Source: an uncultured Acidimicrobiia bacterium (GTDB lineage: Bacteria > Actinomycetota > Acidimicrobiia > Spongiisociales > ZC4RG35). From it: DNA of 64,000 bases. The stretch lies in NCBI GenBank assembly GCA_963761985.1, contig CAVXIT010000003.1:55237-119236 (forward strand), read 5' to 3'. The position numbers and the translations under genes are program-made. Shown here piece by piece: positions 1-64,000 of the stretch (within the stretch, counting starts at the first letter, position 1; every line of letters starts with the position of its first letter). The notes under the pieces are model-generated. The model searched no databases and was not told where the DNA came from. It saw only the letters and a list, made by a program, of their open reading frames with translations.

Positions 1-751
1 CCCAAACCGCGGCGAGCACCACAGCGCACCCGAGCACCCCAAGGAGTGCGTCGAGCCACAGTCGGACGCAGCCGGAAGCCAAATTTCCGTCGCCGACGGC
101 GGCCGAACACGAGGAGAGCGATGATTCCGACGCAGGCGATCCACCGACGACCCAGCTCCCGGTCTCTCCGAGCGAACCCCTTGATCCGCCCCCGATGAGT
201 TGGAATGTTGTGTCCATGGGAGCAATGGTGCGACCGCTGGCGGTGAGCCAGGCAAAGCCACGCCAGACCAGCAATCCGACCAGGGTGACGATGAAAGAGG
301 GAACGCCGACATAGGCGACGATCGACCCTGGAAGGCCCCGATGAGGGCACGCCGAGCGACATAGGCCGACGGCGAGGATGATGACCCAGATCCAAGGGTT
401 GCCGCAACCCCATCATGTCGGGGAGCGATACTCTGTCTGAAGCATGGCCATGACCATGCCGACGACGCCCACCATTGAGCCAACCGAGAGGTCGATGTTG
501 CGGGAGACGATGACGAGCACCATCCCGGTAGCCATGATCCCCACCGAGGAGGTCTGCACCGAGAGGTTCCACAAGGTTCCGGGGAGTGAGGAACGTTCCA
601 CCCGAGATGAGGTGAAAGCTGATCCAAATCACGACCAGGACACCAGCATGCCGACCATCCGGGTGTCGATCTCGCTTGTCCCGCAGGAAGGATCCAAGTG
701 ACCTGCCGGGGCTCGGTTTCGAGTTGTCTAACTGGGTGCGGGGAGCCTCTA
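1..751 (-). pseudogene. Sugar ABC transporter permease (XylH/RbsC type), broken by several frameshifts; continues off the left edge
   Basis: Minus-strand permease fragments lie in different frames. '[54 protein letters not shown]' covers 413..601. My own translation of 1..400 gives 'VPSFIVTLVGLLVWRGFAWLTASGRTIAPMDTTFQLIGGG' and 'IACVGIIALLVFGRRRRRKFGF'. No single open frame exists. Confidence 0.6.
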
Positions 752-828
752 CCACGCTCATGGGATCACCACCTACGGGAGAGGGGTCGCATTGCGCCCC
801 CGAAAGATCCGGGGGCGCACTGCATGAA

Positions 829-2027
829 TCAATTCGCTTCAGTCGTTGGCGACCATGGGCAGGCAGCAACGCTTCCTGCAGTCGACGCCAGCACAAAGCG
901 CCTCCGACCGTGATCCAGTTCCGCGTCCACGCACCATTGGAGGTTCTCCTGGGTGATCGGGATCGGAGTCAGCAGGATGCTGGTCAGAACCGTCTCTGCT
1001 CCGGACTCCTTGTTCGGTAAGTCGAACTCGGACCGTTCCCTCGACGTCGGCAAGGGAGGCACCCTGAGCCAAGTGCCACGGCGGCCTCTCCGGCAGCGGT
1101 AGCCAAGTGCCGGGCGTCCTTCCACACCGAAACCGACTGTGTTCCGAGCCGCTACCCGGTTGAGGGCGGCGAGGTCTCGTCCTGTCCCGAGACCGGCAAC
1201 CGTGCCGAGCGAGACCCTGGGCCTCGAGAGCGGCGGCTACGCCGCTGGCCATTCCGTCGTTCTCGGACACCACGGCCTGCACGTCGTTGTTGTGCCTGGG
1301 TCAGCCACTGTTCGACCGTTTGGTTTGGGCCAGAGCCGGGATCCCAGTTGTCGGTGTAGGTCCTCACCAAGGATGGTGATGTCGCCGGCCGTGACTGCGT
1401 CCCCGATCACCACTTCGATTCCCTCGCGAAGGAAGTCGGAGTTGGCGTCGCAGCCATTGCCCTTGACGATGAAGTAGTTCCCGGTCGGCACCAGCTCGAA
1501 GATCACTTCGGCCATCAGCTGGCCCACGAGGACGTTGTCGAAGCTGACGTAAAGGGTCCGGGATCCGCAATCAGGCGGTCATAGCCAATTACCGGGATGC
1601 CCTGCTCGAGAGCAGCAAGCCACCGCCGGGCAGGATCGCTTCGGTGTTCTGAGCCAGGATGATCAAGGCGTCCGCGCCCTCGGCGATCAGGTTCTCCACG
1701 TCAGCGATTTGCTGCTCTTCCGATGAGCCGGCATCTGCCGAGATGTACGTGCCACCGCCGGCCTCGATGGCGGCATTGATCGCGGGCTCATCGCACATGG
1801 CCCAGCGCTCTTCGTTGTAGTTGTTCCAGGAAACTCCGACGACGATTTCGTCATCCGTGGCACCGGTGGTGGCCGTTGCTCCGGTAGTGTCGGTAGCAGC
1901 GGTGGTGTTCCGTTGCCCCGGTGGTCGCTGGGGTGTCATCGGCCGTTGTCGTGGCCGCATCGCCGCCTCCGCAGGCAGCGAGGATCAGCACGAGAACAGC
2001 CAGTAACGCCAATAGGCGTCGATTCAT
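829..2027 (-). pseudogene. Sugar (xylose-type) ABC substrate-binding lipoprotein, at least 3 frameshifts
   Basis: The lipoprotein signal 'MNRRLLALLAVLVLILAACGG' starts at 2027 but hits a stop after about 58 codons. Mature-domain pieces lie in different frames: 'DDEIVVGVSWNNYNEERWAMCDEPAINAAIEAGGGTYISADAGSSEEQQIADVENLIAEGADALIILAQ' (1589..1960), 'YFIVKGNGCDANSDFLREGIEVVIGDAVTAGDITILGE' (1237..1527), 'QAVVSENDGMASGVAAALEAQGLA' (839..1282) and 'LLTPIPITQENLQ' (829..1125). Confidence 0.65.
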
Positions 2028-2165
2028 CTGTTTTCTCTCCTTGTTGGACGAAAGGCCCCAAACCTTTGATTGCGGACCTATTTGTCAGGCCCGGCAGGCG
2101 AGAACGCTCGCTGGGTTACCCGAGCATACCGATGAGCAGGGCCTGGGTCGGCCCGAATCGGGCGG

Positions 2166-3145
2166 TTACCTTTCCTCCGCGAATATGCGTTCGAGCACCT
2201 CCAGGTTGGCTATCGCGTCTTCGGGCGGCGTCGGGACTTCAGTGCCATGACGGATCGCCCGGGCAAAGGCATCTGCCTGGACTTGATACTGATCCGCGGC
2301 CGGGATCTCATGGATCGTCAGGCCCGGATCGGTCGGAGGCGATCCGCCCGCAAATTGGAGGATCCGGGTCGGCCGGTCGGGGGGAATGTTGAAGGGGATC
2401 TCGATCAGCAGCCTGCCGTTGGTCCCCTGGATATGGACTCGTTGATCGTCCTCGAGCTGGGTCGAGCAGGTAAAGGTGGCGTGACGGCCGTCGAAGTCGA
2501 GCAGCACCGAAGTGAGGACGTCGGTCTGGAACGACGGGTCGCGTCCGATCGCAGCTCGAACAGTCGTGGGCTCTTGACCGAACAACATCCTGGCGACGTT
2601 CACCGGATAACAACCGATGTCGTACAAGGACCCGCCACCGACAGCCGCGATATTGCGAATGTTTCCGGGATCCAGATTCCTATACGAGAAAAACGATTGG
2701 ATCGCGCGGAGCTCGCCGATGGCTCCTTCCTCGATCAGTCGTCTTGTCTCGACCCAAAGCGGATGAAGCCGATACATGAAGCGCTTCCATCAGCTTGACG
2801 TTGGCGGTCCGGGCGGCGGCGACCATCGACTTCGCTTCATCACTGGTCATCGCCAGAGGCTTCTCGCAGAGAATGTGCTTTCCCGCTGCGGCGGCGGCGT
2901 ACGTCCACCGGGCGTGCAGGTGATTGGGAAGCGGGATGTAGACCGCTTCGATCTCGGGGTCGGCCAGGAGGGCTTCATAAGAGCCGTACGGCTTCTCGAT
3001 GTCGAGCTCCCGGGCGCAGCTTTGGCAGCGACGTCCATCGAACGAGAGGCGATCGCCCTTCACGCGGCCCGAGTTGCGACCGCTGGATCGCCGGAATGAC
3101 CTTCTTGCGGGCGATGTTGGCGGCTCCCAACACTCCCCACGCCAA
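2166..3145 (-). pseudogene. Gfo/Idh/MocA family oxidoreductase, at least 3 frameshifts
   Basis: The Rossmann N-terminus 'LAWGVLGAANIARKKVIPAIQRSQLG' (TTG at 3145) is in one frame and 'AIASRSMDVAAKAA' in a second. 'RELDIEKPYGSYEALLADPEIEAVYIPLPNHLHARWTYAAAAAGKHILCEKPLAMTSDEAKSMVAAARTANVKLMEA' (2680..3063) is in a third. The C-terminal half 'MYRLHPLWVETRRLIEEGAIGELRAIQSFF...' (2166..2777) shifts again. Confidence 0.65.
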
Positions 3146-4874
3146 CGGCGTCTTCGCTCACTGGTCTATCGATCACTGGCCGCATTGTTGTCGCGGCACC
3201 CGGATAGAGCAACTCGTCAAGCAAACAAGCTCGCGTGATGTCGGATTGCTCGGTTGGAGCCGGCTCTGGTTGGAGCAGCCCGGCGGCAGGGGATGGTGGG
3301 CGTTGGCCGCTATCTCGATTCGGGCGTGCCCGAGTCGGCCTTGGCGCCTCCCCGGTATCGTCGCCGAAGACGTCGGCATAGAGCACACATATGACGGCGA
3401 ATTCCAATATTTCGTCGGCGGGGGAGTGGCCGTCGCCGATTGCAATGCCGACCTCAAACCGGATGTTTTTCTGGCAGGAGGCGAGAACCCGAGTGCGGTC
3501 TATCCGAAACGAGAGCGTCGTGGCAGGAGCGATCCGGTTCGAAGAAGGTTGACGTACCTGCGGCCGAGCTCGATGGAGTGACAGGCGCGTATCCACTCGA
3601 TATAGACAGTGACGGCCTGGTCGATCTCGCCGTCCTGCGGGCGGGAGAGAACCTGATGCTCCGAGGTATGGGAGATTGTCGATTCGAACCCGCCAACGAA
3701 CTGTGGGGTATCGATGGCGGGGACGACTGGACGGTCGCGTTCAGCGCAACCTGGGAGGAAGGGGAGTCGCTCCCGACCCTTGCGTTTGGCAACTATGTCG
3801 ATCTGGGTCCCAATGGCGAGCGAAACGGGTGTTCTCCTCATCAACTTTTCCGTCCGTCAGGTGACCGCTACGGCAATGCCGAAGTTCTTAGCCCTGGCTG
3901 GTGCACGCTGTCGATTCTCTTCAGCGATTGGGACCGGACCGGAAGGCATGATCTGAGGATGACGAACGATCGTCATTACTACCGCGGCGGGGAGGAGCAG
4001 CTCTGGCGGGTGGAGGCCGGCGAGCCGGCGCGGCTTTACACCCGGGAGGAAGGCTGGCAGCCGATGAAGATCTGGGGGATGGGAATTGCCAGCTACGACC
4101 TCACCGGCGATGGACTGCCCGAAGTTTTTCTTACGAGCCAAAGCGACAACAAGCTGCAAACTCTCGCTGCTGATCCGAGCTCCCCTCATTATGAAGACAT
4201 CGCCTTCCGCCTTGGGCGCCACCGCGCACCGTCCCTACACCGGCGACGTCAATCGGCCGTCGACCGCCTGGCATCCTCAGTTCGAAGACGTGAACAACGA
4301 TGGTCTCATCGATTTGTTCGTTTCCAAAGGAAACGTCGAAGCCATGCCGGACTATGCCGCGCAGGACCCCAACAATCTCTTGCTGCAGAACGCTGATGGC
4401 ACCTTTAGCGAAGCGGCCGAATCGGCCGGCATAGTCGACTTTGGGCGCAGTCGGGGCGCGTCGTTGGCCGATTTCAACCATGACGGCATGCTCGATCTCT
4501 TGGTGGTGATGCGGCGCGAGAACGTGGCTGTCTGGCGGAACACCGGCTGGGGCGAGGCAACCGATCCGCAGCCGATGGGCAACTGGGTCGCCCTCCGTTT
4601 GGAACAAACCGGTGCGAATCGAGACGCAATCGGCGCCTGGATCGAGGTCAAGGTCGGCCGGCGGGTGCAGGAACGCGAGTTGACCATCGGTGGCGGCCAC
4701 GCCAGCGGCAGCCTCGGCTGGACTCACTTCGGTCTCGCCGATGCAAATTCGGCCGAAGTCAGAGTGCGCTGGCCCGACGGCGAGGTTGGGCCGTGGATGA
4801 ATGCTGCGGCCAACCATTTCTTCTTCGCCGCCCGCGGAGAAGCGGACCTGCGCGTCTGGGACGGAGACGATTGA
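3096..4874 (+). pseudogene. CRTAC1 / ASPIC-UnbV family FG-GAP (VCBS) repeat protein, at least 2 frameshifts (5' limit uncertain)
   Basis: One protein is split over three overlapping ORFs. They are 'EDVGIEHTYDGEFQYFVGGGVAVADCNADLKPDVFLAGGENPSAVY' (3096..3581), 'DGVTGAYPLDIDSDGLVDLAVLRAGENLMLRG...IASYDLTGDGLPEVFLTSQSDNKL' (3440..4396) and 'FEDVNNDGLIDLFVSKGN...ADFNHDGMLDLLVV...NRDAIGAWIEVKVGRRVQERELTIGGGHASG' (4086..4874). Confidence 0.6.
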
Positions 4875-4882
4875 CCAACGCG

Positions 4883-6256
4883 ATGCTGCCCAAAGCCATC
4901 TTGCAACGTGTTGAGCTCCCCGATTTTGGTCCGCCCGGGCCAATGCCCGAGATTCCGGCTCACATCTATCGAGACCGCGTCGCACGTCTCCGCGAGATGG
5001 CCGACTCTCGCGGGTACGACGCCGTGGTCGTATATGCCGACCGCGAACACAGCGCCAACGTGTCCTACCTATCTGGTTTCGACCCGCGCTTCGAAGAGGC
5101 TTTGTTGATTATCGGGCGAGAGCCCGAGCCGGCAATCCTGGTGGGCAACGAGTGCTGGGGAATGGCCGGGGCGGCGCCGCTGGAAATGCGGAGGCACCGA
5201 TTCCAAGACTTCAGCCTGCCGAATCAGCCGCGCGACCTGTCGCGACCTCTCTCGGCGATCCTCACCGGGGAAGGAATCGGTCCGGGGACGCGGGTGGGCG
5301 TCGTGGGGTGGAAGACATTTGCCGAGAGATCCCTTACCGACGTTCCCGCCTATCTCGCGGACGCCATCCGCAACCTGACCGCAGGCGAGATCGAGAACGC
5401 GACCGACCTTCTCATCGATCCCGGCTTTGGTCTGCGGGTAGTCAACGAGATCGAGCAGCTGGTGATGTTCGAGTACGCCGCATGTGCAACCTCGAGCGGA
5501 CTCCGTCGCCTGCTCTTTGGTCTCCAACCCGGGATGACGGAGCAAGAGGCAGTGCGTTTGCTCGAATGGAACGGGATGCCGCTGTCATGTCATCTGATGT
5601 TGACCGCCGGCCCGCGAGCCAGCCTTGGTTTGCTCAGTCCCTCCGATCGCCCGATCGCGCGTGGCGATCCTTTTACGGTGGCGTTCGGGATTTGGGGTGC
5701 CCTCAATTGCCGAGCCGGATTCGTGGCGGAGAATCGCGAAGAACTCCCTTCCGGCATCAGGGACTATGTCGAGCGTCTGGTCGCTCCCTATTTTGAGGCG
5801 GTTGTCGAGTGGTACCACGCCTTGCACGTCGGGCAGGAGGGGGCCGTTCTTCAACAGATCATCGACCGGAGACTCCACGACCCTTTCTTTGGAATCTTTC
5901 TCAACCCCGGCCATCAACTGCATCTCGACGAATGGGTCAACTCGCCAATATGGCCGGGTTCGCCGGTCAAGTTGGCCTCGGGCATGGCTATGCAAGTCGA
6001 CATCATCCCGGCCACAGGAACCGAGTACTTCACGACGAATATCGAAGACGGGATCGTCCTGGCGGACGAGGATCTCAGGAAGCGGTGGGCGGCCGACTAT
6101 CCGGACTCATGGCTGCGAATCGAGAGTCGTCGGGGGTTCATGCGGGAACAACTCGGCATCGAGCTTCATGACGATGTCCTCCCGCTCTCGAACATCCCTG
6201 CGTATCTACCACCGTTCTTGTTGAGCCCCGATCACGTCATGACCATGGCCGGCTAG
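4883..6256 (+). CDS. Creatinase/prolidase-fold (M24-like) protein
   Basis: Intact 457-aa ORF from ATG 4883, 8 nt after the upstream stop. The N-terminal domain is creatinase/prolidase-like ('YDAVVVYADREHSANVSYLSGFDPRFEEALLIIG'). The C-terminal pita-bread-like part includes 'GMAMQVDIIPATGTEYFTTNIEDGIVLADEDL'. Confidence 0.55.
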   Translation: MLPKAILQRVELPDFGPPGPMPEIPAHIYRDRVARLREMADSRGYDAVVVYADREHSANVSYLSGFDPRFEEALLIIGREPEPAILVGNECWGMAGAAPLEMRRHRFQDFSLPNQPRDLSRPLSAILTGEGIGPGTRVGVVGWKTFAERSLTDVPAYLADAIRNLTAGEIENATDLLIDPGFGLRVVNEIEQLVMFEYAACATSSGLRRLLFGLQPGMTEQEAVRLLEWNGMPLSCHLMLTAGPRASLGLLSPSDRPIARGDPFTVAFGIWGALNCRAGFVAENREELPSGIRDYVERLVAPYFEAVVEWYHALHVGQEGAVLQQIIDRRLHDPFFGIFLNPGHQLHLDEWVNSPIWPGSPVKLASGMAMQVDIIPATGTEYFTTNIEDGIVLADEDLRKRWAADYPDSWLRIESRRGFMREQLGIELHDDVLPLSNIPAYLPPFLLSPDHVMTMAG

Positions 6257-7794
6257 CCGGCGTCGATGGCGTCCGCGATCAGCCAGCGACCTCCCTCACC
6301 GGGTGTGAGTACGAAGACCGAGTCGAATGGAAGCGGCGTACGAGCGAGCTCAGCGCCCGAGACGTCGTATTCGATCATGGTCTTGGTGCCGGACGCCTCC
6401 ATCGCCAGGCTGGCTCCACCCTGGGGGCCGTCGGTAAAAGCGACATCCAACTCCAACCTCTCGAATTCGTAGTCGGTCACTACCAATCGGCCGTTGGTCG
6501 CCGCCGCTTCGATGTTGCGTTCCATGGCCAGCAGTCGGGCTCCCACAGAGGCGGCGCGAAGGAGACTTGTGTCCGCCGTGAGCATTGCTTGGTTTTCGAT
6601 CAAGAGCGCCTCGGCAAAACCGGCGGCCACGTCGACGGGATCGGCGGAGGATGCGTGATTCAGGGCAGCCGCGTCTGAAGAGACCGACACAGGGGGCAGC
6701 GATGATCGATCGACTTGAGCGCTGATGGTTGCCGGGACCGACGGGCGCACGACAGGGGCTCCACGCGCCGGCGCTCCCGCAGCCACGATTCCGGTTGCCA
6801 GCAACACCGCAATTGCTCCCACCGCGGCACCTGAAACGAAGGCGGGACGAACCGAAGTGAGGCGCCCCAGGCGCAAATCGGAAAACCGGGCCGAATAACG
6901 ATCGATGGCGAATCGAAGCGGGGTGAGAAGTACGAGTCCTGCGAGCAGGCCAACCTTGGCTCCGAACTCAGTGCTTTGCGATGCCATCAGCAAGGTGCAG
7001 GTGATTCCGAGAATCGACGAGAACCAAATCCGGCCAGCGCGCCCCGAGGGAATCGTCTTCGGATCGGTGATCATGAAAAAGAGGAAGATCAAGAGCTCCG
7101 GGGACGTCATCACGGCCCCCCAGAAGTTGAAACCGCACACCGGGTTCAGCGACCAGGCAGCAGTGATGCAATGTCCCGAGGCTGAGAGCACGCCGAGCCC
7201 CGCCGCCAGGGACATCCAGAACGTTGCGGCCAACACCAAAAGCTTGAGGCGCGCGGTGATGAGCAGCCCGCCGGTCAGGATGATCAGGTATGCGACAACC
7301 ATGCCGGCGGTGAGCGGCGCCCACCAGAAGTCGAGCGGTTCGATGATGTTCGAGCCGAGGACGAGAAAGGCGACGACCAGCCCCAGGTTCGAGGGGTTGA
7401 ACAGATGCGACCCCCGATAACGGATCACGTATTTGGACACGAGCGAAAGGCCGGCGACCAGCGCGAACAAATGCCAGCCCCGCCAGGACCAGTGGTCCCC
7501 GCGTTCCTGCCCCACGATCCGCAGAATGAGGGCCACACCGCTCCCGGTCAGCATCGCGCTGGCCGGCCAGACGATCTCTTTACGGGTGACAAATACCCAG
7601 GCGACTTCGATCAGGGCTGAAGTCAGAATCGCGGCGAGAATCTGGGGAATTGAAACCCGAAACCCGAGCGCGACCTGGCCAAGAATGTGAACGGAGATGA
7701 TGACTGCCGCAAGATGGAGGCGTGGATCTCGGATGTTCGGCAGGACGACCGGATAGGTCGCCGCTCCGAGACGCATCGTCCTCGCCGTCATCAA
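6253..7794 (-). CDS. Polytopic membrane protein, RnfD/NqrB-like (UnbU-like) core with a soluble C-terminal domain
   Basis: 513-aa intact ORF with about 8-9 hydrophobic spans. RnfD-like motifs 'ASAMLTGSGVALIL' and 'HLFNPSNLGLVVAFLVLG' are present. The C-terminal ~170 aa are non-membrane. The UnbU assignment is from memory of the UnbU/UnbV pairing, so it is low certainty. Confidence 0.55.
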   Translation of the reverse strand: MMTARTMRLGAATYPVVLPNIRDPRLHLAAVIISVHILGQVALGFRVSIPQILAAILTSALIEVAWVFVTRKEIVWPASAMLTGSGVALILRIVGQERGDHWSWRGWHLFALVAGLSLVSKYVIRYRGSHLFNPSNLGLVVAFLVLGSNIIEPLDFWWAPLTAGMVVAYLIILTGGLLITARLKLLVLAATFWMSLAAGLGVLSASGHCITAAWSLNPVCGFNFWGAVMTSPELLIFLFFMITDPKTIPSGRAGRIWFSSILGITCTLLMASQSTEFGAKVGLLAGLVLLTPLRFAIDRYSARFSDLRLGRLTSVRPAFVSGAAVGAIAVLLATGIVAAGAPARGAPVVRPSVPATISAQVDRSSLPPVSVSSDAAALNHASSADPVDVAAGFAEALLIENQAMLTADTSLLRAASVGARLLAMERNIEAAATNGRLVVTDYEFERLELDVAFTDGPQGGASLAMEASGTKTMIEYDVSGAELARTPLPFDSVFVLTPGEGGRWLIADAIDAG

Positions 7795-7871
7795 TCCATT
7801 CTGGCGTATCGTGGCGCCCCCAAATTGATCAAATTGGCGTAGGCGATGACACCAAGAATGGATTGTTCAGG

Positions 7872-8480
7872 ATGAATTACAACTACGAGCGGTTTGACGA
7901 GTACGTCGAGTCGGGCGAGGACGAGAAGGAGTTCTCGACGTTTTTCGATCAGCTCCATGCCGGTGATCCTGCGCCAAATGCCACTCTGACCTCACTTGCC
8001 GGCGGTGCCAAGGTCCGTCTGGCGGACTTCTGGGCAAACCGAAACCTCGTGATCGAATTCGGCTCCTATACCTGACCGTACTGCTCGGTAGAGGGTCCTC
8101 TACTTTGCGATATCGCTGAGAAGTTCGAAGACACCAATTGGGTCTTCATCTACACCCGGGAAGCTCATCCAGGCGAAAAAATTGGAGCGCAACAGAGTTT
8201 CCAGGAAAAGGTGGCCAACGCCACACGGCTCCGAGATGAGATCGGAATCCGGCGGCCGATATTGGTCGACGATCTCGAGGGCTCGGCGCATCATGCGTAC
8301 GGGTTGCTGCCCAACATGACCTGGGTCATCGGACGTGGTGGCCGGATCATCTACAAGGCAGACTGGACGAGCGCGGCCAACGTCGAGGCTTTCCTGGAGA
8401 GGCATGAATCGGGCCGATCACGCCGACCCACGGCAGGGATTGTTGCGCCCCTATCTCACCGAGCAAGTCGAATTTCGTGA
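7872..8480 (+). CDS. Thioredoxin-fold, iodothyronine-deiodinase-like protein with in-frame TGA (candidate selenocysteine) at 8073..8075
   Basis: ORFs 7722..8075 and 8211..8480 share a frame, and the only interruption is TGA 8073..8075. Read-through gives '...NLVIEFGSYT-U-PYCSVEGPLLCDIAEKFEDTNWVFIYTREAHPGEKIG...'. That is a UxxC motif where deiodinase/Trx-like proteins carry Cys/Sec ('FGSxT[C/U]P', 'EAHP'). The 3' end may continue in the +1 frame to 8586 (see findings). Confidence 0.55.
8087..8104 (+). promoter_or_regulatory. Candidate bacterial SECIS hairpin
   Basis: 'GGUAGAG-GGUC-CUCUACU' is a 6-7 bp stem with a GGUC tetraloop. It begins exactly 11 nt after the UGA. As I recall it, the E. 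coli fdhF minimal SECIS 'GGUUGCAGGUCUGCACC' has the same spacing and loop. Confidence 0.5.
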
Positions 8481-8609
8481 CCTGGACCGCCCGAAGTTCT
8501 ATTCGCTCCTTGAGCGCAACGGGCCGCGGGCGCGGAGCGAGTTCCATCGGGCTGAGGAGATTTGGCGACTTCGGGAGAGTTCCTAGATCCGTACCATCGC
8601 TTCCCGATC

Positions 8610-9668
8610 ATGATCGTCGCCGAAATTCTGCGCGGCCTCGTTGGGGACAAGGCCGCCAATTGGGACCCAGTCGGCCTTCAGTTAGGCGACGCCGACGCTG
8701 AAGCGAGCTCCGTCGGCGTGTGTCATGAGGTAACGAATCGCGTCGTCGAGGAGGCTGGAGACCTCGACCTTCTGATCACCTATCACCCTCTTCTGTTCCG
8801 GCCCACTCAGCGATTGCGAGCCGGTCACGGCGCCGAAGGTCGCGCCCTGCAGCTGATCAAGCGTGGCGTGAACCTGGCCGTCGTACACACCGGATGGGAC
8901 GCAGCACCGGGCGGAACCGCCGACGCACTGGCCGCCACGATCGGCCTCACCGACGTCAGGAGCTTCGGTTTGATCGAGCCGGCGCTTCGCAAAAAGCTGG
9001 TCACGTTCGTTCCTGCCGAGGCGGTAGACGCGGTTACTAACGCTCTAGTCGATGCGGGAGCAGGAACAATTGGCAACTATCGAGGCTGCTCGTTCCGCTC
9101 CGAGGGTGTCGGCACCTTTCGGCCCGAGATCGGAGCGTCACCGACCATCGGAAAGGTGGGAGAAGAAGAAAAGGTGGGCGAAGTCCGCCTCGAAATGCTC
9201 CTCGCCCCTGGCGGAGCGGGTGCGGCGGTGGCCGCCCTGATTCGGTCTCACCCTTACGAGGAGCCGGCATTTGACCTCATCGACACGGTTTCAAACGCTG
9301 GTCTCATCGGTCGAGTCGGAACGTTCGAGGGGAATCTTGCGGACTTGAGCGCAACGCTCCGCTCGCGCTTGAGAAGCGATCCGCGCATTTCCATCCCCGC
9401 CCAGGAAAACGTGCAAAGAGTCGCGGTGCTCCCCGGATCCGGGGGATCATTCATTGCCGACGCCGCTGCGAGCGGGGCTGACGTCTATGTGACCGGCGAC
9501 ATCAGCCACCACCAGTTTGTCGAGGCGGCGGATCGCGGATTGAGCGCAATAGACGTCGGCCATGCCGCGAGCGAACAGCCCGGGGTGAAGGCGCTGTTTG
9601 ACCTCGTCGCCAAAATGATCCCCGACGTGATGGATCTTTCCTACGACCCGACCCCGTGGCACCAATGA
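8610..9668 (+). CDS. Nif3-like dinuclear metal centre protein (YqfO/NIF3 family)
   Basis: 'MIVAEILRGLVGDKAANWDPVGLQLGD...LLITYHPLLFRP...GSGGSFIADAAASGADVYVTGDISHH'. Confidence 0.85.
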   Translation: MIVAEILRGLVGDKAANWDPVGLQLGDADAEASSVGVCHEVTNRVVEEAGDLDLLITYHPLLFRPTQRLRAGHGAEGRALQLIKRGVNLAVVHTGWDAAPGGTADALAATIGLTDVRSFGLIEPALRKKLVTFVPAEAVDAVTNALVDAGAGTIGNYRGCSFRSEGVGTFRPEIGASPTIGKVGEEEKVGEVRLEMLLAPGGAGAAVAALIRSHPYEEPAFDLIDTVSNAGLIGRVGTFEGNLADLSATLRSRLRSDPRISIPAQENVQRVAVLPGSGGSFIADAAASGADVYVTGDISHHQFVEAADRGLSAIDVGHAASEQPGVKALFDLVAKMIPDVMDLSYDPTPWHQ

Positions 9669-10375
9669 CTCTGGACTCCGGTCTCTCAGATCTGCTCGAC
9701 CTCCAAGACGTCGATCTGGCGATCGATCGGCTCCTCCATCAGCGTCAAACCCTGCCCGTACTCGCCGAGTATCAGGCAACCGGGGGAGTGCGGGACGGAG
9801 TTGCCGCCCGGCTGGCCGAGCGGAACGACGCCCTCCGCCAAGCTGAACGGGACCTTGACAAGGCCGAAGGGGAACTAGAGATCCTGGAGGCCAAGCTCAA
9901 GGAAAGCGAGACGCGCCTTTTCGCCGGCGGAATGAGCGGGCGGGAGACCGAACAAAAGCGTCTCGAGGTCCAATCGTTGCGCGGCCAGCAGGCGACGATG
10001 GAGTCAAGAGTGCTCGGGCTCATCGAGGTCGTCGATCCGATGCGCGAAGAGTCGAACCTTCTCGAGAGAGAGCTAGCTCGCCATAACGAGAAGCTTGCGG
10101 GCCACGAAGCCGAGATCGCCGCGGCCTGGGCGGAGATCGATGCCCAAATTGCCCGCCGGGAGGAGACCAAGGCCGAGCTGGCCAAACCGATCTCCGCCGA
10201 TCTCATGATCCTCTACGAACAGCTGCGTCGCTCGAAGCAAGGGGTGGCAGTCGGACGGCTCACCGCTGGGGTTTGTGGCGGCTGTCATCTCAGCCTTTCT
10301 TTACCCGAGCAAGCCGAGGCTGCCGACTGGGACCCGCCCCGCTGCATCCACTGCATGCGGATCCTGGTGCTTTGA
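9665..10375 (+). CDS. Coiled-coil / C4 zinc-ribbon protein (COG1579 family)
   Basis: ATGA overlap with the NIF3 stop. Long coiled coil, then 'CGGCHLSLSLPEQ...PPRCIHCMRILV'. This is the classic NIF3 neighbour. Confidence 0.8.
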   Translation: MTLDSGLSDLLDLQDVDLAIDRLLHQRQTLPVLAEYQATGGVRDGVAARLAERNDALRQAERDLDKAEGELEILEAKLKESETRLFAGGMSGRETEQKRLEVQSLRGQQATMESRVLGLIEVVDPMREESNLLERELARHNEKLAGHEAEIAAAWAEIDAQIARREETKAELAKPISADLMILYEQLRRSKQGVAVGRLTAGVCGGCHLSLSLPEQAEAADWDPPRCIHCMRILVL

Positions 10376-10789
10376 GTGCCAGGAACCTGGGTCCTATATA
10401 CCGACGGCGCTTCGCGCGGTAACCCGGGCCCGGCATCGATCGGAGCCGTTCTCTACAGCTGGGTCGAGGGCGAACCTTTGGTCGAAGTCGATCGCGTCAG
10501 CGAGGCCATCGGGGAGGCCACCAACAACGTGGCCGAATACCGCGCCGTAATCGCGGGGCTCAAGATTGCTCAGGCCCAGGAGCCGGATTTGCTCTGGTTG
10601 CGAGCGGACAGCTTGCTCTTGATCCGACAACTCGAAGGTCGGTTCAAAGTCAAGAATCCTGCTCTGATCGAACTCCATCGCCAGGCTCGCGCCTCCCTCG
10701 AGAACTTTCCTTATCGCCTGGAGCACGTGCCTCGCGAGCAGAACACCGTGGCCGATCGCCTGGCGAATCTCGCGCTCGACCTCAGGTAG
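10376..10789 (+). CDS. rnhA: Ribonuclease H family protein
   Basis: 'YTDGASRGNPGPASIGAVLY', 'NNVAEYRAVIAGL', 'HVPREQNTVADRLAN'. Confidence 0.8.
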   Translation: MPGTWVLYTDGASRGNPGPASIGAVLYSWVEGEPLVEVDRVSEAIGEATNNVAEYRAVIAGLKIAQAQEPDLLWLRADSLLLIRQLEGRFKVKNPALIELHRQARASLENFPYRLEHVPREQNTVADRLANLALDLR

Positions 10790-10792
10790 ACC

Positions 10793-11236
10793 TTGCTCCT
10801 CTGGCACGTCGCTGGCGCCATCTTCTTGTTCGGATGGATCTTTCGCGATCCCAAAGTCGACGTCCGCCTGTTGGCTTTGGGCGCCTTGACCCCTGACGTT
10901 GTCGACTTCGTCGTCGGGCTTTTTGTGGGTGGTGTCACAGTGTCCCGGATCGGCCACTCGCTCCTCCTTCCGACTCTGACCGCTGTGGCAATTCTCCTGA
11001 CGACCCGGCGCGGACGTCGCCGGCGGAATTTGATGACCCTGGTGGTCGCCTGGCTTTTTCACCTCGTGCTGCAAGGGACTTGGTTCGATGGCGAGGTCTT
11101 CCTTTGGCCGTTCCTCGGCGCGGAGCTGGCGCCATCCCTGCCGGGCACCATCTGGACGCGCGCCGCTGAACCCTGGCGCTGGGTGAAGGAAGCGGCCGGC
11201 TTTGTCTACCTGTGGACCCGGCTACGGTCGCCCTGA
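10793..11236 (+). CDS. Membrane-bound metal-dependent hydrolase-like protein (YdjM/DUF457-like)
   Basis: 147-aa hydrophobic ORF packed tightly between neighbours. Contains 'LTPDVVDFVVG...HSLLLP'. Confidence 0.45.
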   Translation: MLLWHVAGAIFLFGWIFRDPKVDVRLLALGALTPDVVDFVVGLFVGGVTVSRIGHSLLLPTLTAVAILLTTRRGRRRRNLMTLVVAWLFHLVLQGTWFDGEVFLWPFLGAELAPSLPGTIWTRAAEPWRWVKEAAGFVYLWTRLRSP

Positions 11237-12210
11237 TGGAGCTTGCCGTCAGCGCGACCAGCCCGGGATGGTCCGTCGCTCAGCTGGCTGAGCTGTGCGA
11301 GTTCGCTGAAGGGCTCGGATTTCGACAGGCTTGGGAAGCCGAAGTGGCGGGACCCGATCCGTTCGTTCTCGCCACGGCCATCGCGGCACGCACCAAAACA
11401 ATGGAGATAGGTGTAGCCGCGGTTCCCGTCTACACGCGCAGCGCTACCACGTTGGCGACATCGGCTCTCTCGGTTAGCAACGTGCTCGGTGGGCGGACCT
11501 TTCGTCTAGGCCTGGGCAGCTCGAGCGAGGTGATCGTCTCGGGATGGCACGGCCTGGATTTCACGGACCATCTCCGCCGGGTGCGGGAAACGGTCGAAAG
11601 CATCCGGGCGATTCTCAATGGGGACGCTGAGTACGTCGGAAAGACCATTTCGATGAGGAAGTTTCGACCAGCTGTGTCTCCCGCGGGTCCAGTTGAGGTC
11701 TGGGTGGCAGGCCTGCGACCGCGCATGCTGGCGCTGGCCGGAGCTGTCGCAGATGGCGTGTGTCTCAATCTGATGCCGCCTCGTGTCGTCTACGACCAAC
11801 TCGCTGCGGTAGCGGGCGGGGCTGAATCCGCAGGCAGAGAGACTCCGAAAGGGGTAATGGCGCGCCTTCAGGTGCTGGTGACCGATAACGCTCGATCAGC
11901 GCGCGCAATGCTCCGCTCCGAGTTTCTCGGTCCGTATCTGGCTCAACCGGTATACAACCGCTTCCTCGATTGGATGGGATATCCCGAGGAGGCCCAAGCC
12001 ATCGCAGAGGCGTGGGGCCGGCGCGATCGGTCGGCGTTGGCCGCCTCGATTCCCGATCGCCTGGTTGATGAGCTTGCTCTGATCGGCAATCGTTCCGAGG
12101 TCAGGGCACGCCTCGACGACTTCGCGGAGGCGGGGGTGACCGTGGCCGCCATATCCGTTCTGGTTCCGGACCGTCAGGTCGTCGAAGAAACTCTGCGATC
12201 CCTAGTTTGA
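11236..12210 (+). CDS. LLM-class (luciferase-like) flavin/F420-dependent oxidoreductase
   Basis: ATG 11236 overlaps the upstream stop (TGATG). 'LGFRQAWEAEVAGPDPFVLATAIAARTKTMEIGVAAVPVYTRS'. Confidence 0.75.
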   Translation: MELAVSATSPGWSVAQLAELCEFAEGLGFRQAWEAEVAGPDPFVLATAIAARTKTMEIGVAAVPVYTRSATTLATSALSVSNVLGGRTFRLGLGSSSEVIVSGWHGLDFTDHLRRVRETVESIRAILNGDAEYVGKTISMRKFRPAVSPAGPVEVWVAGLRPRMLALAGAVADGVCLNLMPPRVVYDQLAAVAGGAESAGRETPKGVMARLQVLVTDNARSARAMLRSEFLGPYLAQPVYNRFLDWMGYPEEAQAIAEAWGRRDRSALAASIPDRLVDELALIGNRSEVRARLDDFAEAGVTVAAISVLVPDRQVVEETLRSLV

Positions 12211-12223
12211 CTACCAGCCCTGA

Positions 12224-12919
12224 CTACCAGACCGGCCAGGGAATCGCCGGACGATCGGTCGGCGGGGCGGGATGGGTCCCCGCGGACAACAGGTCGGCCA
12301 CGCGCCGTTGCAGGGCCGTGAGCGCACTCGCATCGAGAAGTCTGGCCATGATCCTCCCAAGGTCATCGGAGAGCGCGACCTTGACGGTCGCGAGCGCCTG
12401 CAAGTGCTCTGTCGGGATTTGGCGGCCGGCCAATCCCCACAGCACCGTCCGCAATTTCGGTTCAGGGTGGAAGGTGAGGCCGTTGTCGATGGCCCAGAGG
12501 TGACCGTTTTCGGATAACAGATGGCCGAGCTTGCGGTCGGCGTTGTTGGAGATGACGTCGAGTATTGCCAGCGGCCAAAGCGCCTCGTTGACCAACGGAA
12601 CAAAGAGAGGGCGCGGGTCGAAGTCTTCGTCAGCCTCGACGAATCGTTGAGCGGAGCCCGGACCAAGGGGACCATCGGCCAGCGCGGTATAGGGGATGAG
12701 GCTGAAACCGAGCGCTTCGGATAGCAGGTAGGTCGCCACCTCCCGACGCGGCAATGTCGTGGCGTCGAAGTCCCAAAGCTCGGTCATCGCCCGCTCCGCT
12801 TTGTACACCCATTTGTCCCCGGCCGCGTCTTTGGCGAGCAAGGTGAGGTTGGACGCTGAAACGAACTCACCGATGATCTCGGTCAGTTCGACGCGCGGCT
12901 GATCAGATGTGATGACCAT
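12224..12919 (-). CDS. SCO1664-family protein (PI3/4-kinase-like fold)
   Basis: 'ASNLTLLAKDAAGDKWVYKAERAMTELWDF...REVATYLLSEALGF...ISNNADRKLGHLL'. Conserved actinobacterial triad with the next two genes. Confidence 0.7.
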   Translation of the reverse strand: MVITSDQPRVELTEIIGEFVSASNLTLLAKDAAGDKWVYKAERAMTELWDFDATTLPRREVATYLLSEALGFSLIPYTALADGPLGPGSAQRFVEADEDFDPRPLFVPLVNEALWPLAILDVISNNADRKLGHLLSENGHLWAIDNGLTFHPEPKLRTVLWGLAGRQIPTEHLQALATVKVALSDDLGRIMARLLDASALTALQRRVADLLSAGTHPAPPTDRPAIPWPVW

Positions 12920-13394
12920 TGCTCGAAGGGCAGCGGTGACCTTCTGGATTCATCGGTAGCTGACAACGCGGACAAATCGGTCGTCCTGCTGCGACGACTT
13001 TTGCGGCGACCAGGGCCATGGCCCGGAATTGCTCGGCGGTGACAATGAAGCGGACCTCGTCTTCCGCCTCTTCTGACCCGAACACCAAGGTGATGAACTC
13101 GTTCGCCACGATGGCGATCGCGATCGTTGAAACGCGAAACGACAGCGATTCGGGTTGGGTGATCTCGAGGCCGCTCGCCACCAGATGTTCGACCGCTCCT
13201 TCGTCGATGTTCAAACCGGCGGCAGACAAGAGTTGTAGCCCCCGCTCGGCGAGGTCGGCGACCTGGGTCTTCTCGCAAGGAAATGTGTGGACCTCGGCAT
13301 TGGCCGTCACCTCGAGGAAGAAGAATCGGGAACCTGGCTCGCCGATGGCGCCGGCGACAAATCGTTCTGCCGGTCCGAGGTCTTTCAATGCCAT
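12903..13394 (-). CDS. DUF3090-family protein
   Basis: 'FVAGAIGEPGSRFFFLEV...CEKTQVADLAER...GRPICPRCQLPMNPEGHRCP'. Confidence 0.7.
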   Translation of the reverse strand: MALKDLGPAERFVAGAIGEPGSRFFFLEVTANAEVHTFPCEKTQVADLAERGLQLLSAAGLNIDEGAVEHLVASGLEITQPESLSFRVSTIAIAIVANEFITLVFGSEEAEDEVRFIVTAEQFRAMALVAAKVVAAGRPICPRCQLPMNPEGHRCPSSNGHHI

Positions 13395-13990
13395 GTCGAG
13401 GGATCTCCGTTGCTATTGAGCGCAAGCAACCGCGGCCAGGTTCCCAGATCGAGAACGGTCACCGAGGCAGGCGCAACCGCAATGCGGTTGAAAAGGTCGA
13501 GCGGCTGTCCCAGATAGTGGGAAGCAATGGCCTTGATCGGGTCACCGTGGCTGACGAGGGCGATGGTGGCTTGGCGATGACGCGCGGCTAATTCTTCGCA
13601 CGTTGCGACTGCCCTCTGCTGAGCCGCGAGAATCGTTTCACCGCCCGGAAACCCGGCGCGGGAGGGGGTTTTGATCACCGTCTGCCAGTTTCGCAGCGGA
13701 CGCAATGACTTCATGGTCCGCCCCGACCATTTTCCATAGTCCACTTCGAGCAGGCCGGGATGGGGTATGACCTTCCGCTTCTGCCGGGCCGCGATGGGTG
13801 CGGCCGTCTCCATGGCGCGTTCGAGCGGCGATGAGTAGATGGCGCTAATTCGGATGCTCGAGAGGCGCTCGCCCAGTTTCTCGGCCATCTGCTGGCCCTG
13901 TTCGTTCAACGAGTAACCGGCGAGGCGGCCGCTCAACGAACGACCGGTCTCCCTCGTCGGAGCATGCCTGATCAGCAGAAGTCGGGCCAC
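13385..13990 (-). CDS. Histidine phosphatase family protein (MSMEG_4193-type putative phosphomutase)
   Basis: 'LLLIRHAPT...' RH motif and 'VSHGDPIKA' second His motif. Confidence 0.8.
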   Translation of the reverse strand: MARLLLIRHAPTRETGRSLSGRLAGYSLNEQGQQMAEKLGERLSSIRISAIYSSPLERAMETAAPIAARQKRKVIPHPGLLEVDYGKWSGRTMKSLRPLRNWQTVIKTPSRAGFPGGETILAAQQRAVATCEELAARHRQATIALVSHGDPIKAIASHYLGQPLDLFNRIAVAPASVTVLDLGTWPRLLALNSNGDPSTWH

Positions 13991-14022
13991 AGAACGAGGG
14001 TAATTCAGTGGGCGGTTGCTTA

Positions 14023-14703
14023 TCAGACCAGGCGCAATTGGCCCGAGTCCTCTAGCGGGTCCTGGAGTCGCGAGTCGTTGTTGCGCACGCTGTTGACGCG
14101 GCTTGACACCGTCTTTTCCATCCAGAGCTCGGGATCGATCGGCTCGAGCAAAGCCCGCGCGGCTTCACGATCGGTCTGCTCCCGATCGAGCCACTCATCC
14201 CAATTGGCGGGATTGAGCGCAATCGGCATCCGGTTGTGGATCGGTTCGATGACTCCAGTTGATTGCGCAGTGAGAATGGCGCACGTCCGAACCCATTCGC
14301 CGTCGGGGTCTTTTCGGCTCGCCCACACGCCGGCGAACCCAACCGGGTAACCATCGGCGCGAAACACCCAATGCGGGGTCTTGGTTCCTGGCTCCCATTC
14401 GTAGAACCCATCGGCGGGGATGATGCAGCGCTTCCGCGCGAATGAGTCCCGAAAAGCGGGTGCTGTGGCCACCGTTTCAGAACGGGCGTTGATCTGGATC
14501 GACTTGGTGTCTTTCGCCCAATGCGGGACGAGACCCCACTGCATCGTTCCGAGACTTCGCTCGCCGTCGCGTTCTGCCACCACGTACACCGCGTCTGTCG
14601 GCGCGACGTTCCACGACGGCGCCAACGCAGGCGAGGCTGGGTCGGCGCCGAAATACTCGGCGTAGAAGTCGATGTCGCCTGACAAGGAGAATCGCCCGCA
14701 CAT
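14023..14703 (-). CDS. SOS response-associated peptidase (SRAP/YedK family, abasic-site sensor)
   Basis: Starts 'MCGRFSL' (catalytic Cys2). Also 'APSWNVAPT', 'WGLVPHWAKD', 'INARSETV' and 'RCIIPADGFYEW'. Confidence 0.85.
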   Translation of the reverse strand: MCGRFSLSGDIDFYAEYFGADPASPALAPSWNVAPTDAVYVVAERDGERSLGTMQWGLVPHWAKDTKSIQINARSETVATAPAFRDSFARKRCIIPADGFYEWEPGTKTPHWVFRADGYPVGFAGVWASRKDPDGEWVRTCAILTAQSTGVIEPIHNRMPIALNPANWDEWLDREQTDREAARALLEPIDPELWMEKTVSSRVNSVRNNDSRLQDPLEDSGQLRLV

Positions 14704-14710
14704 TTCTAGA

Positions 14711-14768
14711 TTTCAGACATCAGACATCAGATTTCAGATCGGTACCAGTCTGATGTCTGAAGTCTGAT
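14711..14768. repeat. Heptad-phased TCAGA palindromic element (site A)
   Basis: 'tttcaga catcaga catcaga tttcaga tcggtaccag tctgatg tctgaag tctgatt'. 14713..14731 can pair with 14749..14767 (19 bp, 1 mismatch). It sits 8 nt upstream of the SRAP start codon. Confidence 0.7.
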
Positions 14769-14785
14769 TTGCGTCTTTAGGGTGG

Positions 14786-14813
14786 CCGGCGCCGACCTTG
14801 CGATCGGCGCCGG
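14786..14813 (-). terminator. GC hairpin just 3' of rnpB
   Basis: 'CCGGCGCCGA-ccttgcga-TCGGCGCCGG' is a perfect 10-bp stem. No clear U-tract follows. Confidence 0.4.
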
Positions 14814-14820
14814 AGCCACG

Positions 14821-15173
<353 letters not shown>

Positions 15174-15636
15174 CACCATTGTACCGGCGCCGGTATCCGA
15201 TCGTCCCCGCTACGCCGCCGATGACGGTGGCGGTAACCGCGAGCAGGAGGACGGCAGAGATCGGCGTCGAGCTGCCGCCGAGACCGGAAACGACAACGAC
15301 AACTGCGGCCAGAACCAAAGCCGTGATCGACCCGTGGAAGCGTCCGTTGACCCGAGCCATCTGGCCGGCGACAAAGCCGGCCACCGCCATGCCCAGCAGG
15401 ACGGCGATGGTCAGAGCGAGGCCCGCCAATGTCTCGGATCGAGCGGCCCGGGCAGCGAAAACCAAGGCAAGAAAGATCAGGCCGCTTCCCAAGGCGCCCG
15501 CCGCCAACCCGAGTAGTACCGCCTCGACTCGCAGAACGCCCAGCATCAATCAACCAGCACTAGTCAGCTCAATCCCGGCCCGGCGTCGACTGGGTCAATA
15601 TCCTGAATCGGCGAGTTGCCTGCAAAGGAGGTGTCG

Positions 15637-16292
15637 GTGTCGATCAATAAGTACCTGGCCGAGGCGGTGGGCACCTTCATATTGGTGTTTGTCGGCTCGA
15701 TGTCGGTACTCGCCGCCGCAGCGACTCCGGAGTGCCGGTAATGGTGGCCGTGCCTCTTGGCTTTGGATTGGGGCTGATGGCCGCGATTTTCGCCGTAGGC
15801 CATGTCTCCGGGGGACACTTCAACCCCGCGGTCACTTTGGCGATGTGGCTGGATAGGCGGACCTCTTCGTCCGACCTCATTGGCTACTGGATCGGCCAGT
15901 TTGTGGGCGGGATCCTCGCCTCGCGCGTCGTCCTCGCGGCAACAAGCCGAGATGGTGTTGAGGCGACGGTAAACCGTCCGCTCGAGGGCAGCCGAGTACG
16001 GGTTGCTGATGGAGTTCGTGCTTACCCTGATCTTCGTTCTGGTGATCCTCGCATCGACCGAAAAGGCGCCGGCTGTCGCGGGACTTGGTGATCCCTTTCA
16101 CACTTGCGGCGGTGCACCTCGCCGGGATCCCGTTCTCGGGCGCCTCGGTCAATCCGGCCCGTTCGTTCGGGCCCGCCCTGGTCAGCGGCTCCTTCAACCA
16201 GGTATGGATCTACCTGGTCGCGCCCCTTGGCCGGGGCCGCGGTGGCATGGGTGTTTTGGCGCATGTTTGGCGGCGACGAACCCGAGGCTTGA
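15637..16292 (+). pseudogene. Aquaporin / MIP-family channel, about 4 frameshifts
   Basis: RBS 'AAAGGAGG' then GTG 15637. 'VSINKYLAEAVGTFILVFVGSMSVLAAA' stops at 15739. The first NPA piece 'GHVSGGHFNPAVTLAMW' is in 15732..16091. '[15 protein letters not shown]' starts at 16003. The second NPA piece '[20 protein letters not shown]' is in 16085..16369. The C-terminus '[18 protein letters not shown]' is in 16104..16292. All are in different frames. Confidence 0.7.
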
Positions 16293-16365
16293 TCCGCAGC
16301 GGCGCTGAAACCTCGTTCTGTGGGCTGATGACGGCGTACAACGCCGCCAACAACCCTGGGTTCGG

Positions 16366-16797
16366 CTAAAGGTCGTCTTCCGAGAGGTCCTCGAGGCCGG
16401 CGACCCAGCCGGTGGGGAGTTGCCAGTGGCGGGCGCCGGCCACGACCCGGCGCATCAAATCGGCCGACGGGCGGTTGCGCTCGCTGTTGGAGGGGTGCGC
16501 GAACACTGCCACCGGATACTTGTTGCCAGACCGGTCGACGGCCTTGACGTCCTTCATCGGTTTCTGGCCGAAGGTCGCCTCGTGGGCCGTTATCGCTTTC
16601 AGCTCGGCGTTTGTGATCTCGAAAACCGCACCCCAAACGGTGTTGCCCGCGGCGAGTTCGATCGAGGGCCGTCCGTCCGCGGTGGGAAAAGTCAACTTGG
16701 TTTCCGGGAGATGGGCGATGAACTGGAAGTTGGCCTTGGGGGCAAGGGCTTGCAGCTGCTCGGGGTCCATCAGCCCGCTGTAGGAAAAAAAGAGCAT
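16366..16797 (-). CDS. Gamma-glutamylcyclotransferase (AIG2/GGACT-like) family protein
   Basis: '[15 protein letters not shown]...[11 protein letters not shown]'. Confidence 0.65.
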
Positions 16798-16856
16798 CGG
16801 TGAGGCCGGAATTGTACCGGGGGCGGGATTCGGGCCGGGGATACACTCGCCCGCCC

Positions 16857-17882
16857 ATGGACTGGCCGTCCGTCCTCTCCCAGCTGACTTCTCGCCTTGA
16901 CCTCGATCGGGTCAACGCTCGCGAGGCGATGGCGGAGGTGATGGCGGGGAGCGCTACCCCGGCCCAGGTCGCGGCTCTCATTGTCGCCTGGCGCATGAAG
17001 GGCGAGACCACCGAGGAGATGACCGGGATGGTCGAGGCCATTCGGGAAGCCGCGGTACCAGTTCCGGTCGCTGGCGACGATTTGGTTGACCTCGTCGGGA
17101 CCGGCGGTGATCGAACCGGCACCTTCAATATCTCAACCGCCGCCGCCCTCGTGGCGGCCGGAGCGGGAGCGAAAATGGCCAAACACGGCAACCGTTCCAT
17201 TTCTTCTCAATGCGGTTCCGCCGACGTGCTCGAGGAACTGGGACTGGTGATCGAACTGTCTGTGGAGGCCAACCTGAAACTCCTGGCCGAAACCAACTTC
17301 GCTTTCTTCTTTGCCCCGCTTTATCACCCCTCCTTTCGCCACGCTGGCCCGGTGCGCCGCGAGCTCGGGATTCGGACGATTTTCAATTTTCTCGGGCCGC
17401 TGGCCAACCCGGCTGGGGCGCGCCGGCAGGCGGTCGGGGTCTCCGACCCCCAGATGGCGGAACGGATGATCGGCGTGCTCGAAAATCTCGGTTCGATCTC
17501 ATCCTTCGTCTTCAGCGGGGACGGGGGAGTCGACGAGATCGTGCCTACCGGGCCGACCCTCATCTATCGATTGGCCGAGGGCGAAGTAACCCATGCCGAG
17601 TTCACCCCCGAGGATTTCGGTGTCAGACGCATCGAGCTTTCCGAGGTGGCCGGGGGGAAAGCACCGGAAAACGCCCGGATCCTTCGCTCGGTTCTCGAAG
17701 GAGAGGGCGGTGCCCGTCGCGACGCCGTGCTGATCAACGCGGCGCCGGCGCTGGTGGTCGCCGGCCTCGCCCCGGGTTTTGCCGAAGGGATTGAACTGGC
17801 TCGACAATCGATCGACAGCGGAGCAGCCGCCGGGGTGCTTGACCGCACCGTGTCGAGAAGCCGGGAGCTCGCCGTAACCTGA
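16857..17882 (+). CDS. trpD: Anthranilate phosphoribosyltransferase
   Basis: 'AQVAALIVAWRMKGETTEEM', 'DLVGTGGDRTGTFNISTAAALVAAGAGAKMAKHGNRSISSQCGSADVLE'. Confidence 0.9.
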   Translation: MDWPSVLSQLTSRLDLDRVNAREAMAEVMAGSATPAQVAALIVAWRMKGETTEEMTGMVEAIREAAVPVPVAGDDLVDLVGTGGDRTGTFNISTAAALVAAGAGAKMAKHGNRSISSQCGSADVLEELGLVIELSVEANLKLLAETNFAFFFAPLYHPSFRHAGPVRRELGIRTIFNFLGPLANPAGARRQAVGVSDPQMAERMIGVLENLGSISSFVFSGDGGVDEIVPTGPTLIYRLAEGEVTHAEFTPEDFGVRRIELSEVAGGKAPENARILRSVLEGEGGARRDAVLINAAPALVVAGLAPGFAEGIELARQSIDSGAAAGVLDRTVSRSRELAVT

Positions 17883-17902
17883 GGCTGCCGTAATCTCAAA
17901 CG

Positions 17903-18355
17903 GTGCATGTCGAGGCGGAGGAAATGGTCAGAGCTCTCCGCCGTTCGGGCCTGCGCATCACCGCTTCCCGCCAAGCCATCTGCGAGGTGCTGGCCACCGA
18001 TCACCACGACCACTTGACCGCCAGCGACCTCCTCGCCAAGGTCAATGGGCGCCTTGGCTCCCACGTCGCTCCTTCGACTATTTACCGAACGATCGACGCT
18101 TTGGAGACCGAGGGATTGCTGCAGCACGTGCATCTCGGCCATGGACCTGCCGTCCTCCATCTGAGCGACGACTCCTCCCACCATCATCTGGTGTGCGAGA
18201 TCTGTGGACGGACTGTTGACATCGACACCGGCGCATTTGACGCTGCTATCGGGCTTCTGGCTAAACGAAACGGGTTCGCACCGAGCTCGGTTCACTACGC
18301 CTTGATCGGGCACTGCACGGCGTGTGCCGCTACCATTGCAACTCAGTTGCAATAA
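17903..18355 (+). CDS. Fur-family metalloregulator (possibly Ni/Co responsive, given its neighbours)
   Basis: 'LRITASRQAICEVLA...', 'HHHLVCEICGRTVDI' and a C-terminal 'CTAC'. It sits directly upstream of cbiM. Confidence 0.8.
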   Translation: MHVEAEEMVRALRRSGLRITASRQAICEVLATDHHDHLTASDLLAKVNGRLGSHVAPSTIYRTIDALETEGLLQHVHLGHGPAVLHLSDDSSHHHLVCEICGRTVDIDTGAFDAAIGLLAKRNGFAPSSVHYALIGHCTACAATIATQLQ

Positions 18356-18392
18356 GCCCATATTCTCACTACTGGCAAGCAAGAGATCTCTT

Positions 18393-19370
18393 ATGCACAT
18401 GCCCGACGGTTATATCAATCTCGCCACTTCGGCCGGAGCCGCAGTTGTGGCTGCGGGTGGGGTAGCAACTTCGCTGCGGAATAGCGCCAAAGAGCTCGCT
18501 GAACGTCAGGTTCCGTTGGCGGGGTTGACCGCGGCCTACGTGTTCGCAGTACAAATGCTCAACTTTCCCGTGGCCGCAGGCACCTCGGGCCATCTGCTCG
18601 GCGGCGCCCTCGCCGCGATCCTCCTCGGTCCAACGTTGGGCGCCTTGGTGGTCACGGTGGTGGTGGTGATCCAGGCCCTCCTCTTCGCCGACGGGGGAGT
18701 GAGCGCGCTGGGCCTCAACGTGCTCAACATGGCGCTGGTGACCGCCGTCGTCGGATGGCTGGTGTTTCGCTGGCTGATGAAGGTCCTGCCGGCCAGGACT
18801 TCCTCAGCTCTGGTCGCATCGATGGTGGCGGCGGCCGTTTCGGTTGTGGGGTCGTCGATCGCGTTCGTTATCGAATACACCCTCGGCGGCCAAGGTGGAG
18901 TTGCAGTGGGCACCGTGCTCCGGGCCATGGTCGGGGTACATGCCTTGATTGGCGTCGGGGAGGGATTGATCACCGCGTTGACAGTGGGCACCGTCCTGGC
19001 CGTGCGTCCTGATCTCGTCAAAGGAGTAGCCGATCGACCCCTCGTGGCCGACCGCACCGCGCCGAGCGGGGCGACTATGACCGCCTTCGTAGTCGGCGGC
19101 TTGATCGCCGCTCTGGTCCTGGTGTTTGTGCTTGCCCCAATTGCCTCCTCATCCCCTGACGGACTTGAGAAGGTGGCGCTCGACACCGGGTTTAGCGAGA
19201 CCGCGACGGACCATCCGGTGGGAGGCCCGCTGGCCGACTACGGAGTGAGCGGGGTTCAAAGCGAGCGGGCCGGCACGGTCCTCGCCGGCACGATCGGAGT
19301 CGTGGCCACCTTTGCGGTGGGCCTGGGGATCGCGGCCTTGCTCAGGCGACGCCGCCAGCTGAGCGGATAA
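18393..19370 (+). CDS. cbiM: ECF-type cobalt/nickel transporter substrate component CbiM/NikM with C-terminal PDGLE domain
   Basis: Starts 'MHMPDGY'. Multiple TM spans. C-terminal 'SSSPDGLEKVALDTGF'. The 12-bp palindrome AAGAGATCTCTT (18381..18392) abuts the start codon. Confidence 0.8.
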   Translation: MHMPDGYINLATSAGAAVVAAGGVATSLRNSAKELAERQVPLAGLTAAYVFAVQMLNFPVAAGTSGHLLGGALAAILLGPTLGALVVTVVVVIQALLFADGGVSALGLNVLNMALVTAVVGWLVFRWLMKVLPARTSSALVASMVAAAVSVVGSSIAFVIEYTLGGQGGVAVGTVLRAMVGVHALIGVGEGLITALTVGTVLAVRPDLVKGVADRPLVADRTAPSGATMTAFVVGGLIAALVLVFVLAPIASSSPDGLEKVALDTGFSETATDHPVGGPLADYGVSGVQSERAGTVLAGTIGVVATFAVGLGIAALLRRRRQLSG

Positions 19371-19374
19371 CGCC

Positions 19375-20136
19375 TTGAGCGGATCGCACGCGCACGCCCT
19401 CCATTTCCACGGGCACAGCGCGGTGCATCACCTACCCGCCGAGACCAAGCTCATTGGACTCTTGCTCTTCGTGCTGAGCGTGGTCTCTACTCCACCCTCG
19501 GTGATGTGGGCCTTCAGCGGCTACGCCTTGATACTGATGATCGTTCTCGGGCTTTCCGAGGTGCCGGCCAAGTTCTTCATCACGCGTATGGCGATCGACC
19601 TGCCCTTCGTCCTCTTTGCCTTGTTGATCCCGTTCGTCGGTCTGCCTCCCAAGATCAGTTTGGGCCCACTCTCGGTTTCAGAACCCGGTCTCTTGAGCGC
19701 GTGGAACATCCTGGTCAAAGCCACTCTCGGCACAGGTGCGTCCGTGCTGCTGGCCGCCACGACCGAGATCCCCGACCTGCTGAGAGGCCTGCAGCGGTTG
19801 AAGGTGCCAACCATCCTGGTCGCCATTGCCTCATTCATGATTCGGTATCTCGATGTCGTCGCCGGCGAGTTCCGGCGCACACGGGTTGCGATGGCGGCTC
19901 GCGGGCACAACCCACGGACCCTTTTCGACGCCAAGCCTTTAGCCGTCGCGAGTGGGGCGCTCTTTATCCGGTCCTACGAGCGAGGGGAGCGAGTCCATCA
20001 AGCAATGCTGGCCCGCGGCTACACCGGCACCTGGCCCCTCACGGGTCAAGCGACCATCCCATGGCAAACCTGGGCCAGAGGACTCGCACCTGCTGTTGGC
20101 GCTATGACCATCGCGATCGTGGCCAGATTGCTTTGA
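19375..20136 (+). CDS. cbiQ: ECF transporter transmembrane (T) component CbiQ
   Basis: 'IRYLDVVAGEFRRTRVAMAARG' (the ARG motif region). Confidence 0.8.
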   Translation: MSGSHAHALHFHGHSAVHHLPAETKLIGLLLFVLSVVSTPPSVMWAFSGYALILMIVLGLSEVPAKFFITRMAIDLPFVLFALLIPFVGLPPKISLGPLSVSEPGLLSAWNILVKATLGTGASVLLAATTEIPDLLRGLQRLKVPTILVAIASFMIRYLDVVAGEFRRTRVAMAARGHNPRTLFDAKPLAVASGALFIRSYERGERVHQAMLARGYTGTWPLTGQATIPWQTWARGLAPAVGAMTIAIVARLL

Positions 20137-20876
20137 TCGGCCTCAAGGTCAAGGACCTCTCCTTCCAATACCCCGACCGCACTCAGGTACTTAATGGGGT
20201 TAACTTTCAGATCGAGCCCGGTGAGCGAGTCGGCCTGCTAGGACCCAACGGAGCCGGGAAGACGACACTCTTGCTGCATCTCAACGGATTGCTCCGGGGT
20301 ACGGCGGGCACGATTCAGGTAGGCGACCTGACATTGAGCGACGAGGTGCTCGGCGAGGTGCGTCGTCTCGTTGGGTTCGTGTTTCAAGACTCTGATGACC
20401 AGTTATTCATGGCGACTGTGCGTGAAGATGTGGCCTTTGGGCCATTGAATTTCGGCTTCGACCGCGCCGAGGTCGAGCGACGGGTCGATGCAGCGCTAGA
20501 AGCGGTGGGTGAAACCGAGCTCGGCCCTCGGGCCCCACACCACCTCTCGGGAGGAGAAAGACGGAAGGTGGCGATAGCGACGGTGCTCTCCACCGACTCG
20601 GAGCTGCTCGTCTTGGACGAGCCGACCTCGAACCTTGACCCCTCCGGCAGGCGCGAACTCGTCAATCTTCTCTTATCGATCCCGGCCACCCAGTTGGTGG
20701 TGACCCATGACCTTCCATTTGCGCTTGAGCTCTGTCCTCGTTCTCTAATCATCGACCAAGGGAGGATCGTCGCCGACGGCGAAACGCGTCAGCTCCTCGC
20801 TGACCGAACGCTGTTGGCCCGGCACCGGCTCGAACTGCCCTACGGGTTCGACCCTGCCAACATCGCGCATCGGTGA
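20133..20876 (+). CDS. cbiO: ECF transporter ATP-binding protein CbiO
   Basis: TTG 20133 overlaps the cbiQ stop. 'GLLGPNGAGKTTLL', 'LSGGERRKVAIA', 'LLVLDEPTSNLD'. Confidence 0.85.
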   Translation: MIGLKVKDLSFQYPDRTQVLNGVNFQIEPGERVGLLGPNGAGKTTLLLHLNGLLRGTAGTIQVGDLTLSDEVLGEVRRLVGFVFQDSDDQLFMATVREDVAFGPLNFGFDRAEVERRVDAALEAVGETELGPRAPHHLSGGERRKVAIATVLSTDSELLVLDEPTSNLDPSGRRELVNLLLSIPATQLVVTHDLPFALELCPRSLIIDQGRIVADGETRQLLADRTLLARHRLELPYGFDPANIAHR

Positions 20877-22255
20877 GACCTCTCGAAACCGTGCTGGTGC
20901 TCGTCGCTGCCGCGGCGGTGGTGTTGCCAGCGGCCCTTGGCTCCCGGTCGCGCCGGGGGATCGTCTTCGGGATAGCGATAGCCGCCATCACTGCCCAGTT
21001 CATCCTGGAGGGACTCCGCTGGCAGCTGGTTCCCCTATATCTGGTCGTCATCGCAGTCGGCGTGGGCGATCTTCTCTCGATGGAGCGAGAGCTGCCGTGG
21101 TGGCGAAGAATCTCACGGGCGGCACTAGGACTAATCGGAGTTGGGATGATGACGATCCCACTCATTGCCCTCCCGGTCCCTGAGCTTCCGATTCCCGCCG
21201 GCGACCTCCCGATCGGAACCGCCACTCTCACTTTGGTCTTTCCGGATCGACCGGAGCCCTTTGGGCCGCAGCCCGATCTTCTCCCGCGCCGAATCGCGGT
21301 GCAGGTCTGGTATCCGGCCCTGGCTGATGGGGCGGATCCGTCAACCTGGACGGCGGATCTCGATCTGATCGGGCCACGCTTGTCGCGCCGTCTTGGCTAT
21401 CCGGGCTTCTTTCTCTCACATACCCGTCACACCTTGGGCCATGCCCGGGCCGGAGCAACCCCTTTGGAGGGGACTTTCCCGGTGATCCTCTACTCCCACG
21501 AGCACGGCGACTTTCGCGAGGTGGCCGTGAACCAAGTTGAGTCACTCGCCAGCCGGGGCTATTTCGTGATCGCCCCTGACCATTCCTACGCCGCGCTGGT
21601 TTCACGCCTGGTCGATGGTTCCGTTTTCGAGCTCGACCCCGAAATCATCCCCGCCACCGCCGACGAGGAGGTGCAGGCGATTCGCGCACGTCTGCTCATC
21701 GAGACGATGAGTGCCGACCTCGTCGGGATCCTCGACGCGCTCGCCGAGCCCGATGGCCCATTCGGCGACATGGCCGAGCACGCAGACCTCGGAAGCGTCG
21801 GCGCTTATGGACGCGGTGCCGGTGGCGGCGCGGCGGTCTCTTTCTGCCTGACTGATCTGCGCTGCAAAGGAGTCCTCGGATTCAATCCCTGGGTCGAGCC
21901 GATTCCGGACCGGGTGGTTGCCGCGACGACCAACCTGCCGATGCTCTTCATGCGCTCGCCTGATGCCGACGGCACCGAGAACGATGGCCGTTTGCGGGGC
22001 ATCGCCGAGCGAAACGAAGGCGTCTCCTATTGGCTCGGGGTTTCTGGAGCGGAGCCCAACGACTTCGTCGCGGCGCCTGTTTTCTCACCGCTTGGGGAAC
22101 GTCTCGGGATCAAAGGTCCGATCCCCTCAGAGCGGATCCTGAGCATCGTCGACCGTTTCCTCGCCGGCTTCTTCAATCACGCCCTGTTGGGCAGCGGTGC
22201 TGCCGCGATCGAACGCAACCCATTCTCCGAAGTAAGCCTCGAGGTCCTGGGGTAG
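20873..22255 (+). CDS. Membrane-anchored alpha/beta-hydrolase-fold protein (PAF-acetylhydrolase / dienelactone-hydrolase-like) with a degenerate nucleophile elbow
   Basis: GTGA overlap with cbiO. About 4 N-terminal TM helices. 'FPVILYSHEHGDFREVAVNQVESLASRGYFVIAPDHSY'. Where GHSxGG is expected, the sequence reads 'YGRGAGGGA'. Confidence 0.5.
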   Translation: MRPLETVLVLVAAAAVVLPAALGSRSRRGIVFGIAIAAITAQFILEGLRWQLVPLYLVVIAVGVGDLLSMERELPWWRRISRAALGLIGVGMMTIPLIALPVPELPIPAGDLPIGTATLTLVFPDRPEPFGPQPDLLPRRIAVQVWYPALADGADPSTWTADLDLIGPRLSRRLGYPGFFLSHTRHTLGHARAGATPLEGTFPVILYSHEHGDFREVAVNQVESLASRGYFVIAPDHSYAALVSRLVDGSVFELDPEIIPATADEEVQAIRARLLIETMSADLVGILDALAEPDGPFGDMAEHADLGSVGAYGRGAGGGAAVSFCLTDLRCKGVLGFNPWVEPIPDRVVAATTNLPMLFMRSPDADGTENDGRLRGIAERNEGVSYWLGVSGAEPNDFVAAPVFSPLGERLGIKGPIPSERILSIVDRFLAGFFNHALLGSGAAAIERNPFSEVSLEVLG

Positions 22256-22272
22256 AGCCCTCGATGTCACAT

Positions 22273-22315
22273 CTGTGTGCAGGAATGAACCGCCAGGGTT
22301 CACTGGTGCACACAG
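22273..22315. terminator. Bidirectional hairpin between convergent genes
   Basis: 'CTGTGTGCAggaaTGAACCgccagGGTTCActggTGCACACAG' has 9-bp and 6-bp stems. Confidence 0.5.
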
Positions 22316-22324
22316 GTCGCGCGA

Positions 22325-22909
22325 CTACTCGGGGCCGTCGAAGGTTTCGCCCAGCACTGTCTGCCCTGGTCGTTCGCCGGCCAGGACGGCGTCGATGGTG
22401 GTGCCGAGCACCAAGGCATCAGTCGGGCCAATCGCCTTGCCCACGATGATGCCGTCAGCGGCGACAAAGAAGGTCTCGGGGATGCCGAAGACGCCGTAAG
22501 CAATTGCCGCCCGGCCGTCGGGGTCGGCGAGGTAGACCGCATCGGTTGAGAAGCCGGTTTCGTTGAGAAAGGCGAGAGCGTTGTCGGCCGTGTCTTGATA
22601 CACGATCTCGACGACCGTCACCCCACTGTTCGAGAAAGCATCGGCCGTTGCAGTCAAGTCCACCTGCTCTTCGCGACAGGGGATGCACCAGGAGGCGAAG
22701 AAGTTCACAATCACCACGCGACCTTCGAGCTGGGCGGCGTCGAAGACACCCGAACCGTCGAGCAGAGGGAGGGCGAGGGAGGGAGCAGGTTGGCCGAGCA
22801 ACGGCGAAGGAACGAGGTTCGGATCGCTGCCGAACCGGTTAGAGAAGATCACGGCCAACACGACCGCACCTGCTGCAAGAAGAATCGCGCCAAGTCGGGC
22901 GAGCCTCAT
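22325..22909 (-). CDS. ccmG: Thiol:disulfide oxidoreductase CcmG/ResA (TlpA family)
   Basis: N-terminal TM anchor and 'VNFFASWCIPCREE'. ATGA overlap with ccmH. Confidence 0.8.
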   Translation of the reverse strand: MRLARLGAILLAAGAVVLAVIFSNRFGSDPNLVPSPLLGQPAPSLALPLLDGSGVFDAAQLEGRVVIVNFFASWCIPCREEQVDLTATADAFSNSGVTVVEIVYQDTADNALAFLNETGFSTDAVYLADPDGRAAIAYGVFGIPETFFVAADGIIVGKAIGPTDALVLGTTIDAVLAGERPGQTVLGETFDGPE

Positions 22910-23923
22910 GGGCAGGCTTCGCCGGCTTCGACCGCGGCAAGGTCCGTCTCCACGCGGTTACGCACTTCGTCGTCGATTCCGTCCGACGAAAGAACGGATG
23001 CAAACAAGGTCGTAGCACCGTCGGAGTCGTCTTTCCCACACCAAAGGATGCGCCCCTTGAGATAGATCGCGAAGGCGTCCTCGGGGACCAGTTCGAGACC
23101 GCGATCGATTAGCTCAATCCCGAGGTCAGCCTCCCCATTGCCGTCATAGACCATCCAGCCCAAACGGGTAAAAGCGTTGGCTGCCTCATTGGGGGCAGGC
23201 TCGTTATCGAGGACCGTCTGAAAGTGACCGAATGCCTGCTGATAGGCGCCTTCCTCGAAGTAGCGGTTAGCGAGAGCCAGTCGCATGCCGTTGATCGCAG
23301 GGTTGTCAGCGTTGGCTGCCACCACTGCCTCGAGGGTCTCGTTGGAGACGGAGTCGGGGTCGAAATCCGTCCCGGCCACGCCGGTCAGTGTCTGATCTTC
23401 GGGTCGAGCTTGTTGGAACTGACCAATGGTGGCGATGGCGATCGCACCCCCCATGACCAACACTCCCGCTCCCCAGATCCAGCGTTTTGACACAAGGGAC
23501 GAAGGCCCCGGTTTCGATTCGATCGTTGCTGTCCGAAAGCGCCGAGCCACCATTGCCGTGCCGACACCAAGTGCGAACAGGGGAGCCAGCCAGAGCCACA
23601 GGGTTGCGCCACGCGCCGGCGGGTCGAGAAGCAGAGAACCGCCGTAGGAGGCGATCAACTCGTCGATGATCTGCTGATCCGACTCGCCTTCGCCGATTCG
23701 CAGGCGAACGAGGTCCATCATGTTGCGAGCCGTCTCCGATGGCGAGTCGATGATCGCTTCGCCCTGGCAAACCGGACAGCGGATCTGGCTTCCGATCGCT
23801 TCCGCCCGATCTTCGGGCGCCGCCGGAGCCAATGCCACGAGCAAGGCAACTCCGAGCGCTAGCGCGGTCAGCGCCAGCCATGAGCCAACCCGCCCAAAGC
23901 GATGCACACGGGTGCGTGCGTTC

Positions 23924-23931
<8 letters not shown>
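22906..23931 (-). CDS. ccmH: Cytochrome c maturation protein CcmH fused to a TPR (CcmI-like) region
   Basis: 'IRCPVCQGEAIIDSPSETARNM' followed by a TM span and TPR-like repeats. Confidence 0.75.
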
Positions 23932-25942
<2,011 letters not shown>

Positions 25943-25982
25943 CTAGCTCATCACCCGCCTAATCGTCATTGGCCTAGTCGTT

Positions 25983-26390
25983 TCATTGCGTGGTGTCGGG
26001 TGGCTGGTAGTTCTCGTCGTGGCGGACGAGAGCGAGGTCAGCGTCGAACCGCCAACTGCCATCGGCACCCGGTTGCCACTGTCCTTCGACCACGACGCCA
26101 ATGCCCTCGGCAAAAAGAGGCGGGGTAGGTCCTGTCAGGACCACCTCCACGGTTTCGGCTCCATCGGTCACACTGAAATGTTTGACGTTTTCGTCGCTGG
26201 TCAGAGATCCCGCAACGACCTGCCCCCCCAGACGGAAACGCGATTGTTCCTCGGTGGCCGATCGTTGGGCGACTGCTTCGGAAGGAGTGAGGTAATAGGT
26301 GAGGTTCTCGCCGATGGTCGTGGCGACCAGGGCAATGACAGTTGCCGCCAGTAACCCGAGGGCGGGCCAGAGGAACTTGCGGTAGGGCAT
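25983..26390 (-). CDS. ccmE: Heme chaperone CcmE
   Basis: N-terminal anchor, OB-fold region 'FRLGGQVVAGS', and C-terminal 'VRHDENYQPP' (heme-binding His). Confidence 0.85.
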   Translation of the reverse strand: MPYRKFLWPALGLLAATVIALVATTIGENLTYYLTPSEAVAQRSATEEQSRFRLGGQVVAGSLTSDENVKHFSVTDGAETVEVVLTGPTPPLFAEGIGVVVEGQWQPGADGSWRFDADLALVRHDENYQPPDTTQ

Positions 26391-26393
26391 GGG

Positions 26394-26495
26394 TCAGCCG
26401 CGTCGACGGAGGCGAAACACCAGGCGCCCGAGGTACCAGACGAGCAAGCCATAAGTGAGCGCGTAAGCGATGCCCACTACCGCGGCTTCAGGCAT
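26394..26495 (-). CDS. ccmD: Heme exporter protein CcmD (33 aa); not in the supplied ORF track
   Basis: My translation is 'MPEAAVVGIAYALTYGLLVWYLGRLVFRLRRRG'. It has a single TM span, lies between ccmC and ccmE, and overlaps the ccmC stop. Confidence 0.5.
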   Translation of the reverse strand: MPEAAVVGIAYALTYGLLVWYLGRLVFRLRRRG

Positions 26496-27216
26496 CTTTC
26501 AGACCTCCGTCGGCGAGTCGTGGGGGAATGACCGCTTTGCCAGCGACCGGGCTCACCGCAGCCAACTCGGATTCCGCCTTGGCCAGGATGAGACGGGTCA
26601 CCAGCAAGCTGAGGTAGATGAGGTTGAAGGCGACGAGGTTCACGAGCAAGGCCCGCAGCATCGGGGGAGCCATGGTCGAGCCGTCGGGTCGGATGCTCTG
26701 GGTTTGGTGGAGGCTTCGAAAGAGGTTCACCGAGAAGTAGACGAGGGGAACCTGAATCACGGCGACGATCCCGAGGATCGAAGCGCGATTCGCTGCGACT
26801 ACTGGGTCATCGTTGAGCCGGCGCAACGCGAGATAGCCGCAATAGACGAGGAACATCACCGCAGTCGAGGCCATCCGCGGATCGGCCCAATCGAAGAAGA
26901 CGCCCCAAACCGGTCTTCCCCAAATCGCACCGGTCAAAAGCGCCAGGCCGGTGAATAGCACCCCGATCTCAGCCGAGGAAGCCGCGAGGCGATCCCACCG
27001 GAGTTGGCGGCTGAGCCGCCAGCCGATCGAACCGATCGCAGTCACTCCGAAAGCGAGGAACGCAAGCCAGGCGGTCGGCACATGGATGTAGAGGATGCGG
27101 GCGTAGGTCCGTTGGATCGCCTCCGGTGGCGCGGTGAGAGCCAGGTAGAGACCAATCGCGACTGCAAAGGCAGTGAGGCCGAAGAGCAGTTTGTGCCCAA
27201 CTTTGAACCTGTTCAT
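26488..27216 (-). CDS. ccmC: Heme exporter / heme-handling protein CcmC
   Basis: Starts 'MNRFKVGH' (ATG 27216). 'YIHVPTAW', and WWD-type 'WGRPVWGVFFDWADPR'. The longer 488-aa ORF upstream is a GC artefact. Confidence 0.85.
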   Translation of the reverse strand: MNRFKVGHKLLFGLTAFAVAIGLYLALTAPPEAIQRTYARILYIHVPTAWLAFLAFGVTAIGSIGWRLSRQLRWDRLAASSAEIGVLFTGLALLTGAIWGRPVWGVFFDWADPRMASTAVMFLVYCGYLALRRLNDDPVVAANRASILGIVAVIQVPLVYFSVNLFRSLHQTQSIRPDGSTMAPPMLRALLVNLVAFNLIYLSLLVTRLILAKAESELAAVSPVAGKAVIPPRLADGGLKDA

Positions 27217-27893
27217 CCGAGGGTTTCCTCGAGGGGTCTCGCGATCAGAACGCCGGCGATGATTCCGATCAGGTCTATCAGGACCAGAACCAACACCCAG
27301 GTGAGGATACCGCCCGGCCGCACTTGAATCGCTGTGGCCAACTGGCTGACCTGCCCTCCCGCCAGGACGAGTGGAACAGCGAGTGGTGCAGTAAGCAGAG
27401 CGGCGATGGCTCCGCGGGCTCGCAGCCCGGCGGTCAGGTCTGCCATCACGGTCGCGATAACCGACAGGCCCACTGCGAAGAGGATCGCACCCAAAGCGAA
27501 CCAGAGTCCGGCCGAGATCGGTGGGGGAGAGAACAAAGCGACGGTCCCCAGAAATGTTGCCGTCATCAGACCGAGGAGCAGGGCGAGATTGGCGAAGAAC
27601 CGACCAACAAAAGCCGAGGCGGGATCGATGCCGGCCAGGCGAACCTGGTCGGACATCGAACTCACTTCGCCTGCTGCCTGACGCCAAGCGACCTGCATCC
27701 CAAAGAGGAGCGAGATCATCCAGAAGGCGGGAAACCCCACCCGCGAGGTGGTTGCCTGATCGATTCCGAGCGCAATCGGCAGCATGAGCAGAGCCGCCAG
27801 CGCAAATGGGAGGACAAGGCCGGCAACCTCTGCCGCGCGACGTTCTACCTGCAGTTGCTGGCGGAAGATCAGGAGAATGTGTGCGAGCTTCAA
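27213..27893 (-). CDS. ccmB: Heme exporter membrane protein CcmB
   Basis: TTG 27893 overlaps the ccmA stop (TTGA). 'LKLAHILLIFRQQLQVERR' followed by 6 TM spans. Confidence 0.75.
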   Translation of the reverse strand: MKLAHILLIFRQQLQVERRAAEVAGLVLPFALAALLMLPIALGIDQATTSRVGFPAFWMISLLFGMQVAWRQAAGEVSSMSDQVRLAGIDPASAFVGRFFANLALLLGLMTATFLGTVALFSPPPISAGLWFALGAILFAVGLSVIATVMADLTAGLRARGAIAALLTAPLAVPLVLAGGQVSQLATAIQVRPGGILTWVLVLVLIDLIGIIAGVLIARPLEETLG

Positions 27894-28585
27894 CGAAGCA
27901 CGCCTTCTTCGAGGGTGAGAACCCGTGTCGCCAGGTCGGCGAAGGTGGAGGCATCGTGGGAGACGAAAACGGCTGCCCCCTCGCGGTCCAAGCACCTTCG
28001 CACAGCTGCCCTCACTAGCGGTCGAGCTTCATGATCGAGGCCATCGGTCGGCTCGTCGAGCAGCAGCAACTCCGGCTCGAGCATCAGGATTCGTCCGAGG
28101 TCGGCGCGCCGCAACATGCCGGTTGAGCAATCGGCCGCCCTCCGATCCCTGGCCCCGTTCAATCCCACGGTGTTTAGGGCGGATTCAGCCGATTCGGGCG
28201 ACCGCCTGTGCAGCGAAGCATGGAAGCGGAGGTTGTCGACCAAGGTCAGTTCGGGGGCGAGTGCCGGTTGATGACCGAGGAGGCCGATCCGCGGCCTAAC
28301 CACGCGGACCTGTGAGCTTCCTAACTCAGCTCCGAGCACCTTCCCCTCGCCTCCGTCTGGTCGTCGTAGCGTTGCCAGCACCCGGAGCAAGGTGGTCTTA
28401 CCCGAACCATTGGGACCAGAGATGCCCACGCATTCGCCCGCGGCCACCTCCAGGGTGGCCAATGACAGGATTGGAGTGGAGCCCGACCGGATAGCGACGT
28501 CGCGCAGTTCGATCAATGCCCGGCCAATAAAAGTCTGGGGCGCCACGGGACCAAAGCTACATTCGAGGGGTGGAGCGCTACACAA
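27890..28585 (-). CDS. ccmA: Heme ABC exporter ATP-binding protein CcmA (true start probably internal to avoid overlapping pyk)
   Basis: 'GISGPNGSGKTTLLRVL', 'CSTGMLRRADLGRIL', 'LLLLDEPTDGLD'. Confidence 0.8.
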   Translation of the reverse strand: MCSAPPLECSFGPVAPQTFIGRALIELRDVAIRSGSTPILSLATLEVAAGECVGISGPNGSGKTTLLRVLATLRRPDGGEGKVLGAELGSSQVRVVRPRIGLLGHQPALAPELTLVDNLRFHASLHRRSPESAESALNTVGLNGARDRRAADCSTGMLRRADLGRILMLEPELLLLDEPTDGLDHEARPLVRAAVRRCLDREGAAVFVSHDASTFADLATRVLTLEEGVLR

Positions 28586-30030
28586 AGATCGTCGCGACCA
28601 TGGGCCCGGCCGTTTCCAGCCCCGAAGCGGTCAAGAGTCTCATCGAGGCCGGAGTCGACGTCGCCCGTCTCAACTTCTCCCACGGCGACCACGAAGTTCA
28701 TAAACAGTTCGCCGAATGGGTCCGTTCCGCAGCCGCGGCGACCGGGCGGAACGTGGCGATATTGCAGGATGTGCAGGGCCCCAAACTGCGGGTAGGGACA
28801 TTTCCGGAGGGGAGCATCGTGCTCGAGCAGGGTTCGACCGTGCGGTGTTATCCGGGTCGGATGCTGGCGGAGAACCGTGACCAGATCTTCATCGATTATC
28901 CGTATCTGCTCGAAGACGTTGAGGTCGGAGAGGATCTCTTGCTTGCCGACGGGCTCATCCATCTCATCGCTACTGCCAAGAAGGAGGATCATCTCGAGGC
29001 GAGGGTCATCGTCGGTGGGCCATTGGGCAACGGCAAGGGAGTGGCCTTCCCCCGCACCAACTTGCGCATGGCGGCAATCACCGAGAAGGACGAGCTCGAC
29101 CTGAAATTCGGGGTCGAGCTGGGGGTCGACTGGGTGGCCGCTTCCTTCGTGCGCAACGCCAGTGACGTTCGCCGGGTGAAGGAGTTAGCCGGATCGGCTC
29201 CGGTCATCGCCAAGATCGAACTCGCCGCGGCTTATGAGAATCTCGACGAGATCCTCAATGAAGCAGACGGCGTGATGGTGGCACGCGGGGACCTCGGGGT
29301 TCAGCTTCCGCTCGAGCGCATTCCCCTGATTCAGGCTGACATTCTCCGGCGGGCAAACGAAGCCGGAGCAGTGACGATCACTGCCACCGAGATGCTCGAA
29401 TCGATGACGCGTTCCTCGCGGCCCACGCGTGCCGAGGTGACCGACGTCGCCACCGCCGTGCTCGCCGGCACCGATGCAGTCATGCTGTCGGCCGAGACCG
29501 CAGCCGGAGCTCATCCGCGGGAGGCGGTGGAGGCGATGGCCCGTATATGTGCCACGGTTGAGAGCGAAACGTCTCAAAACACCGTCGTCCAGTCTTACCT
29601 CAGCCAGCAAGCGGCGGTGGCCTCGGCGGTGGCCCAGGCAGCAGTCGAAGTAGCCGCCAATCTGTCCTGTGACACGATCGTGGCCTTCACCGAGTCCGGG
29701 TCAACGGCGCGTCTGCTCTCGAAATACCGGCCCAATGCTCGCATCGTCGGGTTCACTCCTGTCGAGACCACCCGTCGCCGAATGGCCCTGTACCGGGGAG
29801 TCGCCGCCTACCCGTTCGAGCGTCGGGACTACACCGATCACATGATTGCCGCGGCGGAGAAGTTTCTCGAGAAAGAGAAGCTCTCCAAACGCGGCGACAT
29901 GGTGGTGATGGTCGCAGGGATACCGCCCAACCGGCAGGCGGCGACCAACCTGCTCAAGATCCACGTGATCGGCGAACGAGACGGGGGAGTGGTCTCGCAG
30001 AAGTCCGGCCGAATGTCCCCGGAGAAATAG
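28570..30030 (+). CDS. pyk: Pyruvate kinase
   Basis: 'TKIVATMGPA', 'ARLNFSHGDHE', 'ILQDVQGPKLRVG', 'VMVARGDLGVQLP'. Confidence 0.9.
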   Translation: MERYTKIVATMGPAVSSPEAVKSLIEAGVDVARLNFSHGDHEVHKQFAEWVRSAAAATGRNVAILQDVQGPKLRVGTFPEGSIVLEQGSTVRCYPGRMLAENRDQIFIDYPYLLEDVEVGEDLLLADGLIHLIATAKKEDHLEARVIVGGPLGNGKGVAFPRTNLRMAAITEKDELDLKFGVELGVDWVAASFVRNASDVRRVKELAGSAPVIAKIELAAAYENLDEILNEADGVMVARGDLGVQLPLERIPLIQADILRRANEAGAVTITATEMLESMTRSSRPTRAEVTDVATAVLAGTDAVMLSAETAAGAHPREAVEAMARICATVESETSQNTVVQSYLSQQAAVASAVAQAAVEVAANLSCDTIVAFTESGSTARLLSKYRPNARIVGFTPVETTRRRMALYRGVAAYPFERRDYTDHMIAAAEKFLEKEKLSKRGDMVVMVAGIPPNRQAATNLLKIHVIGERDGGVVSQKSGRMSPEK

Positions 30031-30033
30031 ACG

Positions 30034-30059
30034 ATCAGAGTCAGATGTCAGATGTCAGA
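30034..30059. repeat. Heptad-phased TCAGA array (site B, forward orientation)
   Basis: 'aTCAGAgTCAGAtgTCAGAtgTCAGAa'. The last unit contains the stop codon of the small minus-strand ORF. Confidence 0.7.
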
Positions 30060-30363
30060 ACGGAGATCGAGCGTCGGGGTAGAAGCGGAAGAAGCTTGAG
30101 ATGGTGTGGGTCGCCTTAGATGTGGACGAATCGTCCCACCCGCCCTTGCGTCGCAAAGCGACCGTGTTCGACATCACATAAATGTGATTGATCTCCGGAT
30201 CGACTTCGAACAGGCGGACGGCGAGCTGGCCGGGGAACGTAGCTGGGTTCTCAGGCGCCGCCGAATACGTCTCGCCGTCTTGTCCGGAAAATGACCTGTC
30301 CGCGTTGACCATGAGCACGTCATCGACCCGCGAATAGTCGACTATGCCGATCGTTTGACCCAT
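30055..30363 (-). CDS. Small hypothetical protein (102 aa) bracketed by inverted TCAGA arrays
   Basis: From ATG 30363: 'MGQTIGIVDYSRVDDVLMVNADRSF...EINHIYVMSNTVALRRKGGWDD...'. There is a vague Nfu/NifU-N-like flavour only. The upstream part of the 166-aa ORF looks non-coding. Confidence 0.45.
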   Translation of the reverse strand: MGQTIGIVDYSRVDDVLMVNADRSFSGQDGETYSAAPENPATFPGQLAVRLFEVDPEINHIYVMSNTVALRRKGGWDDSSTSKATHTISSFFRFYPDARSPF

Positions 30364-30373
30364 GGAACGATCG

Positions 30374-30402
30374 TATCTGATATCTGACGTCTGATGTCTG
30401 AC
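30374..30402. repeat. Heptad-phased TCAGA array (site C, inverted orientation)
   Basis: 'taTCTGAtaTCTGAcgTCTGAtgTCTGAca' has four TCTGA units at 7-bp phase. It lies between the small-ORF start (30363) and the VanW stop (30405). Confidence 0.7.
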
Positions 30403-30404
30403 AT

Positions 30405-32348
30405 CTATCCGGCTGCCGTCGTGGGGACCGTATCGCCGGGAATGGTGGTTGGTGGCGCGAGAGTTGTCGTCGGGGGGCACGACACTCCGGAGTCCTGGAT
30501 TTGGCAGGGATGGACCAGGATGATCTGTTGGCGTGGCGAGTAGACCACTGTCCATTGTTGCTCTGTGGTCTCGTCTCCAACCGTGATGAACCGGGTCACG
30601 TCGACCTTGTATCCCTGGGCGGGGGACTGGTCTTCGTCCTGATCCGGCGGAACAATTGCCGGATCTCCGATGTATCGGGGCGGTGGAGGCTCCCGGAAGT
30701 CATAGCGGTCAGAGACTTCCGCCCGCACATGACGTGCATTCGGCCCTCCTTCGGCGGTTGGAGAAACTCGCAGCGCCCCACCGCTCTGTTCGCCGACGAG
30801 GATGCGGCCATCGTTGTCGCTGTAAAAGACGACGGTGATAGAGGTGTTGGAGGCGAAGGTCCTGATGAGGATCGCGCTGTCGGTGTTGTTGCGAAAGCGG
30901 ACGTCGGGCAGCGGCCATGAGATCGTCGCCTCGATTCCCAGCGGATAGCGGCTGAAGTAGAAGCTGTGCGGCTTGTGGGCAATGTCTTCATAGCCACCCC
31001 AGAAAACTGCGTTATAGAAGGTGGTGGCGAACTGACTGACCCCGCCGCCGATCTCCTTCTCGAGCCGGCCCGCAACGATGGCACCGTCTTCCAGGTAACC
31101 CTTCTCGACGGTCCGCTCGCCGACGTGGTCGTTGACCGAGAAGGTCGCACCCGCAGGAACAATGACGCCGTCGATCGCAGCAGCGATCAACCCGATGTTC
31201 GTCACGCGGTTCTGACAGCAATCGTGGTACGTGGTGAATTGACTGACCTTGTGATTGATGTTGAGCGCCTCGAGCTCTTCGGTGGTGACTTCGGGTTCCA
31301 CCGACTCATCGATGGGGAGCAGACCTGAACGCGCCGCTGACCGAGCCGCCACCAGTGCGTTCTCGGCCGTGGTTTCCGGATTGAGATCAGTTCCTTTCCG
31401 GCCAGGTATCACCTGCGCAAAGTCGCCTTCGACCACGAGCTCGGCGTTGACCGGTTCTTCTTCGAGGTCAGCGCGTAATGGCTCGAGATATTCGGAGAAC
31501 GCCTCGGGGTCAAAGCGGAACTCGATCGTGTTTTCTCCAACGACCGGTTCTAAGGCTGCCGCCAGTTGCTCGACGGAAAAGGTGACTTCCTTATCGCGGT
31601 CGGGATTGCGCAAAGTGATCGGCCCCGCCAGCAGCAACTCACCGGTTCGAACTCCGGCTTCGATATCGGCGATGGTAAGGGTCGGCAGCTGATCGATCAC
31701 TGGGAGATCAGTGGGAGAGCGAAGGCTGGTCGACGATTGCGCCAGAACGATGTTGGGGGCCTGGTTGCGATCGATTTGGCGACCCGAGCGGGGGGGTTCC
31801 CCGAGGACCTGGGTGCCTTCGATCGTGATTGCACCAGCGAAGGGTGGGCTACCGATCGCCTCGACGTCCCAGTTACTCAGGACCTCTTCGAGCGCGGCCG
31901 GGTCGATTCGCGCCTGGACCGGGATCTCGGTCGATCCAAAGAGATGGCTGATCCACCAAGCGAATTCTCCCAAGGGATTACCGCTCCGGCCTATCAACAT
32001 GGCTGCCTGAACCATGGCCCGCTCGTTGATGTCGAAGCCAACACTCAAAGGTTCGAGCTGGAGTTCCGTACCTTCCACCCGAAAAGTGGCGGGGCTCGAC
32101 CCGAGGTCGGACTCCAGTTCGGCGAGCGCGGATTCGGCTTCGGCAGGTGCCAACCCGCCGAGTTGAGCCCGATCAGCAGTGACCGTCCCGAGGATCTGGC
32201 CCGCTGAGGCGGCCCGTGAGATGGCGTACACGACCAACACCAGAGCCACCAAGCCCAAAACGACGAGACCCCAGCGATTCCGGATGAACACGTTCGGGCT
32301 CGAGGTTGGGGTCTTTTCGGTAGTGGGCGCGGTCAATTCGGAAGTCAT
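30405..32348 (-). CDS. VanW/YoaR-family protein with N-terminal membrane anchor
   Basis: 647 aa. VanW core 'GVIVPAGATFSVNDHVGERTVEKGYLEDGAI...GGGVSQFATTFYNAVFWGGYE...HSFYFSRYPLGIEATI'. Confidence 0.8.
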   Translation of the reverse strand: MTSELTAPTTEKTPTSSPNVFIRNRWGLVVLGLVALVLVVYAISRAASAGQILGTVTADRAQLGGLAPAEAESALAELESDLGSSPATFRVEGTELQLEPLSVGFDINERAMVQAAMLIGRSGNPLGEFAWWISHLFGSTEIPVQARIDPAALEEVLSNWDVEAIGSPPFAGAITIEGTQVLGEPPRSGRQIDRNQAPNIVLAQSSTSLRSPTDLPVIDQLPTLTIADIEAGVRTGELLLAGPITLRNPDRDKEVTFSVEQLAAALEPVVGENTIEFRFDPEAFSEYLEPLRADLEEEPVNAELVVEGDFAQVIPGRKGTDLNPETTAENALVAARSAARSGLLPIDESVEPEVTTEELEALNINHKVSQFTTYHDCCQNRVTNIGLIAAAIDGVIVPAGATFSVNDHVGERTVEKGYLEDGAIVAGRLEKEIGGGVSQFATTFYNAVFWGGYEDIAHKPHSFYFSRYPLGIEATISWPLPDVRFRNNTDSAILIRTFASNTSITVVFYSDNDGRILVGEQSGGALRVSPTAEGGPNARHVRAEVSDRYDFREPPPPRYIGDPAIVPPDQDEDQSPAQGYKVDVTRFITVGDETTEQQWTVVYSPRQQIILVHPCQIQDSGVSCPPTTTLAPPTTIPGDTVPTTAAG

Positions 32349-32360
32349 AGTGGATTCCCC

Positions 32361-32459
32361 CCAAACTCAATTATTTGGGCTCAATTATTTGGACTCCAAA
32401 TGATCGGGGCAGGCAAGTCTAGAAGCGCCCAAACCGATCAAATTTGGGCTGATCAAATT
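32361..32459. promoter_or_regulatory. AT-rich divergent intergenic region with direct and inverted CCAAA/TTTGG repeats
   Basis: 'CTCAATTATTTGG' occurs twice (32366..32378, 32380..32392). 'GCCCAAAccgatcaaaTTTGGGC' is a palindrome (32427..32449). 'GATCAAATT' occurs twice (32435, 32451). Confidence 0.35.
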
Positions 32460-32521
32460 AGGCAGCCCTGGCGGTTCGAAGAGGACTAGAACTGTCGGCG
32501 GGTCAACGTACGATTTGACTC

Positions 32522-33307
32522 GTGATCGCCTTTCCGACGATGCGGGCTGGTCCTGCGCTCAAAGTCTCAGCCACGACTTACGTTGCGTTCTCGCGGTGCC
32601 CTGCTCAGGCTCAGGCTCGCTTCGATGAGAAGGCTTATCCGAACGAATCGAGGGATTCGTTCCGCGGCGCTCTGGTACATCGTTTGATCGCCCGGCACAT
32701 GCGCTCTGGGCCCATCGAGGATGTCGAGCAGGCGGCCCGCATGGAGATCGGAGCCGCACTCAACGGAAAGATGGTGGGCCTTGGTGTCAATCGCCCTTCG
32801 CTGCTCGATCCGATCATCGCCGAAGCATCCGACCTCTATCGGAGGTTTTGCCTGTATCCGATGGATGGCTTCGAAGACGCCGAGTTCGCAGTGGATCATG
32901 AGCTCGAGGGCGCGGTGACGCTGGTTGGCAAGATCGACGGGGTCTTCACCGAAGGTCGAACAAAGGTGCTGCGCGATTGGAAGACCGGTGTGTTGGGTCA
33001 GCCCTTCGACCAACTCCTCTTCTACGCACTGCTCTGGCTGCTCGCCCGGGGTGAGTTGGCTCGTGTCGAGGCGATCTCGTTGCAAACGGGGGAGCGAGAC
33101 ATCCTGGAACCGACAGCGGCAGATTTGCAGGCAGTGGCTAACCGCCTGGGCTTGCTGGTGAACGAGATTCGATCGGTTTGGGTAGGGGAGACAACTTCAC
33201 AGAAAGTTGCCGGGCCCTGGTGTCAGTATTGCCCGATTCTCGCGGGCTGCGCAGAAGGGCAAGCAACTTCGACGATGTTGGCGGCGGGGTACCGTGCTCG
33301 ACAGTGA
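32522..33307 (+). CDS. Cas4/AddB-type PD-(D/E)XK nuclease with 4-Cys Fe-S cluster signature
   Basis: N-terminal Cys 'AFSRCPAQ'. Nuclease core 'GKIDGVF...KVLRDWKTG'. 'DQLLFYALLW' is the QxxxY motif. C-terminal 'WCQYCPILAGC' gives CX2CX5C. Confidence 0.7.
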   Translation: MIAFPTMRAGPALKVSATTYVAFSRCPAQAQARFDEKAYPNESRDSFRGALVHRLIARHMRSGPIEDVEQAARMEIGAALNGKMVGLGVNRPSLLDPIIAEASDLYRRFCLYPMDGFEDAEFAVDHELEGAVTLVGKIDGVFTEGRTKVLRDWKTGVLGQPFDQLLFYALLWLLARGELARVEAISLQTGERDILEPTAADLQAVANRLGLLVNEIRSVWVGETTSQKVAGPWCQYCPILAGCAEGQATSTMLAAGYRARQ

Positions 33308-34362
33308 GCCGGCGGCGATCACGTCTACATAGCGCACTCTCCCGGTTGGCAGGTGAGCTGGACTTTCTTGGCTCGTTCACCGCACAATCCGCGCACCTCG
33401 AAGAGCTGCGGACAGAGGCACTGGGGACGATTCGCGATTACCTGTTGCCCCGTCTTGCACTGGCCAACCCGCCCATGCTGATTGCCTTGATCGGATCCAC
33501 CGGAGCAGGGAAATCGACCTTGCTCAACTCATTGGCAGGTCAAGTGATCTCCCCGGCCGGAGCTTTGCGGCCCACCACCAAGGCGTCCCGCTATTGGACC
33601 TCCAGCGAGCATGTCGCTTGGTTAGCGCCCGAAAGCAGCCACATCGAGATTGGGACCCATCCCTTGCTCGAGAGAATTGTGCTGATCGACACCCCTGATC
33701 TCGACTCGGATCTCATCGAACATCGCAAGGAAGCGCTGGCCGTCGCCGACCAGGCTGATGTGATTCTCTTCGTCACTACTGCCACCCGCTACGGCGACGC
33801 GGTCGTCTGGGAGACGCTGACCAGGCTCGCCGCCGATCGTCGCGTCGTTGTGGTTCTCAATCGCACCCCCAGCCGGGCCACCGGGGCTCGGAACGATCTC
33901 CAGGCGAGGTTGCGCCGGGCCGGGCTGGATGACGTTGCGCTTTTCACGATCAGCGAGCAAAGAATTGCCTCCGGGCGCAACCGGCTTTCACCCCAGGCCG
34001 TTCAGCGGGTGGCGGCATACCTGCGCTCAGTCCCGCGCACTTTGTCCAGGGTGGAGGTGATGGCCGACCGAACTGCTGCGGTCCTGGGCGATCTCCTGGA
34101 GGGAATCTCCGAGAGCAATCGACGGGAGGAGCAAAAGCAGGCAGCGATCGATGAAGAAAGGAGCCGCATCGAGGAGGAGGTTCAAAAGCATTCGCGCCGC
34201 CGGTGGCGGCGCAGTCGATCGCTCCCATCCGAAGTTCTGGCAGCGTTCCGGCGACTCGACGGGTTGCGGGCAACGATTGAACCGCCGGTTCCCCTCGACG
34301 CTTTGCGCGCCGGTCGCGAGGTCCTGACGGACGCGGACTTTGAGGGAATCTGGGGTGAGTGA
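33304..34362 (+). CDS. P-loop GTPase-like protein 1 (dynamin/YfjP-like small form, deviant G3/G4)
   Basis: GTGA overlap with the nuclease stop. G1 'GSTGAGKSTLLNSL', G2 'RPTTK', G3 'IDTPDLDS' (DxxG Gly replaced by Asp), G4 position 'LNRTPS'. Confidence 0.65.
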   Translation: MSRRRSRLHSALSRLAGELDFLGSFTAQSAHLEELRTEALGTIRDYLLPRLALANPPMLIALIGSTGAGKSTLLNSLAGQVISPAGALRPTTKASRYWTSSEHVAWLAPESSHIEIGTHPLLERIVLIDTPDLDSDLIEHRKEALAVADQADVILFVTTATRYGDAVVWETLTRLAADRRVVVVLNRTPSRATGARNDLQARLRRAGLDDVALFTISEQRIASGRNRLSPQAVQRVAAYLRSVPRTLSRVEVMADRTAAVLGDLLEGISESNRREEQKQAAIDEERSRIEEEVQKHSRRRWRRSRSLPSEVLAAFRRLDGLRATIEPPVPLDALRAGREVLTDADFEGIWGE

Positions 34363-35455
34363 TCAAATTCGGTTGCTCGACCTGCTCGATCGGCTGGCGG
34401 CCAACGCACGCCTGCATCTCCCTCCGTCAGCGCTTGAGACTGTCGAGCATGCCGCGCGCCGGATGCGGAGACGCCGGCACTTCAGCGGATTCACCAGCCT
34501 GGTGGGAATCGCCGGGGGCACAGGATCCGGCAAGTCGAGCCTTTTCAACGCGATGTCCGAAACCGAACTGGCCGAACCAGGTGCTCAGCGGCCAACCACC
34601 TCTACCCCCCTGGTCTTGGTTCCCGACGTGCACGATTCCCGGCTGACAAACCTGTGGGTAGAGCTCGGCATCTCCGAGGTCGAGGTCAGCGAGGGCGACC
34701 TGGGATTTGTCCTCATCGACCTTCCCGACATCGATTCGCTCGATCCGTCTCATCGCCAGGAGGTCGAACTACTCCTGTTGGACCTCGACGTCGTCATGTG
34801 GGTGACCGATCCGGAGAAGTATCGCGACCGGGTTTTGCACGATCAGTTCCTTCGCCCGCTTCGCAGCCACGCCGGAAGGTTTGTTTTCGTGCTCAACCAG
34901 ATCGATCGCTTGAGCGACTCCGAGTTGGAGGAAGTGCGAAATGATTTGGTCTGGTCGCTCCGTCAGGACGGTTTCGAGGATCCAGAGGTTTGGACAGTTG
35001 CTGCCGACCCTCCTCTCGGCCCACCCGAAGGGATCGAAGAACTGACGGAGGCGATCCGCGTTGCGGCCATGGCCCAGGCTCCCAAGACTCAGGATGGATC
35101 GGAGGGCCGGGCGCGAGTTGAGATCGCCCGGATACTCCAAGTCATCGAACCCCACATCGCCCCGCTCGATTTCAACTCGCGCTGGGAATCTCTGCTCAGC
35201 CAGGTCTCTGCATCGTGGCCGCAGAGCAGCGGAGAGCTCAGCGAGTTCGTCGATCAACTTCGAGTTGAAGCGCACGAGTTGAGCTCCGTCGACACACTGA
35301 CGTTGCTCGACGACGTGCCTACTGCTGGAGCCGAAGCTATCTCCCGTCATCTCGATCGAACAATCGGTGCGGCTTTGCGAGCAGCGTTGCGACCTCGCGC
35401 CATGAGTCGCGCCATTGCCGCCGAGCTTCAACTAGCCCTGGCCGAAGGCATCTAG
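34355..35455 (+). CDS. P-loop GTPase-like protein 2 (paralogous architecture)
   Basis: Overlaps the stop of GTPase 1 (alternative TTG start at 34340). G1 'GGTGSGKSSLFNAM', G2 'RPTTS', G3 'IDLPDIDS', G4 'LNQIDRL'. Confidence 0.65.
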   Translation: MSDQIRLLDLLDRLAANARLHLPPSALETVEHAARRMRRRRHFSGFTSLVGIAGGTGSGKSSLFNAMSETELAEPGAQRPTTSTPLVLVPDVHDSRLTNLWVELGISEVEVSEGDLGFVLIDLPDIDSLDPSHRQEVELLLLDLDVVMWVTDPEKYRDRVLHDQFLRPLRSHAGRFVFVLNQIDRLSDSELEEVRNDLVWSLRQDGFEDPEVWTVAADPPLGPPEGIEELTEAIRVAAMAQAPKTQDGSEGRARVEIARILQVIEPHIAPLDFNSRWESLLSQVSASWPQSSGELSEFVDQLRVEAHELSSVDTLTLLDDVPTAGAEAISRHLDRTIGAALRAALRPRAMSRAIAAELQLALAEGI

Positions 35456-35477
35456 TTTGCCCAGTTAGCCTCGCGCG

Positions 35478-35996
35478 GTGCAGCAGTGGCTCGATGAGAT
35501 CGTCGCCAGCGCCTTTGTCGCGGGGATGTTCGTGATTGGCTATCTCCTCATCGCCCGGCTCGGCTTGAGATATGTCCAGCGGCAGGGTCAAAGCGAAAGT
35601 CGGGCCGCAACTCTGTGGGCGATGTTGCGGCGTGCGCTCCTGTTAGCGATTCTCGTCACCGCACTTCTCACCATCCTGTCTGGAGTTTGGCGCCTGCCGA
35701 TCACCCCGTTCCTGGCGGTGGCTTCGGCTCTCGGGGTGGCACTGGGGTTTGGCGCCCAAAAGCTGGTGCAGGATGTGATCGCCGGGTTCTTCATCCTCCT
35801 CGAAGATCAATTCCGGATTGGAAACCTGGTCTCAATCGCCGGAGTGACGGGCGAGGTGGCCGATATCAGGCTGAGAATCACGGTTCTCAAAGCTGACGAC
35901 GGCACCACCCACTATGTCCCCAACGGAGAAGTCAAGGTGGCGACCAACCTGACTAAGTCCCGAGCGGCACCACCAGCTGGATCGCCTCAGCCGTAG
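35478..35996 (+). CDS. MscS-family mechanosensitive channel, short form (C-terminal alpha/beta domain missing)
   Basis: 'GVALGFGAQKLVQDVIAGFFILLEDQFRIGNLVSIAGVTGEVADIRLRITVLKADDGTTHYVPNG'. It has only 172 aa, and its 3' end overlaps the convergent lipid kinase gene by 44 nt. Confidence 0.6.
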   Translation: MQQWLDEIVASAFVAGMFVIGYLLIARLGLRYVQRQGQSESRAATLWAMLRRALLLAILVTALLTILSGVWRLPITPFLAVASALGVALGFGAQKLVQDVIAGFFILLEDQFRIGNLVSIAGVTGEVADIRLRITVLKADDGTTHYVPNGEVKVATNLTKSRAAPPAGSPQP

Positions 35997-36879
35997 AGAC
36001 GGCAGTCGCCTCTTTCCAGCTGCCCGTCAACTCGCCGTCGGCCTGTCCTTCCACGGGGGGATCGGCCTCGATGGTGAAGGACTCGACGTTCTCCCAGACC
36101 GTGAGGCCCGGAACCGAATTGAGGTTCCGTCGAGCGAGGACGGCCGCGGCAATGCGCGGTAATCGTCGGCCGGGAAGACCCTCGGCGATCAGGAGGGTCA
36201 TTGGAGCGGGTTCCAGTTTGGAAAGAGTCAGCGGGAGCCGACCGAAGTAGGTGTAAACCGGATGAAACTGCACCAGCACGGCGACGGCATCCGCAGTCCG
36301 TTCTGACGTAGCGATCCTGATGTTGGGCTGGCGATCACGGAAACCGCGGAGGAGGGTGGTGATTGCATTTCGGGCATAGTGCAGACCGCCAAACCAGTAC
36401 TTGCGGTATGGCTCGCCTTCGGCAGCCTTGACGACTTCGGCATCGAAGCCGAAGCCTGCTGCGAACAGGGCGTGACGTCGCGCCGGACCGGAATCGTTCA
36501 CTCCGTCGAGAGTCAGCACCGGCACTCGCACACGTCGGTGCTCACCTTCGAGGAGTCGGGCGGCGGAGGTCGCCTTGTGCGGGATGTGGTAGAGGCGCGA
36601 CAAGACGTTGGTAGTGCCGGTGGGTATGACTGCGAGGGCGGTTTCGGTGCCAACAAGGGCTTGACCGACGTGGTGCGCGACTCCATCTCCGCCCATTGCA
36701 GCGACGACGTCGACTCCATCTTCAACGGCTTGCGAAGTCAGCTGGCGGGCGTGCAGCGCCGTTTGCGGCCACACGGCCTCGACCTCGAACTTGCGGGAAA
36801 GAATACGACCGACGGTGCGATGAATACCGCCGGTAAATTGGCTCGAGGCCGGATTCGCAATCAAGAGCAGACGTTGCAT
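35953..36879 (-). CDS. Diacylglycerol/lipid kinase family protein (YegS/DagK type)
   Basis: 'LLLIANPASS', 'VVAAMGGDGVAHHV', 'LAVIPTGTTNV'. Confidence 0.8.
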   Translation of the reverse strand: MQRLLLIANPASSQFTGGIHRTVGRILSRKFEVEAVWPQTALHARQLTSQAVEDGVDVVAAMGGDGVAHHVGQALVGTETALAVIPTGTTNVLSRLYHIPHKATSAARLLEGEHRRVRVPVLTLDGVNDSGPARRHALFAAGFGFDAEVVKAAEGEPYRKYWFGGLHYARNAITTLLRGFRDRQPNIRIATSERTADAVAVLVQFHPVYTYFGRLPLTLSKLEPAPMTLLIAEGLPGRRLPRIAAAVLARRNLNSVPGLTVWENVESFTIEADPPVEGQADGELTGSWKEATAVSTAEAIQLVVPLGT

Positions 36880-36918
36880 GGCTAGGGCGAAAAGGGTAAC
36901 GGACTAGGCTCTCGCCGG

Positions 36919-37908
36919 TTGTCCGACCCGATCGTTCCCCTGTTTTCGCTCGTCAATGGGGAAGGAGCAGGTGCGCTCCTGGCCGCCGCGGCGGGCGATG
37001 TTGCCGGTGGCGCGAGCCCGATCGGATACTCAGCCCTTATCCAGCAGGCGACGGTGGTCGCATATCACCTTCTAAATCGAAACGAGATCTCGGGCCCGGA
37101 TCTCGCGGCTGAGTGGGCGGAGCTCGGAGCCGATGGGTCCAATCCGTCGGTCTACCGGATGGCTAGCGAAGACTTCGATCAGTGGTTGGAGAACGTCAAC
37201 ACCTCGGCACAGATCAGAGTTCGCCGACCCGATTGCGAGCCAGCTGTTCGGGCTTTCCCAGCCGGCATCTGGTTTCGACGCGACCCTTCCCAGCTCGTCA
37301 CCGCGGCCCTCGAGATTTCGCGCCTGACTCACATGGATGCGACCACGGCAGTGGCGTCGGCCTCTCTGGCCGGGGCGGCGGCGGCCGCTGCGTTCGGTCA
37401 GGTCGGACGGGACTTCCTCGCCGCTGTGCGGGAGATCACTTCCGTCGCCGCCGCCCGAGTGGCGGGCGAGACCGAGGGATTCATCGATGCCGCGGCGGCA
37501 CCCGCCTTCGTCGCACAGGTGCGCGAGCTGACCTCCTTCAGCTCGACCTCCGAAAGCCAAATCTCGGAAACCTTGAATGGCGAAGCCGATCTGGGCCCGA
37601 CAGGCCCTGCCTGGGTAATCGCCGCGATCAAGCTCGCCGCCGATGGAAACCGAGATCCAGCCGAGCAGATTGGGCATGCGGCACACGTCGGGGGGAGCCT
37701 CCTCGGCGGGATGGTCGGAGCCCTCTTGGGGGCGCGGGCGGGCCTGCGAGCGTGGCCATGGAAAGTGCCGAATTCGACCTGGTTCGCCGAGCTCGGGGTG
37801 CGGCTGGTGAGTGGCAACCGGGAAACTCGCGACCTTCCAGTTCCGTACTACGTCGAGGAGACGCTGACCCACGGGATCGAGCGCGACCACCGGAGGCCTT
37901 TTGGATAG
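36919..37908 (+). CDS. ADP-ribosylglycohydrolase-like protein with degenerate metal-site motif
   Basis: The overall pattern is ARH-like. Where the 'GGDTDTxAAIAGALxGA' motif is expected, it reads 'HVGGSLLGGMVGALLGARAG', with no acidic residues. Confidence 0.5.
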   Translation: MSDPIVPLFSLVNGEGAGALLAAAAGDVAGGASPIGYSALIQQATVVAYHLLNRNEISGPDLAAEWAELGADGSNPSVYRMASEDFDQWLENVNTSAQIRVRRPDCEPAVRAFPAGIWFRRDPSQLVTAALEISRLTHMDATTAVASASLAGAAAAAAFGQVGRDFLAAVREITSVAAARVAGETEGFIDAAAAPAFVAQVRELTSFSSTSESQISETLNGEADLGPTGPAWVIAAIKLAADGNRDPAEQIGHAAHVGGSLLGGMVGALLGARAGLRAWPWKVPNSTWFAELGVRLVSGNRETRDLPVPYYVEETLTHGIERDHRRPFG

Positions 37909-37971
37909 TTGCTTAGGAGATGCAACCTTCTACTAGTTGTTTATATAGAACAACTATGGTAAAGTTGCAAC

Positions 37972-38610
37972 ATGAAGGCAACACAGCTAGCGAGTCGGGC
38001 AGCGGTCATCGGAGATCTGGTCAGCTCCCGCCGGGTGGGGGTTCGCCGGGAGATTCAGAAGCAAATGGAAGCTGCCCTGGAACGGGTCAATGTTCGCCTG
38101 CAGCCCGAGCAGCCTTTCCGTTTCACTATCGGCGACGAGTTTCAGGGCGTGTTGACCTCGATGCACGCGGCAATCGTGGCTTCGGTTTGGATCCGCCTGG
38201 AAACCGTCGACATCATCGGCGTGCGGATGGGAATCGGCTGGGGTGAGCTCGAGATCCTCGATGACAGTCGCAGCCCGATCCTCCAGGACGGGCCATGCTG
38301 GTGGAGGGCGCGCGACGCAATCAAAATGGTGACCGAATGGGAGAGCGCGAATCAGCGACCCAACTCCACTGCAACTTTGACGGTCACCGGGGATGAACAG
38401 GCCGGCCTCTTCAACGCGGGACTGATCTTGTCTGACCATCTCCTCAGCGGTTTCGATCAATTCGATGCGGTGATCGCGACGATGCTGCTCGACGGTCACA
38501 CCCAGGAGGACGCAGCCTCCGCGCTCGGGGTGAACAAGAGTTCAATTAGTCGGCGCATGCAGAGCCATGGCGTTGCCGCCCTCATCGACTCGCTGCGACT
38601 GTTCTCGTGA
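37972..38610 (+). CDS. SatD-family protein
   Basis: 'AAVIGDLVSSRR...FTIGDEFQGVL' with a C-terminal HTH-like 'QEDAASALGVNKSSISRRMQ'. Coupled to a DUF3307-like gene. Confidence 0.6.
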   Translation: MKATQLASRAAVIGDLVSSRRVGVRREIQKQMEAALERVNVRLQPEQPFRFTIGDEFQGVLTSMHAAIVASVWIRLETVDIIGVRMGIGWGELEILDDSRSPILQDGPCWWRARDAIKMVTEWESANQRPNSTATLTVTGDEQAGLFNAGLILSDHLLSGFDQFDAVIATMLLDGHTQEDAASALGVNKSSISRRMQSHGVAALIDSLRLFS

Positions 38611-38948
38611 ACGAGGCCTTGATCGTTCTGGGGGGCGCCCTGCTGTTGACGTTTCCAACCAACTACGCCGTTCGCTTCGTTCTGACCCGGGCACGGGGCG
38701 TGCGGATTCCTGCCGAGTTCGGAGCCGGGCGCTGGATCGGATCGATGGAAAGGCTTCTGATTTACATTCTCGTCTTGATGGGAGAACCCGGCGCAGCCGG
38801 TCTGGTTGTTGCTGCCAAGAGTCTCCTGCGCTTTCCCGAGATCACCGGACGCGACAGTCGGCTCTCCCCCGAGTACGTGCTGGTGGGGTCGCTCGCATCC
38901 TGGTTGGGCGCCTTCGCCATCGCTGCCGGTGCCAGCCTCTTGCTTTAG
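38607..38948 (+). CDS. DUF3307-family small membrane protein
   Basis: Overlaps the SatD stop. 'GRWIGSMERLLIYILVLMGEPGAAGLVVAAKSLLRFPEI'. Confidence 0.6.
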   Translation: MNEALIVLGGALLLTFPTNYAVRFVLTRARGVRIPAEFGAGRWIGSMERLLIYILVLMGEPGAAGLVVAAKSLLRFPEITGRDSRLSPEYVLVGSLASWLGAFAIAAGASLLL

Positions 38949-40138
38949 CGACGAAGAACCCACCAACCTGCAAGCACGAATGCAGCAAGCGCGGCCATTG
39001 CCCAGCTGCGACCCAGGCCCAAAACATCGACGATCAAGGCCCACAACAGAGGCCCGACGATGGTGGCGAATCGACCCATGATTGCGTACAGGCCGTAGAA
39101 CTCGCCGATGCGATCGTGGGGGCTGAGTTCGAGCATGAGAACGCGATCGCTTGCCCAGGTTGCGCCGAGCGCGAGCCCCCCGACCACGCCCACAGTCCAA
39201 ACCAGATCAGGTTGATCGAAGGCCGCGGCGAGGATTCCGGAAACGATCGCCAGGGCCCAGGTGAGGAGGACGAGTCGGAGGGTGCGCCGGGCGCCCAGGC
39301 GTTCGACCACGCGACCACCGAGAAGTCCCCCGCCGATCGCTGCCACGATGGCAATCGCCAGGAGGGTGTTGACCGCGCTCGTGGGCAGGCCTAGCTCCGT
39401 GATGACGAATATGGCCAGGAACCCGCCGATGAGGGTGTTGATCGCATCGGTGTACAGGAAACGGCCGACTAAGAACCGCACCATGCCCGGCACCTGCCGA
39501 GCAGCCCGCCACGCGGCCGGCAATCCGATCGGTCTCGATTTGCCTAATGGATTGGTTTCCTTGACCCAGAAAAATATCGGGATCGCGAAGACGACGAACG
39601 CCGCGGCCAGAAGCACGAACACCGTGTCATAGCCACGATCGAAGACGTCGAAAGTGAGACGACCGAGCCCGAGGCCGACAAATGATCCGATGTAGCCGAT
39701 GCCGACTCCGAGGCCGGATACACGCGCCCTCGTCCCGGTGGTGCTCACCGTCGGCAGGAGTGCGTCGTAGAGGGCGGAGCCCAGATTGAAACCGATGAGC
39801 CCCAAGCTCAGAAGAACCAACGATCCGGCTAACGATGGGAAACCAAGCAACGCAGTGGCCGACACTGCGACCGCGGTTGTCGCGGCGAGCCAGGGCAACC
39901 GGCGACCGCTGCGATCGGTTATTCCTCCGAGAAGTGGAGCGAGAAAGATGACCGCGATCCCGGCTCCAGCTTCAGCCAGGGCGAGGGCGCTGTCCCGTCC
40001 GCCCGACTCAGTGAGATACGCCGGAAAGTAGAGGCCAATGACTCCGAGAGCGAAGACAGTGTTGGCGAGGTCGTAGAGGACCCAGCCGGTCGTTGCTCGG
40101 GAGTCCGGACGCTGAAGGGAGCCGCTCGTTTCCGTCAG
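38945..40138 (-). CDS. MFS transporter, UMF1/Atg22-like family; no canonical start codon in the 5' 240 nt
   Basis: The ORF track starts at TTG 39898. The same frame stays open upstream and encodes the family N-terminus 'TTGWVLYDLANTVFALGVIGLYFPAYL...LLGGITDRSGRR'. The only start-like codon is CTG 40138, in a CTGA overlap with the upstream stop. Confidence 0.65.
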   Translation of the reverse strand: MTETSGSLQRPDSRATTGWVLYDLANTVFALGVIGLYFPAYLTESGGRDSALALAEAGAGIAVIFLAPLLGGITDRSGRRLPWLAATTAVAVSATALLGFPSLAGSLVLLSLGLIGFNLGSALYDALLPTVSTTGTRARVSGLGVGIGYIGSFVGLGLGRLTFDVFDRGYDTVFVLLAAAFVVFAIPIFFWVKETNPLGKSRPIGLPAAWRAARQVPGMVRFLVGRFLYTDAINTLIGGFLAIFVITELGLPTSAVNTLLAIAIVAAIGGGLLGGRVVERLGARRTLRLVLLTWALAIVSGILAAAFDQPDLVWTVGVVGGLALGATWASDRVLMLELSPHDRIGEFYGLYAIMGRFATIVGPLLWALIVDVLGLGRSWAMAALAAFVLAGWWVLRR

Positions 40139-41211
40139 AAAGTGACTGCCACCGACAAGAGCTCGTCGTGTCCGAGCATCCCGGCTGCGGCCTGAAGAGC
40201 GCGGTTGCTCTCCGCGAGCGGAAACTGATGCGAGACCAGTTGGTCCATGGAGGCATCTGACGCGATTTGAGCCGAGGCCCAGCGATAGCTCTCGGTCGTG
40301 GCACCCAACGCTCCCCGCAGGGTCAGCTGCTTCGTGACCAACAGGTCGGAGAAAAACTGGACAGGACGGTTGCCTTTCATCGAAGCAAGAACGACGGTGC
40401 CGCCTGAACGAACCAGATCGAGTGCCGTGAACATGGCTTCAGGGTCATCGGAGGTGACATCGACGACGATGTCGGGGCGCGTGCCGAGATGATCCGCCAC
40501 GGCAGCGGGCACGTCTTCGGTGGTGGCGTCGACCGTTAGATGGGCTCCGAGCTTTTGGGCGACGGCCAGTCTGTCATGATCGGTGTCGAGACCGCTGATG
40601 CCCACCCATGAGGCTCCCGCGGCGAGAGCCGCGATGACACACGCAAGGCCGCGCGGGCCCGGGCCGAGCACCATGACGGTTTGGCCGGGCTGTAGCGATG
40701 GCAGTTCTACCGACCAGGTGTAACCCGCGGCGAGGGGGTGGACAAATGTGGCCAGTTCGGCGGAGACGTCATCTGACACCGGGTGCAAACGCGAGCTTGG
40801 ATCGAGATAGAGAAATTCGGCTAGACCTCCCCACAAACCCGGAGGCTCGGTGGAAGGAAGCCGGCCGTAACTGTTCACCGGCGTACGTTGCCTGCAGCCG
40901 CCAATTCCGCTTTGACATCGCCGGCAGACTCCGCAACGCAGATCAGGCTCAACGACGACCCGGGTCCCCACTTCATAAGGGAGCGACTCGTCGGCAACGG
41001 CAATCCTGCCGACGACCTGGTGCCCGAGGACGAGTGGGTAGACGACATCGTTGCGGTCGCCTTTCCAGATCTGGACATCAGCACCGGAGATCCCGGTCGC
41101 CTCGATCGCCAACCATCCACCCTGGTTCATCGATTTGATCGGCAACCGATGGCAGGTCAACTGCCTTGGTTCGACCAGCAACATCGCCTTGGCGAACGAA
41201 GGTGTTTCCAC
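40135..41211 (-). CDS. Zinc-dependent medium-chain alcohol/polyol dehydrogenase
   Basis: 'VLGHQVVGRI', structural Zn 'CGVCRRCQSG', Rossmann 'VLGPGPRGL'. Confidence 0.8.
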   Translation of the reverse strand: METPSFAKAMLLVEPRQLTCHRLPIKSMNQGGWLAIEATGISGADVQIWKGDRNDVVYPLVLGHQVVGRIAVADESLPYEVGTRVVVEPDLRCGVCRRCQSGIGGCRQRTPVNSYGRLPSTEPPGLWGGLAEFLYLDPSSRLHPVSDDVSAELATFVHPLAAGYTWSVELPSLQPGQTVMVLGPGPRGLACVIAALAAGASWVGISGLDTDHDRLAVAQKLGAHLTVDATTEDVPAAVADHLGTRPDIVVDVTSDDPEAMFTALDLVRSGGTVVLASMKGNRPVQFFSDLLVTKQLTLRGALGATTESYRWASAQIASDASMDQLVSHQFPLAESNRALQAAAGMLGHDELLSVAVTF

Positions 41212-41249
41212 TGCCTGTCGAGTGTATAGGTGCCTTTGAGAGGCTCCAG

Positions 41250-42428
41250 CTAGGGTCGACTGGCCAGCGCTTTCGACATGCGTTCCATCGCAATTTCAAG
41301 GTCTTCGTCGGCCAGGGCATAGGAAAGACGGGCGTAACCGTCCAGTCCGAACGCTTCGCCCGGAACGATCGCTACGTCCGCCTCCTCCAGTAGGAAGGAG
41401 GCAGCCGCCATCGAAGATTCGAAGCCATCTACCTGTGGGAAGGTGTAAAACGCCCCCTCCGGTTCGAGGCACTCGACCCCGTTCATCTGGTTGAGCCAGC
41501 CCACCATCGCTTGTCGTCTCTTGTCGAAGGCATTGCGCATTTCTTCGATCGGCTCGCGAGGACCGGTGAGCGCGGCAAGGGCCGCTTGCTGGGCGATGTT
41601 GTTGACGTTTGAAGTGAGGTGGGACTGGTGATTGGAAGCGGCCTTAATCACGTCGTTCGGGCCAACCAGCCATCCCACCCGCCACCCGGTCATGGCGAAA
41701 GTCTTCGCGACTCCGTTGACGATCAAGCACCGATCAACGAGCTCAGGAACGGCCGCGATCGAGGGAGCAGAGGCCAGGCCGTTGTAGATCAAGCGCTGAT
41801 AGATGTCGTCGGTGAGCACCCACACTCCTCGTTCAGCTGCCCAGCGCCCGATTGCCCCGACCTCGGCGGCGGTGTAGACCGCCCCGGTCGGGTTGGACGG
41901 AGAGACGAAGATGAGCGCTTTGGTGCGTTCGTTGGTTGCCCGGTCCAGTTGCTCGATCGAAACCTTGAATCCTCCGGCGGCATCGGTTTTGATCGCGACC
42001 GGGGTGGCACCGGCTAACTGACTCGCCTCGGGATAAGTGACCCAGTAGGGGGCAGGAACGAGCACTTCGTCGCCGGCGTCGAGGATCGCCGCCAAGCCGA
42101 GATAGACGGCTTGTTTGGCGCCGTTGGTGATCAACGTTTGAGTGGCGTCGACGGACGAGCCCGAAAATTCGTTGGTGTACTGAGCCACCGCCTCGCGCAA
42201 CGGAGGCAGCCCGTTGTTGGGGGTGTAGTGGTGGTTGGCGGGGTCGAGCGCCGCCTGGCGCGCAGCCTCGACGATGTGTGGCGGCGTGGGGAAGTCGGGT
42301 TCACCTGCTCCCAGACTGATCGTGGGACGGCCGGCGGCTTTCAGCTGACGGGCGCGTTCGGTGATTGCCATCGTCGACGACTCGGCGATGCTTCCGACCC
42401 TCTTCGAAACGCGTTCGGAAACGGGCAC
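41250..42428 (-). CDS. aspC: PLP-dependent aminotransferase class I (aspartate aminotransferase-like)
   Basis: 'LGAGEPDFPTP', 'YTPNNGLPPLREA', 'SPSNPTGAVY', 'NGVAKTFAMTGWRVGW'. GTG start at 42428. Confidence 0.85.
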   Translation of the reverse strand: MPVSERVSKRVGSIAESSTMAITERARQLKAAGRPTISLGAGEPDFPTPPHIVEAARQAALDPANHHYTPNNGLPPLREAVAQYTNEFSGSSVDATQTLITNGAKQAVYLGLAAILDAGDEVLVPAPYWVTYPEASQLAGATPVAIKTDAAGGFKVSIEQLDRATNERTKALIFVSPSNPTGAVYTAAEVGAIGRWAAERGVWVLTDDIYQRLIYNGLASAPSIAAVPELVDRCLIVNGVAKTFAMTGWRVGWLVGPNDVIKAASNHQSHLTSNVNNIAQQAALAALTGPREPIEEMRNAFDKRRQAMVGWLNQMNGVECLEPEGAFYTFPQVDGFESSMAAASFLLEEADVAIVPGEAFGLDGYARLSYALADEDLEIAMERMSKALASRP

Positions 42429-42447
42429 CTAGGTACCTTAAGAGACG

Positions 42448-42503
42448 AGGGGTCAGGTGTCAGGTGTCAGGTGTCAGATCTGACCCCTGATCTCTGATCT
42501 CTA
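42448..42503. repeat. Heptad-phased TCAG/CTGA palindromic element (site D)
   Basis: 'gaggggTCAGgtgTCAGgtgTCAGgtgTCAGA|TCTGAcccCTGAtctCTGAtctCTAG', centred on AGATCT. It lies between the LEA-like stop and the aspC start. Confidence 0.7.
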
Positions 42504-42884
42504 GGTCCCCTTGACCTCGTCGATGCCTTCTTGAGCCACTTCCTTCACGTCGGAGGCGGCTTCTTTGGCCGCTCCTTTGACGTCGGAGGCTGCTTCCTTG
42601 GCAGTGTCCTTGACGTCGCTCGCGCCTTCCTTGGCCGCATCGGCTACGTCAGCCGCTGCTTCGCCGGGAGTGGAGGAGCGCATGTCGCTTACCTTTTCCT
42701 TGCCCTTCTCCCAGGCGTCCTCGGCTGCGTCCTTGACCTTCTCCATCACCGGCCCAGCCTTTTCGACGCCTTCCTTGGCAACGTCCTTCGCCTTCTCGAC
42801 GAGCGGCCCGGCTTTCTCGACTGCGTCTTCGGCTAGCTCTTTGCCCTTCTCGACCATCCCTTTCAAAGTGTCTTTGATCGACAC
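42501..42884 (-). CDS. LEA-like / stress-type repeat protein (Lys/Glu/Ala-rich, 11-mer repeats)
   Basis: 'DVKDTAKEAAS DVKGAAKEAAS DVKEVAQEGID' and 'VEKAGPLVEKAKDVAKEGVEKAGPVMEKVKDAAEDA'. Confidence 0.55.
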   Translation of the reverse strand: MSIKDTLKGMVEKGKELAEDAVEKAGPLVEKAKDVAKEGVEKAGPVMEKVKDAAEDAWEKGKEKVSDMRSSTPGEAAADVADAAKEGASDVKDTAKEAASDVKGAAKEAASDVKEVAQEGIDEVKGT

Positions 42885-42932
42885 GGCACCCTCCTTTGGT
42901 GAACGTATTGCTGAACCTAGCGAGATCCGTGG

Positions 42933-43706
42933 CTACGGGTAGCGGTAGCGGGACAGGATGCGGCCGAAGGGATCGAGGAGCAACGCCGTATCACCATCGT
43001 TGTTCCAGACGGGGCCGTCGTTACACCAGGTCAGTCGATCGTCCGGCGCATCGGAACATCCACTTGTCACTGTTATCGATGCTCTACTCGCGATCTCTTG
43101 GGAGGAAAAGGTGAAACGGTTGACCGACGACTCGTCGCGTATCTGGAAGCCACTCAATTCAATGGGCTCCGCGCCGGTGTTGGTAATAACGATGATTTCC
43201 TGGTCATCAGATCCAGCAGGGTTGTAGACGACATCGGTGATCACCAACCTCGCCAGCGGACCGTCTGCGCCGCATATATCCGTTCCCCACAAACCTTGCT
43301 TGTTTTCTCTCGCGTCATTCTCGGCTTCTTGGATCTCGGGCGGACTAGCGCTCAGGGCAAGGGCGTGACCGCTTCTGACCAGGTCGAGGTTGATGAAGCG
43401 GCCGTCGTGGAAGACGTCGGCGACGCTGCGATCGAATTGATCGAGGCCGACGATTTCGAATCGAATCTCTTCACCCTCAATTTCGTTTGCCAACCAATCG
43501 CGGCTTTCGGCTCCAAAGCACTCGTCCTGCTCCGGGGCATTCACGCCCGCCAGTCGCACCTCAAAGACATCCGCTCGAAAGCTGTCACCGTCAGCAATGG
43601 AATCGACTGTGGCAATAAAACCGACAACCGGAGCAGCAGTCGTAGTGACGGATGGCGCCGAAGCGCAGGCGCACAACACCAGCCATACGACACTGCGTCG
43701 ATTCAT
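42933..43706 (-). CDS. Secreted thermonuclease (SNase-like) fused to a lamin-tail domain
   Basis: ATG 43706 (ATGA overlap with the upstream stop). Signal 'MNRRSVVWLVLCACAS'. SNase part 'DGDSFRADVFEVRLAGVNAPE'. LTD part 'ITDVVYNPAGSDDQEIIVITNTGAEPIELSGFQIRDES'. Confidence 0.75.
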   Translation of the reverse strand: MNRRSVVWLVLCACASAPSVTTTAAPVVGFIATVDSIADGDSFRADVFEVRLAGVNAPEQDECFGAESRDWLANEIEGEEIRFEIVGLDQFDRSVADVFHDGRFINLDLVRSGHALALSASPPEIQEAENDARENKQGLWGTDICGADGPLARLVITDVVYNPAGSDDQEIIVITNTGAEPIELSGFQIRDESSVNRFTFSSQEIASRASITVTSGCSDAPDDRLTWCNDGPVWNNDGDTALLLDPFGRILSRYRYP

Positions 43707-45046
43707 GGCAAGGCTTGGGCAGCGCGCCGGGCGGCGATGTGGATGAGGTCCCATACTCCGGAGAAGGGCGGGGCATATGCGAAATCGATCCAGGCCAGTT
43801 CCTCTACTCCGATCTCTGCCCAGAGAGCCATCGCCAGCGCATCGATCTTCTTGCCCGAACCAGGGCCTCCGATGATTTGGGCGCCGAGCAAGCGACCGCT
43901 GGTGGCATCGGCGATGACCTTGAGCTCGACCGGGGCCGCATTGGGCCAATAGCCGGCGGTGTTGGTCCCGGCGACCTTTCCAGATACAACTTCAAAACCA
44001 GCTGCTTCGGCTTGGAGCGAAGTGAGGCCAGTCCGAGCCAGCTCGACCTCACCGACCTTGGTGATCGCCGTGCCGAGGACACCGGCGAACTTCGCCTTCT
44101 CTTTCCCATTGATGATTGCGCCGATGTTGGTCCCGGCGATACGACCGGCTTTGTTGGCAACCGTGCCGAGAGCGACATTGACCTGACGCCCGCTCACCCG
44201 ATGCGTAGCCTCGGCGCAATCTCCAGCCGACCAAACCCCTTCGATATTCGTTTCCTGGAATTCGTTGACCGCCACCGCGCCGGATTCGCCAAGAGCGATT
44301 CCAGCTTCATCGGCGAGGGCGCACTCGGGGCGAGTGCCGAGCCCAAGGACGATTAGCTCGGCCGGAATCATGTCATGTTCGGTGGAGACTCCTTCGGACG
44401 ACACCGCAACGACCGGAGCGGACACGCGCAGGTCAATCCCGAGCCGCCGAACAGCCTCGTTGGCCTGCTCGCCCATGTCGGGGTCGATGGTCCGTGACAG
44501 GACATGCGTGCCACGGGTAACCAAAGACACGTTGATGCCGCGATGAACGAGAGCCTCGGCAGCCTCCAAACCGATGTAGCCGCCACCAACGACGGCCGCG
44601 CGCTTGACCCCGTCGTCCACCACATCGCGCAGATGAGCGGCGTCGTCCAACGAACGCAAACCGTATGCCCCGGCAACTCCGGCGATCGTGTCGGGACGCG
44701 CCGGGTTGGCGCCGGTCGAATACATGAGGTAGTCGAAGCCGATCCGCGTCCGCTCGTCATCTTTCTCAACAACAACTGATCGCCGTTCGAAGTCGATGGC
44801 GCGTACGGTCGTCTGCAGTTGCACCTCGATGTCCCTTGCGGCGAACTCGGCGGGAGTGCGCGCCACCAACCTGTCGATCGAGGAGACCTCGCCTCCGACG
44901 AGGTAGGGCTCACCACACGCCGAGTAGCTGACGTGGTTCCCGCGTTCGAAAGCGATCACCTCTAAGCCGGGGGCCAAACGCTTGGCCTGGCTGGCGGCGG
45001 ACATGCCGGCGGCATCTCCGCCAACGATCACCAGGCGTTCGGTCAT
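43703..45046 (-). CDS. FAD-dependent pyridine nucleotide-disulfide oxidoreductase (CoA-disulfide reductase / NADH oxidase type)
   Basis: 'LVIVGGDAAGMSAASQAKR', single redox Cys 'SYSACGEPY', second Rossmann 'AAVVGGGYIGLE'. Confidence 0.8.
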   Translation of the reverse strand: MTERLVIVGGDAAGMSAASQAKRLAPGLEVIAFERGNHVSYSACGEPYLVGGEVSSIDRLVARTPAEFAARDIEVQLQTTVRAIDFERRSVVVEKDDERTRIGFDYLMYSTGANPARPDTIAGVAGAYGLRSLDDAAHLRDVVDDGVKRAAVVGGGYIGLEAAEALVHRGINVSLVTRGTHVLSRTIDPDMGEQANEAVRRLGIDLRVSAPVVAVSSEGVSTEHDMIPAELIVLGLGTRPECALADEAGIALGESGAVAVNEFQETNIEGVWSAGDCAEATHRVSGRQVNVALGTVANKAGRIAGTNIGAIINGKEKAKFAGVLGTAITKVGEVELARTGLTSLQAEAAGFEVVSGKVAGTNTAGYWPNAAPVELKVIADATSGRLLGAQIIGGPGSGKKIDALAMALWAEIGVEELAWIDFAYAPPFSGVWDLIHIAARRAAQALP

Positions 45047-46407
45047 CCGCCGTTCGGCAATCCGCCTGAGTCAGCGCCGGCCTGGGCAAATGGGCCTTCG
45101 AACCTCCAGTTGTTCTTGGCCTGGCGAGCCTTCTCGACGTCGACGAAAGCGAGGAGGATGAATCCGAGGACAAAGAGGACGATCAAAGAGAGGATCGCCT
45201 TTCGGCTACTGCCTGTGACCTGGTTGACGATTCCGAAGAGGAGCGGTCCCCAGATGGCGGCGAATTTCGAGAACACCGAGTAGAAGCCATAGAACTCGGC
45301 CGAGGCCTCCTCGGGAATCATTGATCCATAGAGGCTGCGCGACAGCGCCTGGGTCGCACCAAGCACCAGCCCAACCGACGCGGCGAGACCAAGGAACGGC
45401 AGGAACTGGCCGTCCGGGAGGCGATAGCCGAGCACCGACACCCCGATCCAGAGCACGAGCGAGATGAGAATCGCCCGCTTGGGACCAATCCTTCCGGCGA
45501 TCCAACCGAAAGTCAAAGCCCCGACGAAAGCCACGGCCTGGACCACCAGGAATGCAATGGCGACATCGGCCGTCTCCAGACCGAGGGTCTCGGTGGCAAA
45601 GGCCGAAGAGATGGCGATGACCGTTTGGACGCCGTCGTTGTAGAGCAAGAAGGCGAGGAGAAATAGGAGCAAATGGGGAAATTTGCGCAAGCGTCGGATC
45701 GTGTTGATGGTGCGGCCGAATCCGATACGAACGTACTTGGAGATCCGGCTGCCTCCCTGGAAAGGAAGACTCTGCGGCTCTCCCGGTTCGCTCAGGCGAC
45801 GAAACGAGAAAATCGCGAACCCGAGCCACCAAAGCCCGGCGAACACGATGGCGATGCGAGCCGCGGTGGCGGCGAAGCTGTCCGGACTGAACTGAATCAG
45901 GATTAATGAAAGAAGGAACTGCAGACCGCCGCCGAGATAGCCGAACGCAAAACCCTTCGACGAGACCCGGTCGATAGTGTCGTCGGTGGTCAAGTGCGGG
46001 AGCAGGCTGTCGTAGAAGACGGCCGCGATGGCCCAGCAGGTTTCGACGACCAGGAAGAGAATCACGGTCGGCCAAACCGCACCCGGGCCGACGAACGCAA
46101 AACCGATCGAGAGGACCGCGCCGCTGTAGGCGAAGACCCGCAGGAAGCGAAGCTTCGACGCGGCGAAGTCACCGATCGCACCCATCACGGGGGAAAGAAC
46201 AAACGCGATGATCGCCGCGGCGCTCACCATGAAGCTGAACATCGACTCTCCGTCGACCAATCGGCCGAAAAGCGGGACGCCACCCTCGGGCATGATCTCG
46301 CCGGTGAAGATCGCAGGGAGCAAAACCGCGAGCGTGGTGGTCGTGTATGCCGAATTTGCCCAGTCATACATCGCCCAGCCGAAGATCGAACGGCGGTCGT
46401 TTCGCAT
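45043..46407 (-). CDS. MFS transporter, UMF1/Atg22-like family (second copy)
   Basis: From ATG 46407: 'MRNDRRSIFGWAMYDWANSAYTTTT'. About 12 TM spans. ATGA overlap with the downstream reductase. Confidence 0.8.
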   Translation of the reverse strand: MRNDRRSIFGWAMYDWANSAYTTTTLAVLLPAIFTGEIMPEGGVPLFGRLVDGESMFSFMVSAAAIIAFVLSPVMGAIGDFAASKLRFLRVFAYSGAVLSIGFAFVGPGAVWPTVILFLVVETCWAIAAVFYDSLLPHLTTDDTIDRVSSKGFAFGYLGGGLQFLLSLILIQFSPDSFAATAARIAIVFAGLWWLGFAIFSFRRLSEPGEPQSLPFQGGSRISKYVRIGFGRTINTIRRLRKFPHLLLFLLAFLLYNDGVQTVIAISSAFATETLGLETADVAIAFLVVQAVAFVGALTFGWIAGRIGPKRAILISLVLWIGVSVLGYRLPDGQFLPFLGLAASVGLVLGATQALSRSLYGSMIPEEASAEFYGFYSVFSKFAAIWGPLLFGIVNQVTGSSRKAILSLIVLFVLGFILLAFVDVEKARQAKNNWRFEGPFAQAGADSGGLPNGG

Positions 46408-46459
46408 GCGGCCGCCGACTTTACGGTGGATACCTATCGGGCCGGGGTAGGTTGAGCCG

Positions 46460-47683
46460 ATGCCCAGGTCCAGATGGTTGTTCGGCGCGCTCCTATTGCT
46501 CACCGCGTGCTCGGGCGGAGGGGAGCTGGCGACCTCCACGCTGGCCGATTCGACGACGTCGACGTCGGCGGTCGCTCATTCGACGACCTCGACTGCCGCG
46601 ACGACGACCGCATCGACTGCCGCGGCCACCACCAGCGTCGCGTTGCCAACGTTGCAGGCCCTCACCTACACCGAGCTTGCGTCTGGTCTCCCCTTCCCAA
46701 CGATGATCAGCGCCCGCCCCTCCGATGGCGAGCTGTTCTTCTCCACGAAGGATGGACAGGTGTGGATGTTCGAGGGCACCGAGCCGCGACCGGTGCTCGA
46801 CATCAGCGACCTGGTGACCAACAGCGGTGAACAGGGGCTCTTGGGGATGGCCTGGCACCCAAGCGATGCCTCGCGGCTCTTTCTCCATTACTCCGACGAC
46901 AACGGCGACACAACGATCGTCGAGTACACCGATCTCGATCCGAATAGCGCACGCTTGTTGCTCAGCGTTTCCCAGCCGGCGGCCAATCACAACGGCGGAA
47001 CGATCGAGTTTGGCCCCGACGGCTATCTCTGGATCGCCCTCGGTGACGGTGGTGGCGGCGGCGACACCTTTCGGACCGGGCAAACGACCGATGATCTGCT
47101 GGCGAGCCTCCTTCGCATCGATGTCGATGCGGGAGACCCGTACGGCATTCCGCCCGATAACCCCTACGTCGACGGGGGCGGATCGCCCGAAGTCTGGGCC
47201 ATTGGTCTGCGCAACCCTTGGCGGATCGCTTTCGACGAGGGCCTCGTTTATATCGGCGACGTCGGCCAGAACGCCTTCGAGGAAATCAATGTGGCCCCGG
47301 CGACGGCTCCGGGGCTCAACTATGGCTGGAATATCACCGAAGGATTTCACTGCTTCGAGCCGGCCGAAGGCTGCGACACGGGTGGTCAAACGCTGCCTGT
47401 GGTCGAGGTTTCACACTCCGATGCCGGTACCTGTTCGATCACGGGAGGTGTCGTCTATCGAGGCACCGCGATCCCCGAACTGACCGGTCATTACTTTTAC
47501 TCCGACTACTGCGGCGGATGGTTGCGGAGCTTTCGCTGGGATGGGGCCGCGGCCACCGAGCCCCAGGACTGGACGGAACAAGTGGGCACGCCTGGTGGGG
47601 TCGTCTCGTTTGGCCTTGACGCTGCCGGCGAGGTCTTCGTCCTCACCGACGAGGCGATCTTCCGCATCGACGCGATCCGTTAG
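46460..47683 (+). CDS. PQQ-dependent sugar (glucose/sorbosone) dehydrogenase-like beta-propeller lipoprotein
   Basis: Lipobox 'LLLLTACSGG', 'HNGGTIEFGPDGYLWIALGDGGGGGD', 'GLRNPWRIAFD'. Confidence 0.8.
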   Translation: MPRSRWLFGALLLLTACSGGGELATSTLADSTTSTSAVAHSTTSTAATTTASTAAATTSVALPTLQALTYTELASGLPFPTMISARPSDGELFFSTKDGQVWMFEGTEPRPVLDISDLVTNSGEQGLLGMAWHPSDASRLFLHYSDDNGDTTIVEYTDLDPNSARLLLSVSQPAANHNGGTIEFGPDGYLWIALGDGGGGGDTFRTGQTTDDLLASLLRIDVDAGDPYGIPPDNPYVDGGGSPEVWAIGLRNPWRIAFDEGLVYIGDVGQNAFEEINVAPATAPGLNYGWNITEGFHCFEPAEGCDTGGQTLPVVEVSHSDAGTCSITGGVVYRGTAIPELTGHYFYSDYCGGWLRSFRWDGAAATEPQDWTEQVGTPGGVVSFGLDAAGEVFVLTDEAIFRIDAIR

Positions 47684-47697
47684 GGCTACCCGTGTTT

Positions 47698-47714
47698 CTC
47701 CCCCGAAGGGGGAG
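47698..47714 (+). terminator. Short GC hairpin after the dehydrogenase gene
   Basis: 'CTCCCCC-GAA-GGGGGAG'. No U-tract follows. Confidence 0.3.
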
Positions 47715-47860
47715 TGGATGCCGACGAAGGAGGCAGACGAGGTGGGGCCGCGTCCGACGGGCAAGAAAACGCTCCCCACCCCTCGCTGCGCTCGGGTACT
47801 CCCCCCTCCGGGGAAAACCTCTGTCAGGTTTCTGTCGACCCTACCTTTAACCTCGGTGGG

Positions 47861-49552
<1,692 letters not shown>

Positions 49553-49557
49553 GCCCA

Positions 49558-50682
49558 ATGGTCAAAATTCTCCACACAGCCGACTGGCACGTCGGGCGCA
49601 CCATCCGTGGCCGCTCCCGGGAGGACGAGCACCGCGCGGTTCTGGCCGAGATCGCGTCGATTGCCGCGGATGAGCAAGTCGACCTGGTCTTGCTCGCCGG
49701 CGATGTCTTCGATGGGCCGGCGCCCAGTCCGACCACCGAAGAGATCGTCTATCAAGGTTTACTCGCCTTGGCCAACGTCGCTCCGGTCGTACTGGTGGCC
49801 GGTAACCATGACAGTCCGAGTCGGCTCAGTGCGGTAGAACCGCTGCTCCGGCTTGGGCGGGTGCAGGTTGGTGCCCGCGTCGCTCGCGAGGGGACCGTCG
49901 ACTTCGAAGATCTGGCCACGAGGATCGCCCTCGTTCCTTTCATCAGCAAGAAAGGAATCATCCGCGCCGAGCAGATCCTTTCTCTCGACAGCACCGAGTT
50001 ACGGACCGAGTTCGCCGACCGGATCAAGGAGATCATCGCCGCCCTCTGTGCCGGGATGACGATCGACACCGTCAACATCGTCCTCGGTCATCTCATGGTT
50101 CACGGCGGCCAAACCGGGGGAGGTGAACGGTCAGCGCATCTTTTCGAGTACGCGATCCCCACGGCGAGCTTTCCGAGTCATTTCAACTATGTGGCCCTCG
50201 GGCATCTTCATCGCCCCCAGCGAATTCCTGCCGCGGTGCCGACCTGGTACGCGGGCTCACCGCTCCAACTCGACTTCGGCGAGGAGAAGGATCGCAACGC
50301 GGTGCTGCTCGTGACTGCCGAGCCGAGCCTGCCTGCCGTGGTTGAACCCCGTTATCTCGAAGCCGGGCGACGGTTGGCGACATTGCGGGGCACGCTCGAG
50401 GAGATCCGGGGGGCCGACGTAGGCGACGCGTATCTGCGCATCGAGCTTGACGATCCCCTCCGGATCGGGCTGCTCGAAGAAACCCGTCAGCTCTTTCCAA
50501 ACGCGGTAGAGGTACGGCTGCGATCACCTTCGCCGGGGGATGCGAGCCGCGGTCCGGGGAGGATCGGACGTCCGCCAGCCGAGTTGTTCGCCGACTATCT
50601 CGAAGGCAGGTCGATTGCCGATCGCCGTCTCAACGAGCTTTTTGCAGAGCTTCTCGCCGAGGCGCAGGAGGCAAGCGTATGA
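49558..50682 (+). CDS. sbcD: Mre11/SbcD-family nuclease
   Basis: 'ILHTADWHVG', 'LLAGDVFD', 'VLVAGNHDS', 'GHLMVHG', 'YVALGHLHRPQ'. Confidence 0.85.
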   Translation: MVKILHTADWHVGRTIRGRSREDEHRAVLAEIASIAADEQVDLVLLAGDVFDGPAPSPTTEEIVYQGLLALANVAPVVLVAGNHDSPSRLSAVEPLLRLGRVQVGARVAREGTVDFEDLATRIALVPFISKKGIIRAEQILSLDSTELRTEFADRIKEIIAALCAGMTIDTVNIVLGHLMVHGGQTGGGERSAHLFEYAIPTASFPSHFNYVALGHLHRPQRIPAAVPTWYAGSPLQLDFGEEKDRNAVLLVTAEPSLPAVVEPRYLEAGRRLATLRGTLEEIRGADVGDAYLRIELDDPLRIGLLEETRQLFPNAVEVRLRSPSPGDASRGPGRIGRPPAELFADYLEGRSIADRRLNELFAELLAEAQEASV

Positions 50683-53006
50683 GACCGCTGCGGCTTCACC
50701 TCCACGGATTTGGGATCTTCTCCGGGCCGACGGAGATCGACTTCACCGACGTCGAATTGTTCGCCTTGACGGGTCCCACCGGCTCAGGGAAGACCACGAT
50801 CCTCGACGGCATTTGTTTTGCGCTCTACGGCGCGGTCCCCCGACACGGTGAGGGGTCGGTTGCGCCAATTGTCAACCAGCAGATGAACGAGGCGACGGTC
50901 ATGCTCAAGTTCTCTCTTGATGGGGCGACCTATTCGGTGGCGCGACGCGTCCGCCGATCAGGCACGGGAGCGACCACCGGCGAGGCCAGCCTCGAACGCG
51001 ACGGGGAAGTGCTCGCGGCCTCGGCGGGCAGTGTCACGGCTGCGCTCGAAAATCTCCTCGGGCTCGACTTTCGCCAGTTCACGACTTGTGTTCTCTTGCC
51101 TCAAGGCGAGTTCGCCCGCTTCCTCAACGAGCGCCCCGCCAAACGACAGGAGCTGCTTGGCGCCCTGCTCGATCTCGGGCTTTACGACATCATTGCCGGC
51201 CTTGCTAGCGGGCGTGGCAAGGAAGCGGAGGGAAAGCAGACGATCCTCACTCAACGATTGGCCGAACTTTCCCGCATCACCGAGACAGACCTCGAGTCGC
51301 TTCGCACCCGCCAAAAGGAATTGGAAGCGCTCAGCACGCGTCTCGGCAAATCCCTCGCCAATCTCGACCAGCTACGCGCTGCGGCTACTTTCGAACGGCA
51401 ATCCCTGGAAGCAGTCGTTTCATCGCACGCTCTGTTGACCAGCGTCGAGCCCCCGAAGGGCTGGAAGGAAATTGGCCGGCTCGTTGCGCTGTTCACGGCG
51501 AAAAAGCTCGAGTCAGGCACCGAACAGGAGGCGGCCGCGCGGCTCTACACCGACTTGTCCGAGGTCGAACATCCCGCCCGCACCCAGATCGAGCGTTTTC
51601 TCCAGGCGCGCGCAGATCATTCGACGCTGGCCGAAAACTTGCCGGCGCTCTCGGCCGAGCTCGCGCAGCGACAAGCGGTGATGGTTGCTACGACGGAAAC
51701 GCTGGTAGCTGCGGAGCGAGCCCACGAGGACGAGATCAACGCAGATCGGGCGGCTCACATCCGCGCTGGGCTCAAGGTGGGGGACCCCTGTCCGGTCTGC
51801 GGTGAGAAAATCACCAAATTGGCCCGCGGCAAGGCCAGCAGCCGGCTCGTTACGCAAACGAAGGCTCTGGAGAAAGCCAAGTCAGCCGCGACGGCGGCCG
51901 AGGTCCATCTGAAAGAATTCGCCACACAACTCGCCTTGGCCGAAGGGCGCCTCGGCGAGCTCGAGACTGAATTGGTCGACGTCGACTCAGTCGAGGTCCT
52001 CAGCCAGCAGCTCAAGGACATAGCCGACCACGAGGTCGCGCTTGGAGCGGCCCGGGCGAGATTGGCTGCAGCCCGCGTCGAGGTCGACCGAGTGGGCCAA
52101 GAAGCCGTCGAGATGGAGGCACGTCTCGGCCAGGTGCGCGAAGCGCTGAACTCGGTTTGGCCCCAGCTGTCATCGCTCGAGCCACCGCTCCTCGACCGGG
52201 CCCAGCCGGTTGAGGCGTGGGAGGAGATCATCGCCTGGCGGGACCAACGCATCCCTGTCCTTCAGGCCAGACGAGCCGAGGCCGAGAAGCGCGTCGCAGC
52301 CGCCGAGGCTGAGACGCGTGAGGCCGAAGAAGGTCTTCGGGCAGATCTGGCGGTGGCTGGTCTCGTATCTGACGTCACCGGCGCACGCGAGGCCGTCGCA
52401 GTGGCGCAAACGGACATCGCCACGGCCATTGCCCGGGTGGAGGAAGCGCACGAGGAAGCCGGACGGGTCACCCAAGAACGCGACACGGCACTAGCGCAGC
52501 GGGACGTCGCGAAGAAGCTCGCGTCCGAGCTCGCGGCCAACAAGTTCAAGAAGTGGATCTTCGACGAGATCTTTGCCGCGCTGGTGGCCGGCGCCAACCT
52601 TCGCCTTTCCGACCTCACCTCGGGCCAGTACGCGCTTGCCGTCACCAACAACGATTTCGAGGTGATCGATCATTTCGCCGCCGACCACCGCCGGGGGATC
52701 AAGTCGCTCTCCGGAGGGGAAACTTTTCTGGTTTCACTGGCCCTGGCGGTGGCGCTTGCCGACGAGGTGGCAGCGACCGCCGGCAACCACGTTGCCCTCG
52801 ACTCACTCTTCCTCGACGAAGGATTCGGAACGCTCGACAACGAATCGCTCGATGTCGTCGCGCGGGTTATCGCCGAACTTGGAGCAGCCGGGAAGACCGT
52901 TGGGATCGTGACTCATGTCGAAGAGCTCGCCGAGCAAATGCCGGTCAGATACGAGGTTCGACGAAGTGACAACTCCGCCACGGTGACTCAGGTAGGGATG
53001 GCATGA
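50679..53006 (+). CDS. sbcC: Rad50/SbcC-family SMC-like ATPase with zinc hook (short, 775 aa)
   Basis: ATGA overlap. 'LTGPTGSGKTTILDGICFALYG'. Central 'GDPCPVCGE' hook between coiled coils. 'LSGGETFLVSLALAVAL' and 'LFLDEGFGTLD'. Confidence 0.85.
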   Translation: MRPLRLHLHGFGIFSGPTEIDFTDVELFALTGPTGSGKTTILDGICFALYGAVPRHGEGSVAPIVNQQMNEATVMLKFSLDGATYSVARRVRRSGTGATTGEASLERDGEVLAASAGSVTAALENLLGLDFRQFTTCVLLPQGEFARFLNERPAKRQELLGALLDLGLYDIIAGLASGRGKEAEGKQTILTQRLAELSRITETDLESLRTRQKELEALSTRLGKSLANLDQLRAAATFERQSLEAVVSSHALLTSVEPPKGWKEIGRLVALFTAKKLESGTEQEAAARLYTDLSEVEHPARTQIERFLQARADHSTLAENLPALSAELAQRQAVMVATTETLVAAERAHEDEINADRAAHIRAGLKVGDPCPVCGEKITKLARGKASSRLVTQTKALEKAKSAATAAEVHLKEFATQLALAEGRLGELETELVDVDSVEVLSQQLKDIADHEVALGAARARLAAARVEVDRVGQEAVEMEARLGQVREALNSVWPQLSSLEPPLLDRAQPVEAWEEIIAWRDQRIPVLQARRAEAEKRVAAAEAETREAEEGLRADLAVAGLVSDVTGAREAVAVAQTDIATAIARVEEAHEEAGRVTQERDTALAQRDVAKKLASELAANKFKKWIFDEIFAALVAGANLRLSDLTSGQYALAVTNNDFEVIDHFAADHRRGIKSLSGGETFLVSLALAVALADEVAATAGNHVALDSLFLDEGFGTLDNESLDVVARVIAELGAAGKTVGIVTHVEELAEQMPVRYEVRRSDNSATVTQVGMA

Positions 53007-53911
53007 AATTCTCGGTGCAGGCGTGGGCCGCCGAGTACGGACCGACCGCAGGTCTCGAACTAGCTGAGGGCGAGAGCATCGATGCCTCGGTCGAACTCGC
53101 AGAAGGCGAGTGGCGTCCGCTTGGGGTAAGGGCCGAGCCGGCGCCCGAAGCCCTGTTCGTCGATGGGGTCAGACGCGTCGACGCCAACCTGTGGATCGAA
53201 GGTCCTGATGGTGTTGCTGTCCTCGCGCTGGCCGCGAGCTATGCCGCGGGCGCGGTCTTGAGTAATCACAAGGCGGTGGTAGTCGGCGAGGAGGTGCGGA
53301 GAGGGATTTTCACCTCCGCGGCTAACGCGGAATCGGTGGCGACGCCCTATGGCCCTTATCAGGTCCATCTATCGGAAGGAGAGCTGGCGGAGACCCTGTG
53401 GCTCAGTCTCCAGGGTCAGATGTCCGTGCTTGAGGGATTGGTGGCAGCCGCTCATGCCGATGCCCCTCTGATAATCGTCGACGGACCTCTTTCGCATCGA
53501 CGTCATGTTCCGGGAGCAGTCGGCTATATCAAGACCCAACACGTTCACTATCTCCCCGAGAAACTGCGACCGATCCTGGGCGCCCTCGGGGCAGGCGAGC
53601 GCACTCCGATTTTTCTTATCGGTGGGGGAGCCTGGAATCGGCTCTCGTGGTACGCCAAGCTTCCCCTCAAGTCGTCGGGCGGCGTCGATGGGCTGATACG
53701 CGCCGAGGTGGCCGCGGGTGACGTCGTGTCCGCTCGCCGCGTTGCCGACGTCATGACAGCCACGATCGTTCGCTTCGCCTCAGCGGCGCACAAAGACCCG
53801 CGCGCTCCGCAAAACCTCTATCCGATCGGTGGGCTCGAACGGCGCCTTCGCCATCGACTCGGGAATCGGGATCTGCTGGTGCGGGGCCTGCGCCGGCTCG
53901 CTGCTAGTTAA
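53003..53911 (+). CDS. nurA: NurA-like nuclease candidate
   Basis: ATGA overlap with sbcC. Motifs typical of NurA (RNase H-like fold): 'ALFVDGVRRVDANLW' and 'APLIIVDGPLSHRRH', then 'GYIKTQH' and 'LSWYAKLP'. The call rests on motifs and context only. Confidence 0.5.
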   Translation: MKFSVQAWAAEYGPTAGLELAEGESIDASVELAEGEWRPLGVRAEPAPEALFVDGVRRVDANLWIEGPDGVAVLALAASYAAGAVLSNHKAVVVGEEVRRGIFTSAANAESVATPYGPYQVHLSEGELAETLWLSLQGQMSVLEGLVAAAHADAPLIIVDGPLSHRRHVPGAVGYIKTQHVHYLPEKLRPILGALGAGERTPIFLIGGGAWNRLSWYAKLPLKSSGGVDGLIRAEVAAGDVVSARRVADVMTATIVRFASAAHKDPRAPQNLYPIGGLERRLRHRLGNRDLLVRGLRRLAAS

Positions 53912-53920
53912 GGTCGCCGC

Positions 53921-54367
53921 ATGTTTGGGTCGATTTCGGAACTCGACGATGCCGTCGGGACTCACCTCGGCTACTCGGATTGGATCGAGATCACTCAGGA
54001 GCGCATCAACCTGTTTGCCGAGGCGACGAGTGATCACCAGTGGATCCACGTCGACCCCGAAAGAGCGGCCTCGGGGCCATTCGGCACCACGATCGCTCAT
54101 GGCTATCTAACTCTGTCTTTGGCGGTTCCGGCGACCGAGCAACTGCTCAAGGTCGAAGGATCGCAAATGGGGATCAACTACGGAGCCAACAAGGTGCGAT
54201 TCATCTCGCCGGTGCCGGTCGGTTCTCGGGTGAGGGCGGGAGCAGCCGTCGCCGCCGTGGAGGACTTTGGCGGCGGAAGGGCAGTCACCCTTGATGTCAT
54301 TTTCGAAATCGACGGAACCGAAAAGCCGGCTTGCGTTGCCCAGGTGATATTCCGGATCTACGGCTAG
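53921..54367 (+). CDS. MaoC-family (R)-specific enoyl-CoA hydratase / dehydratase
   Basis: 'FAEATSDHQWIHVDPERAASGPFGTTIAHGYLTLS'. Confidence 0.85.
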   Translation: MFGSISELDDAVGTHLGYSDWIEITQERINLFAEATSDHQWIHVDPERAASGPFGTTIAHGYLTLSLAVPATEQLLKVEGSQMGINYGANKVRFISPVPVGSRVRAGAAVAAVEDFGGGRAVTLDVIFEIDGTEKPACVAQVIFRIYG

Positions 54368-55359
54368 CTCTCAGCTTTCGAGGCGCGAGTCATCAAACTC
54401 ATCACGGCTTGACGCGGGTGATGACCCTCATAGAGGACTTTTCCAACCTGCTCGGCAATCGGCATTTCGACTGCAGCTCTTGCGGCGAGTTCGAGGACTG
54501 CCTTGGTGGTTTTGATCCCCTCGGCGACCATGTTCATCTCGCCCGTTATCTCGTTTAGTTTCCTGCCGGCGGCCAGACCGACTCCGACCCGGTGGTTGCG
54601 GCTCTGCGTTGACGTGCAGGTGGCGATGAGATCGCCCATCCCGGCGAGCCCGGCGAAGGTCGCCGGAGTGCCACCGAGTGCTACGCCGAGCCGGGTCAAT
54701 TCCGCCAGGGCGCGGGTGATGAGAGCGGCGCGGGTGTTGTCACCGAAGCCGAGCCCCGTTGACATGCCGGCGGCGATCGCCATGACGTTCTTCAGGCTGC
54801 CTGCCAGCTCACAACCAACCACGTCGTCGTTGGTGTAGATCCGAAAGGTGGGGCCGCTGAACGTGGCCTGAACGAGGGTCGCCGCGGTTTCGTCCTTCAT
54901 CGCCACCACTGCCGCGGTAGGGCTCCCGGCCATGACTTCTGCAGCAAGGTTGGGACCGGTGAGAACCCCAACTCGATCGGGGTCGTGATCGGAGAACCCG
55001 GTCGCAATCAACTCCGTCATCCGCTGGAGCGAGTCGACCTCGATGCCTTTGGTGAGCGAAATCACCGGGACGTCTGGGCGAATTGCTCCGATTTCCTCGA
55101 TGACTTGACGGAATCCATGTGAGGGAACCGCCACCGCCAGAATCGTCGCACCCGCGACAGCCTCGGCAAGATCCGAAGTAGAACGCAATCCAAACGGGAG
55201 ACGCACTCCTGGTAGATAGTCCGGATTCTCGGCCCGGGTGTTGATCGCCTCGGCGAGTTCAGGCCGGCGGGCCCACAATGTCACGGCGTGCTGTCGGGCT
55301 GCGAGCGCCGCGACCGAGGTGCCCCATGACCCGGCTCCGATTACCGCGACTTGTTCCAT
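54364..55359 (-). CDS. gpsA: NAD(P)H-dependent glycerol-3-phosphate dehydrogenase
   Basis: From ATG 55359: 'MEQVAVIGAGSWGTSVA', 'NPDYLPG', 'GPNLAAEV', 'LKNVMAIAAG'. Confidence 0.9.
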   Translation of the reverse strand: MEQVAVIGAGSWGTSVAALAARQHAVTLWARRPELAEAINTRAENPDYLPGVRLPFGLRSTSDLAEAVAGATILAVAVPSHGFRQVIEEIGAIRPDVPVISLTKGIEVDSLQRMTELIATGFSDHDPDRVGVLTGPNLAAEVMAGSPTAAVVAMKDETAATLVQATFSGPTFRIYTNDDVVGCELAGSLKNVMAIAAGMSTGLGFGDNTRAALITRALAELTRLGVALGGTPATFAGLAGMGDLIATCTSTQSRNHRVGVGLAAGRKLNEITGEMNMVAEGIKTTKAVLELAARAAVEMPIAEQVGKVLYEGHHPRQAVMSLMTRASKAES

Positions 55360-55426
55360 GGAGGGCCAAGGTAATTGACACTGCCCGGACCGGGTTGTCT
55401 CGATGTCAGCCACAATGCCCGGCTCT

Positions 55427-56500
55427 ATGGCACGCCTCGGAATCGTCGGCTTCACGAACTCGGGCAAAACGACACTCTTCAACGCTCTGACCGGCCTCGA
55501 CATGCCTACTGCCGCTCATCCTTACAGCACGCTTGAGCCGAATGTCGGCGTGGCCCGGGTCCCCGACGCGCAGCTCGCGCGGGTTGCTGAATTGGAGGGA
55601 TCGGCCAAGGTCGTGGAGGCGACTCTCGAATTGATCGACCTCCCGGCCATGACCAAGTCCGGTTCTGGAACCTCAGGCCATCACCTGGCTCGATTGCGCG
55701 ACGTCGAAGCCGTAGCTGTGACGCTGCGTGCATTTGGTGACCCATCCGTTCCCGATGACGGAGTCGGAACCGATCCCGTCGCTCAAGCGGAGGAGCTGTT
55801 GTTGGAACTGGCTGTGGCCGACCACGACGTTTTCTCGCGGAAGCGAGAACGGCTGGCTAAAGAAGCCAGCGCTGACAAGACGAAACTCGGCGCTGCCGCC
55901 GCAGTTGCCGAGGCCACAGAGGTGCTCGCCGGAGGGGAAGCGCTCCGTTTGCGGGATTGGACCGAGGAGGCTCTGGCTGCGTTTCGAGATCTGGTTCCAC
56001 TCACACTCAAGCCGATGGTGTGGGTGATCAACGTCGACGAGGACACAACCGAAACCGAGTCTTTGACGACGGCTTTGCGATCGGTCGTCCCGGCAGGGGA
56101 CGAAGTTGTTGTCATTAGCGCCAAGCTCGAAGCTGAAGGAGCACAGTTGTCGGCGATTGAGCGTGCCGAGCTTTTCGAGGGGCTCGGCCTCGGTGAGGGT
56201 GCGCTCGCTCTGATGGTCAGGGCGACCTACCTGAGCTTGGGGCTGATCTCCTTTTATACCGTCGGTCCCAAGGAGTCGCGCGCCTGGACGGTGCGAGCCG
56301 GGGCTCTAGCTCCGGAGGCAGCCGGAAAGATTCACTCGGATCTCGAACGCGGGTTCATTCGTGCCGAGGTTGCGTCGATCGAAACGGTTATTGCGGCCGG
56401 TGGTTGGGACGAGGCAAAACGCGCCGGTGAGGTCAGAGTTGAGGGAAAGAACTATCAGGTCATTCCCGGCGATGTGCTGCTGATCCGCTTCTCGGTATGA
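55427..56500 (+). CDS. ychF: Redox-regulated ATPase YchF (Obg-like)
   Basis: 'MARLGIVGFTNSGKTTLFNALTG' and C-terminal TGS-like 'GFIRAEV...KNYQVIPGDVLLIRF'. Confidence 0.9.
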   Translation: MARLGIVGFTNSGKTTLFNALTGLDMPTAAHPYSTLEPNVGVARVPDAQLARVAELEGSAKVVEATLELIDLPAMTKSGSGTSGHHLARLRDVEAVAVTLRAFGDPSVPDDGVGTDPVAQAEELLLELAVADHDVFSRKRERLAKEASADKTKLGAAAAVAEATEVLAGGEALRLRDWTEEALAAFRDLVPLTLKPMVWVINVDEDTTETESLTTALRSVVPAGDEVVVISAKLEAEGAQLSAIERAELFEGLGLGEGALALMVRATYLSLGLISFYTVGPKESRAWTVRAGALAPEAAGKIHSDLERGFIRAEVASIETVIAAGGWDEAKRAGEVRVEGKNYQVIPGDVLLIRFSV

Positions 56501-56508
56501 GTCCTGCC

Positions 56509-56579
56509 TTGCCAGCAAGTTGCCAAGCAAATTGCCGGGTGAATTGCCGAATGAATTGCCAAGTGAATTGATTGTCAAG
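56509..56579. repeat. Tandem array of six ~12-bp TTGCC-core repeats
   Basis: 'TTGCCAGCAAG TTGCCAAGCAAA TTGCCGGGTGAA TTGCCGAATGAA TTGCCAAGTGAA TTGATTGTCAAG', directly after the ychF stop. Confidence 0.7.
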
Positions 56580-56828
56580 ACAGCCGCCGCGTATGATCCG
56601 AGCTGGCCGCATGGTGCCCCCACACCGAGCGGCGTAACCCCACGACAGGGTTTTGAGCGGGAACCCCCCTGGCGCCCGCCCGATGGAGTCCCTGTCGAGC
56701 CCTTCGCGAGAAGGGCGGGCGGGGCTCCGGTTCCCCCCTTGCCGGAGCCCCGCACACCTTTCGGACGCGTGTGTCCACAAGATCAGTTTGTTTGCGCCTC
56801 CCTCGGTTAGCCTTGTGGTGCTTTAGAT

Positions 56829-56934
56829 CCGAATGGGAGAGACCTCCCAAATTGAATCGATTGATTCTTGACTTGGGGAGGTCGCCGAAGGGGCAACTGC
56901 TCCCCGCAATCTCTCAGGCCGAAGGACCATTCGG
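56829..56934 (+). promoter_or_regulatory. Glycine riboswitch (single aptamer) upstream of gcvP
   Basis: P1 pairs 'CCGAATGG' with 'CCATTCGG'. Conserved cores 'GGGAGAG', 'CGCCGAAGGGGCAA' and 'CTCTCAGGCcgAAGGAC'. It lies 55 nt upstream of the gcvP start. Confidence 0.8.
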
Positions 56935-56988
56935 TGAGGCGAGGCTGAAGGCATGAGGCCGACAGTCGGGGAAAGAAGGGATGAGCGA

Positions 56989-59820
56989 ATGGAGTTGCTC
57001 ACCGAGTTTTCCCGACGACACATCGGTCCTCGACCGGCCGACGTGCAAAAAATGCTGGCCGAGATCGGTGCCGCCTCGCTGGACGATCTCATCGCCCAGA
57101 CCGTGCCCGGTTCGATTCGCTCGAGCGACGATCTCTTGCTCGACCCACCGCTTACCGAGCCCGAGGCGCTCGATGAACTCCGGCGGCTTGCGCGTGAGAA
57201 CCAGGTGCTCACGTCGATGATCGGTCTCGGCTATTACGACACCTACACCCCGGCGGTCATCCGACGCAATGTTCTCGAAAACCCTGCCTGGTACACCGCC
57301 TATACGCCCTATCAACCCGAGATCTCTCAGGGCCGGCTCGAGGTGCTACTGACCTATCAAACGATGGTGTCGGACCTCACCGGATTGGATCTCGCCAACG
57401 CCTCCTTGCTCGACGAGGGGACCGCGGCAGCCGAAGCGATGACCATGTGCCGCCGTCTGGCCGGGGCCGCATCCGAGTCCACAGTCTTTTGGGTAGACAG
57501 CGATTGCAACCCTCAGACCATCGCGGTCTTGACCACGAGGGCGGAGCCGGTTGGCGTGGAGGTCCGGGTTGCCCATCCCCACGAATTCGACCTGTCCGAT
57601 GCATTTGGCATCCTTCTCGCCTACCCGGGCTCGTCCGGCGAGATTGCCGACCATCAGGCAACCGTCCAGGAGGCCCACAAGGCGGGCGCGCTGGTTGCCG
57701 TCGTCACCGATCTCCTTGCCCTCACTTTGCTTCCCCCGCCCGGATCCTGGGGCGCCGACATCGCGGTGGGTTCGTCGCAGCGCTTCGGGGTCCCGATGGG
57801 ATTTGGCGGACCACACGCCGCTTTCATCTCCACCAGAGACTCGTTGGTGCGAGCGCTGCCTGGCCGATTGGTTGGTGCGGCAAAAGACCGGGCGGGGCGC
57901 ACGGCCTTTCGTCTCGCCCTTCAGACCCGAGAACAGCACATTCGACGAGAACGAGCCACTTCCAACGTCTGCACTGCCCAGGTGCTGCTGGCGGTGATGG
58001 CGGCGCTATACGCGTGCTGGCATGGCCCTGAAGGCCTGGTCGCGATTGCCCGCACGATCCATCATCTTGCCGGCCGCCTGGTCGCCTCCCTGCGGAGTGC
58101 AGGTCTTGAAGTCGAGAACAGCCAATGGTTTGACACCATCACCGTCCGGGCCGAAGGGAGGGCCGATGAAATTGTGACCTCGGCTCGCGCAAGCGGAATC
58201 AACTTGCGCCGCGTCGACCCCGACCGGGTCGCCATCTCTTTCGACGAGACCCATGGCGATGACGATCTCGAGCGGTTGGCCACGATTTTCGATATTGACC
58301 TCGTCGACCGCGCCGAATCCGGAATCCATGACTTCAGGCAAGGAGAGTTTCTGACTCACGAGGTCTTTCACCGCTACCGCTCCGAGCACGAGATGCTGCG
58401 CTATCTGCGCCGTTTGGCCGAGCGTGACCTTGCGCTTGACCGGACGATGATCCCGCTGGGCTCATGCACCATGAAACTGAATGCCACCACGGAGATGCTC
58501 CCGATCACGATGGAAGGTTTTGCGCGGATGCATCCCTTCGCCCCCTCGGAGCAAACGGCCGGGTATCGCCACCTCATCTCTGAGTTGGAGTCCTATCTCG
58601 AGGAGATAACTGGCTACGCCAAAGTCTCGCTGCAACCGAACGCCGGCTCCCAGGGCGAGCTCGCCGGTCTTTTGGCCATCAAGGCCTATCACCGATCCCG
58701 CGGGGACAACGAACGCAACCTCTGTCTGATCCCCTCCTCCGCGCATGGGACCAACGCCGCTTCGGCGGTGATGGCCGGCATGCGGGTTCTGGTCGTCGCT
58801 TGCGACAAAGATGGCAACGTTGATCTCACCGATCTCGAAGAAAAAGCTGCGGCCAACGCTGAACGACTGGCGGCGGCGATGGTGACCTACCCGTCGACAC
58901 ATGGGGTCTTCGAGGAGGGCATCACCAGACTCTGCGAGATCGTCCATCAACACGGAGGTCAGGTCTACGTCGATGGGGCCAACCTCAATGCGCTCGTTGG
59001 GCTGGCGCGGCCCGGCCGCTTTGGCGCCGACGTCTCCCATCTCAACCTCCACAAGACTTTCACCATCCCTCACGGTGGGGGCGGTCCCGGGGTCGGACCG
59101 ATCGGGGTTGGTGCCCATCTCGTCCCGTTTCTCCCCAACCATCCTTTGGTCGAAGGCGCCGGACCGGATACGGGGATCGGACCGATCTCGTCTGCCCCGT
59201 GGGGCTCGGCCGGGATACTGCCGATCCCATACACCTACATCAGGCTCATGGGGGCGGCGGGGCTCCGCCGGGCAACCGAGGTGGCGATTCTCAACGCCAA
59301 CTACCTTGCCCAGAAACTGCATCCCCACTTTCCCGTGCTTTACACCGGGCGGGGGGAGCGGGTTGCCCACGAATGCATCCTCGACCTACGCCCGATCGCC
59401 AAGACCACCGGCATAACTGCCGAGGACGTGACCAAGCGTCTCGCCGACTACGGGTTTCATGCTCCGACCTTGAGCTTTCCCGTTCCTGGCACGTTGATGA
59501 TCGAGCCGACCGAGAGCGAGTCGCTCGAGGAGCTGGACCGTTTCTGTGAGGCAATGATCGCAATCCGAGCAGAGATTGCAAGAGTCGAAAACGGGGAGTG
59601 GACCGAGGCTGACAACCCCTTGCGCAACGCACCCCACACGGCTGAGGACGTCGTCGACGATAAGTGGGAGAGGCCCTACTCCCGCGAGTTGGCGGCTTTC
59701 CCGGTTGAGCGACTACGTCGGGGCAAATACTGGCCGCCGGTGTCCCGAATCGATCAGGCAGGCGGGGACCGAAACCTGATCTGTGCGTGCCCGCCACTGT
59801 CGGAGTACAGCCCGGATTGA
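56989..59820 (+). CDS. gcvP: Glycine dehydrogenase (decarboxylating), single-chain P-protein
   Basis: 'FSRRHIGP', '[14 protein letters not shown]', PLP region '[22 protein letters not shown]'. ATG 56989 is preferred over 56953 (RBS 'GAAGGGA'). Confidence 0.9.
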
Positions 59821-59935
59821 GCCGGTTTTCCCTGTTATAAGGCTCGGACCTCATTCTTGCTTGACGATCCCCTACAGCGGTGGGATCGTGATTCCGATTG
59901 AGTACTAGTCCTGACGGTTTTTCCGAGAGGATTGC

Positions 59936-61216
59936 TTGCAGTTCAAGGGTTCTTTGCGCTCACCCGGTGACCGTGGTCCCGGGATAAGAGTTTCTCTGGA
60001 GGTGGACGAATACCACCTTCAAATTCGACGCGGAACCGAGCTGATGGGGCGCTGGTATCTCGCCGACGTCGAGGTGGTCCGCGACATCGCCGAACGGTTC
60101 ACCCTCTTCCTCGGCGACGACGAAATGGAGTTCCTGGCTGACGATGCACTCGTTTTTGCCTACGACGGCGTCACCCGGATGCAAACGGGGTGGGTGAACG
60201 CCCAAAAGAAGAAGCGCCGGCATCGACGGGCGGCCGCCGAGGCGGCAAGACGGAAGGACGAAGCTCCCGACGAAGAGGACATAGGGCCGGCCCAAATCGA
60301 GGAAGAACGCCGCCAGCCAACCCGAGCTGCGGCCAAGGCTCCGAGCTCGGAGCTCGCGAAGAAGCTCGCTGCGATCGCCGCAGCCGAGGATGCCGAGTTG
60401 AACTTTCCAGCGGCCGAGCGTTTCCCGCGTGAGAAACCGGGTGAAGCTCCGGAACCGCCCCTCGAGGTCGATTGGATTGCGGCCCGAGAAGAGATGGCGA
60501 TCGGCCGCGAGGAGCCAGTTTCCACGGTCGAGCCGGCCGCGAACGACGGCCGCCTTAAGAGACGGAAACCTGAGAAACGTGAACCGGAGAAACCTGAACC
60601 CGCCCCGGCGAGCGCGTCGCCTGACCTGTGGGTCGAAGTCGAACCGGCGGTTCCGCGGCCTGAACCCGAACCGGCGAGGCCGGCGGCTCGGCTGCCAAAG
60701 CCACAAGAACCAGAGCCGCAGCTGCCAAAGCCGCAACAGCCAGAGCCCGAATTACCTGAGCCAGAGTTGCAAGAGCCGCAATGGTTTGAGGTAACCGAAT
60801 CGGTGCCGTGGGCCGAGCCTGCCTGGCTGACACCAACCGAAGTGGGGGATGCCTCCGCGGCAGCTTCGGAGGAATGGGCAGAGCCGTCCTGGATCGCCCC
60901 CAATACCAGCGAAGCCCAAACCGCATCGGTCCCCCCAGCCGTGTCGGCGACTCAGACCCAAGCCCAGAGTGATCTGAGACGGCGGTTTGAAGCGCTTGAG
61001 CACGCAGCTCGCGACGAATCCTTTTCAGAAGGTCGAGACGACCCGAAGGCCAAGAAGAGACGCACGAAGACCGAGAAGGTTGAGAGGGTTGACAAGGCTG
61101 AGAAGGGAAAGCGGACCGCACGCGATGGCGCAGGCGGCCACTATCCAGATCGAAAAGCCCTCCCCACCCGAGCCCGAGCCGAACCATTTGAAGCCGGTCA
61201 AGTCGAAGCCGGCTGA
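59936..61216 (+). CDS. Hypothetical protein: globular N-terminal ~90 aa plus long Pro/Glu/Lys-rich low-complexity region
   Basis: 'HLQIRRGTELMGRWYLADVEVVRDIAERFTLFLGDDEMEFLADD', then 'PEPQLPKPQQPEPELPEPELQEPQ' repeats. The 3' end may really continue in the frame of 61125..61409. Confidence 0.45.
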   Translation: MQFKGSLRSPGDRGPGIRVSLEVDEYHLQIRRGTELMGRWYLADVEVVRDIAERFTLFLGDDEMEFLADDALVFAYDGVTRMQTGWVNAQKKKRRHRRAAAEAARRKDEAPDEEDIGPAQIEEERRQPTRAAAKAPSSELAKKLAAIAAAEDAELNFPAAERFPREKPGEAPEPPLEVDWIAAREEMAIGREEPVSTVEPAANDGRLKRRKPEKREPEKPEPAPASASPDLWVEVEPAVPRPEPEPARPAARLPKPQEPEPQLPKPQQPEPELPEPELQEPQWFEVTESVPWAEPAWLTPTEVGDASAAASEEWAEPSWIAPNTSEAQTASVPPAVSATQTQAQSDLRRRFEALEHAARDESFSEGRDDPKAKKRRTKTEKVERVDKAEKGKRTARDGAGGHYPDRKALPTRARAEPFEAGQVEAG

Positions 61217-61433
61217 AAAGCCGGTAGAGATCCGTAACGACGGGCACCACCCGATCGAGAGCAACGTCGGGCTGCTCGCCAAGCTTCGTCGAGCCCCGAA
61301 AGTGTCCGACGGCCACGTGCACGTCTACCAGGAGTCGCGCTCCACAGTTGGATTGACCCGCCGGGTCTGCCTTGAGTGTTCCCACGTCTCGATCAGCTCA
61401 GACGAGTAGCTCCAAGTCATTCACCTGGCAAAA

Positions 61434-61465
61434 CAAAGAGGACCGGCGGTTGCCGGTCCTCTTTG
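61434..61465. terminator. Bidirectional intrinsic terminator
   Basis: 'CAAAGAGGACCGGC-GGTT-GCCGGTCCTCTTTG' is a perfect 14-bp stem. T-run 'GAGTTTTTCCC' follows on the plus strand, and A-run 'AAAACAAAGAG' precedes it. Confidence 0.75.
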
Positions 61466-61478
61466 TGAGTTTTTCCCT

Positions 61479-61676
61479 CTATCGCTTCTTGGTGGTCTTC
61501 TTCGCAGCCTTCTTGGCTGGAGCTTTCCTTACCGCGGCCTTGCGGGCTGGAGCCTTCTTCGCCGATTTCTTGGCGGTCGACTTCTTCGCAGCCTTCTTGG
61601 CTGGAGCCTTCTTAGCGGTCGACTTCTTCGCCGCCTTCTTGGCTGGCCTCTTGGCCGTTGCCTTCTTCGTAGCCAT
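61479..61676 (-). CDS. Histone-H1-like Lys/Ala-rich DNA-binding protein (65 aa)
   Basis: From ATG 61676: 'MATKKATAKRPAKKAAKKSTAKKAPAKKAAKKSTAKKSAKKAPARKAAVRKAPAKKAAKKTTKKR', with tandem AKKA/PAKK repeats. Confidence 0.65.
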   Translation of the reverse strand: MATKKATAKRPAKKAAKKSTAKKAPAKKAAKKSTAKKSAKKAPARKAAVRKAPAKKAAKKTTKKR

Positions 61677-61759
61677 TTGTCCTCCTGTCGAGCGTGTCTT
61701 AGCGACACACGTGCACTTGGGGGAACATTCAAGCAATGTGTGCGGTGATACCTACATAC

Positions 61760-62857
61760 TTAGTTAATGGGGTGAAGCATTGCCTCCCGGACCATGTCTT
61801 CGACGTACCTGGTGGAGTGGCCGTAACCCTTGACGACCTCGTTCGACGTGTAATGGAGGACGCGAGAGACCCAGAGGTGAAAGGCAATCGTCTCCCAATC
61901 TCGGTCTGAAATATTCGCGTCAGTCAGCAGAACCTTGAGAGCGCCGAGCCAGGCTGGCGTGTCGATTTCGTAGTGCTGCTCGTGCAGGTTGGCGGCAATC
62001 GCCGGATCGAAATGTTCCCGCAGCAGAGAGAGTTGGGGATTCGTCAGCGGGCGTTGCAAGAGCCTTGCGCTCGCGGCGAAGTCGAATGCCACCAGGCCGC
62101 CGACATGGGAGTCAGGCGGCACGTCCGGATCGGCGTGATGTGCTGCAGGCTGAGGAGGGGCCCCGCCTCGGAGTCGCTGGAGCGCTCCGAGGCACTCCCC
62201 GAACATCGTTCTGAGCTCTTCGAGGTTTCCGTAAAGCTGATGATCCTTGCCCGCGGCGACACAGTTCTCATAGATGGAAAGCCCAAGTCGAGCAGTGATC
62301 GCAGTGATTAGCGTGTCGATCCCCCAATCACTTTGATCACGGACGAGGTCGTTTTTGGCGATGGCCTCCGCGGCACGGCGGGAAAACGCAACCTCCCCTG
62401 CCAGGGGTTGCTTGATCCGAGCCAACACGCTTCGTGGCCAGAGCATGGCCAACGCCGGCCGGACCAGCATGGCGGTGACCATCCCGTCGGTCGCGGCCCG
62501 CGGATAGAAGTGCCGAACTGTGTCGTAGCCGAGGTCGAGTCCGGATTCTGCGGCTTCGATCCAGCCCGGGTCGAAAGTCTTGATGTCGGCGTCGTAGAAA
62601 TGCAATCGGTCGCAGTCGGATTCCAGGAACAGGTCGAAGCCGGTGTTGATCGCATCGCCTTTCCCCGGCCGCAGGCTTCCGATACGTCGTTGGGTTTCGA
62701 GCCGGTATGTAGTGGAGAGTGCTCGAACTGACCTAACGGCTTCGTCGTCGTCGCCATGAATCCCGATGACTTCAGATACCCGCGGATGCGAGTTGGCCAG
62801 GTCCAGCGTGCGCACCACCAACGCCGGATCCTCGGAAAGGAAGGGCACGACCACCAT
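61760..62857 (-). CDS. mgs: Mannosylglycerate synthase-like glycosyltransferase (GT78-type, single-step pathway)
   Basis: From ATG 62857. From memory, it is collinear with Rhodothermus marinus MGS: 'VVVPF', 'HPRVSEVI', 'GSLRPGKGDAINT', 'HFYDADIKTFDPGWI', 'VRHFYPRAATDGMVT', 'SDWGIDTL', 'LSIYE', 'HQLYGNLEELRTMFGEC', 'FHLWVSRVLHYT'. Confidence 0.65.
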   Translation of the reverse strand: MVVVPFLSEDPALVVRTLDLANSHPRVSEVIGIHGDDDEAVRSVRALSTTYRLETQRRIGSLRPGKGDAINTGFDLFLESDCDRLHFYDADIKTFDPGWIEAAESGLDLGYDTVRHFYPRAATDGMVTAMLVRPALAMLWPRSVLARIKQPLAGEVAFSRRAAEAIAKNDLVRDQSDWGIDTLITAITARLGLSIYENCVAAGKDHQLYGNLEELRTMFGECLGALQRLRGGAPPQPAAHHADPDVPPDSHVGGLVAFDFAASARLLQRPLTNPQLSLLREHFDPAIAANLHEQHYEIDTPAWLGALKVLLTDANISDRDWETIAFHLWVSRVLHYTSNEVVKGYGHSTRYVEDMVREAMLHPIN

Positions 62858-62910
62858 TGTCCGCGGCGGGGTCGATGGGCTTTCTGACACTGGGCGATAC
62901 GCTACCGACG

Positions 62911-63951
62911 ATGCCTTCCATCGTTCCCGTCGTCCTTTCGGGCGGCGTCGGCACCCGCCTCTGGCCGCTCTCGCGCCAGGCGGAGCCGAAGCAGTTTCAG
63001 GCCTTGATCGGGAGCGAAAGCATGCTCGCCCAAACACTGGCGCGGCTTCCCGAGTATCTCGCCAACGCGATCGTGGTGGCCAACGTGGCCCATGTTGGCG
63101 AGCTCTCCGCTCACGCCGGAGGGATCCGCATCCTTGCCGAGCCGGAGGGGCGCAACACAGCCCCGGCAGTAGCCGCGGCCGCACTCACATCGGATGCAGA
63201 CGACATCCTGGTCGTCATGCCCGCCGATCATCACATCGCTCAAGTCGATGAATTCCGCGAAGCGCTAACGCTTGCGCTCGACACAGCCCGCGCCGGCTAC
63301 CTGACAACATTCGGCATTGTGCCCGGCGGGCCCGAAACGGGCTTTGGCTACATAGTCCCCGGAGAAAGCGCCCTGAATGGTGATGATCTGGGAGCGGCCC
63401 GACGCATCGAAAAATTCGTCGAAAAGCCCTCGATCGACCAGGCGAAGGAGTTGATTCAGCAGGGGGCACTGTGGAACAGCGGGATGTTCGTTTTCCCGAT
63501 CTCGGTCCTGCTCGAAGAGCTCGGCCGGCTCGAACCCGAGCTCCTGCGGGCGGTGCAGTCCTCCCTGGCATCTTCGACCGAGAATTCATGGGGCCGCCTC
63601 CTCGGCCGGGAGTTTTCAGACGCCAAGAGCGTTGCCATCGACGTTGCAGTGATGGAAAGAACTCACCGGGCGGCGGTCGTGCCGCTTTCCGCCGGCTGGA
63701 GCGACATCGGCTCGTGGGCGTCGTTATGGGAACTCGGGGAGAAAGACCGCGCCGGCAACGTGGTCGTCGGCCCGGTGACCATGCATCAATCGTCGGGAAG
63801 CTACGTCCGGTCGGAAGGGCCGCGCATTGCGGTGAGCGGGGCCGATGACCTGGTGATCGTGGCGACGGCAACGTCGGTCCTCGTCACCAAACGCGAGAAC
63901 GCCCAGTCGGTCAAGACCCTGTTCGAAATGCTTGCGCCCGAGGATCGCTGA
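62911..63951 (+). CDS. manC: Mannose-1-phosphate guanylyltransferase
   Basis: 'PVVLSGGVGTRLWPLSRQAEPKQF', 'GRNTAPAVAAAAL', 'VMPADHHI', 'FGYI', 'WNSGMFVF', 'GWSDIGSW'. ATG 62911 is preferred. Confidence 0.85.
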   Translation: MPSIVPVVLSGGVGTRLWPLSRQAEPKQFQALIGSESMLAQTLARLPEYLANAIVVANVAHVGELSAHAGGIRILAEPEGRNTAPAVAAAALTSDADDILVVMPADHHIAQVDEFREALTLALDTARAGYLTTFGIVPGGPETGFGYIVPGESALNGDDLGAARRIEKFVEKPSIDQAKELIQQGALWNSGMFVFPISVLLEELGRLEPELLRAVQSSLASSTENSWGRLLGREFSDAKSVAIDVAVMERTHRAAVVPLSAGWSDIGSWASLWELGEKDRAGNVVVGPVTMHQSSGSYVRSEGPRIAVSGADDLVIVATATSVLVTKRENAQSVKTLFEMLAPEDR

Positions 63952-64000
63952 GTGTGGCGGAGAGCCCGTGCGGCAACTGTCGGACTACTCCTGTTCGCCT

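Follow-up and report, generated by a model that had tools for sequence, protein, structure and literature searches.

A probable deiodinase-like selenoprotein gene with an in-frame UGA and an fdhF-like SECIS hairpin in an uncultured Acidimicrobiia bacterium

Organization of the locus

The window, the whole 64-kb stretch of DNA that was analyzed, carries a forward-strand gene in two visible pieces. The ATG at 7872 and the ORFs at 7722..8075 and 8211..8480 fall in one common frame when the sequence is read directly, and translation of 7872-8480 meets a sole stop, TGA 8073-8075, in the context ...VIEFGSYT-stop-PYCSVEGPLL...WVFIYTREAHPGE...; in the frame set by ATG 7872, read-through at this codon gives ...NLVIEFGSYT-stop-PYCSVEGPLLCDIAEKFEDTNWVFIYTREAHPGE... 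An earlier examination made from the DNA letters alone (the sequence-only reading) had described a single frame broken only by this TGA, and its coordinates proved exact on translation. With the TGA taken as selenocysteine (Sec) and one surplus base at 8446-8451 removed, the product is a protein of 237 aa. The features of the gene, with the evidence for each, are as follows.

7872..8586, + strand: complete gene for a probable deiodinase-like selenoprotein (Pfam PF00837, full-length homolog alignment, dN/dS)
7872..8072, + strand: N-terminal coding segment of 67 codons, MNYNYERFD...VIEFGSYT (conserved motifs, dN/dS)
8073..8075, + strand: UGA read as probable Sec, residue one of a U-P-Y-C redox motif (homolog alignment)
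8087..8104, + strand: predicted bacterial SECIS hairpin (covariation, invariant codons, fdhF geometry, bSECIS consensus)
8076..8450, + strand: central coding segment in frame 0, with the thioredoxin-fold core and an invariant YTREAHPGE (alignments)
8446..8451, + strand: single surplus base causing a +1 shift, either C8446 or one C of the run 8448-8451 (comparison with relatives)
8452..8586, + strand: C-terminal segment in the +1 frame, YLTEQVEFRDLDRP...EEIWRLRESS, with TAG stop at 8584-8586 (homologs, dN/dS)

The YNY..FD and EFGS(F/Y)T motifs of the N-terminal segment are conserved among homologs, and in all of them the C-terminal segment is conserved in one frame with the core.

Several other features of the window were recorded. 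A full-length bacterial RNase P RNA of class A lies at 14820-15170 on the minus strand (285.7 bits), and a glycine riboswitch aptamer (56824-56939, plus strand) is found directly 5′ of gcvP (56938-59820, plus strand), which encodes the glycine cleavage P-protein, in a textbook arrangement. At 22325-25942 on the minus strand, a protein of the AhpC/TSA-Redoxin family adjoins ccmF; it is an ordinary Cys-based relative from the same fold superfamily and is probably a CcmG/ResA-type thioredoxin of cytochrome c maturation. Three other same-frame ORF pairs split by one stop (23490, 53911, and 62311) were considered and rejected as unlike selenoproteins.

Protein family and fold

Profile and structure-sequence queries were made with the read-through protein, its stop replaced by Cys. 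The Pfam family T4_deiodinase (PF00837) was matched at E 2e-16 with 60.5 bits against a cut-off of 27, about twice the score of the weaker, above-threshold matches to AhpC/TSA and Redoxin, and the best sequence matches in the PDB were to mouse Dio3 (4TR3/4TR4, E 6.5e-11) and Dio2 (9H48). In the Dio3 alignment, viefgsytCpyc lies over vlnfgsctCppf, the Dio3 Cys being the Sec-to-Cys replacement in the crystallized protein, and iytreahpge lies over iyieeahpsd. An AlphaFold2 model of the Cys homolog P0005 (mean pLDDT 79, pTM 0.77) likewise found its best structural matches in Dio3 and Dio2, followed by TlpA/ResA-type thioredoxin-like proteins and peroxiredoxins. The protein has a thioredoxin fold with a deiodinase-type active site, with Sec as the nucleophile and Cys at the third residue after it. 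The proposal that the TGA is the first position of a UxxC motif within a deiodinase-like signature is borne out by FGSYT-[TGA]-PYC and by the T4_deiodinase match. The N-terminus, MNYNYERFDEYVESGEDEKEF, is acidic and has no hydrophobic stretch on direct reading, so that no membrane anchor is seen. The NCBIfam model NF038285 (deiodinase_rel) has the deiodinase-like domain in common with the window protein and was matched at E 6.5e-18, yet membership was rejected because the 65.3 bits fall below the cut-off of 250 and because that family is 347 aa long with an extra N-terminal region.

The UGA codon in homologs

Homologous DNA loci (n = 100) were collected with search patterns independent of the Sec codon, and comprised the closest relative (L001), 16 species-representative loci, 3 long-contig loci, and 80 metagenome loci. 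The species representatives belong to Acidimicrobiia, Euzebyaceae, Nitriliruptoraceae, Streptosporangiaceae, the cultured Haloechinothrix aidingensis, and one member of Dehalococcoidia; relatives found in the species-representative genome scan were at most 81% identical. TGA occupies the aligned codon in 100 of 100 checkable sequences, a count that includes the window copy and leaves out L009, which begins just past the Sec codon. In H. aidingensis YIM 98757, for example, reading across the UGA gives FGSFT-U-PYCFAEGPLLDK. The Sec codon aligns both with the catalytic Sec of mouse Dio3 (U170C in 4TR3) and with the Cys of P0005, a full-length Cys homolog (FGSFTCPYC) and the one Cys form among the matches listed. 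The alignment with Cys homologs that the sequence-only reading had suggested as a check therefore places U on the catalytic residue in both cases, and homologs continue through this position with Sec or Cys aligned.

A protein search returned 1241 relatives. Among the best 120, almost every one is a gene call of 133-165 aa beginning just past the TGA (such as MEGPLLC... and VEGPLLC...), as is characteristic of genes divided by an in-frame stop; the upstream part is called in relatives as a separate ORF of 70-71 aa. That gene callers divide the homologs in the same way would be expected if TGA 8073-8075 were a plain stop or nonsense codon, the locus then being either a disrupted gene or a pair of small ones (67 aa and ~165 aa). 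This is very improbable, however, as the TGA is kept in all 100 sequences across several actinobacterial orders and one Dehalococcoidia, the called downstream starts vary from locus to locus, and the two parts build a single thioredoxin-fold domain whose active site falls at their junction. Both parts also lie in one frame under selection: in pairwise comparisons of the window with five relatives, dN/dS was 0.07-0.13 over the 66 codons before the TGA, 0.05-0.14 from the TGA to the frameshift, and 0.08-0.17 after the frameshift, with dS at least 0.6 throughout, values that indicate purifying selection on both sides of the UGA. Together with the covariation in the hairpin described below, the universal TGA and a dN/dS of ~0.1 on either side support the original contention that the codon specifies Sec and is not a nonsense mutation.

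In two JGI gene calls (P0004 and P0006) the protein is full length and Trp is printed at the Sec position. Such calls would suit a genome-wide change of code in which TGA is read as Trp or Gly, but the metagenome gene caller probably applied genetic code 4 to the TGA. Within the window TGA is an ordinary stop, terminating 7 of the 15 genes confirmed by homology and 32 of the 61 long ORFs, which excludes a reassigned code; the carriers, Actinomycetota and Chloroflexota, use the standard code, and tRNA-Sec adjoins the gene in two loci. Code change is accordingly a vanishingly improbable explanation.

The SECIS hairpin

The RNA downstream of the UGA can form the hairpin GGUAGAG-GGUC-CUCUACU at 8087-8104, after a spacer of 11 nt (8076-8086). 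Its stem pairs G8087-G8093 with C8098-U8104 in 7 bp, one of them G-U, and its GGUC loop occupies 8094-8097, at a UGA-to-loop distance of 18 nt. Position, spacing and loop are those given in the sequence-only reading. Single-sequence folding energy is not significant (z -0.7 to -1.9); in a 42-nt fragment the hairpin is the minimum-energy fold with a z of only -1.4, and in a 53-nt fragment a competing fold is preferred (z -0.7). It is because of comparison among homologs, not folding energy, that the hairpin stands out beyond chance.

For this comparison, 60 distinct 42-nt homologous segments, each starting at the TGA, were aligned (alignment A2). The proposed helix is paired in 95.5% of cells across the 60 sequences, versus 34-59% with the 3′ partner slid by 1-3 columns. 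At pair 17-30, 54 sequences have C-G, 3 have U-A, and 3 have U-G; at pair 18-29, 45 have A-U, 10 have G-U, and 5 have U-A. Neither pair is open in any sequence, and the covariation score that was observed was reached by 0 of 500 shuffles. The U-A form of pair 18-29 swaps Leu for Gln, so that the RNA structure is preserved at the protein's expense. Codons +6, +7, and +8 are GAG, GGT, and CCT in 77 of 77 distinct sequences, with zero synonymous variation, while at its other sites the gene mostly uses GGC for Gly and CCG or CCC for Pro. These patterns place the hairpin under RNA-level selection. The possibility had been raised that close relatives would carry a Cys codon followed by sequence unable to fold; what was found instead is TGA throughout and a hairpin conserved with compensatory changes. 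In the one Cys-form sequence examined, the corresponding codons are GCC GAG AGC CCA CTG, in which the hairpin is impossible and has been lost.

The position of the SECIS is conserved across phyla and its sequence is not. The Dehalococcoidia locus (L016, 10193-10234) encodes a 40%-identical homolog with FGSAS-TGA-PYC, and its hairpin, equally far from the TGA, differs in being G+C-rich, with 8 bp and a loop of 3 nt. An Rfam search relaxed to E 10 gave no match at the window locus; that database covers bacterial SECIS elements poorly.

The published bSECIS consensus calls for G in the first two loop positions and a UGA-to-loop distance of 16-37 nt (PMC13188914), and the window hairpin, with its GGUC loop and 18 nt, agrees with it. 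The resemblance to fdhF noted in the sequence-only reading was also accurate: the Salmonella fdhF SECIS, UGA-CACGGCCCAUC-GGUUGCA-GGUC-UGCACC, has the same 11-nt spacer and the same loop (PMC4489274). The window hairpin and the fdhF element of Escherichia coli and Salmonella further share a 7-nt 5′ arm, GGUC at nt 22-25 counted from the U of UGA, and an identical codon register of the loop (GGU + C). They differ in that the stem sequences are unrelated and in that the upper stem of the window hairpin is perfect, without the bulged U that has been described as important for E. coli SelB (PMC4489274). Contiguous pairs number 7 in the window and 6-7 in homologs, and none of the hairpins has a bulge.

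A frameshift near the 3′ end

Frame 0 matches homologs through ...RRPTAGIVA (8447), and the +1 frame takes over at TAT 8452, which places one surplus base within 8446-8451 (GCGCCCCTAT); tblastn put the frame switch in the same interval. The base falls within GCGCCCC (8446-8451) and is absent from L001, L002, L009, and L018. Homologs read ...AGIVGPYLTEQVEFRDLDRP...EEIWRDR.. in a single frame; the window reads ...AGIVAPLSHRASRIS to a stop in frame 0 and YLTEQVEFRDLDRPKFYSLLERNGPRARSEFHRAEEIWRLRESS to a stop in the +1 frame from 8452. Past the lesion, which sits 44 codons before the stop, frame 0 continues for 9 unrelated codons to TGA 8478-8480. The sequence-only reading was right to suspect a 3′ frameshift and misplaced it at about 8400, where frame 0 is still homologous; its other suggestion, a small overlapping ORF from ATG 8404, is unneeded since frame 0 matches homologs past that point.

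A programmed +1 frameshift at CCC-CUA (8448-8453), with the P-site tRNA-Pro slipping on CCC-C before the rare CUA, is most unlikely. CCC C followed by a rare Leu codon does resemble known shift-prone sites, but the surplus base is present in no relative, and the other +1 events of the window occur in unrelated contexts.

These other events were found by frameshift-aware alignment of the L018 proteins against the window. All 33 of them fall in five genes, at 60-4211 and 15734-16223, which encode an ABC permease, a 380-aa hypothetical protein, a GFO/IDH/MocA oxidoreductase, an FG-GAP/ASPIC protein, and a MIP aquaporin; 15 other genes, interleaved with these, have none. Clustering by gene suggests either real decay or a locally poor consensus, and the bias toward single-base insertions (26 of 33, with the lesion in the deiodinase-like gene of the same kind) suggests artefact. 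The window copy, itself frameshifted and accompanied by five neighboring genes with multiple frameshifts, could therefore be dead. That the gene is a selenoprotein gene by descent and its window copy a recent pseudogene, the base at 8446-8451 being real, is a serious contender, rated slightly short of an even chance. Uniform sequencing error would not cluster in five genes, and the shift replaces a conserved C-terminus of 44 residues, many of them invariant, with 9 unrelated ones. Against this, the gene carries a single lesion, its hairpin and N-terminal ORF are undamaged, the sequence after the shift retains its low dN/dS, and natural decay seldom shows such an excess of single-base insertions, which consensus errors typically do. 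A single lesion amid intact signatures of selection means that the base is either an error or a very recent event, and a consensus error and a very recent inactivating mutation are about equally probable.

Selenocysteine machinery and gene neighborhood

The sequence-only reading had seen no selA, selB, selC, or selD in the window, and the searches agree: the 64 kb contain no tRNA genes, tblastn found neither selA nor selB, and Pfam detected no Sec-machinery domain in the 30 largest remaining ORFs. The first 18 kb, which are syntenic with L018, are likewise free of Sec machinery.

When selA and selB were sought by tblastn in the 100 loci, they were present only in H. aidingensis YIM 98757 (L014, 10001-13929). 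Here the deiodinase-like gene is followed on the opposite strand by selB (10755-12533), selA (12497-13789), and tRNA-Sec (13837-13929). In a second locus (L026, 2858-3696), a gap of 48 nt separates the homologous gene from a tRNA-Sec upstream of it, which is encoded on the other strand and scores 70 bits in Rfam. The gene is thus physically linked to the Sec machinery in two relatives. A 2026 preprint reports complete Sec machinery in all genomes of Actinomarina, a member of the class Acidimicrobiia, which gives support at the level of class only. Sec insertion would be expected in the window organism itself.

Other neighbors vary. A pyridine nucleotide-disulfide oxidoreductase lies ~700 nt upstream of the deiodinase-like gene in H. 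aidingensis, and in L026 the tRNA-Sec has a pirin gene on one side and an ABC transporter on the other. A class-I flavoprotein disulfide reductase is encoded within a few kb in 17 of the 100 loci (L044, L046, L047, L056, L057, L063, L066, L070, L075, L076, L078, L082, L083, L092, L093, L014, and L017), but the group is heterogeneous: the reductase of L075 passes the NCBIfam mycothione reductase cut-off, and the others are only ~30% identical to it. As a weak lead, it is possible that these enzymes are the electron-donor system for the deiodinase-like protein. In the window, the gene is divergent from one for a 513-aa multi-pass membrane protein (6253-7794, minus strand) that has no Pfam or NCBIfam match; the synteny of this gene, and of NIF3, also a neighbor in the window, is restricted to close relatives among the Acidimicrobiia. 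The copy in L017 (10001-10291), which reads ...HPGEHVGLPNMTW..., has large internal deletions and a partly missing C-terminus and retains the TGA and hairpin; it is probably decayed or misassembled.

Relationship to known families

Deiodinase-like bacterial selenoproteins were described in an analysis of Sargasso Sea sequences that reported four Sec-containing sequences together with Cys homologs and SECIS elements of the bacterial type, and that suggested a redox role (Zhang, Fomenko, and Gladyshev, 2005; PMC1088965). They were found again in the GOS data set, and reviews of 2022 and 2026 list the family under PF00837, with a UxxC motif and one Sec (PMC13188914 for one of these). The window locus is a further member of this already described prokaryotic family, with which it shares PF00837, Sec as the first residue of UxxC, a SECIS just past the UGA, and the existence of Cys homologs. 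As judged from descriptions, published members come from marine metagenomes whereas the clade of the window comes from soil, desert, and saline-lake Actinomycetota, and the clade is set apart by a conserved C-terminal extension of ~55 residues and by an almost exclusive use of the Sec form. The modest points that may be new are this near-exclusive Sec form, the C-terminal extension, the fdhF-like SECIS geometry, and the adjacency of sel genes in two lineages.

The animal deiodinases Dio1-3 have in common with the window protein a thioredoxin/peroxiredoxin-like fold, Sec at the same position in FGS-x-T-U-P, and Y-x-x-E-A-H-P. Comparison of their signature, FGS-x-T-U-P-P-F and E-A-H-P, with the FGSYT-U-PYC and REAHP of the window shows a common core in which P-F is replaced by Y-C. 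The differences are considerable: identity is only 23%, and the window protein has no N-terminal membrane anchor, is ~9 residues shorter in the deiodinase-specific insertion, and possesses an extra C-terminal helical extension. Its SECIS lies inside the coding sequence, whereas that of animals is in the 3′ UTR. [quoted passage not shown] TlpA/ResA/DsbE-type oxidoreductases and peroxiredoxins are alike in their weaker Pfam matches, many fold matches, and a CxxC-like redox motif; the window protein is distinguished from them by its EAHP motif and by having neither signal peptide nor membrane anchor.

Predicted function and significance

Taken together, the comparisons make it highly probable that the locus encodes a cytoplasmic thioredoxin-fold oxidoreductase of the deiodinase-like selenoprotein family, with Sec inserted at UGA 8073-8075. 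Counting against this reading are the absence of sel genes from the 64 kb, the frameshift in the window copy, the non-significant folding energy of the single sequence, and the negative Rfam search. In the proposed mechanism, a complex of SelB and Sec-tRNA(Sec) would bind the GGUC-capped hairpin 11 nt past the UGA and insert Sec, and the resulting U-P-Y-C active site would lie at the N-terminal end of the fold's first helix. This site most likely cycles between selenol/thiol and selenenylsulfide, with reduction presumably carried out by a cellular thiol system.

A more far-reaching suggestion is that the protein of the actinobacterial clade has a strict requirement for selenium and is a principal client for which these genomes retain the Sec machinery. 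The suggestion is speculative and unlikely to be correct as it stands. It draws on the presence of Sec in all 100 loci versus one Cys form, on sel adjacency in Haloechinothrix and another lineage, and on the Dio-type S-x-T-U / Y-x-x-E-A-H constellation with its built-in resolving Cys. If true, it would fit a chemistry in which selenium is irreplaceable, such as the reductive dehalogenation of halogenated aromatics as in animal deiodinases, and would fit less well with generic thiol-disulfide exchange.

What is known about recoding is unchanged by this finding, and its significance lies with the family and its hosts. In nearly every genome and metagenome examined, gene callers split the gene into two "hypothetical proteins"; recognition of the UGA as Sec would restore one redox enzyme of 237 aa and mark its host lineage as one that probably uses Sec. 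What bacterial deiodinase-like proteins do has been a question since 2005, and this clade has in Haloechinothrix aidingensis a cultured carrier. With the gene beside selC, selA, and selB in that organism, and with a clean fdhF-like SECIS, experimental tests should be straightforward.

Follow-up and report, generated by a model that had tools for sequence, protein, structure and literature searches.

The paired dynamin-like proteins of the DynA/DynB family, a system of Actinomycetota, have been studied in Streptomyces, where the pair is described as assembling at the divisome and as modulating FtsZ-ring stability and septation (PMC8748795; bioRxiv 10.1101/2025.06.23.661029). According to Supplementary Fig. 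5 of the former study, the two transmembrane helices of DynB are needed for the interaction with SepX (PMC8748795). For the dynA gene of S. venezuelae (vnz_12110), cloning primers have been published that encode (M)VTLDERP at one end and ...LSVLQKEK followed by the stop codon at the other. The Discussion of the second study regards the homologues of DynAB that unicellular bacteria possess as rare and eroded remnants (bioRxiv 10.1101/2025.06.23.661029). Here, we describe a locus within a 64-kb stretch of DNA (64,000 nucleotides, hereafter the window) from an uncultured Acidimicrobiia bacterium, in which three plus-strand genes, each overlapping the next, occupy positions 32522-35455 and carry the motifs listed in the original prediction.

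The first gene, ORF1 (32522..33307, 261 aa), encodes a stand-alone RecB-family PD-(D/E)XK nuclease, as judged from Pfam, motif conservation and a profile search against solved structures. ORF2 (33304..34362, 352 aa) and ORF3 (34355..35455, 366 aa) are predicted to encode compact dynamin-like NTPases of the DynA and DynB type, respectively, based on Pfam, motifs, AF2 models, Foldseek and comparison with the Streptomyces proteins. The GTGA overlap between ORF1 and ORF2 (33304-33307) and the 8-nt overlap between ORF2 and ORF3 (GTG at 34355, TGA at 34360-34362) could both be verified. Upstream, a divergent intergenic or promoter region (32349..32521), characterised by a repeat search and an alignment with four relatives, separates the nuclease from a minus-strand VanW-like gene with a PG_binding_4 domain (30405..32348; Pfam VanW 1.2e-40, PG_binding_4 3e-16). 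Downstream, a plus-strand gene for a short MscS-like membrane protein (35478..35996, 172 aa; Pfam MS_channel_2nd 1.5e-17, and synteny) starts 22 nt 3' of dynB and is probably the final member of the co-directional cluster. ORF1 starts with GTG in the window, and an ATG stands at this position in a relative with 88% identity. ORF2 extends from the GTG at 33304 to the TGA ending at 34362; the longest possible reading frame opens at a TTG at 33178, the N-terminus M/V-S/T-R-R-x-x-R-L is kept across homologues, and relative L161 has the same GTGA overlap as the window. As for the start of ORF3, its nearest homologue is likewise 366 aa long and covers 100% of the protein. Comparison with the 88%-identical relative gave dN/dS values of 0.10, 0.17 and 0.16 for ORF1, ORF2 and ORF3, respectively, and 0.08 for the MscS-like gene, which argues that all four are functional genes.

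Both ORF2 and ORF3 score above the Pfam cut-offs of Dynamin_N and MMR_HSR1, and they are indeed paralogues, with E=2e-16 and 32% identity across their G domains. The P-loops, RPTT, D[TL]PD[LI]DS and NRTP/NQID were all found, and in the AF2 models they lie at the ends of the expected beta strands. The G3 motif is DTPD in ORF2 and DLPD in ORF3, the G4 motif NRTP and NQID, respectively; the canonical G3 DxxG and G4 (N/T)KxD of the dynamin superfamily are absent from both. The original prediction had called these motifs deviant. They do depart from the canonical pattern, but they are not peculiar to the locus, being invariant or nearly so among 120 homologues of each protein. Moreover, both Streptomyces proteins contain RPTT and DxPDxDS; DynB carries LNQIDR, and DynA has DRVP where others have NRxP. 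The near-invariant RPTT, D-x-P-D-x-D-S (with the switch II Gly replaced by Asp), NRxP (DynA) and N(Q/H)xDR (DynB) are thus family-wide hallmarks rather than a local anomaly.

A genome scan with the ORF3 family yielded 80 loci from Acidimicrobiia, Streptomyces, Cellulomonas and Limnocylindria, and in every one of them with sufficient room, as in the window, a DynA-type gene lies directly upstream of a DynB-type gene on the same strand. The termini encoded by the published primers match the Streptomyces ORF2-type gene (VTLDVRPQ, ALSVLQKER), and with the primer-defined start its P-loop lysine becomes K74, in agreement with the published DynA(K74A) variant; the Streptomyces ORF2-type gene is therefore dynA. 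The Streptomyces ORF3-type protein has two C-terminal transmembrane helices, which agrees with the published DynB. ORF2 is closer to DynA (E=4e-29) than to DynB (6e-17), and ORF3 is closer to DynB (E=8e-39) than to DynA (2e-13). The reciprocal best similarity, the fixed A-then-B order and the primers confirm ORF2 and ORF3 as what corresponds in Acidimicrobiia to the DynA and DynB of Streptomyces. The function of the pair had been given as unknown; it belongs to a family studied in Streptomyces cell division, and the fallback reading of a conserved actinobacterial housekeeping pair was essentially correct.

The AF2 models of ORF2 and ORF3 (pLDDT 93.8 and 91.9, pTM 0.86 and 0.85) consist of a G domain and a neck helical bundle built from the N- and C-terminal helices. 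For both models, the top Foldseek matches in the PDB are IniA, mini-constructs of MFN1/2 and Fzo1, Cj-DLP1/2, BDLP and EHD, with E-values of 1e-9 to 1e-10. The trunk (the second helical bundle) and the membrane-binding paddle or transmembrane region of the dynamin superfamily are absent from both proteins. Alignment with long homologues places internal inserts of the latter at ORF2 residues ~296-321 and ORF3 residues ~289-326: ORF2 lacks the ~175-aa trunk insert, and ORF3 lacks the ~125-aa insert that bears the two transmembrane helices of the Streptomyces-type DynB. A transmembrane hairpin is found in all DynB-type matches of at least 450 aa and in none of the 350-370 aa clade to which ORF3 belongs; ORF3 has no hydrophobic segment, and the hairpin of the long homologues lies inside the internal deletion. 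The window's proteins are natural "mini" versions that arose via internal deletion of 125-175 aa. Single-sequence and profile searches of ORF2 and ORF3 against solved structures returned only P-loops and isolated G domains (ABC transporters, Der, HflX). In databases, the genes are named "GTPase", "50S ribosome-binding GTPase", "EngB", "EcfA2 ABC ATPase" or "hypothetical", and the label "EcfA2" can be attributed to the P-loop matches to ABC transporters. The idea that the MscS-like gene replaces the lost DynB anchor was rejected: among 41 loci, MscS adjacency showed no association with the anchor (11 with and 20 without for DynB lacking the transmembrane helices, 3 with and 4 without for DynB having them), which is weak negative evidence given that detection of MscS is imperfect.

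ORF1 was confirmed as a member of the RecB/AddB/Cas4 superfamily of Fe-S nucleases by its motifs and its PDDEXK_1 score (E=2.7e-15; 57.4 bits against a cut-off of 22). The motifs comprise C26, GKIDG (D139), RDWK (D152/K154), QLLFY (Q164/Y168) and C234-x2-C237-x5-C243. The catalytic residues assigned from the sequence are E121, D139, D152, K154, Q164 and Y168, and C26, C234, C237 and C243 are the predicted ligands of an Fe-S cluster; on alignment none of them is missing, and each is kept in at least 81 of 85 homologues. A single-sequence search of the PDB returned no match, and a profile search was needed to identify the nuclease domain of M. smegmatis AdnB as the best solved relative (E=1e-7, compared with 0.66 for Cas4). 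Assignment to Cas4 itself was rejected: ORF1 reaches 13.8 bits on the TIGR00372 equivalog model, whose cut-off is 65, and, as originally stated, the 64-kb window contains no CRISPR array. ORF1 is thus an intact RecB-type Fe-S nuclease (AdnB/AddB/Cas4-like) that is not Cas4. Its family is narrow, with 37 clusters at E<1e-30 whose named members are all Acidimicrobiia or Actinomycetota MAGs, and a large score gap separates it from general actinobacterial "RecB family exonuclease" proteins. The nuclease is Acidimicrobiia-specific and independently conserved.

The AT-rich repeats reported upstream of ORF1 do exist: the region 32349..32521 contains a 14-nt tandem repeat in two copies, a 12-nt pair and a palindrome, and ATTTGG occurs four times within 75 nt compared with ~30 times in the whole 64 kb. 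However, they do not speak for a conserved, dedicated regulation. The ATTTGG repeats, which span 32365-32462, are specific to the window; they occur in none of the four aligned relatives, the 88%-identical one included, and they were rejected as a conserved operator. The same alignment revealed boxes that are kept in the relatives, namely AAGTCTAGAAG (32415-32425) and GAAGAGGACTAGAACTGTCGG (32478-32498). A -10-like TACGAT (32509-32514), also kept in the four relatives, ends 8 nt 5' of the GTG start, and we infer that the nuclease transcript is leaderless or nearly so. A promoter consensus scan detected no sigma-70-like site, terminator-like sites occurred at chance level, and an Rfam scan of 28-40 kb gave no match.

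The overlaps raise the question of whether the nuclease and the dynamin-like pair form one unit. It is conceivable, albeit rather unlikely, that the nuclease, the DynA- and DynB-like proteins and perhaps the MscS-like protein constitute a true housekeeping module coupling DNA to division, in which the Fe-S nuclease would process or clear DNA where the septum closes or where replication forks are damaged, and the dynamin-like pair would act on the divisome. Besides the start/stop overlaps, with GTGA in both the window and L161, this reading draws on the position of the nuclease: of the 25 loci that offer 4 kb of room or more, 17 have it on the same strand as dynAB and within 4 kb 5' of the pair (about two-thirds; 24 of all 42 informative loci have dynAB 3' of the nuclease), an arrangement that could stem from a functional link instead of an inherited order of genes. 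Moreover, Streptomyces dynAB is immediately followed by a paralogue of SSB without acidic tail that resembles SsbB, a protein on which chromosome segregation during sporulation depends (PMC3616714), and the E. coli dynamin-like protein CrfC, as cited in PMC6104087, has been reported to act on nascent DNA. However, the nuclease directly abuts dynA in only 6 of the 42 informative loci. The gene directly 5' of dynA varies between unrelated enzymes (an epimerase, PIG-L, LigB) and genes on the opposite strand, and the latter break co-transcription. Furthermore, dynAB is missing 3' of the nuclease in 8 of the 25 loci with at least 4 kb of room, three Acidimicrobiia loci (L012, L014 and L015) have dynAB and no nuclease within 10 kb upstream, and no nuclease was found near dynAB in the scanned loci of Streptomyces, Cellulomonas and Limnocylindria. 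The invariant neighbour of the nuclease is not dynAB but the divergent VanW-like gene, which lies upstream of it, as does pyk, in every related locus with sufficient room; in Acidimicrobiia, the MscS-like gene often, but not always, follows dynB. The original prediction of a nuclease plus dual-NTPase module can therefore not be upheld as a conserved unit, and the nuclease is a neighbour within the core genome of the class rather than a part of a new defence system.

A role in defence had been proposed for the three genes, which would then form an anti-phage system related to Eleos (LeoA/LeoBC) with a nuclease effector. This we regard as highly improbable. The PADLOC matches of ORF2 to LeoBC (E=7e-14) and LeoA (E=2.5e-8) and of ORF1 to DruK models (E=3e-7 and 4e-6) and, weakly, to Cas4 models speak for it, but the LeoBC match covers the G domain alone, the LeoA match is weak and ORF3 matches neither model. 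Likewise, the neighbourhood is conserved throughout the class and consists of housekeeping genes (ccm genes, pyk, VanW, MscS and DagK), no defence-type gene was seen among the neighbours, and the G+C content is normal and equals that of the flanking genome. In addition, the pair keeps its fixed order in every Actinomycetota locus from the scan, and experiments described in PMC8748795 tie the family to cell division. The locus is a core-genome cluster and not a defence island. An assignment of ORF2 and ORF3 to the ordinary ribosome-associated GTPases (Era/Der/HflX type) has a probability close to negligible. Weak NCBIfam and PDB sequence matches to Era, Der (EngA) and HflX do exist; they extend no further than the P-loop region or the isolated G domain, and the scores fall far short of the membership cut-offs (35.5 bits against 237 for Era, 28 against 307 for Der and 25.5 against 217 for HflX). 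Both proteins also lack a KH or other ribosome-binding domain, the fold of the whole protein matches members of the dynamin superfamily and G3 and G4 are unlike those of the Era/Der type. Membership scores and fold rule this assignment out.

It is therefore probable that ORF2 and ORF3 are minimised Acidimicrobiia versions of DynA and DynB acting at the division site, and that ORF1 is an independent core-genome neighbour that is co-expressed with them and has no obligate joint function. Each protein has kept the G domain and the neck bundle and lost the trunk and tip by internal deletion, the lost tip of DynB having carried the two-helix membrane anchor. By analogy with the family, the two proteins would bind nucleotide, pair via G domain and neck, and work at the site of division; having no membrane anchor of its own, the pair would depend on a partner or on a peripheral interaction to get to the membrane. 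ORF1 belongs to a class-wide core neighbourhood in the order pyk, VanW, nuclease and, further on, dynAB, MscS and DagK. The genes that intervene elsewhere are absent from the window's sublineage, where they were presumably lost, and this loss would have left the nuclease translationally coupled to dynA by the GTGA overlap in one four-gene cluster. Co-expression of the nuclease-dynAB-MscS cluster is likely here; an obligate joint function of nuclease and dynAB is not indicated. The role in cell division is carried over by inference from Streptomyces across 36-39% identity in the G domain only, and the mode of action may differ because the DynB membrane anchor that mediates the SepX interaction is absent.

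The genes thus gain a concrete identity as a DynA/DynB dynamin-like pair, and a false defence lead is removed. The pair occurs widely in Acidimicrobiia, where selection maintains it. Among the Acidimicrobiia-type loci sampled, the majority of DynB-type proteins have no transmembrane anchor, and in a whole clade both proteins are cut to about the content of the engineered mini-mitofusins. We consider it doubtful that the full picture applies, in which a large unicellular Acidimicrobiia clade keeps a minimised DynA/DynB of G domain and neck under purifying selection and a sublineage couples an Fe-S nuclease to it translationally. If true, the minimised pair would contradict the view of rare, eroded remnants expressed in the Discussion cited above (bioRxiv 10.1101/2025.06.23.661029), and if the coupling were functional, it would represent a dynamin-like machine without direct membrane binding that links DNA processing to septation. 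The findings are of modest interest and change no major paradigm. A natural minimal pair that is small, predicted to be soluble and modelled with high confidence could be useful for studying heterotypic G-domain pairing, and it could show how the family-wide switch II Gly-to-Asp replacement affects nucleotide hydrolysis.

Compared with known systems, ORF1 shares with the AdnB/AddB nuclease domains and Cas4 the catalytic motifs E, D, DxK and QxxxY and the Cys pattern of one N-terminal Cys and a C-terminal CX2CX5C. It differs from AdnB/AddB in being a stand-alone protein of 261 aa without helicase domains, and from Cas4 in its score far below the TIGR00372 cut-off and the lack of a nearby CRISPR array. 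Eleos is likewise a paired bacterial dynamin-like NTPase system, whose PADLOC models are matched by ORF2; however, it has a different motif set, and ORF2 and ORF3 stand in a core-genome context instead of a defence island. The best structural matches, mini-mitofusin and truncated Fzo1 (G domain and HB1), IniA, BDLP and Cj-DLP1/2, have the same architecture, and the engineered mini-MFN1 constructs retain about what the natural deletion leaves in ORF2 and ORF3. Identity to these proteins is only 12-16%, with TM-scores of 0.33-0.55; they carry canonical DxxG and (N/T)KxD motifs, in contrast to ORF2 and ORF3, and IniA, BDLP and Cj-DLP1/2 possess the trunk and membrane paddle missing here. Streptomyces DynA (vnz_12110) and DynB (vnz_12105) form the same adjacent A-then-B pair with reciprocal best similarity. 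Both pairs combine a dynamin-like G domain with a helical bundle and have in common the motifs GxTGxGKS, RPTT, DxPDxDS, RY(G/A)D or DPEKY, and NRxP / N(Q/H)xDR (DRVP in Streptomyces DynA). The Streptomyces proteins are ~535 and >600 aa long, as opposed to 352 and 366 aa in the window, and keep the internal trunk that is deleted in both window proteins, and Streptomyces DynB has two transmembrane helices and a long variable N-terminal extension, neither of which occurs in ORF3. Moreover, Streptomyces is a sporulating filamentous organism, which the window's host is not, and its dynAB genes are accompanied by SsbB-like and TED-domain genes, whereas nuclease, VanW and MscS genes are the neighbours in the window. 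What is known is the DynA/DynB family; what is new is its compact variant.

Both ORF2 (GTG start, 33304..34362, + strand, 352 aa) and ORF3 (GTG start, 34355..35455, + strand, 366 aa) score above the Pfam cut-offs for Dynamin_N and MMR_HSR1, and the two proteins are paralogues sharing 32% identity over the G domain (E=2e-16). More than 1,100 homologues were found for each of them. The nearest ones comprise 350-420 aa and derive from Acidimicrobiia MAGs, followed by proteins of 500-650 aa from Micrococcales, Cellulomonas and others, which are named "GTPase" or "dynamin family protein". Many homologues are called "EngB", "50S ribosome-binding GTPase" or "ABC transporter" in the databases. These names look like systematic misannotations, and a profile search against the PDB traced them to the ABC-like P-loop GxTGSGKSSL alone. 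A scan of GTDB species, each represented by one genome, with an alignment of the ORF3 family yielded 80 loci, which belong to Acidimicrobiia, Streptomyces, Cellulomonas and Limnocylindria, a class of Chloroflexota. HMMs for both types were built from the homologue sets, and in every locus of the scan with sufficient room the ORF2-type gene immediately precedes the ORF3-type gene and shares its strand.

The Streptomyces representatives connect the pair to a known and experimentally studied family. The Streptomyces ORF2-type gene starts with VTLDVRPQ and ends with ALSVLQKER, and of the published primers for cloning S. venezuelae dynA (vnz_12110), the 5' one encodes (M)VTLDERP and the 3' one ...LSVLQKEK-stop (PMC8748795, supplementary file 1). 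Using the primer-matched start, the P-loop lysine is residue 74, as in the published mutant DynA(K74A). Moreover, the Streptomyces ORF3-type protein has two hydrophobic helices close to its C-terminus, and DynB (vnz_12105) has two transmembrane segments, which are the route of SepX binding (PMC8748795). Because the primers, K74 and the two helices match, the Streptomyces pair is dynA/dynB. The cross-comparison fixes ORF2 as the DynA type (36% identity and E=4e-29 with DynA; E=6e-17 with DynB) and ORF3 as the DynB type (39% identity and E=8e-39 with DynB; E=2e-13 with DynA). DynB orthologues have already been reported to be widespread across Actinobacteria (PMC8748795). DynA/DynB-type pairs also occur outside Actinomycetota, in the Limnocylindria loci L041, L042, L044, L047 and L063, with the same motifs (DAPDFDS, DLPDVDS) and with TM helices in DynB; in L047, a pyruvate kinase gene lies about 5 kb or less upstream of the pair. 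Cellulomonas soli (L067) carries two tandem pairs within 10 kb (2065-5471 and 7656-11614), so the pair appears to have been duplicated in that lineage.

All motifs named for the three ORFs in the original prediction were located, including the G3 and G4 motifs of ORF2 and ORF3 that had been regarded as deviant. Their placement and the glycine-to-aspartate replacement in switch II are real, and in the AF2 models the motifs follow the expected beta strands. However, they are not peculiar to this locus but mark the whole DynA/DynB family. Among 120 homologues of each protein, the P-loop and RPTT are invariant or nearly so in both types. The same holds for G3 (D-[TA]-P-D-[LI]-D-S in the DynA type, D-L-P-D-x-D-S in the DynB type), the motifs R-Y-(G/A)-D (DynA type) and D-P-E-K-Y-x-D (DynB type), and G4 (N-R-x-P and N-(Q/H)-x-D-R, respectively). 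Streptomyces DynA and DynB have DAPDIDS and DLPDLDS. The DynB type retains the N...D of G4, whereas the DynA type has lost this aspartate, which makes its guanine specificity uncertain. P-loop mutations in both DynA and DynB are reported to affect function, and a dependence on GTP binding has been cited (10.1101/2025.06.23.661029).

AF2 models made with the family alignments (ORF3, pLDDT 93.8 and pTM 0.86; ORF2, pLDDT 91.9 and pTM 0.85) both show a G domain flanked by N-terminal and C-terminal helices. The top Foldseek matches of both models in the PDB belong to the dynamin superfamily (E-values 1e-9 to 1e-10, TM-scores 0.33-0.55) and include M. smegmatis IniA, mini-mitofusin 1/2, truncated Fzo1 constructs, Cj-DLP1/2, Nostoc BDLP and EHD. 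Neither ORF2 nor ORF3 contains a hydrophobic segment, and a TM segment is absent from 33 of 41 DynB-type proteins of the sampled Acidimicrobiia-type loci; all 42 DynB-type homologues of at least 450 aa have a TM hairpin. Alignment with long homologues revealed that the shortening is internal and that the final C-terminal helices are kept: long DynB proteins have about 125 additional residues between ORF3 positions ~289 and ~326, and long DynA proteins about 175 between ORF2 positions ~296 and ~321. Therefore, the window's clade encodes natural "mini" dynamin-like proteins reduced to a G domain and a neck bundle. In comparison with L161, an 88%-identical relative, dN/dS is 0.17 for the dynA-like, 0.16 for the dynB-like, 0.10 for the nuclease and 0.08 for a MscS-like gene, indicating that none of the four is decaying and that all are under purifying selection. 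Both the compact anchor-less architecture common to an entire clade of Acidimicrobiia and the upkeep of the pair under selection appear to be new, and the latter conflicts with a recent description of DynAB homologues in unicellular bacteria as rare and eroded.

ORF1 (32522..33307, + strand, 261 aa) matches Pfam PDDEXK_1 with E=2.7e-15 and 57 bits against a cut-off of 22. The residues C26, E121, D139, D152-W-K154, Q164...Y168, C234, C237 and C243 are each kept in at least 81 of 85 homologues, and ORF1 is therefore likely to be active as a RecB-type nuclease and to carry an Fe-S cluster of the AddB/Cas4 style. In a family profile search, its best solved relative was the nuclease domain of M. 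smegmatis AdnB (E=1e-7). An assignment as Cas4 was rejected, with only E=0.66 for a solved Cas4 and 13.8 bits against a cut-off of 65 for the equivalog model; the window contains no CRISPR array. The family is narrow, with only 37 clusters at E<1e-30 when counted as 50%-identity clusters among 1.84 billion representatives, and a large score gap separates it from generic actinobacterial "RecB family exonuclease" proteins. One of this generic group, a distant stand-alone relative in Corynebacterium mendelii (L162:8001-8906), adjoins the genes for the Pup ligase, the ARC/Mpa ATPase and TrmI in the pupylation region rather than dynAB.

The three + strand ORFs were predicted to form a coupled module, and their overlaps are indeed present: GTGA at 33304-33307 joins ORF1 and ORF2, and ORF2 and ORF3 share 8 nt, with GTG at 34355 and TGA at 34360-34362. 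The starts are supported because relatives agree. L161 has ATG at the site of the GTG of ORF1 and the same GTGA overlap, the ORF2 N-terminus MSRRRSRL follows a pattern kept across homologues (M/V-S/T-R-R-x-x-R-L), and the closest homologue of ORF3 also has 366 aa and covers it fully. As a general three-gene module, however, the proposal largely failed, as the nuclease is variably linked to dynAB. In the 80 GTDB loci it is confined to those of Acidimicrobiia, and the window and the closely related L001 are the only two in which it directly borders dynA. In other Acidimicrobiia loci it lies 1-4 kb upstream with one to four genes between, or is missing from the 10 kb upstream (for example in L012, L014 and L015). 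The position immediately before dynA is taken by different genes (for an epimerase with DUF1731, a PIG-L deacetylase, or a LigB-type protein adjoining a MarR regulator), and several loci have opposite-strand genes between nuclease and dynA. The nuclease was also used as the centre for 80 metagenome loci, 42 of which had at least 1.5 kb of downstream sequence. Every nuclease locus with room has a divergent VanW-like gene and, farther out, pyruvate kinase; dynAB follows downstream in 24 of the 42 (17 of the 25 that offer 4 kb or more) and abuts the nuclease in only 6. Together, the loci outline a core-genome neighbourhood conserved across the class, in the order pyk, a small ORF, VanW (-), nuclease, variable genes, dynA, dynB, often MscS, DagK (-) and ADP-ribosylglycohydrolase. 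Obligate joint function of nuclease and dynAB is not indicated, and a looser functional link is possible, given a linkage in about two-thirds of the loci. In the window's sublineage (window, L161, L001, L081, L082 and L088), the intervening genes are absent and were presumably lost, so that the nuclease stop overlaps the dynA start, which makes co-transcription and translational coupling likely here. This lineage-specific coupling of a compact pair to a dedicated Fe-S nuclease appears to be new.

A relationship to the Eleos anti-phage system LeoA/LeoBC had also been considered, next to a housekeeping role. PADLOC gave weak matches of ORF2 to LeoBC (7e-14, over the G domain) and LeoA (2.5e-8) and of ORF1 to generic DruK and Cas4 nuclease models; ORF3 matched neither LeoA nor LeoBC. 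The three genes do not differ from their flanks in G+C content (0.60-0.65), and the neighbours encode CcmB and CcmF of cytochrome c maturation, pyruvate kinase, VanW, MscS, DagK, ADP-ribosylglycohydrolase, SatD, an MFS transporter, a zinc alcohol dehydrogenase and an aminotransferase. The setting of the locus is housekeeping and not defence.

The divergent intergenic region between VanW and the nuclease comprises 173 nt and holds the AT-rich repeats that had been taken as a sign of dedicated regulation (CTCAATTATTTGG twice, GATCAAATT(T/A)GG twice and the palindrome ATTATTTGGA/TCCAAATGAT). The repeats exist, but the whole segment is absent from L161 and three more distant relatives; 32365-32462 is a window-specific AT-rich insertion with ATTTGG-type repeats, missing in L161, L001, L081 and L082. 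Two boxes containing CTAGAA, at 32415-32425 (AAGTCTAGAAG) and 32478-32498 (GAAGAGGACTAGAACTGTCGG), about 60 nt apart, are common to all five aligned sequences and may serve as an operator for divergent VanW and nuclease promoters. A consensus promoter scan of this region found no promoter. A conserved -10-like TACGAT (32509-32514) ends 8 nt ahead of the ORF1 start codon, which suggests a leaderless or near-leaderless nuclease mRNA. Short tandem repeats lie at 30375-30406 (14-nt unit, 2.3 copies; at the 3' end of the VanW-like gene, on the stop side toward pyk) and at 42527-42638 (33-nt unit, three copies; within another small ORF, 42504-42884, - strand). The MscS-like gene (35478-35996, + strand) encodes only 172 aa, compared with about 277 aa in L014, and its product matches neither the Pfam TM1 nor the C-terminal domain model, both of which are matched by the L014 protein. 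At its 3' end, the gene shares 44 nt with the convergent DagK gene (35953-36879). The short form is kept in L161 (177 aa) at a dN/dS of 0.08, which rules out a pseudogene.

In Streptomyces, membrane-anchored DynB reaches the sites of division early and brings in DynA, dependent on nucleotide binding, and both proteins stabilise or modulate Z-rings and septation (PMC8748795; bioRxiv 10.1101/2025.06.23.661029). By analogy, compact ORF2 and ORF3 would form a nucleotide-dependent pair via G domains and necks and act at the division site. Without trunk or anchor, the pair would not tether or remodel membranes in the manner of BDLP, and it would rely on another protein for attachment to the membrane or the divisome. 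The MscS-like gene product is probably not such a partner, as TM-less DynB is not associated with MscS adjacency in 41 loci, in which MscS detection is imperfect. In 38 Streptomyces loci, an SSB paralogue of about 158 aa without the acidic C-terminal tail is encoded directly after dynB (L029:11735-12316, + strand), followed by a gene for a thioester-domain (TED) protein. The paralogue fits SsbB (156 aa), which has been implicated in chromosome segregation during sporulation (PMC3616714). Streptomyces has a DNA-binding gene beside dynAB, in parallel to the nuclease gene near dynAB in Acidimicrobiia.
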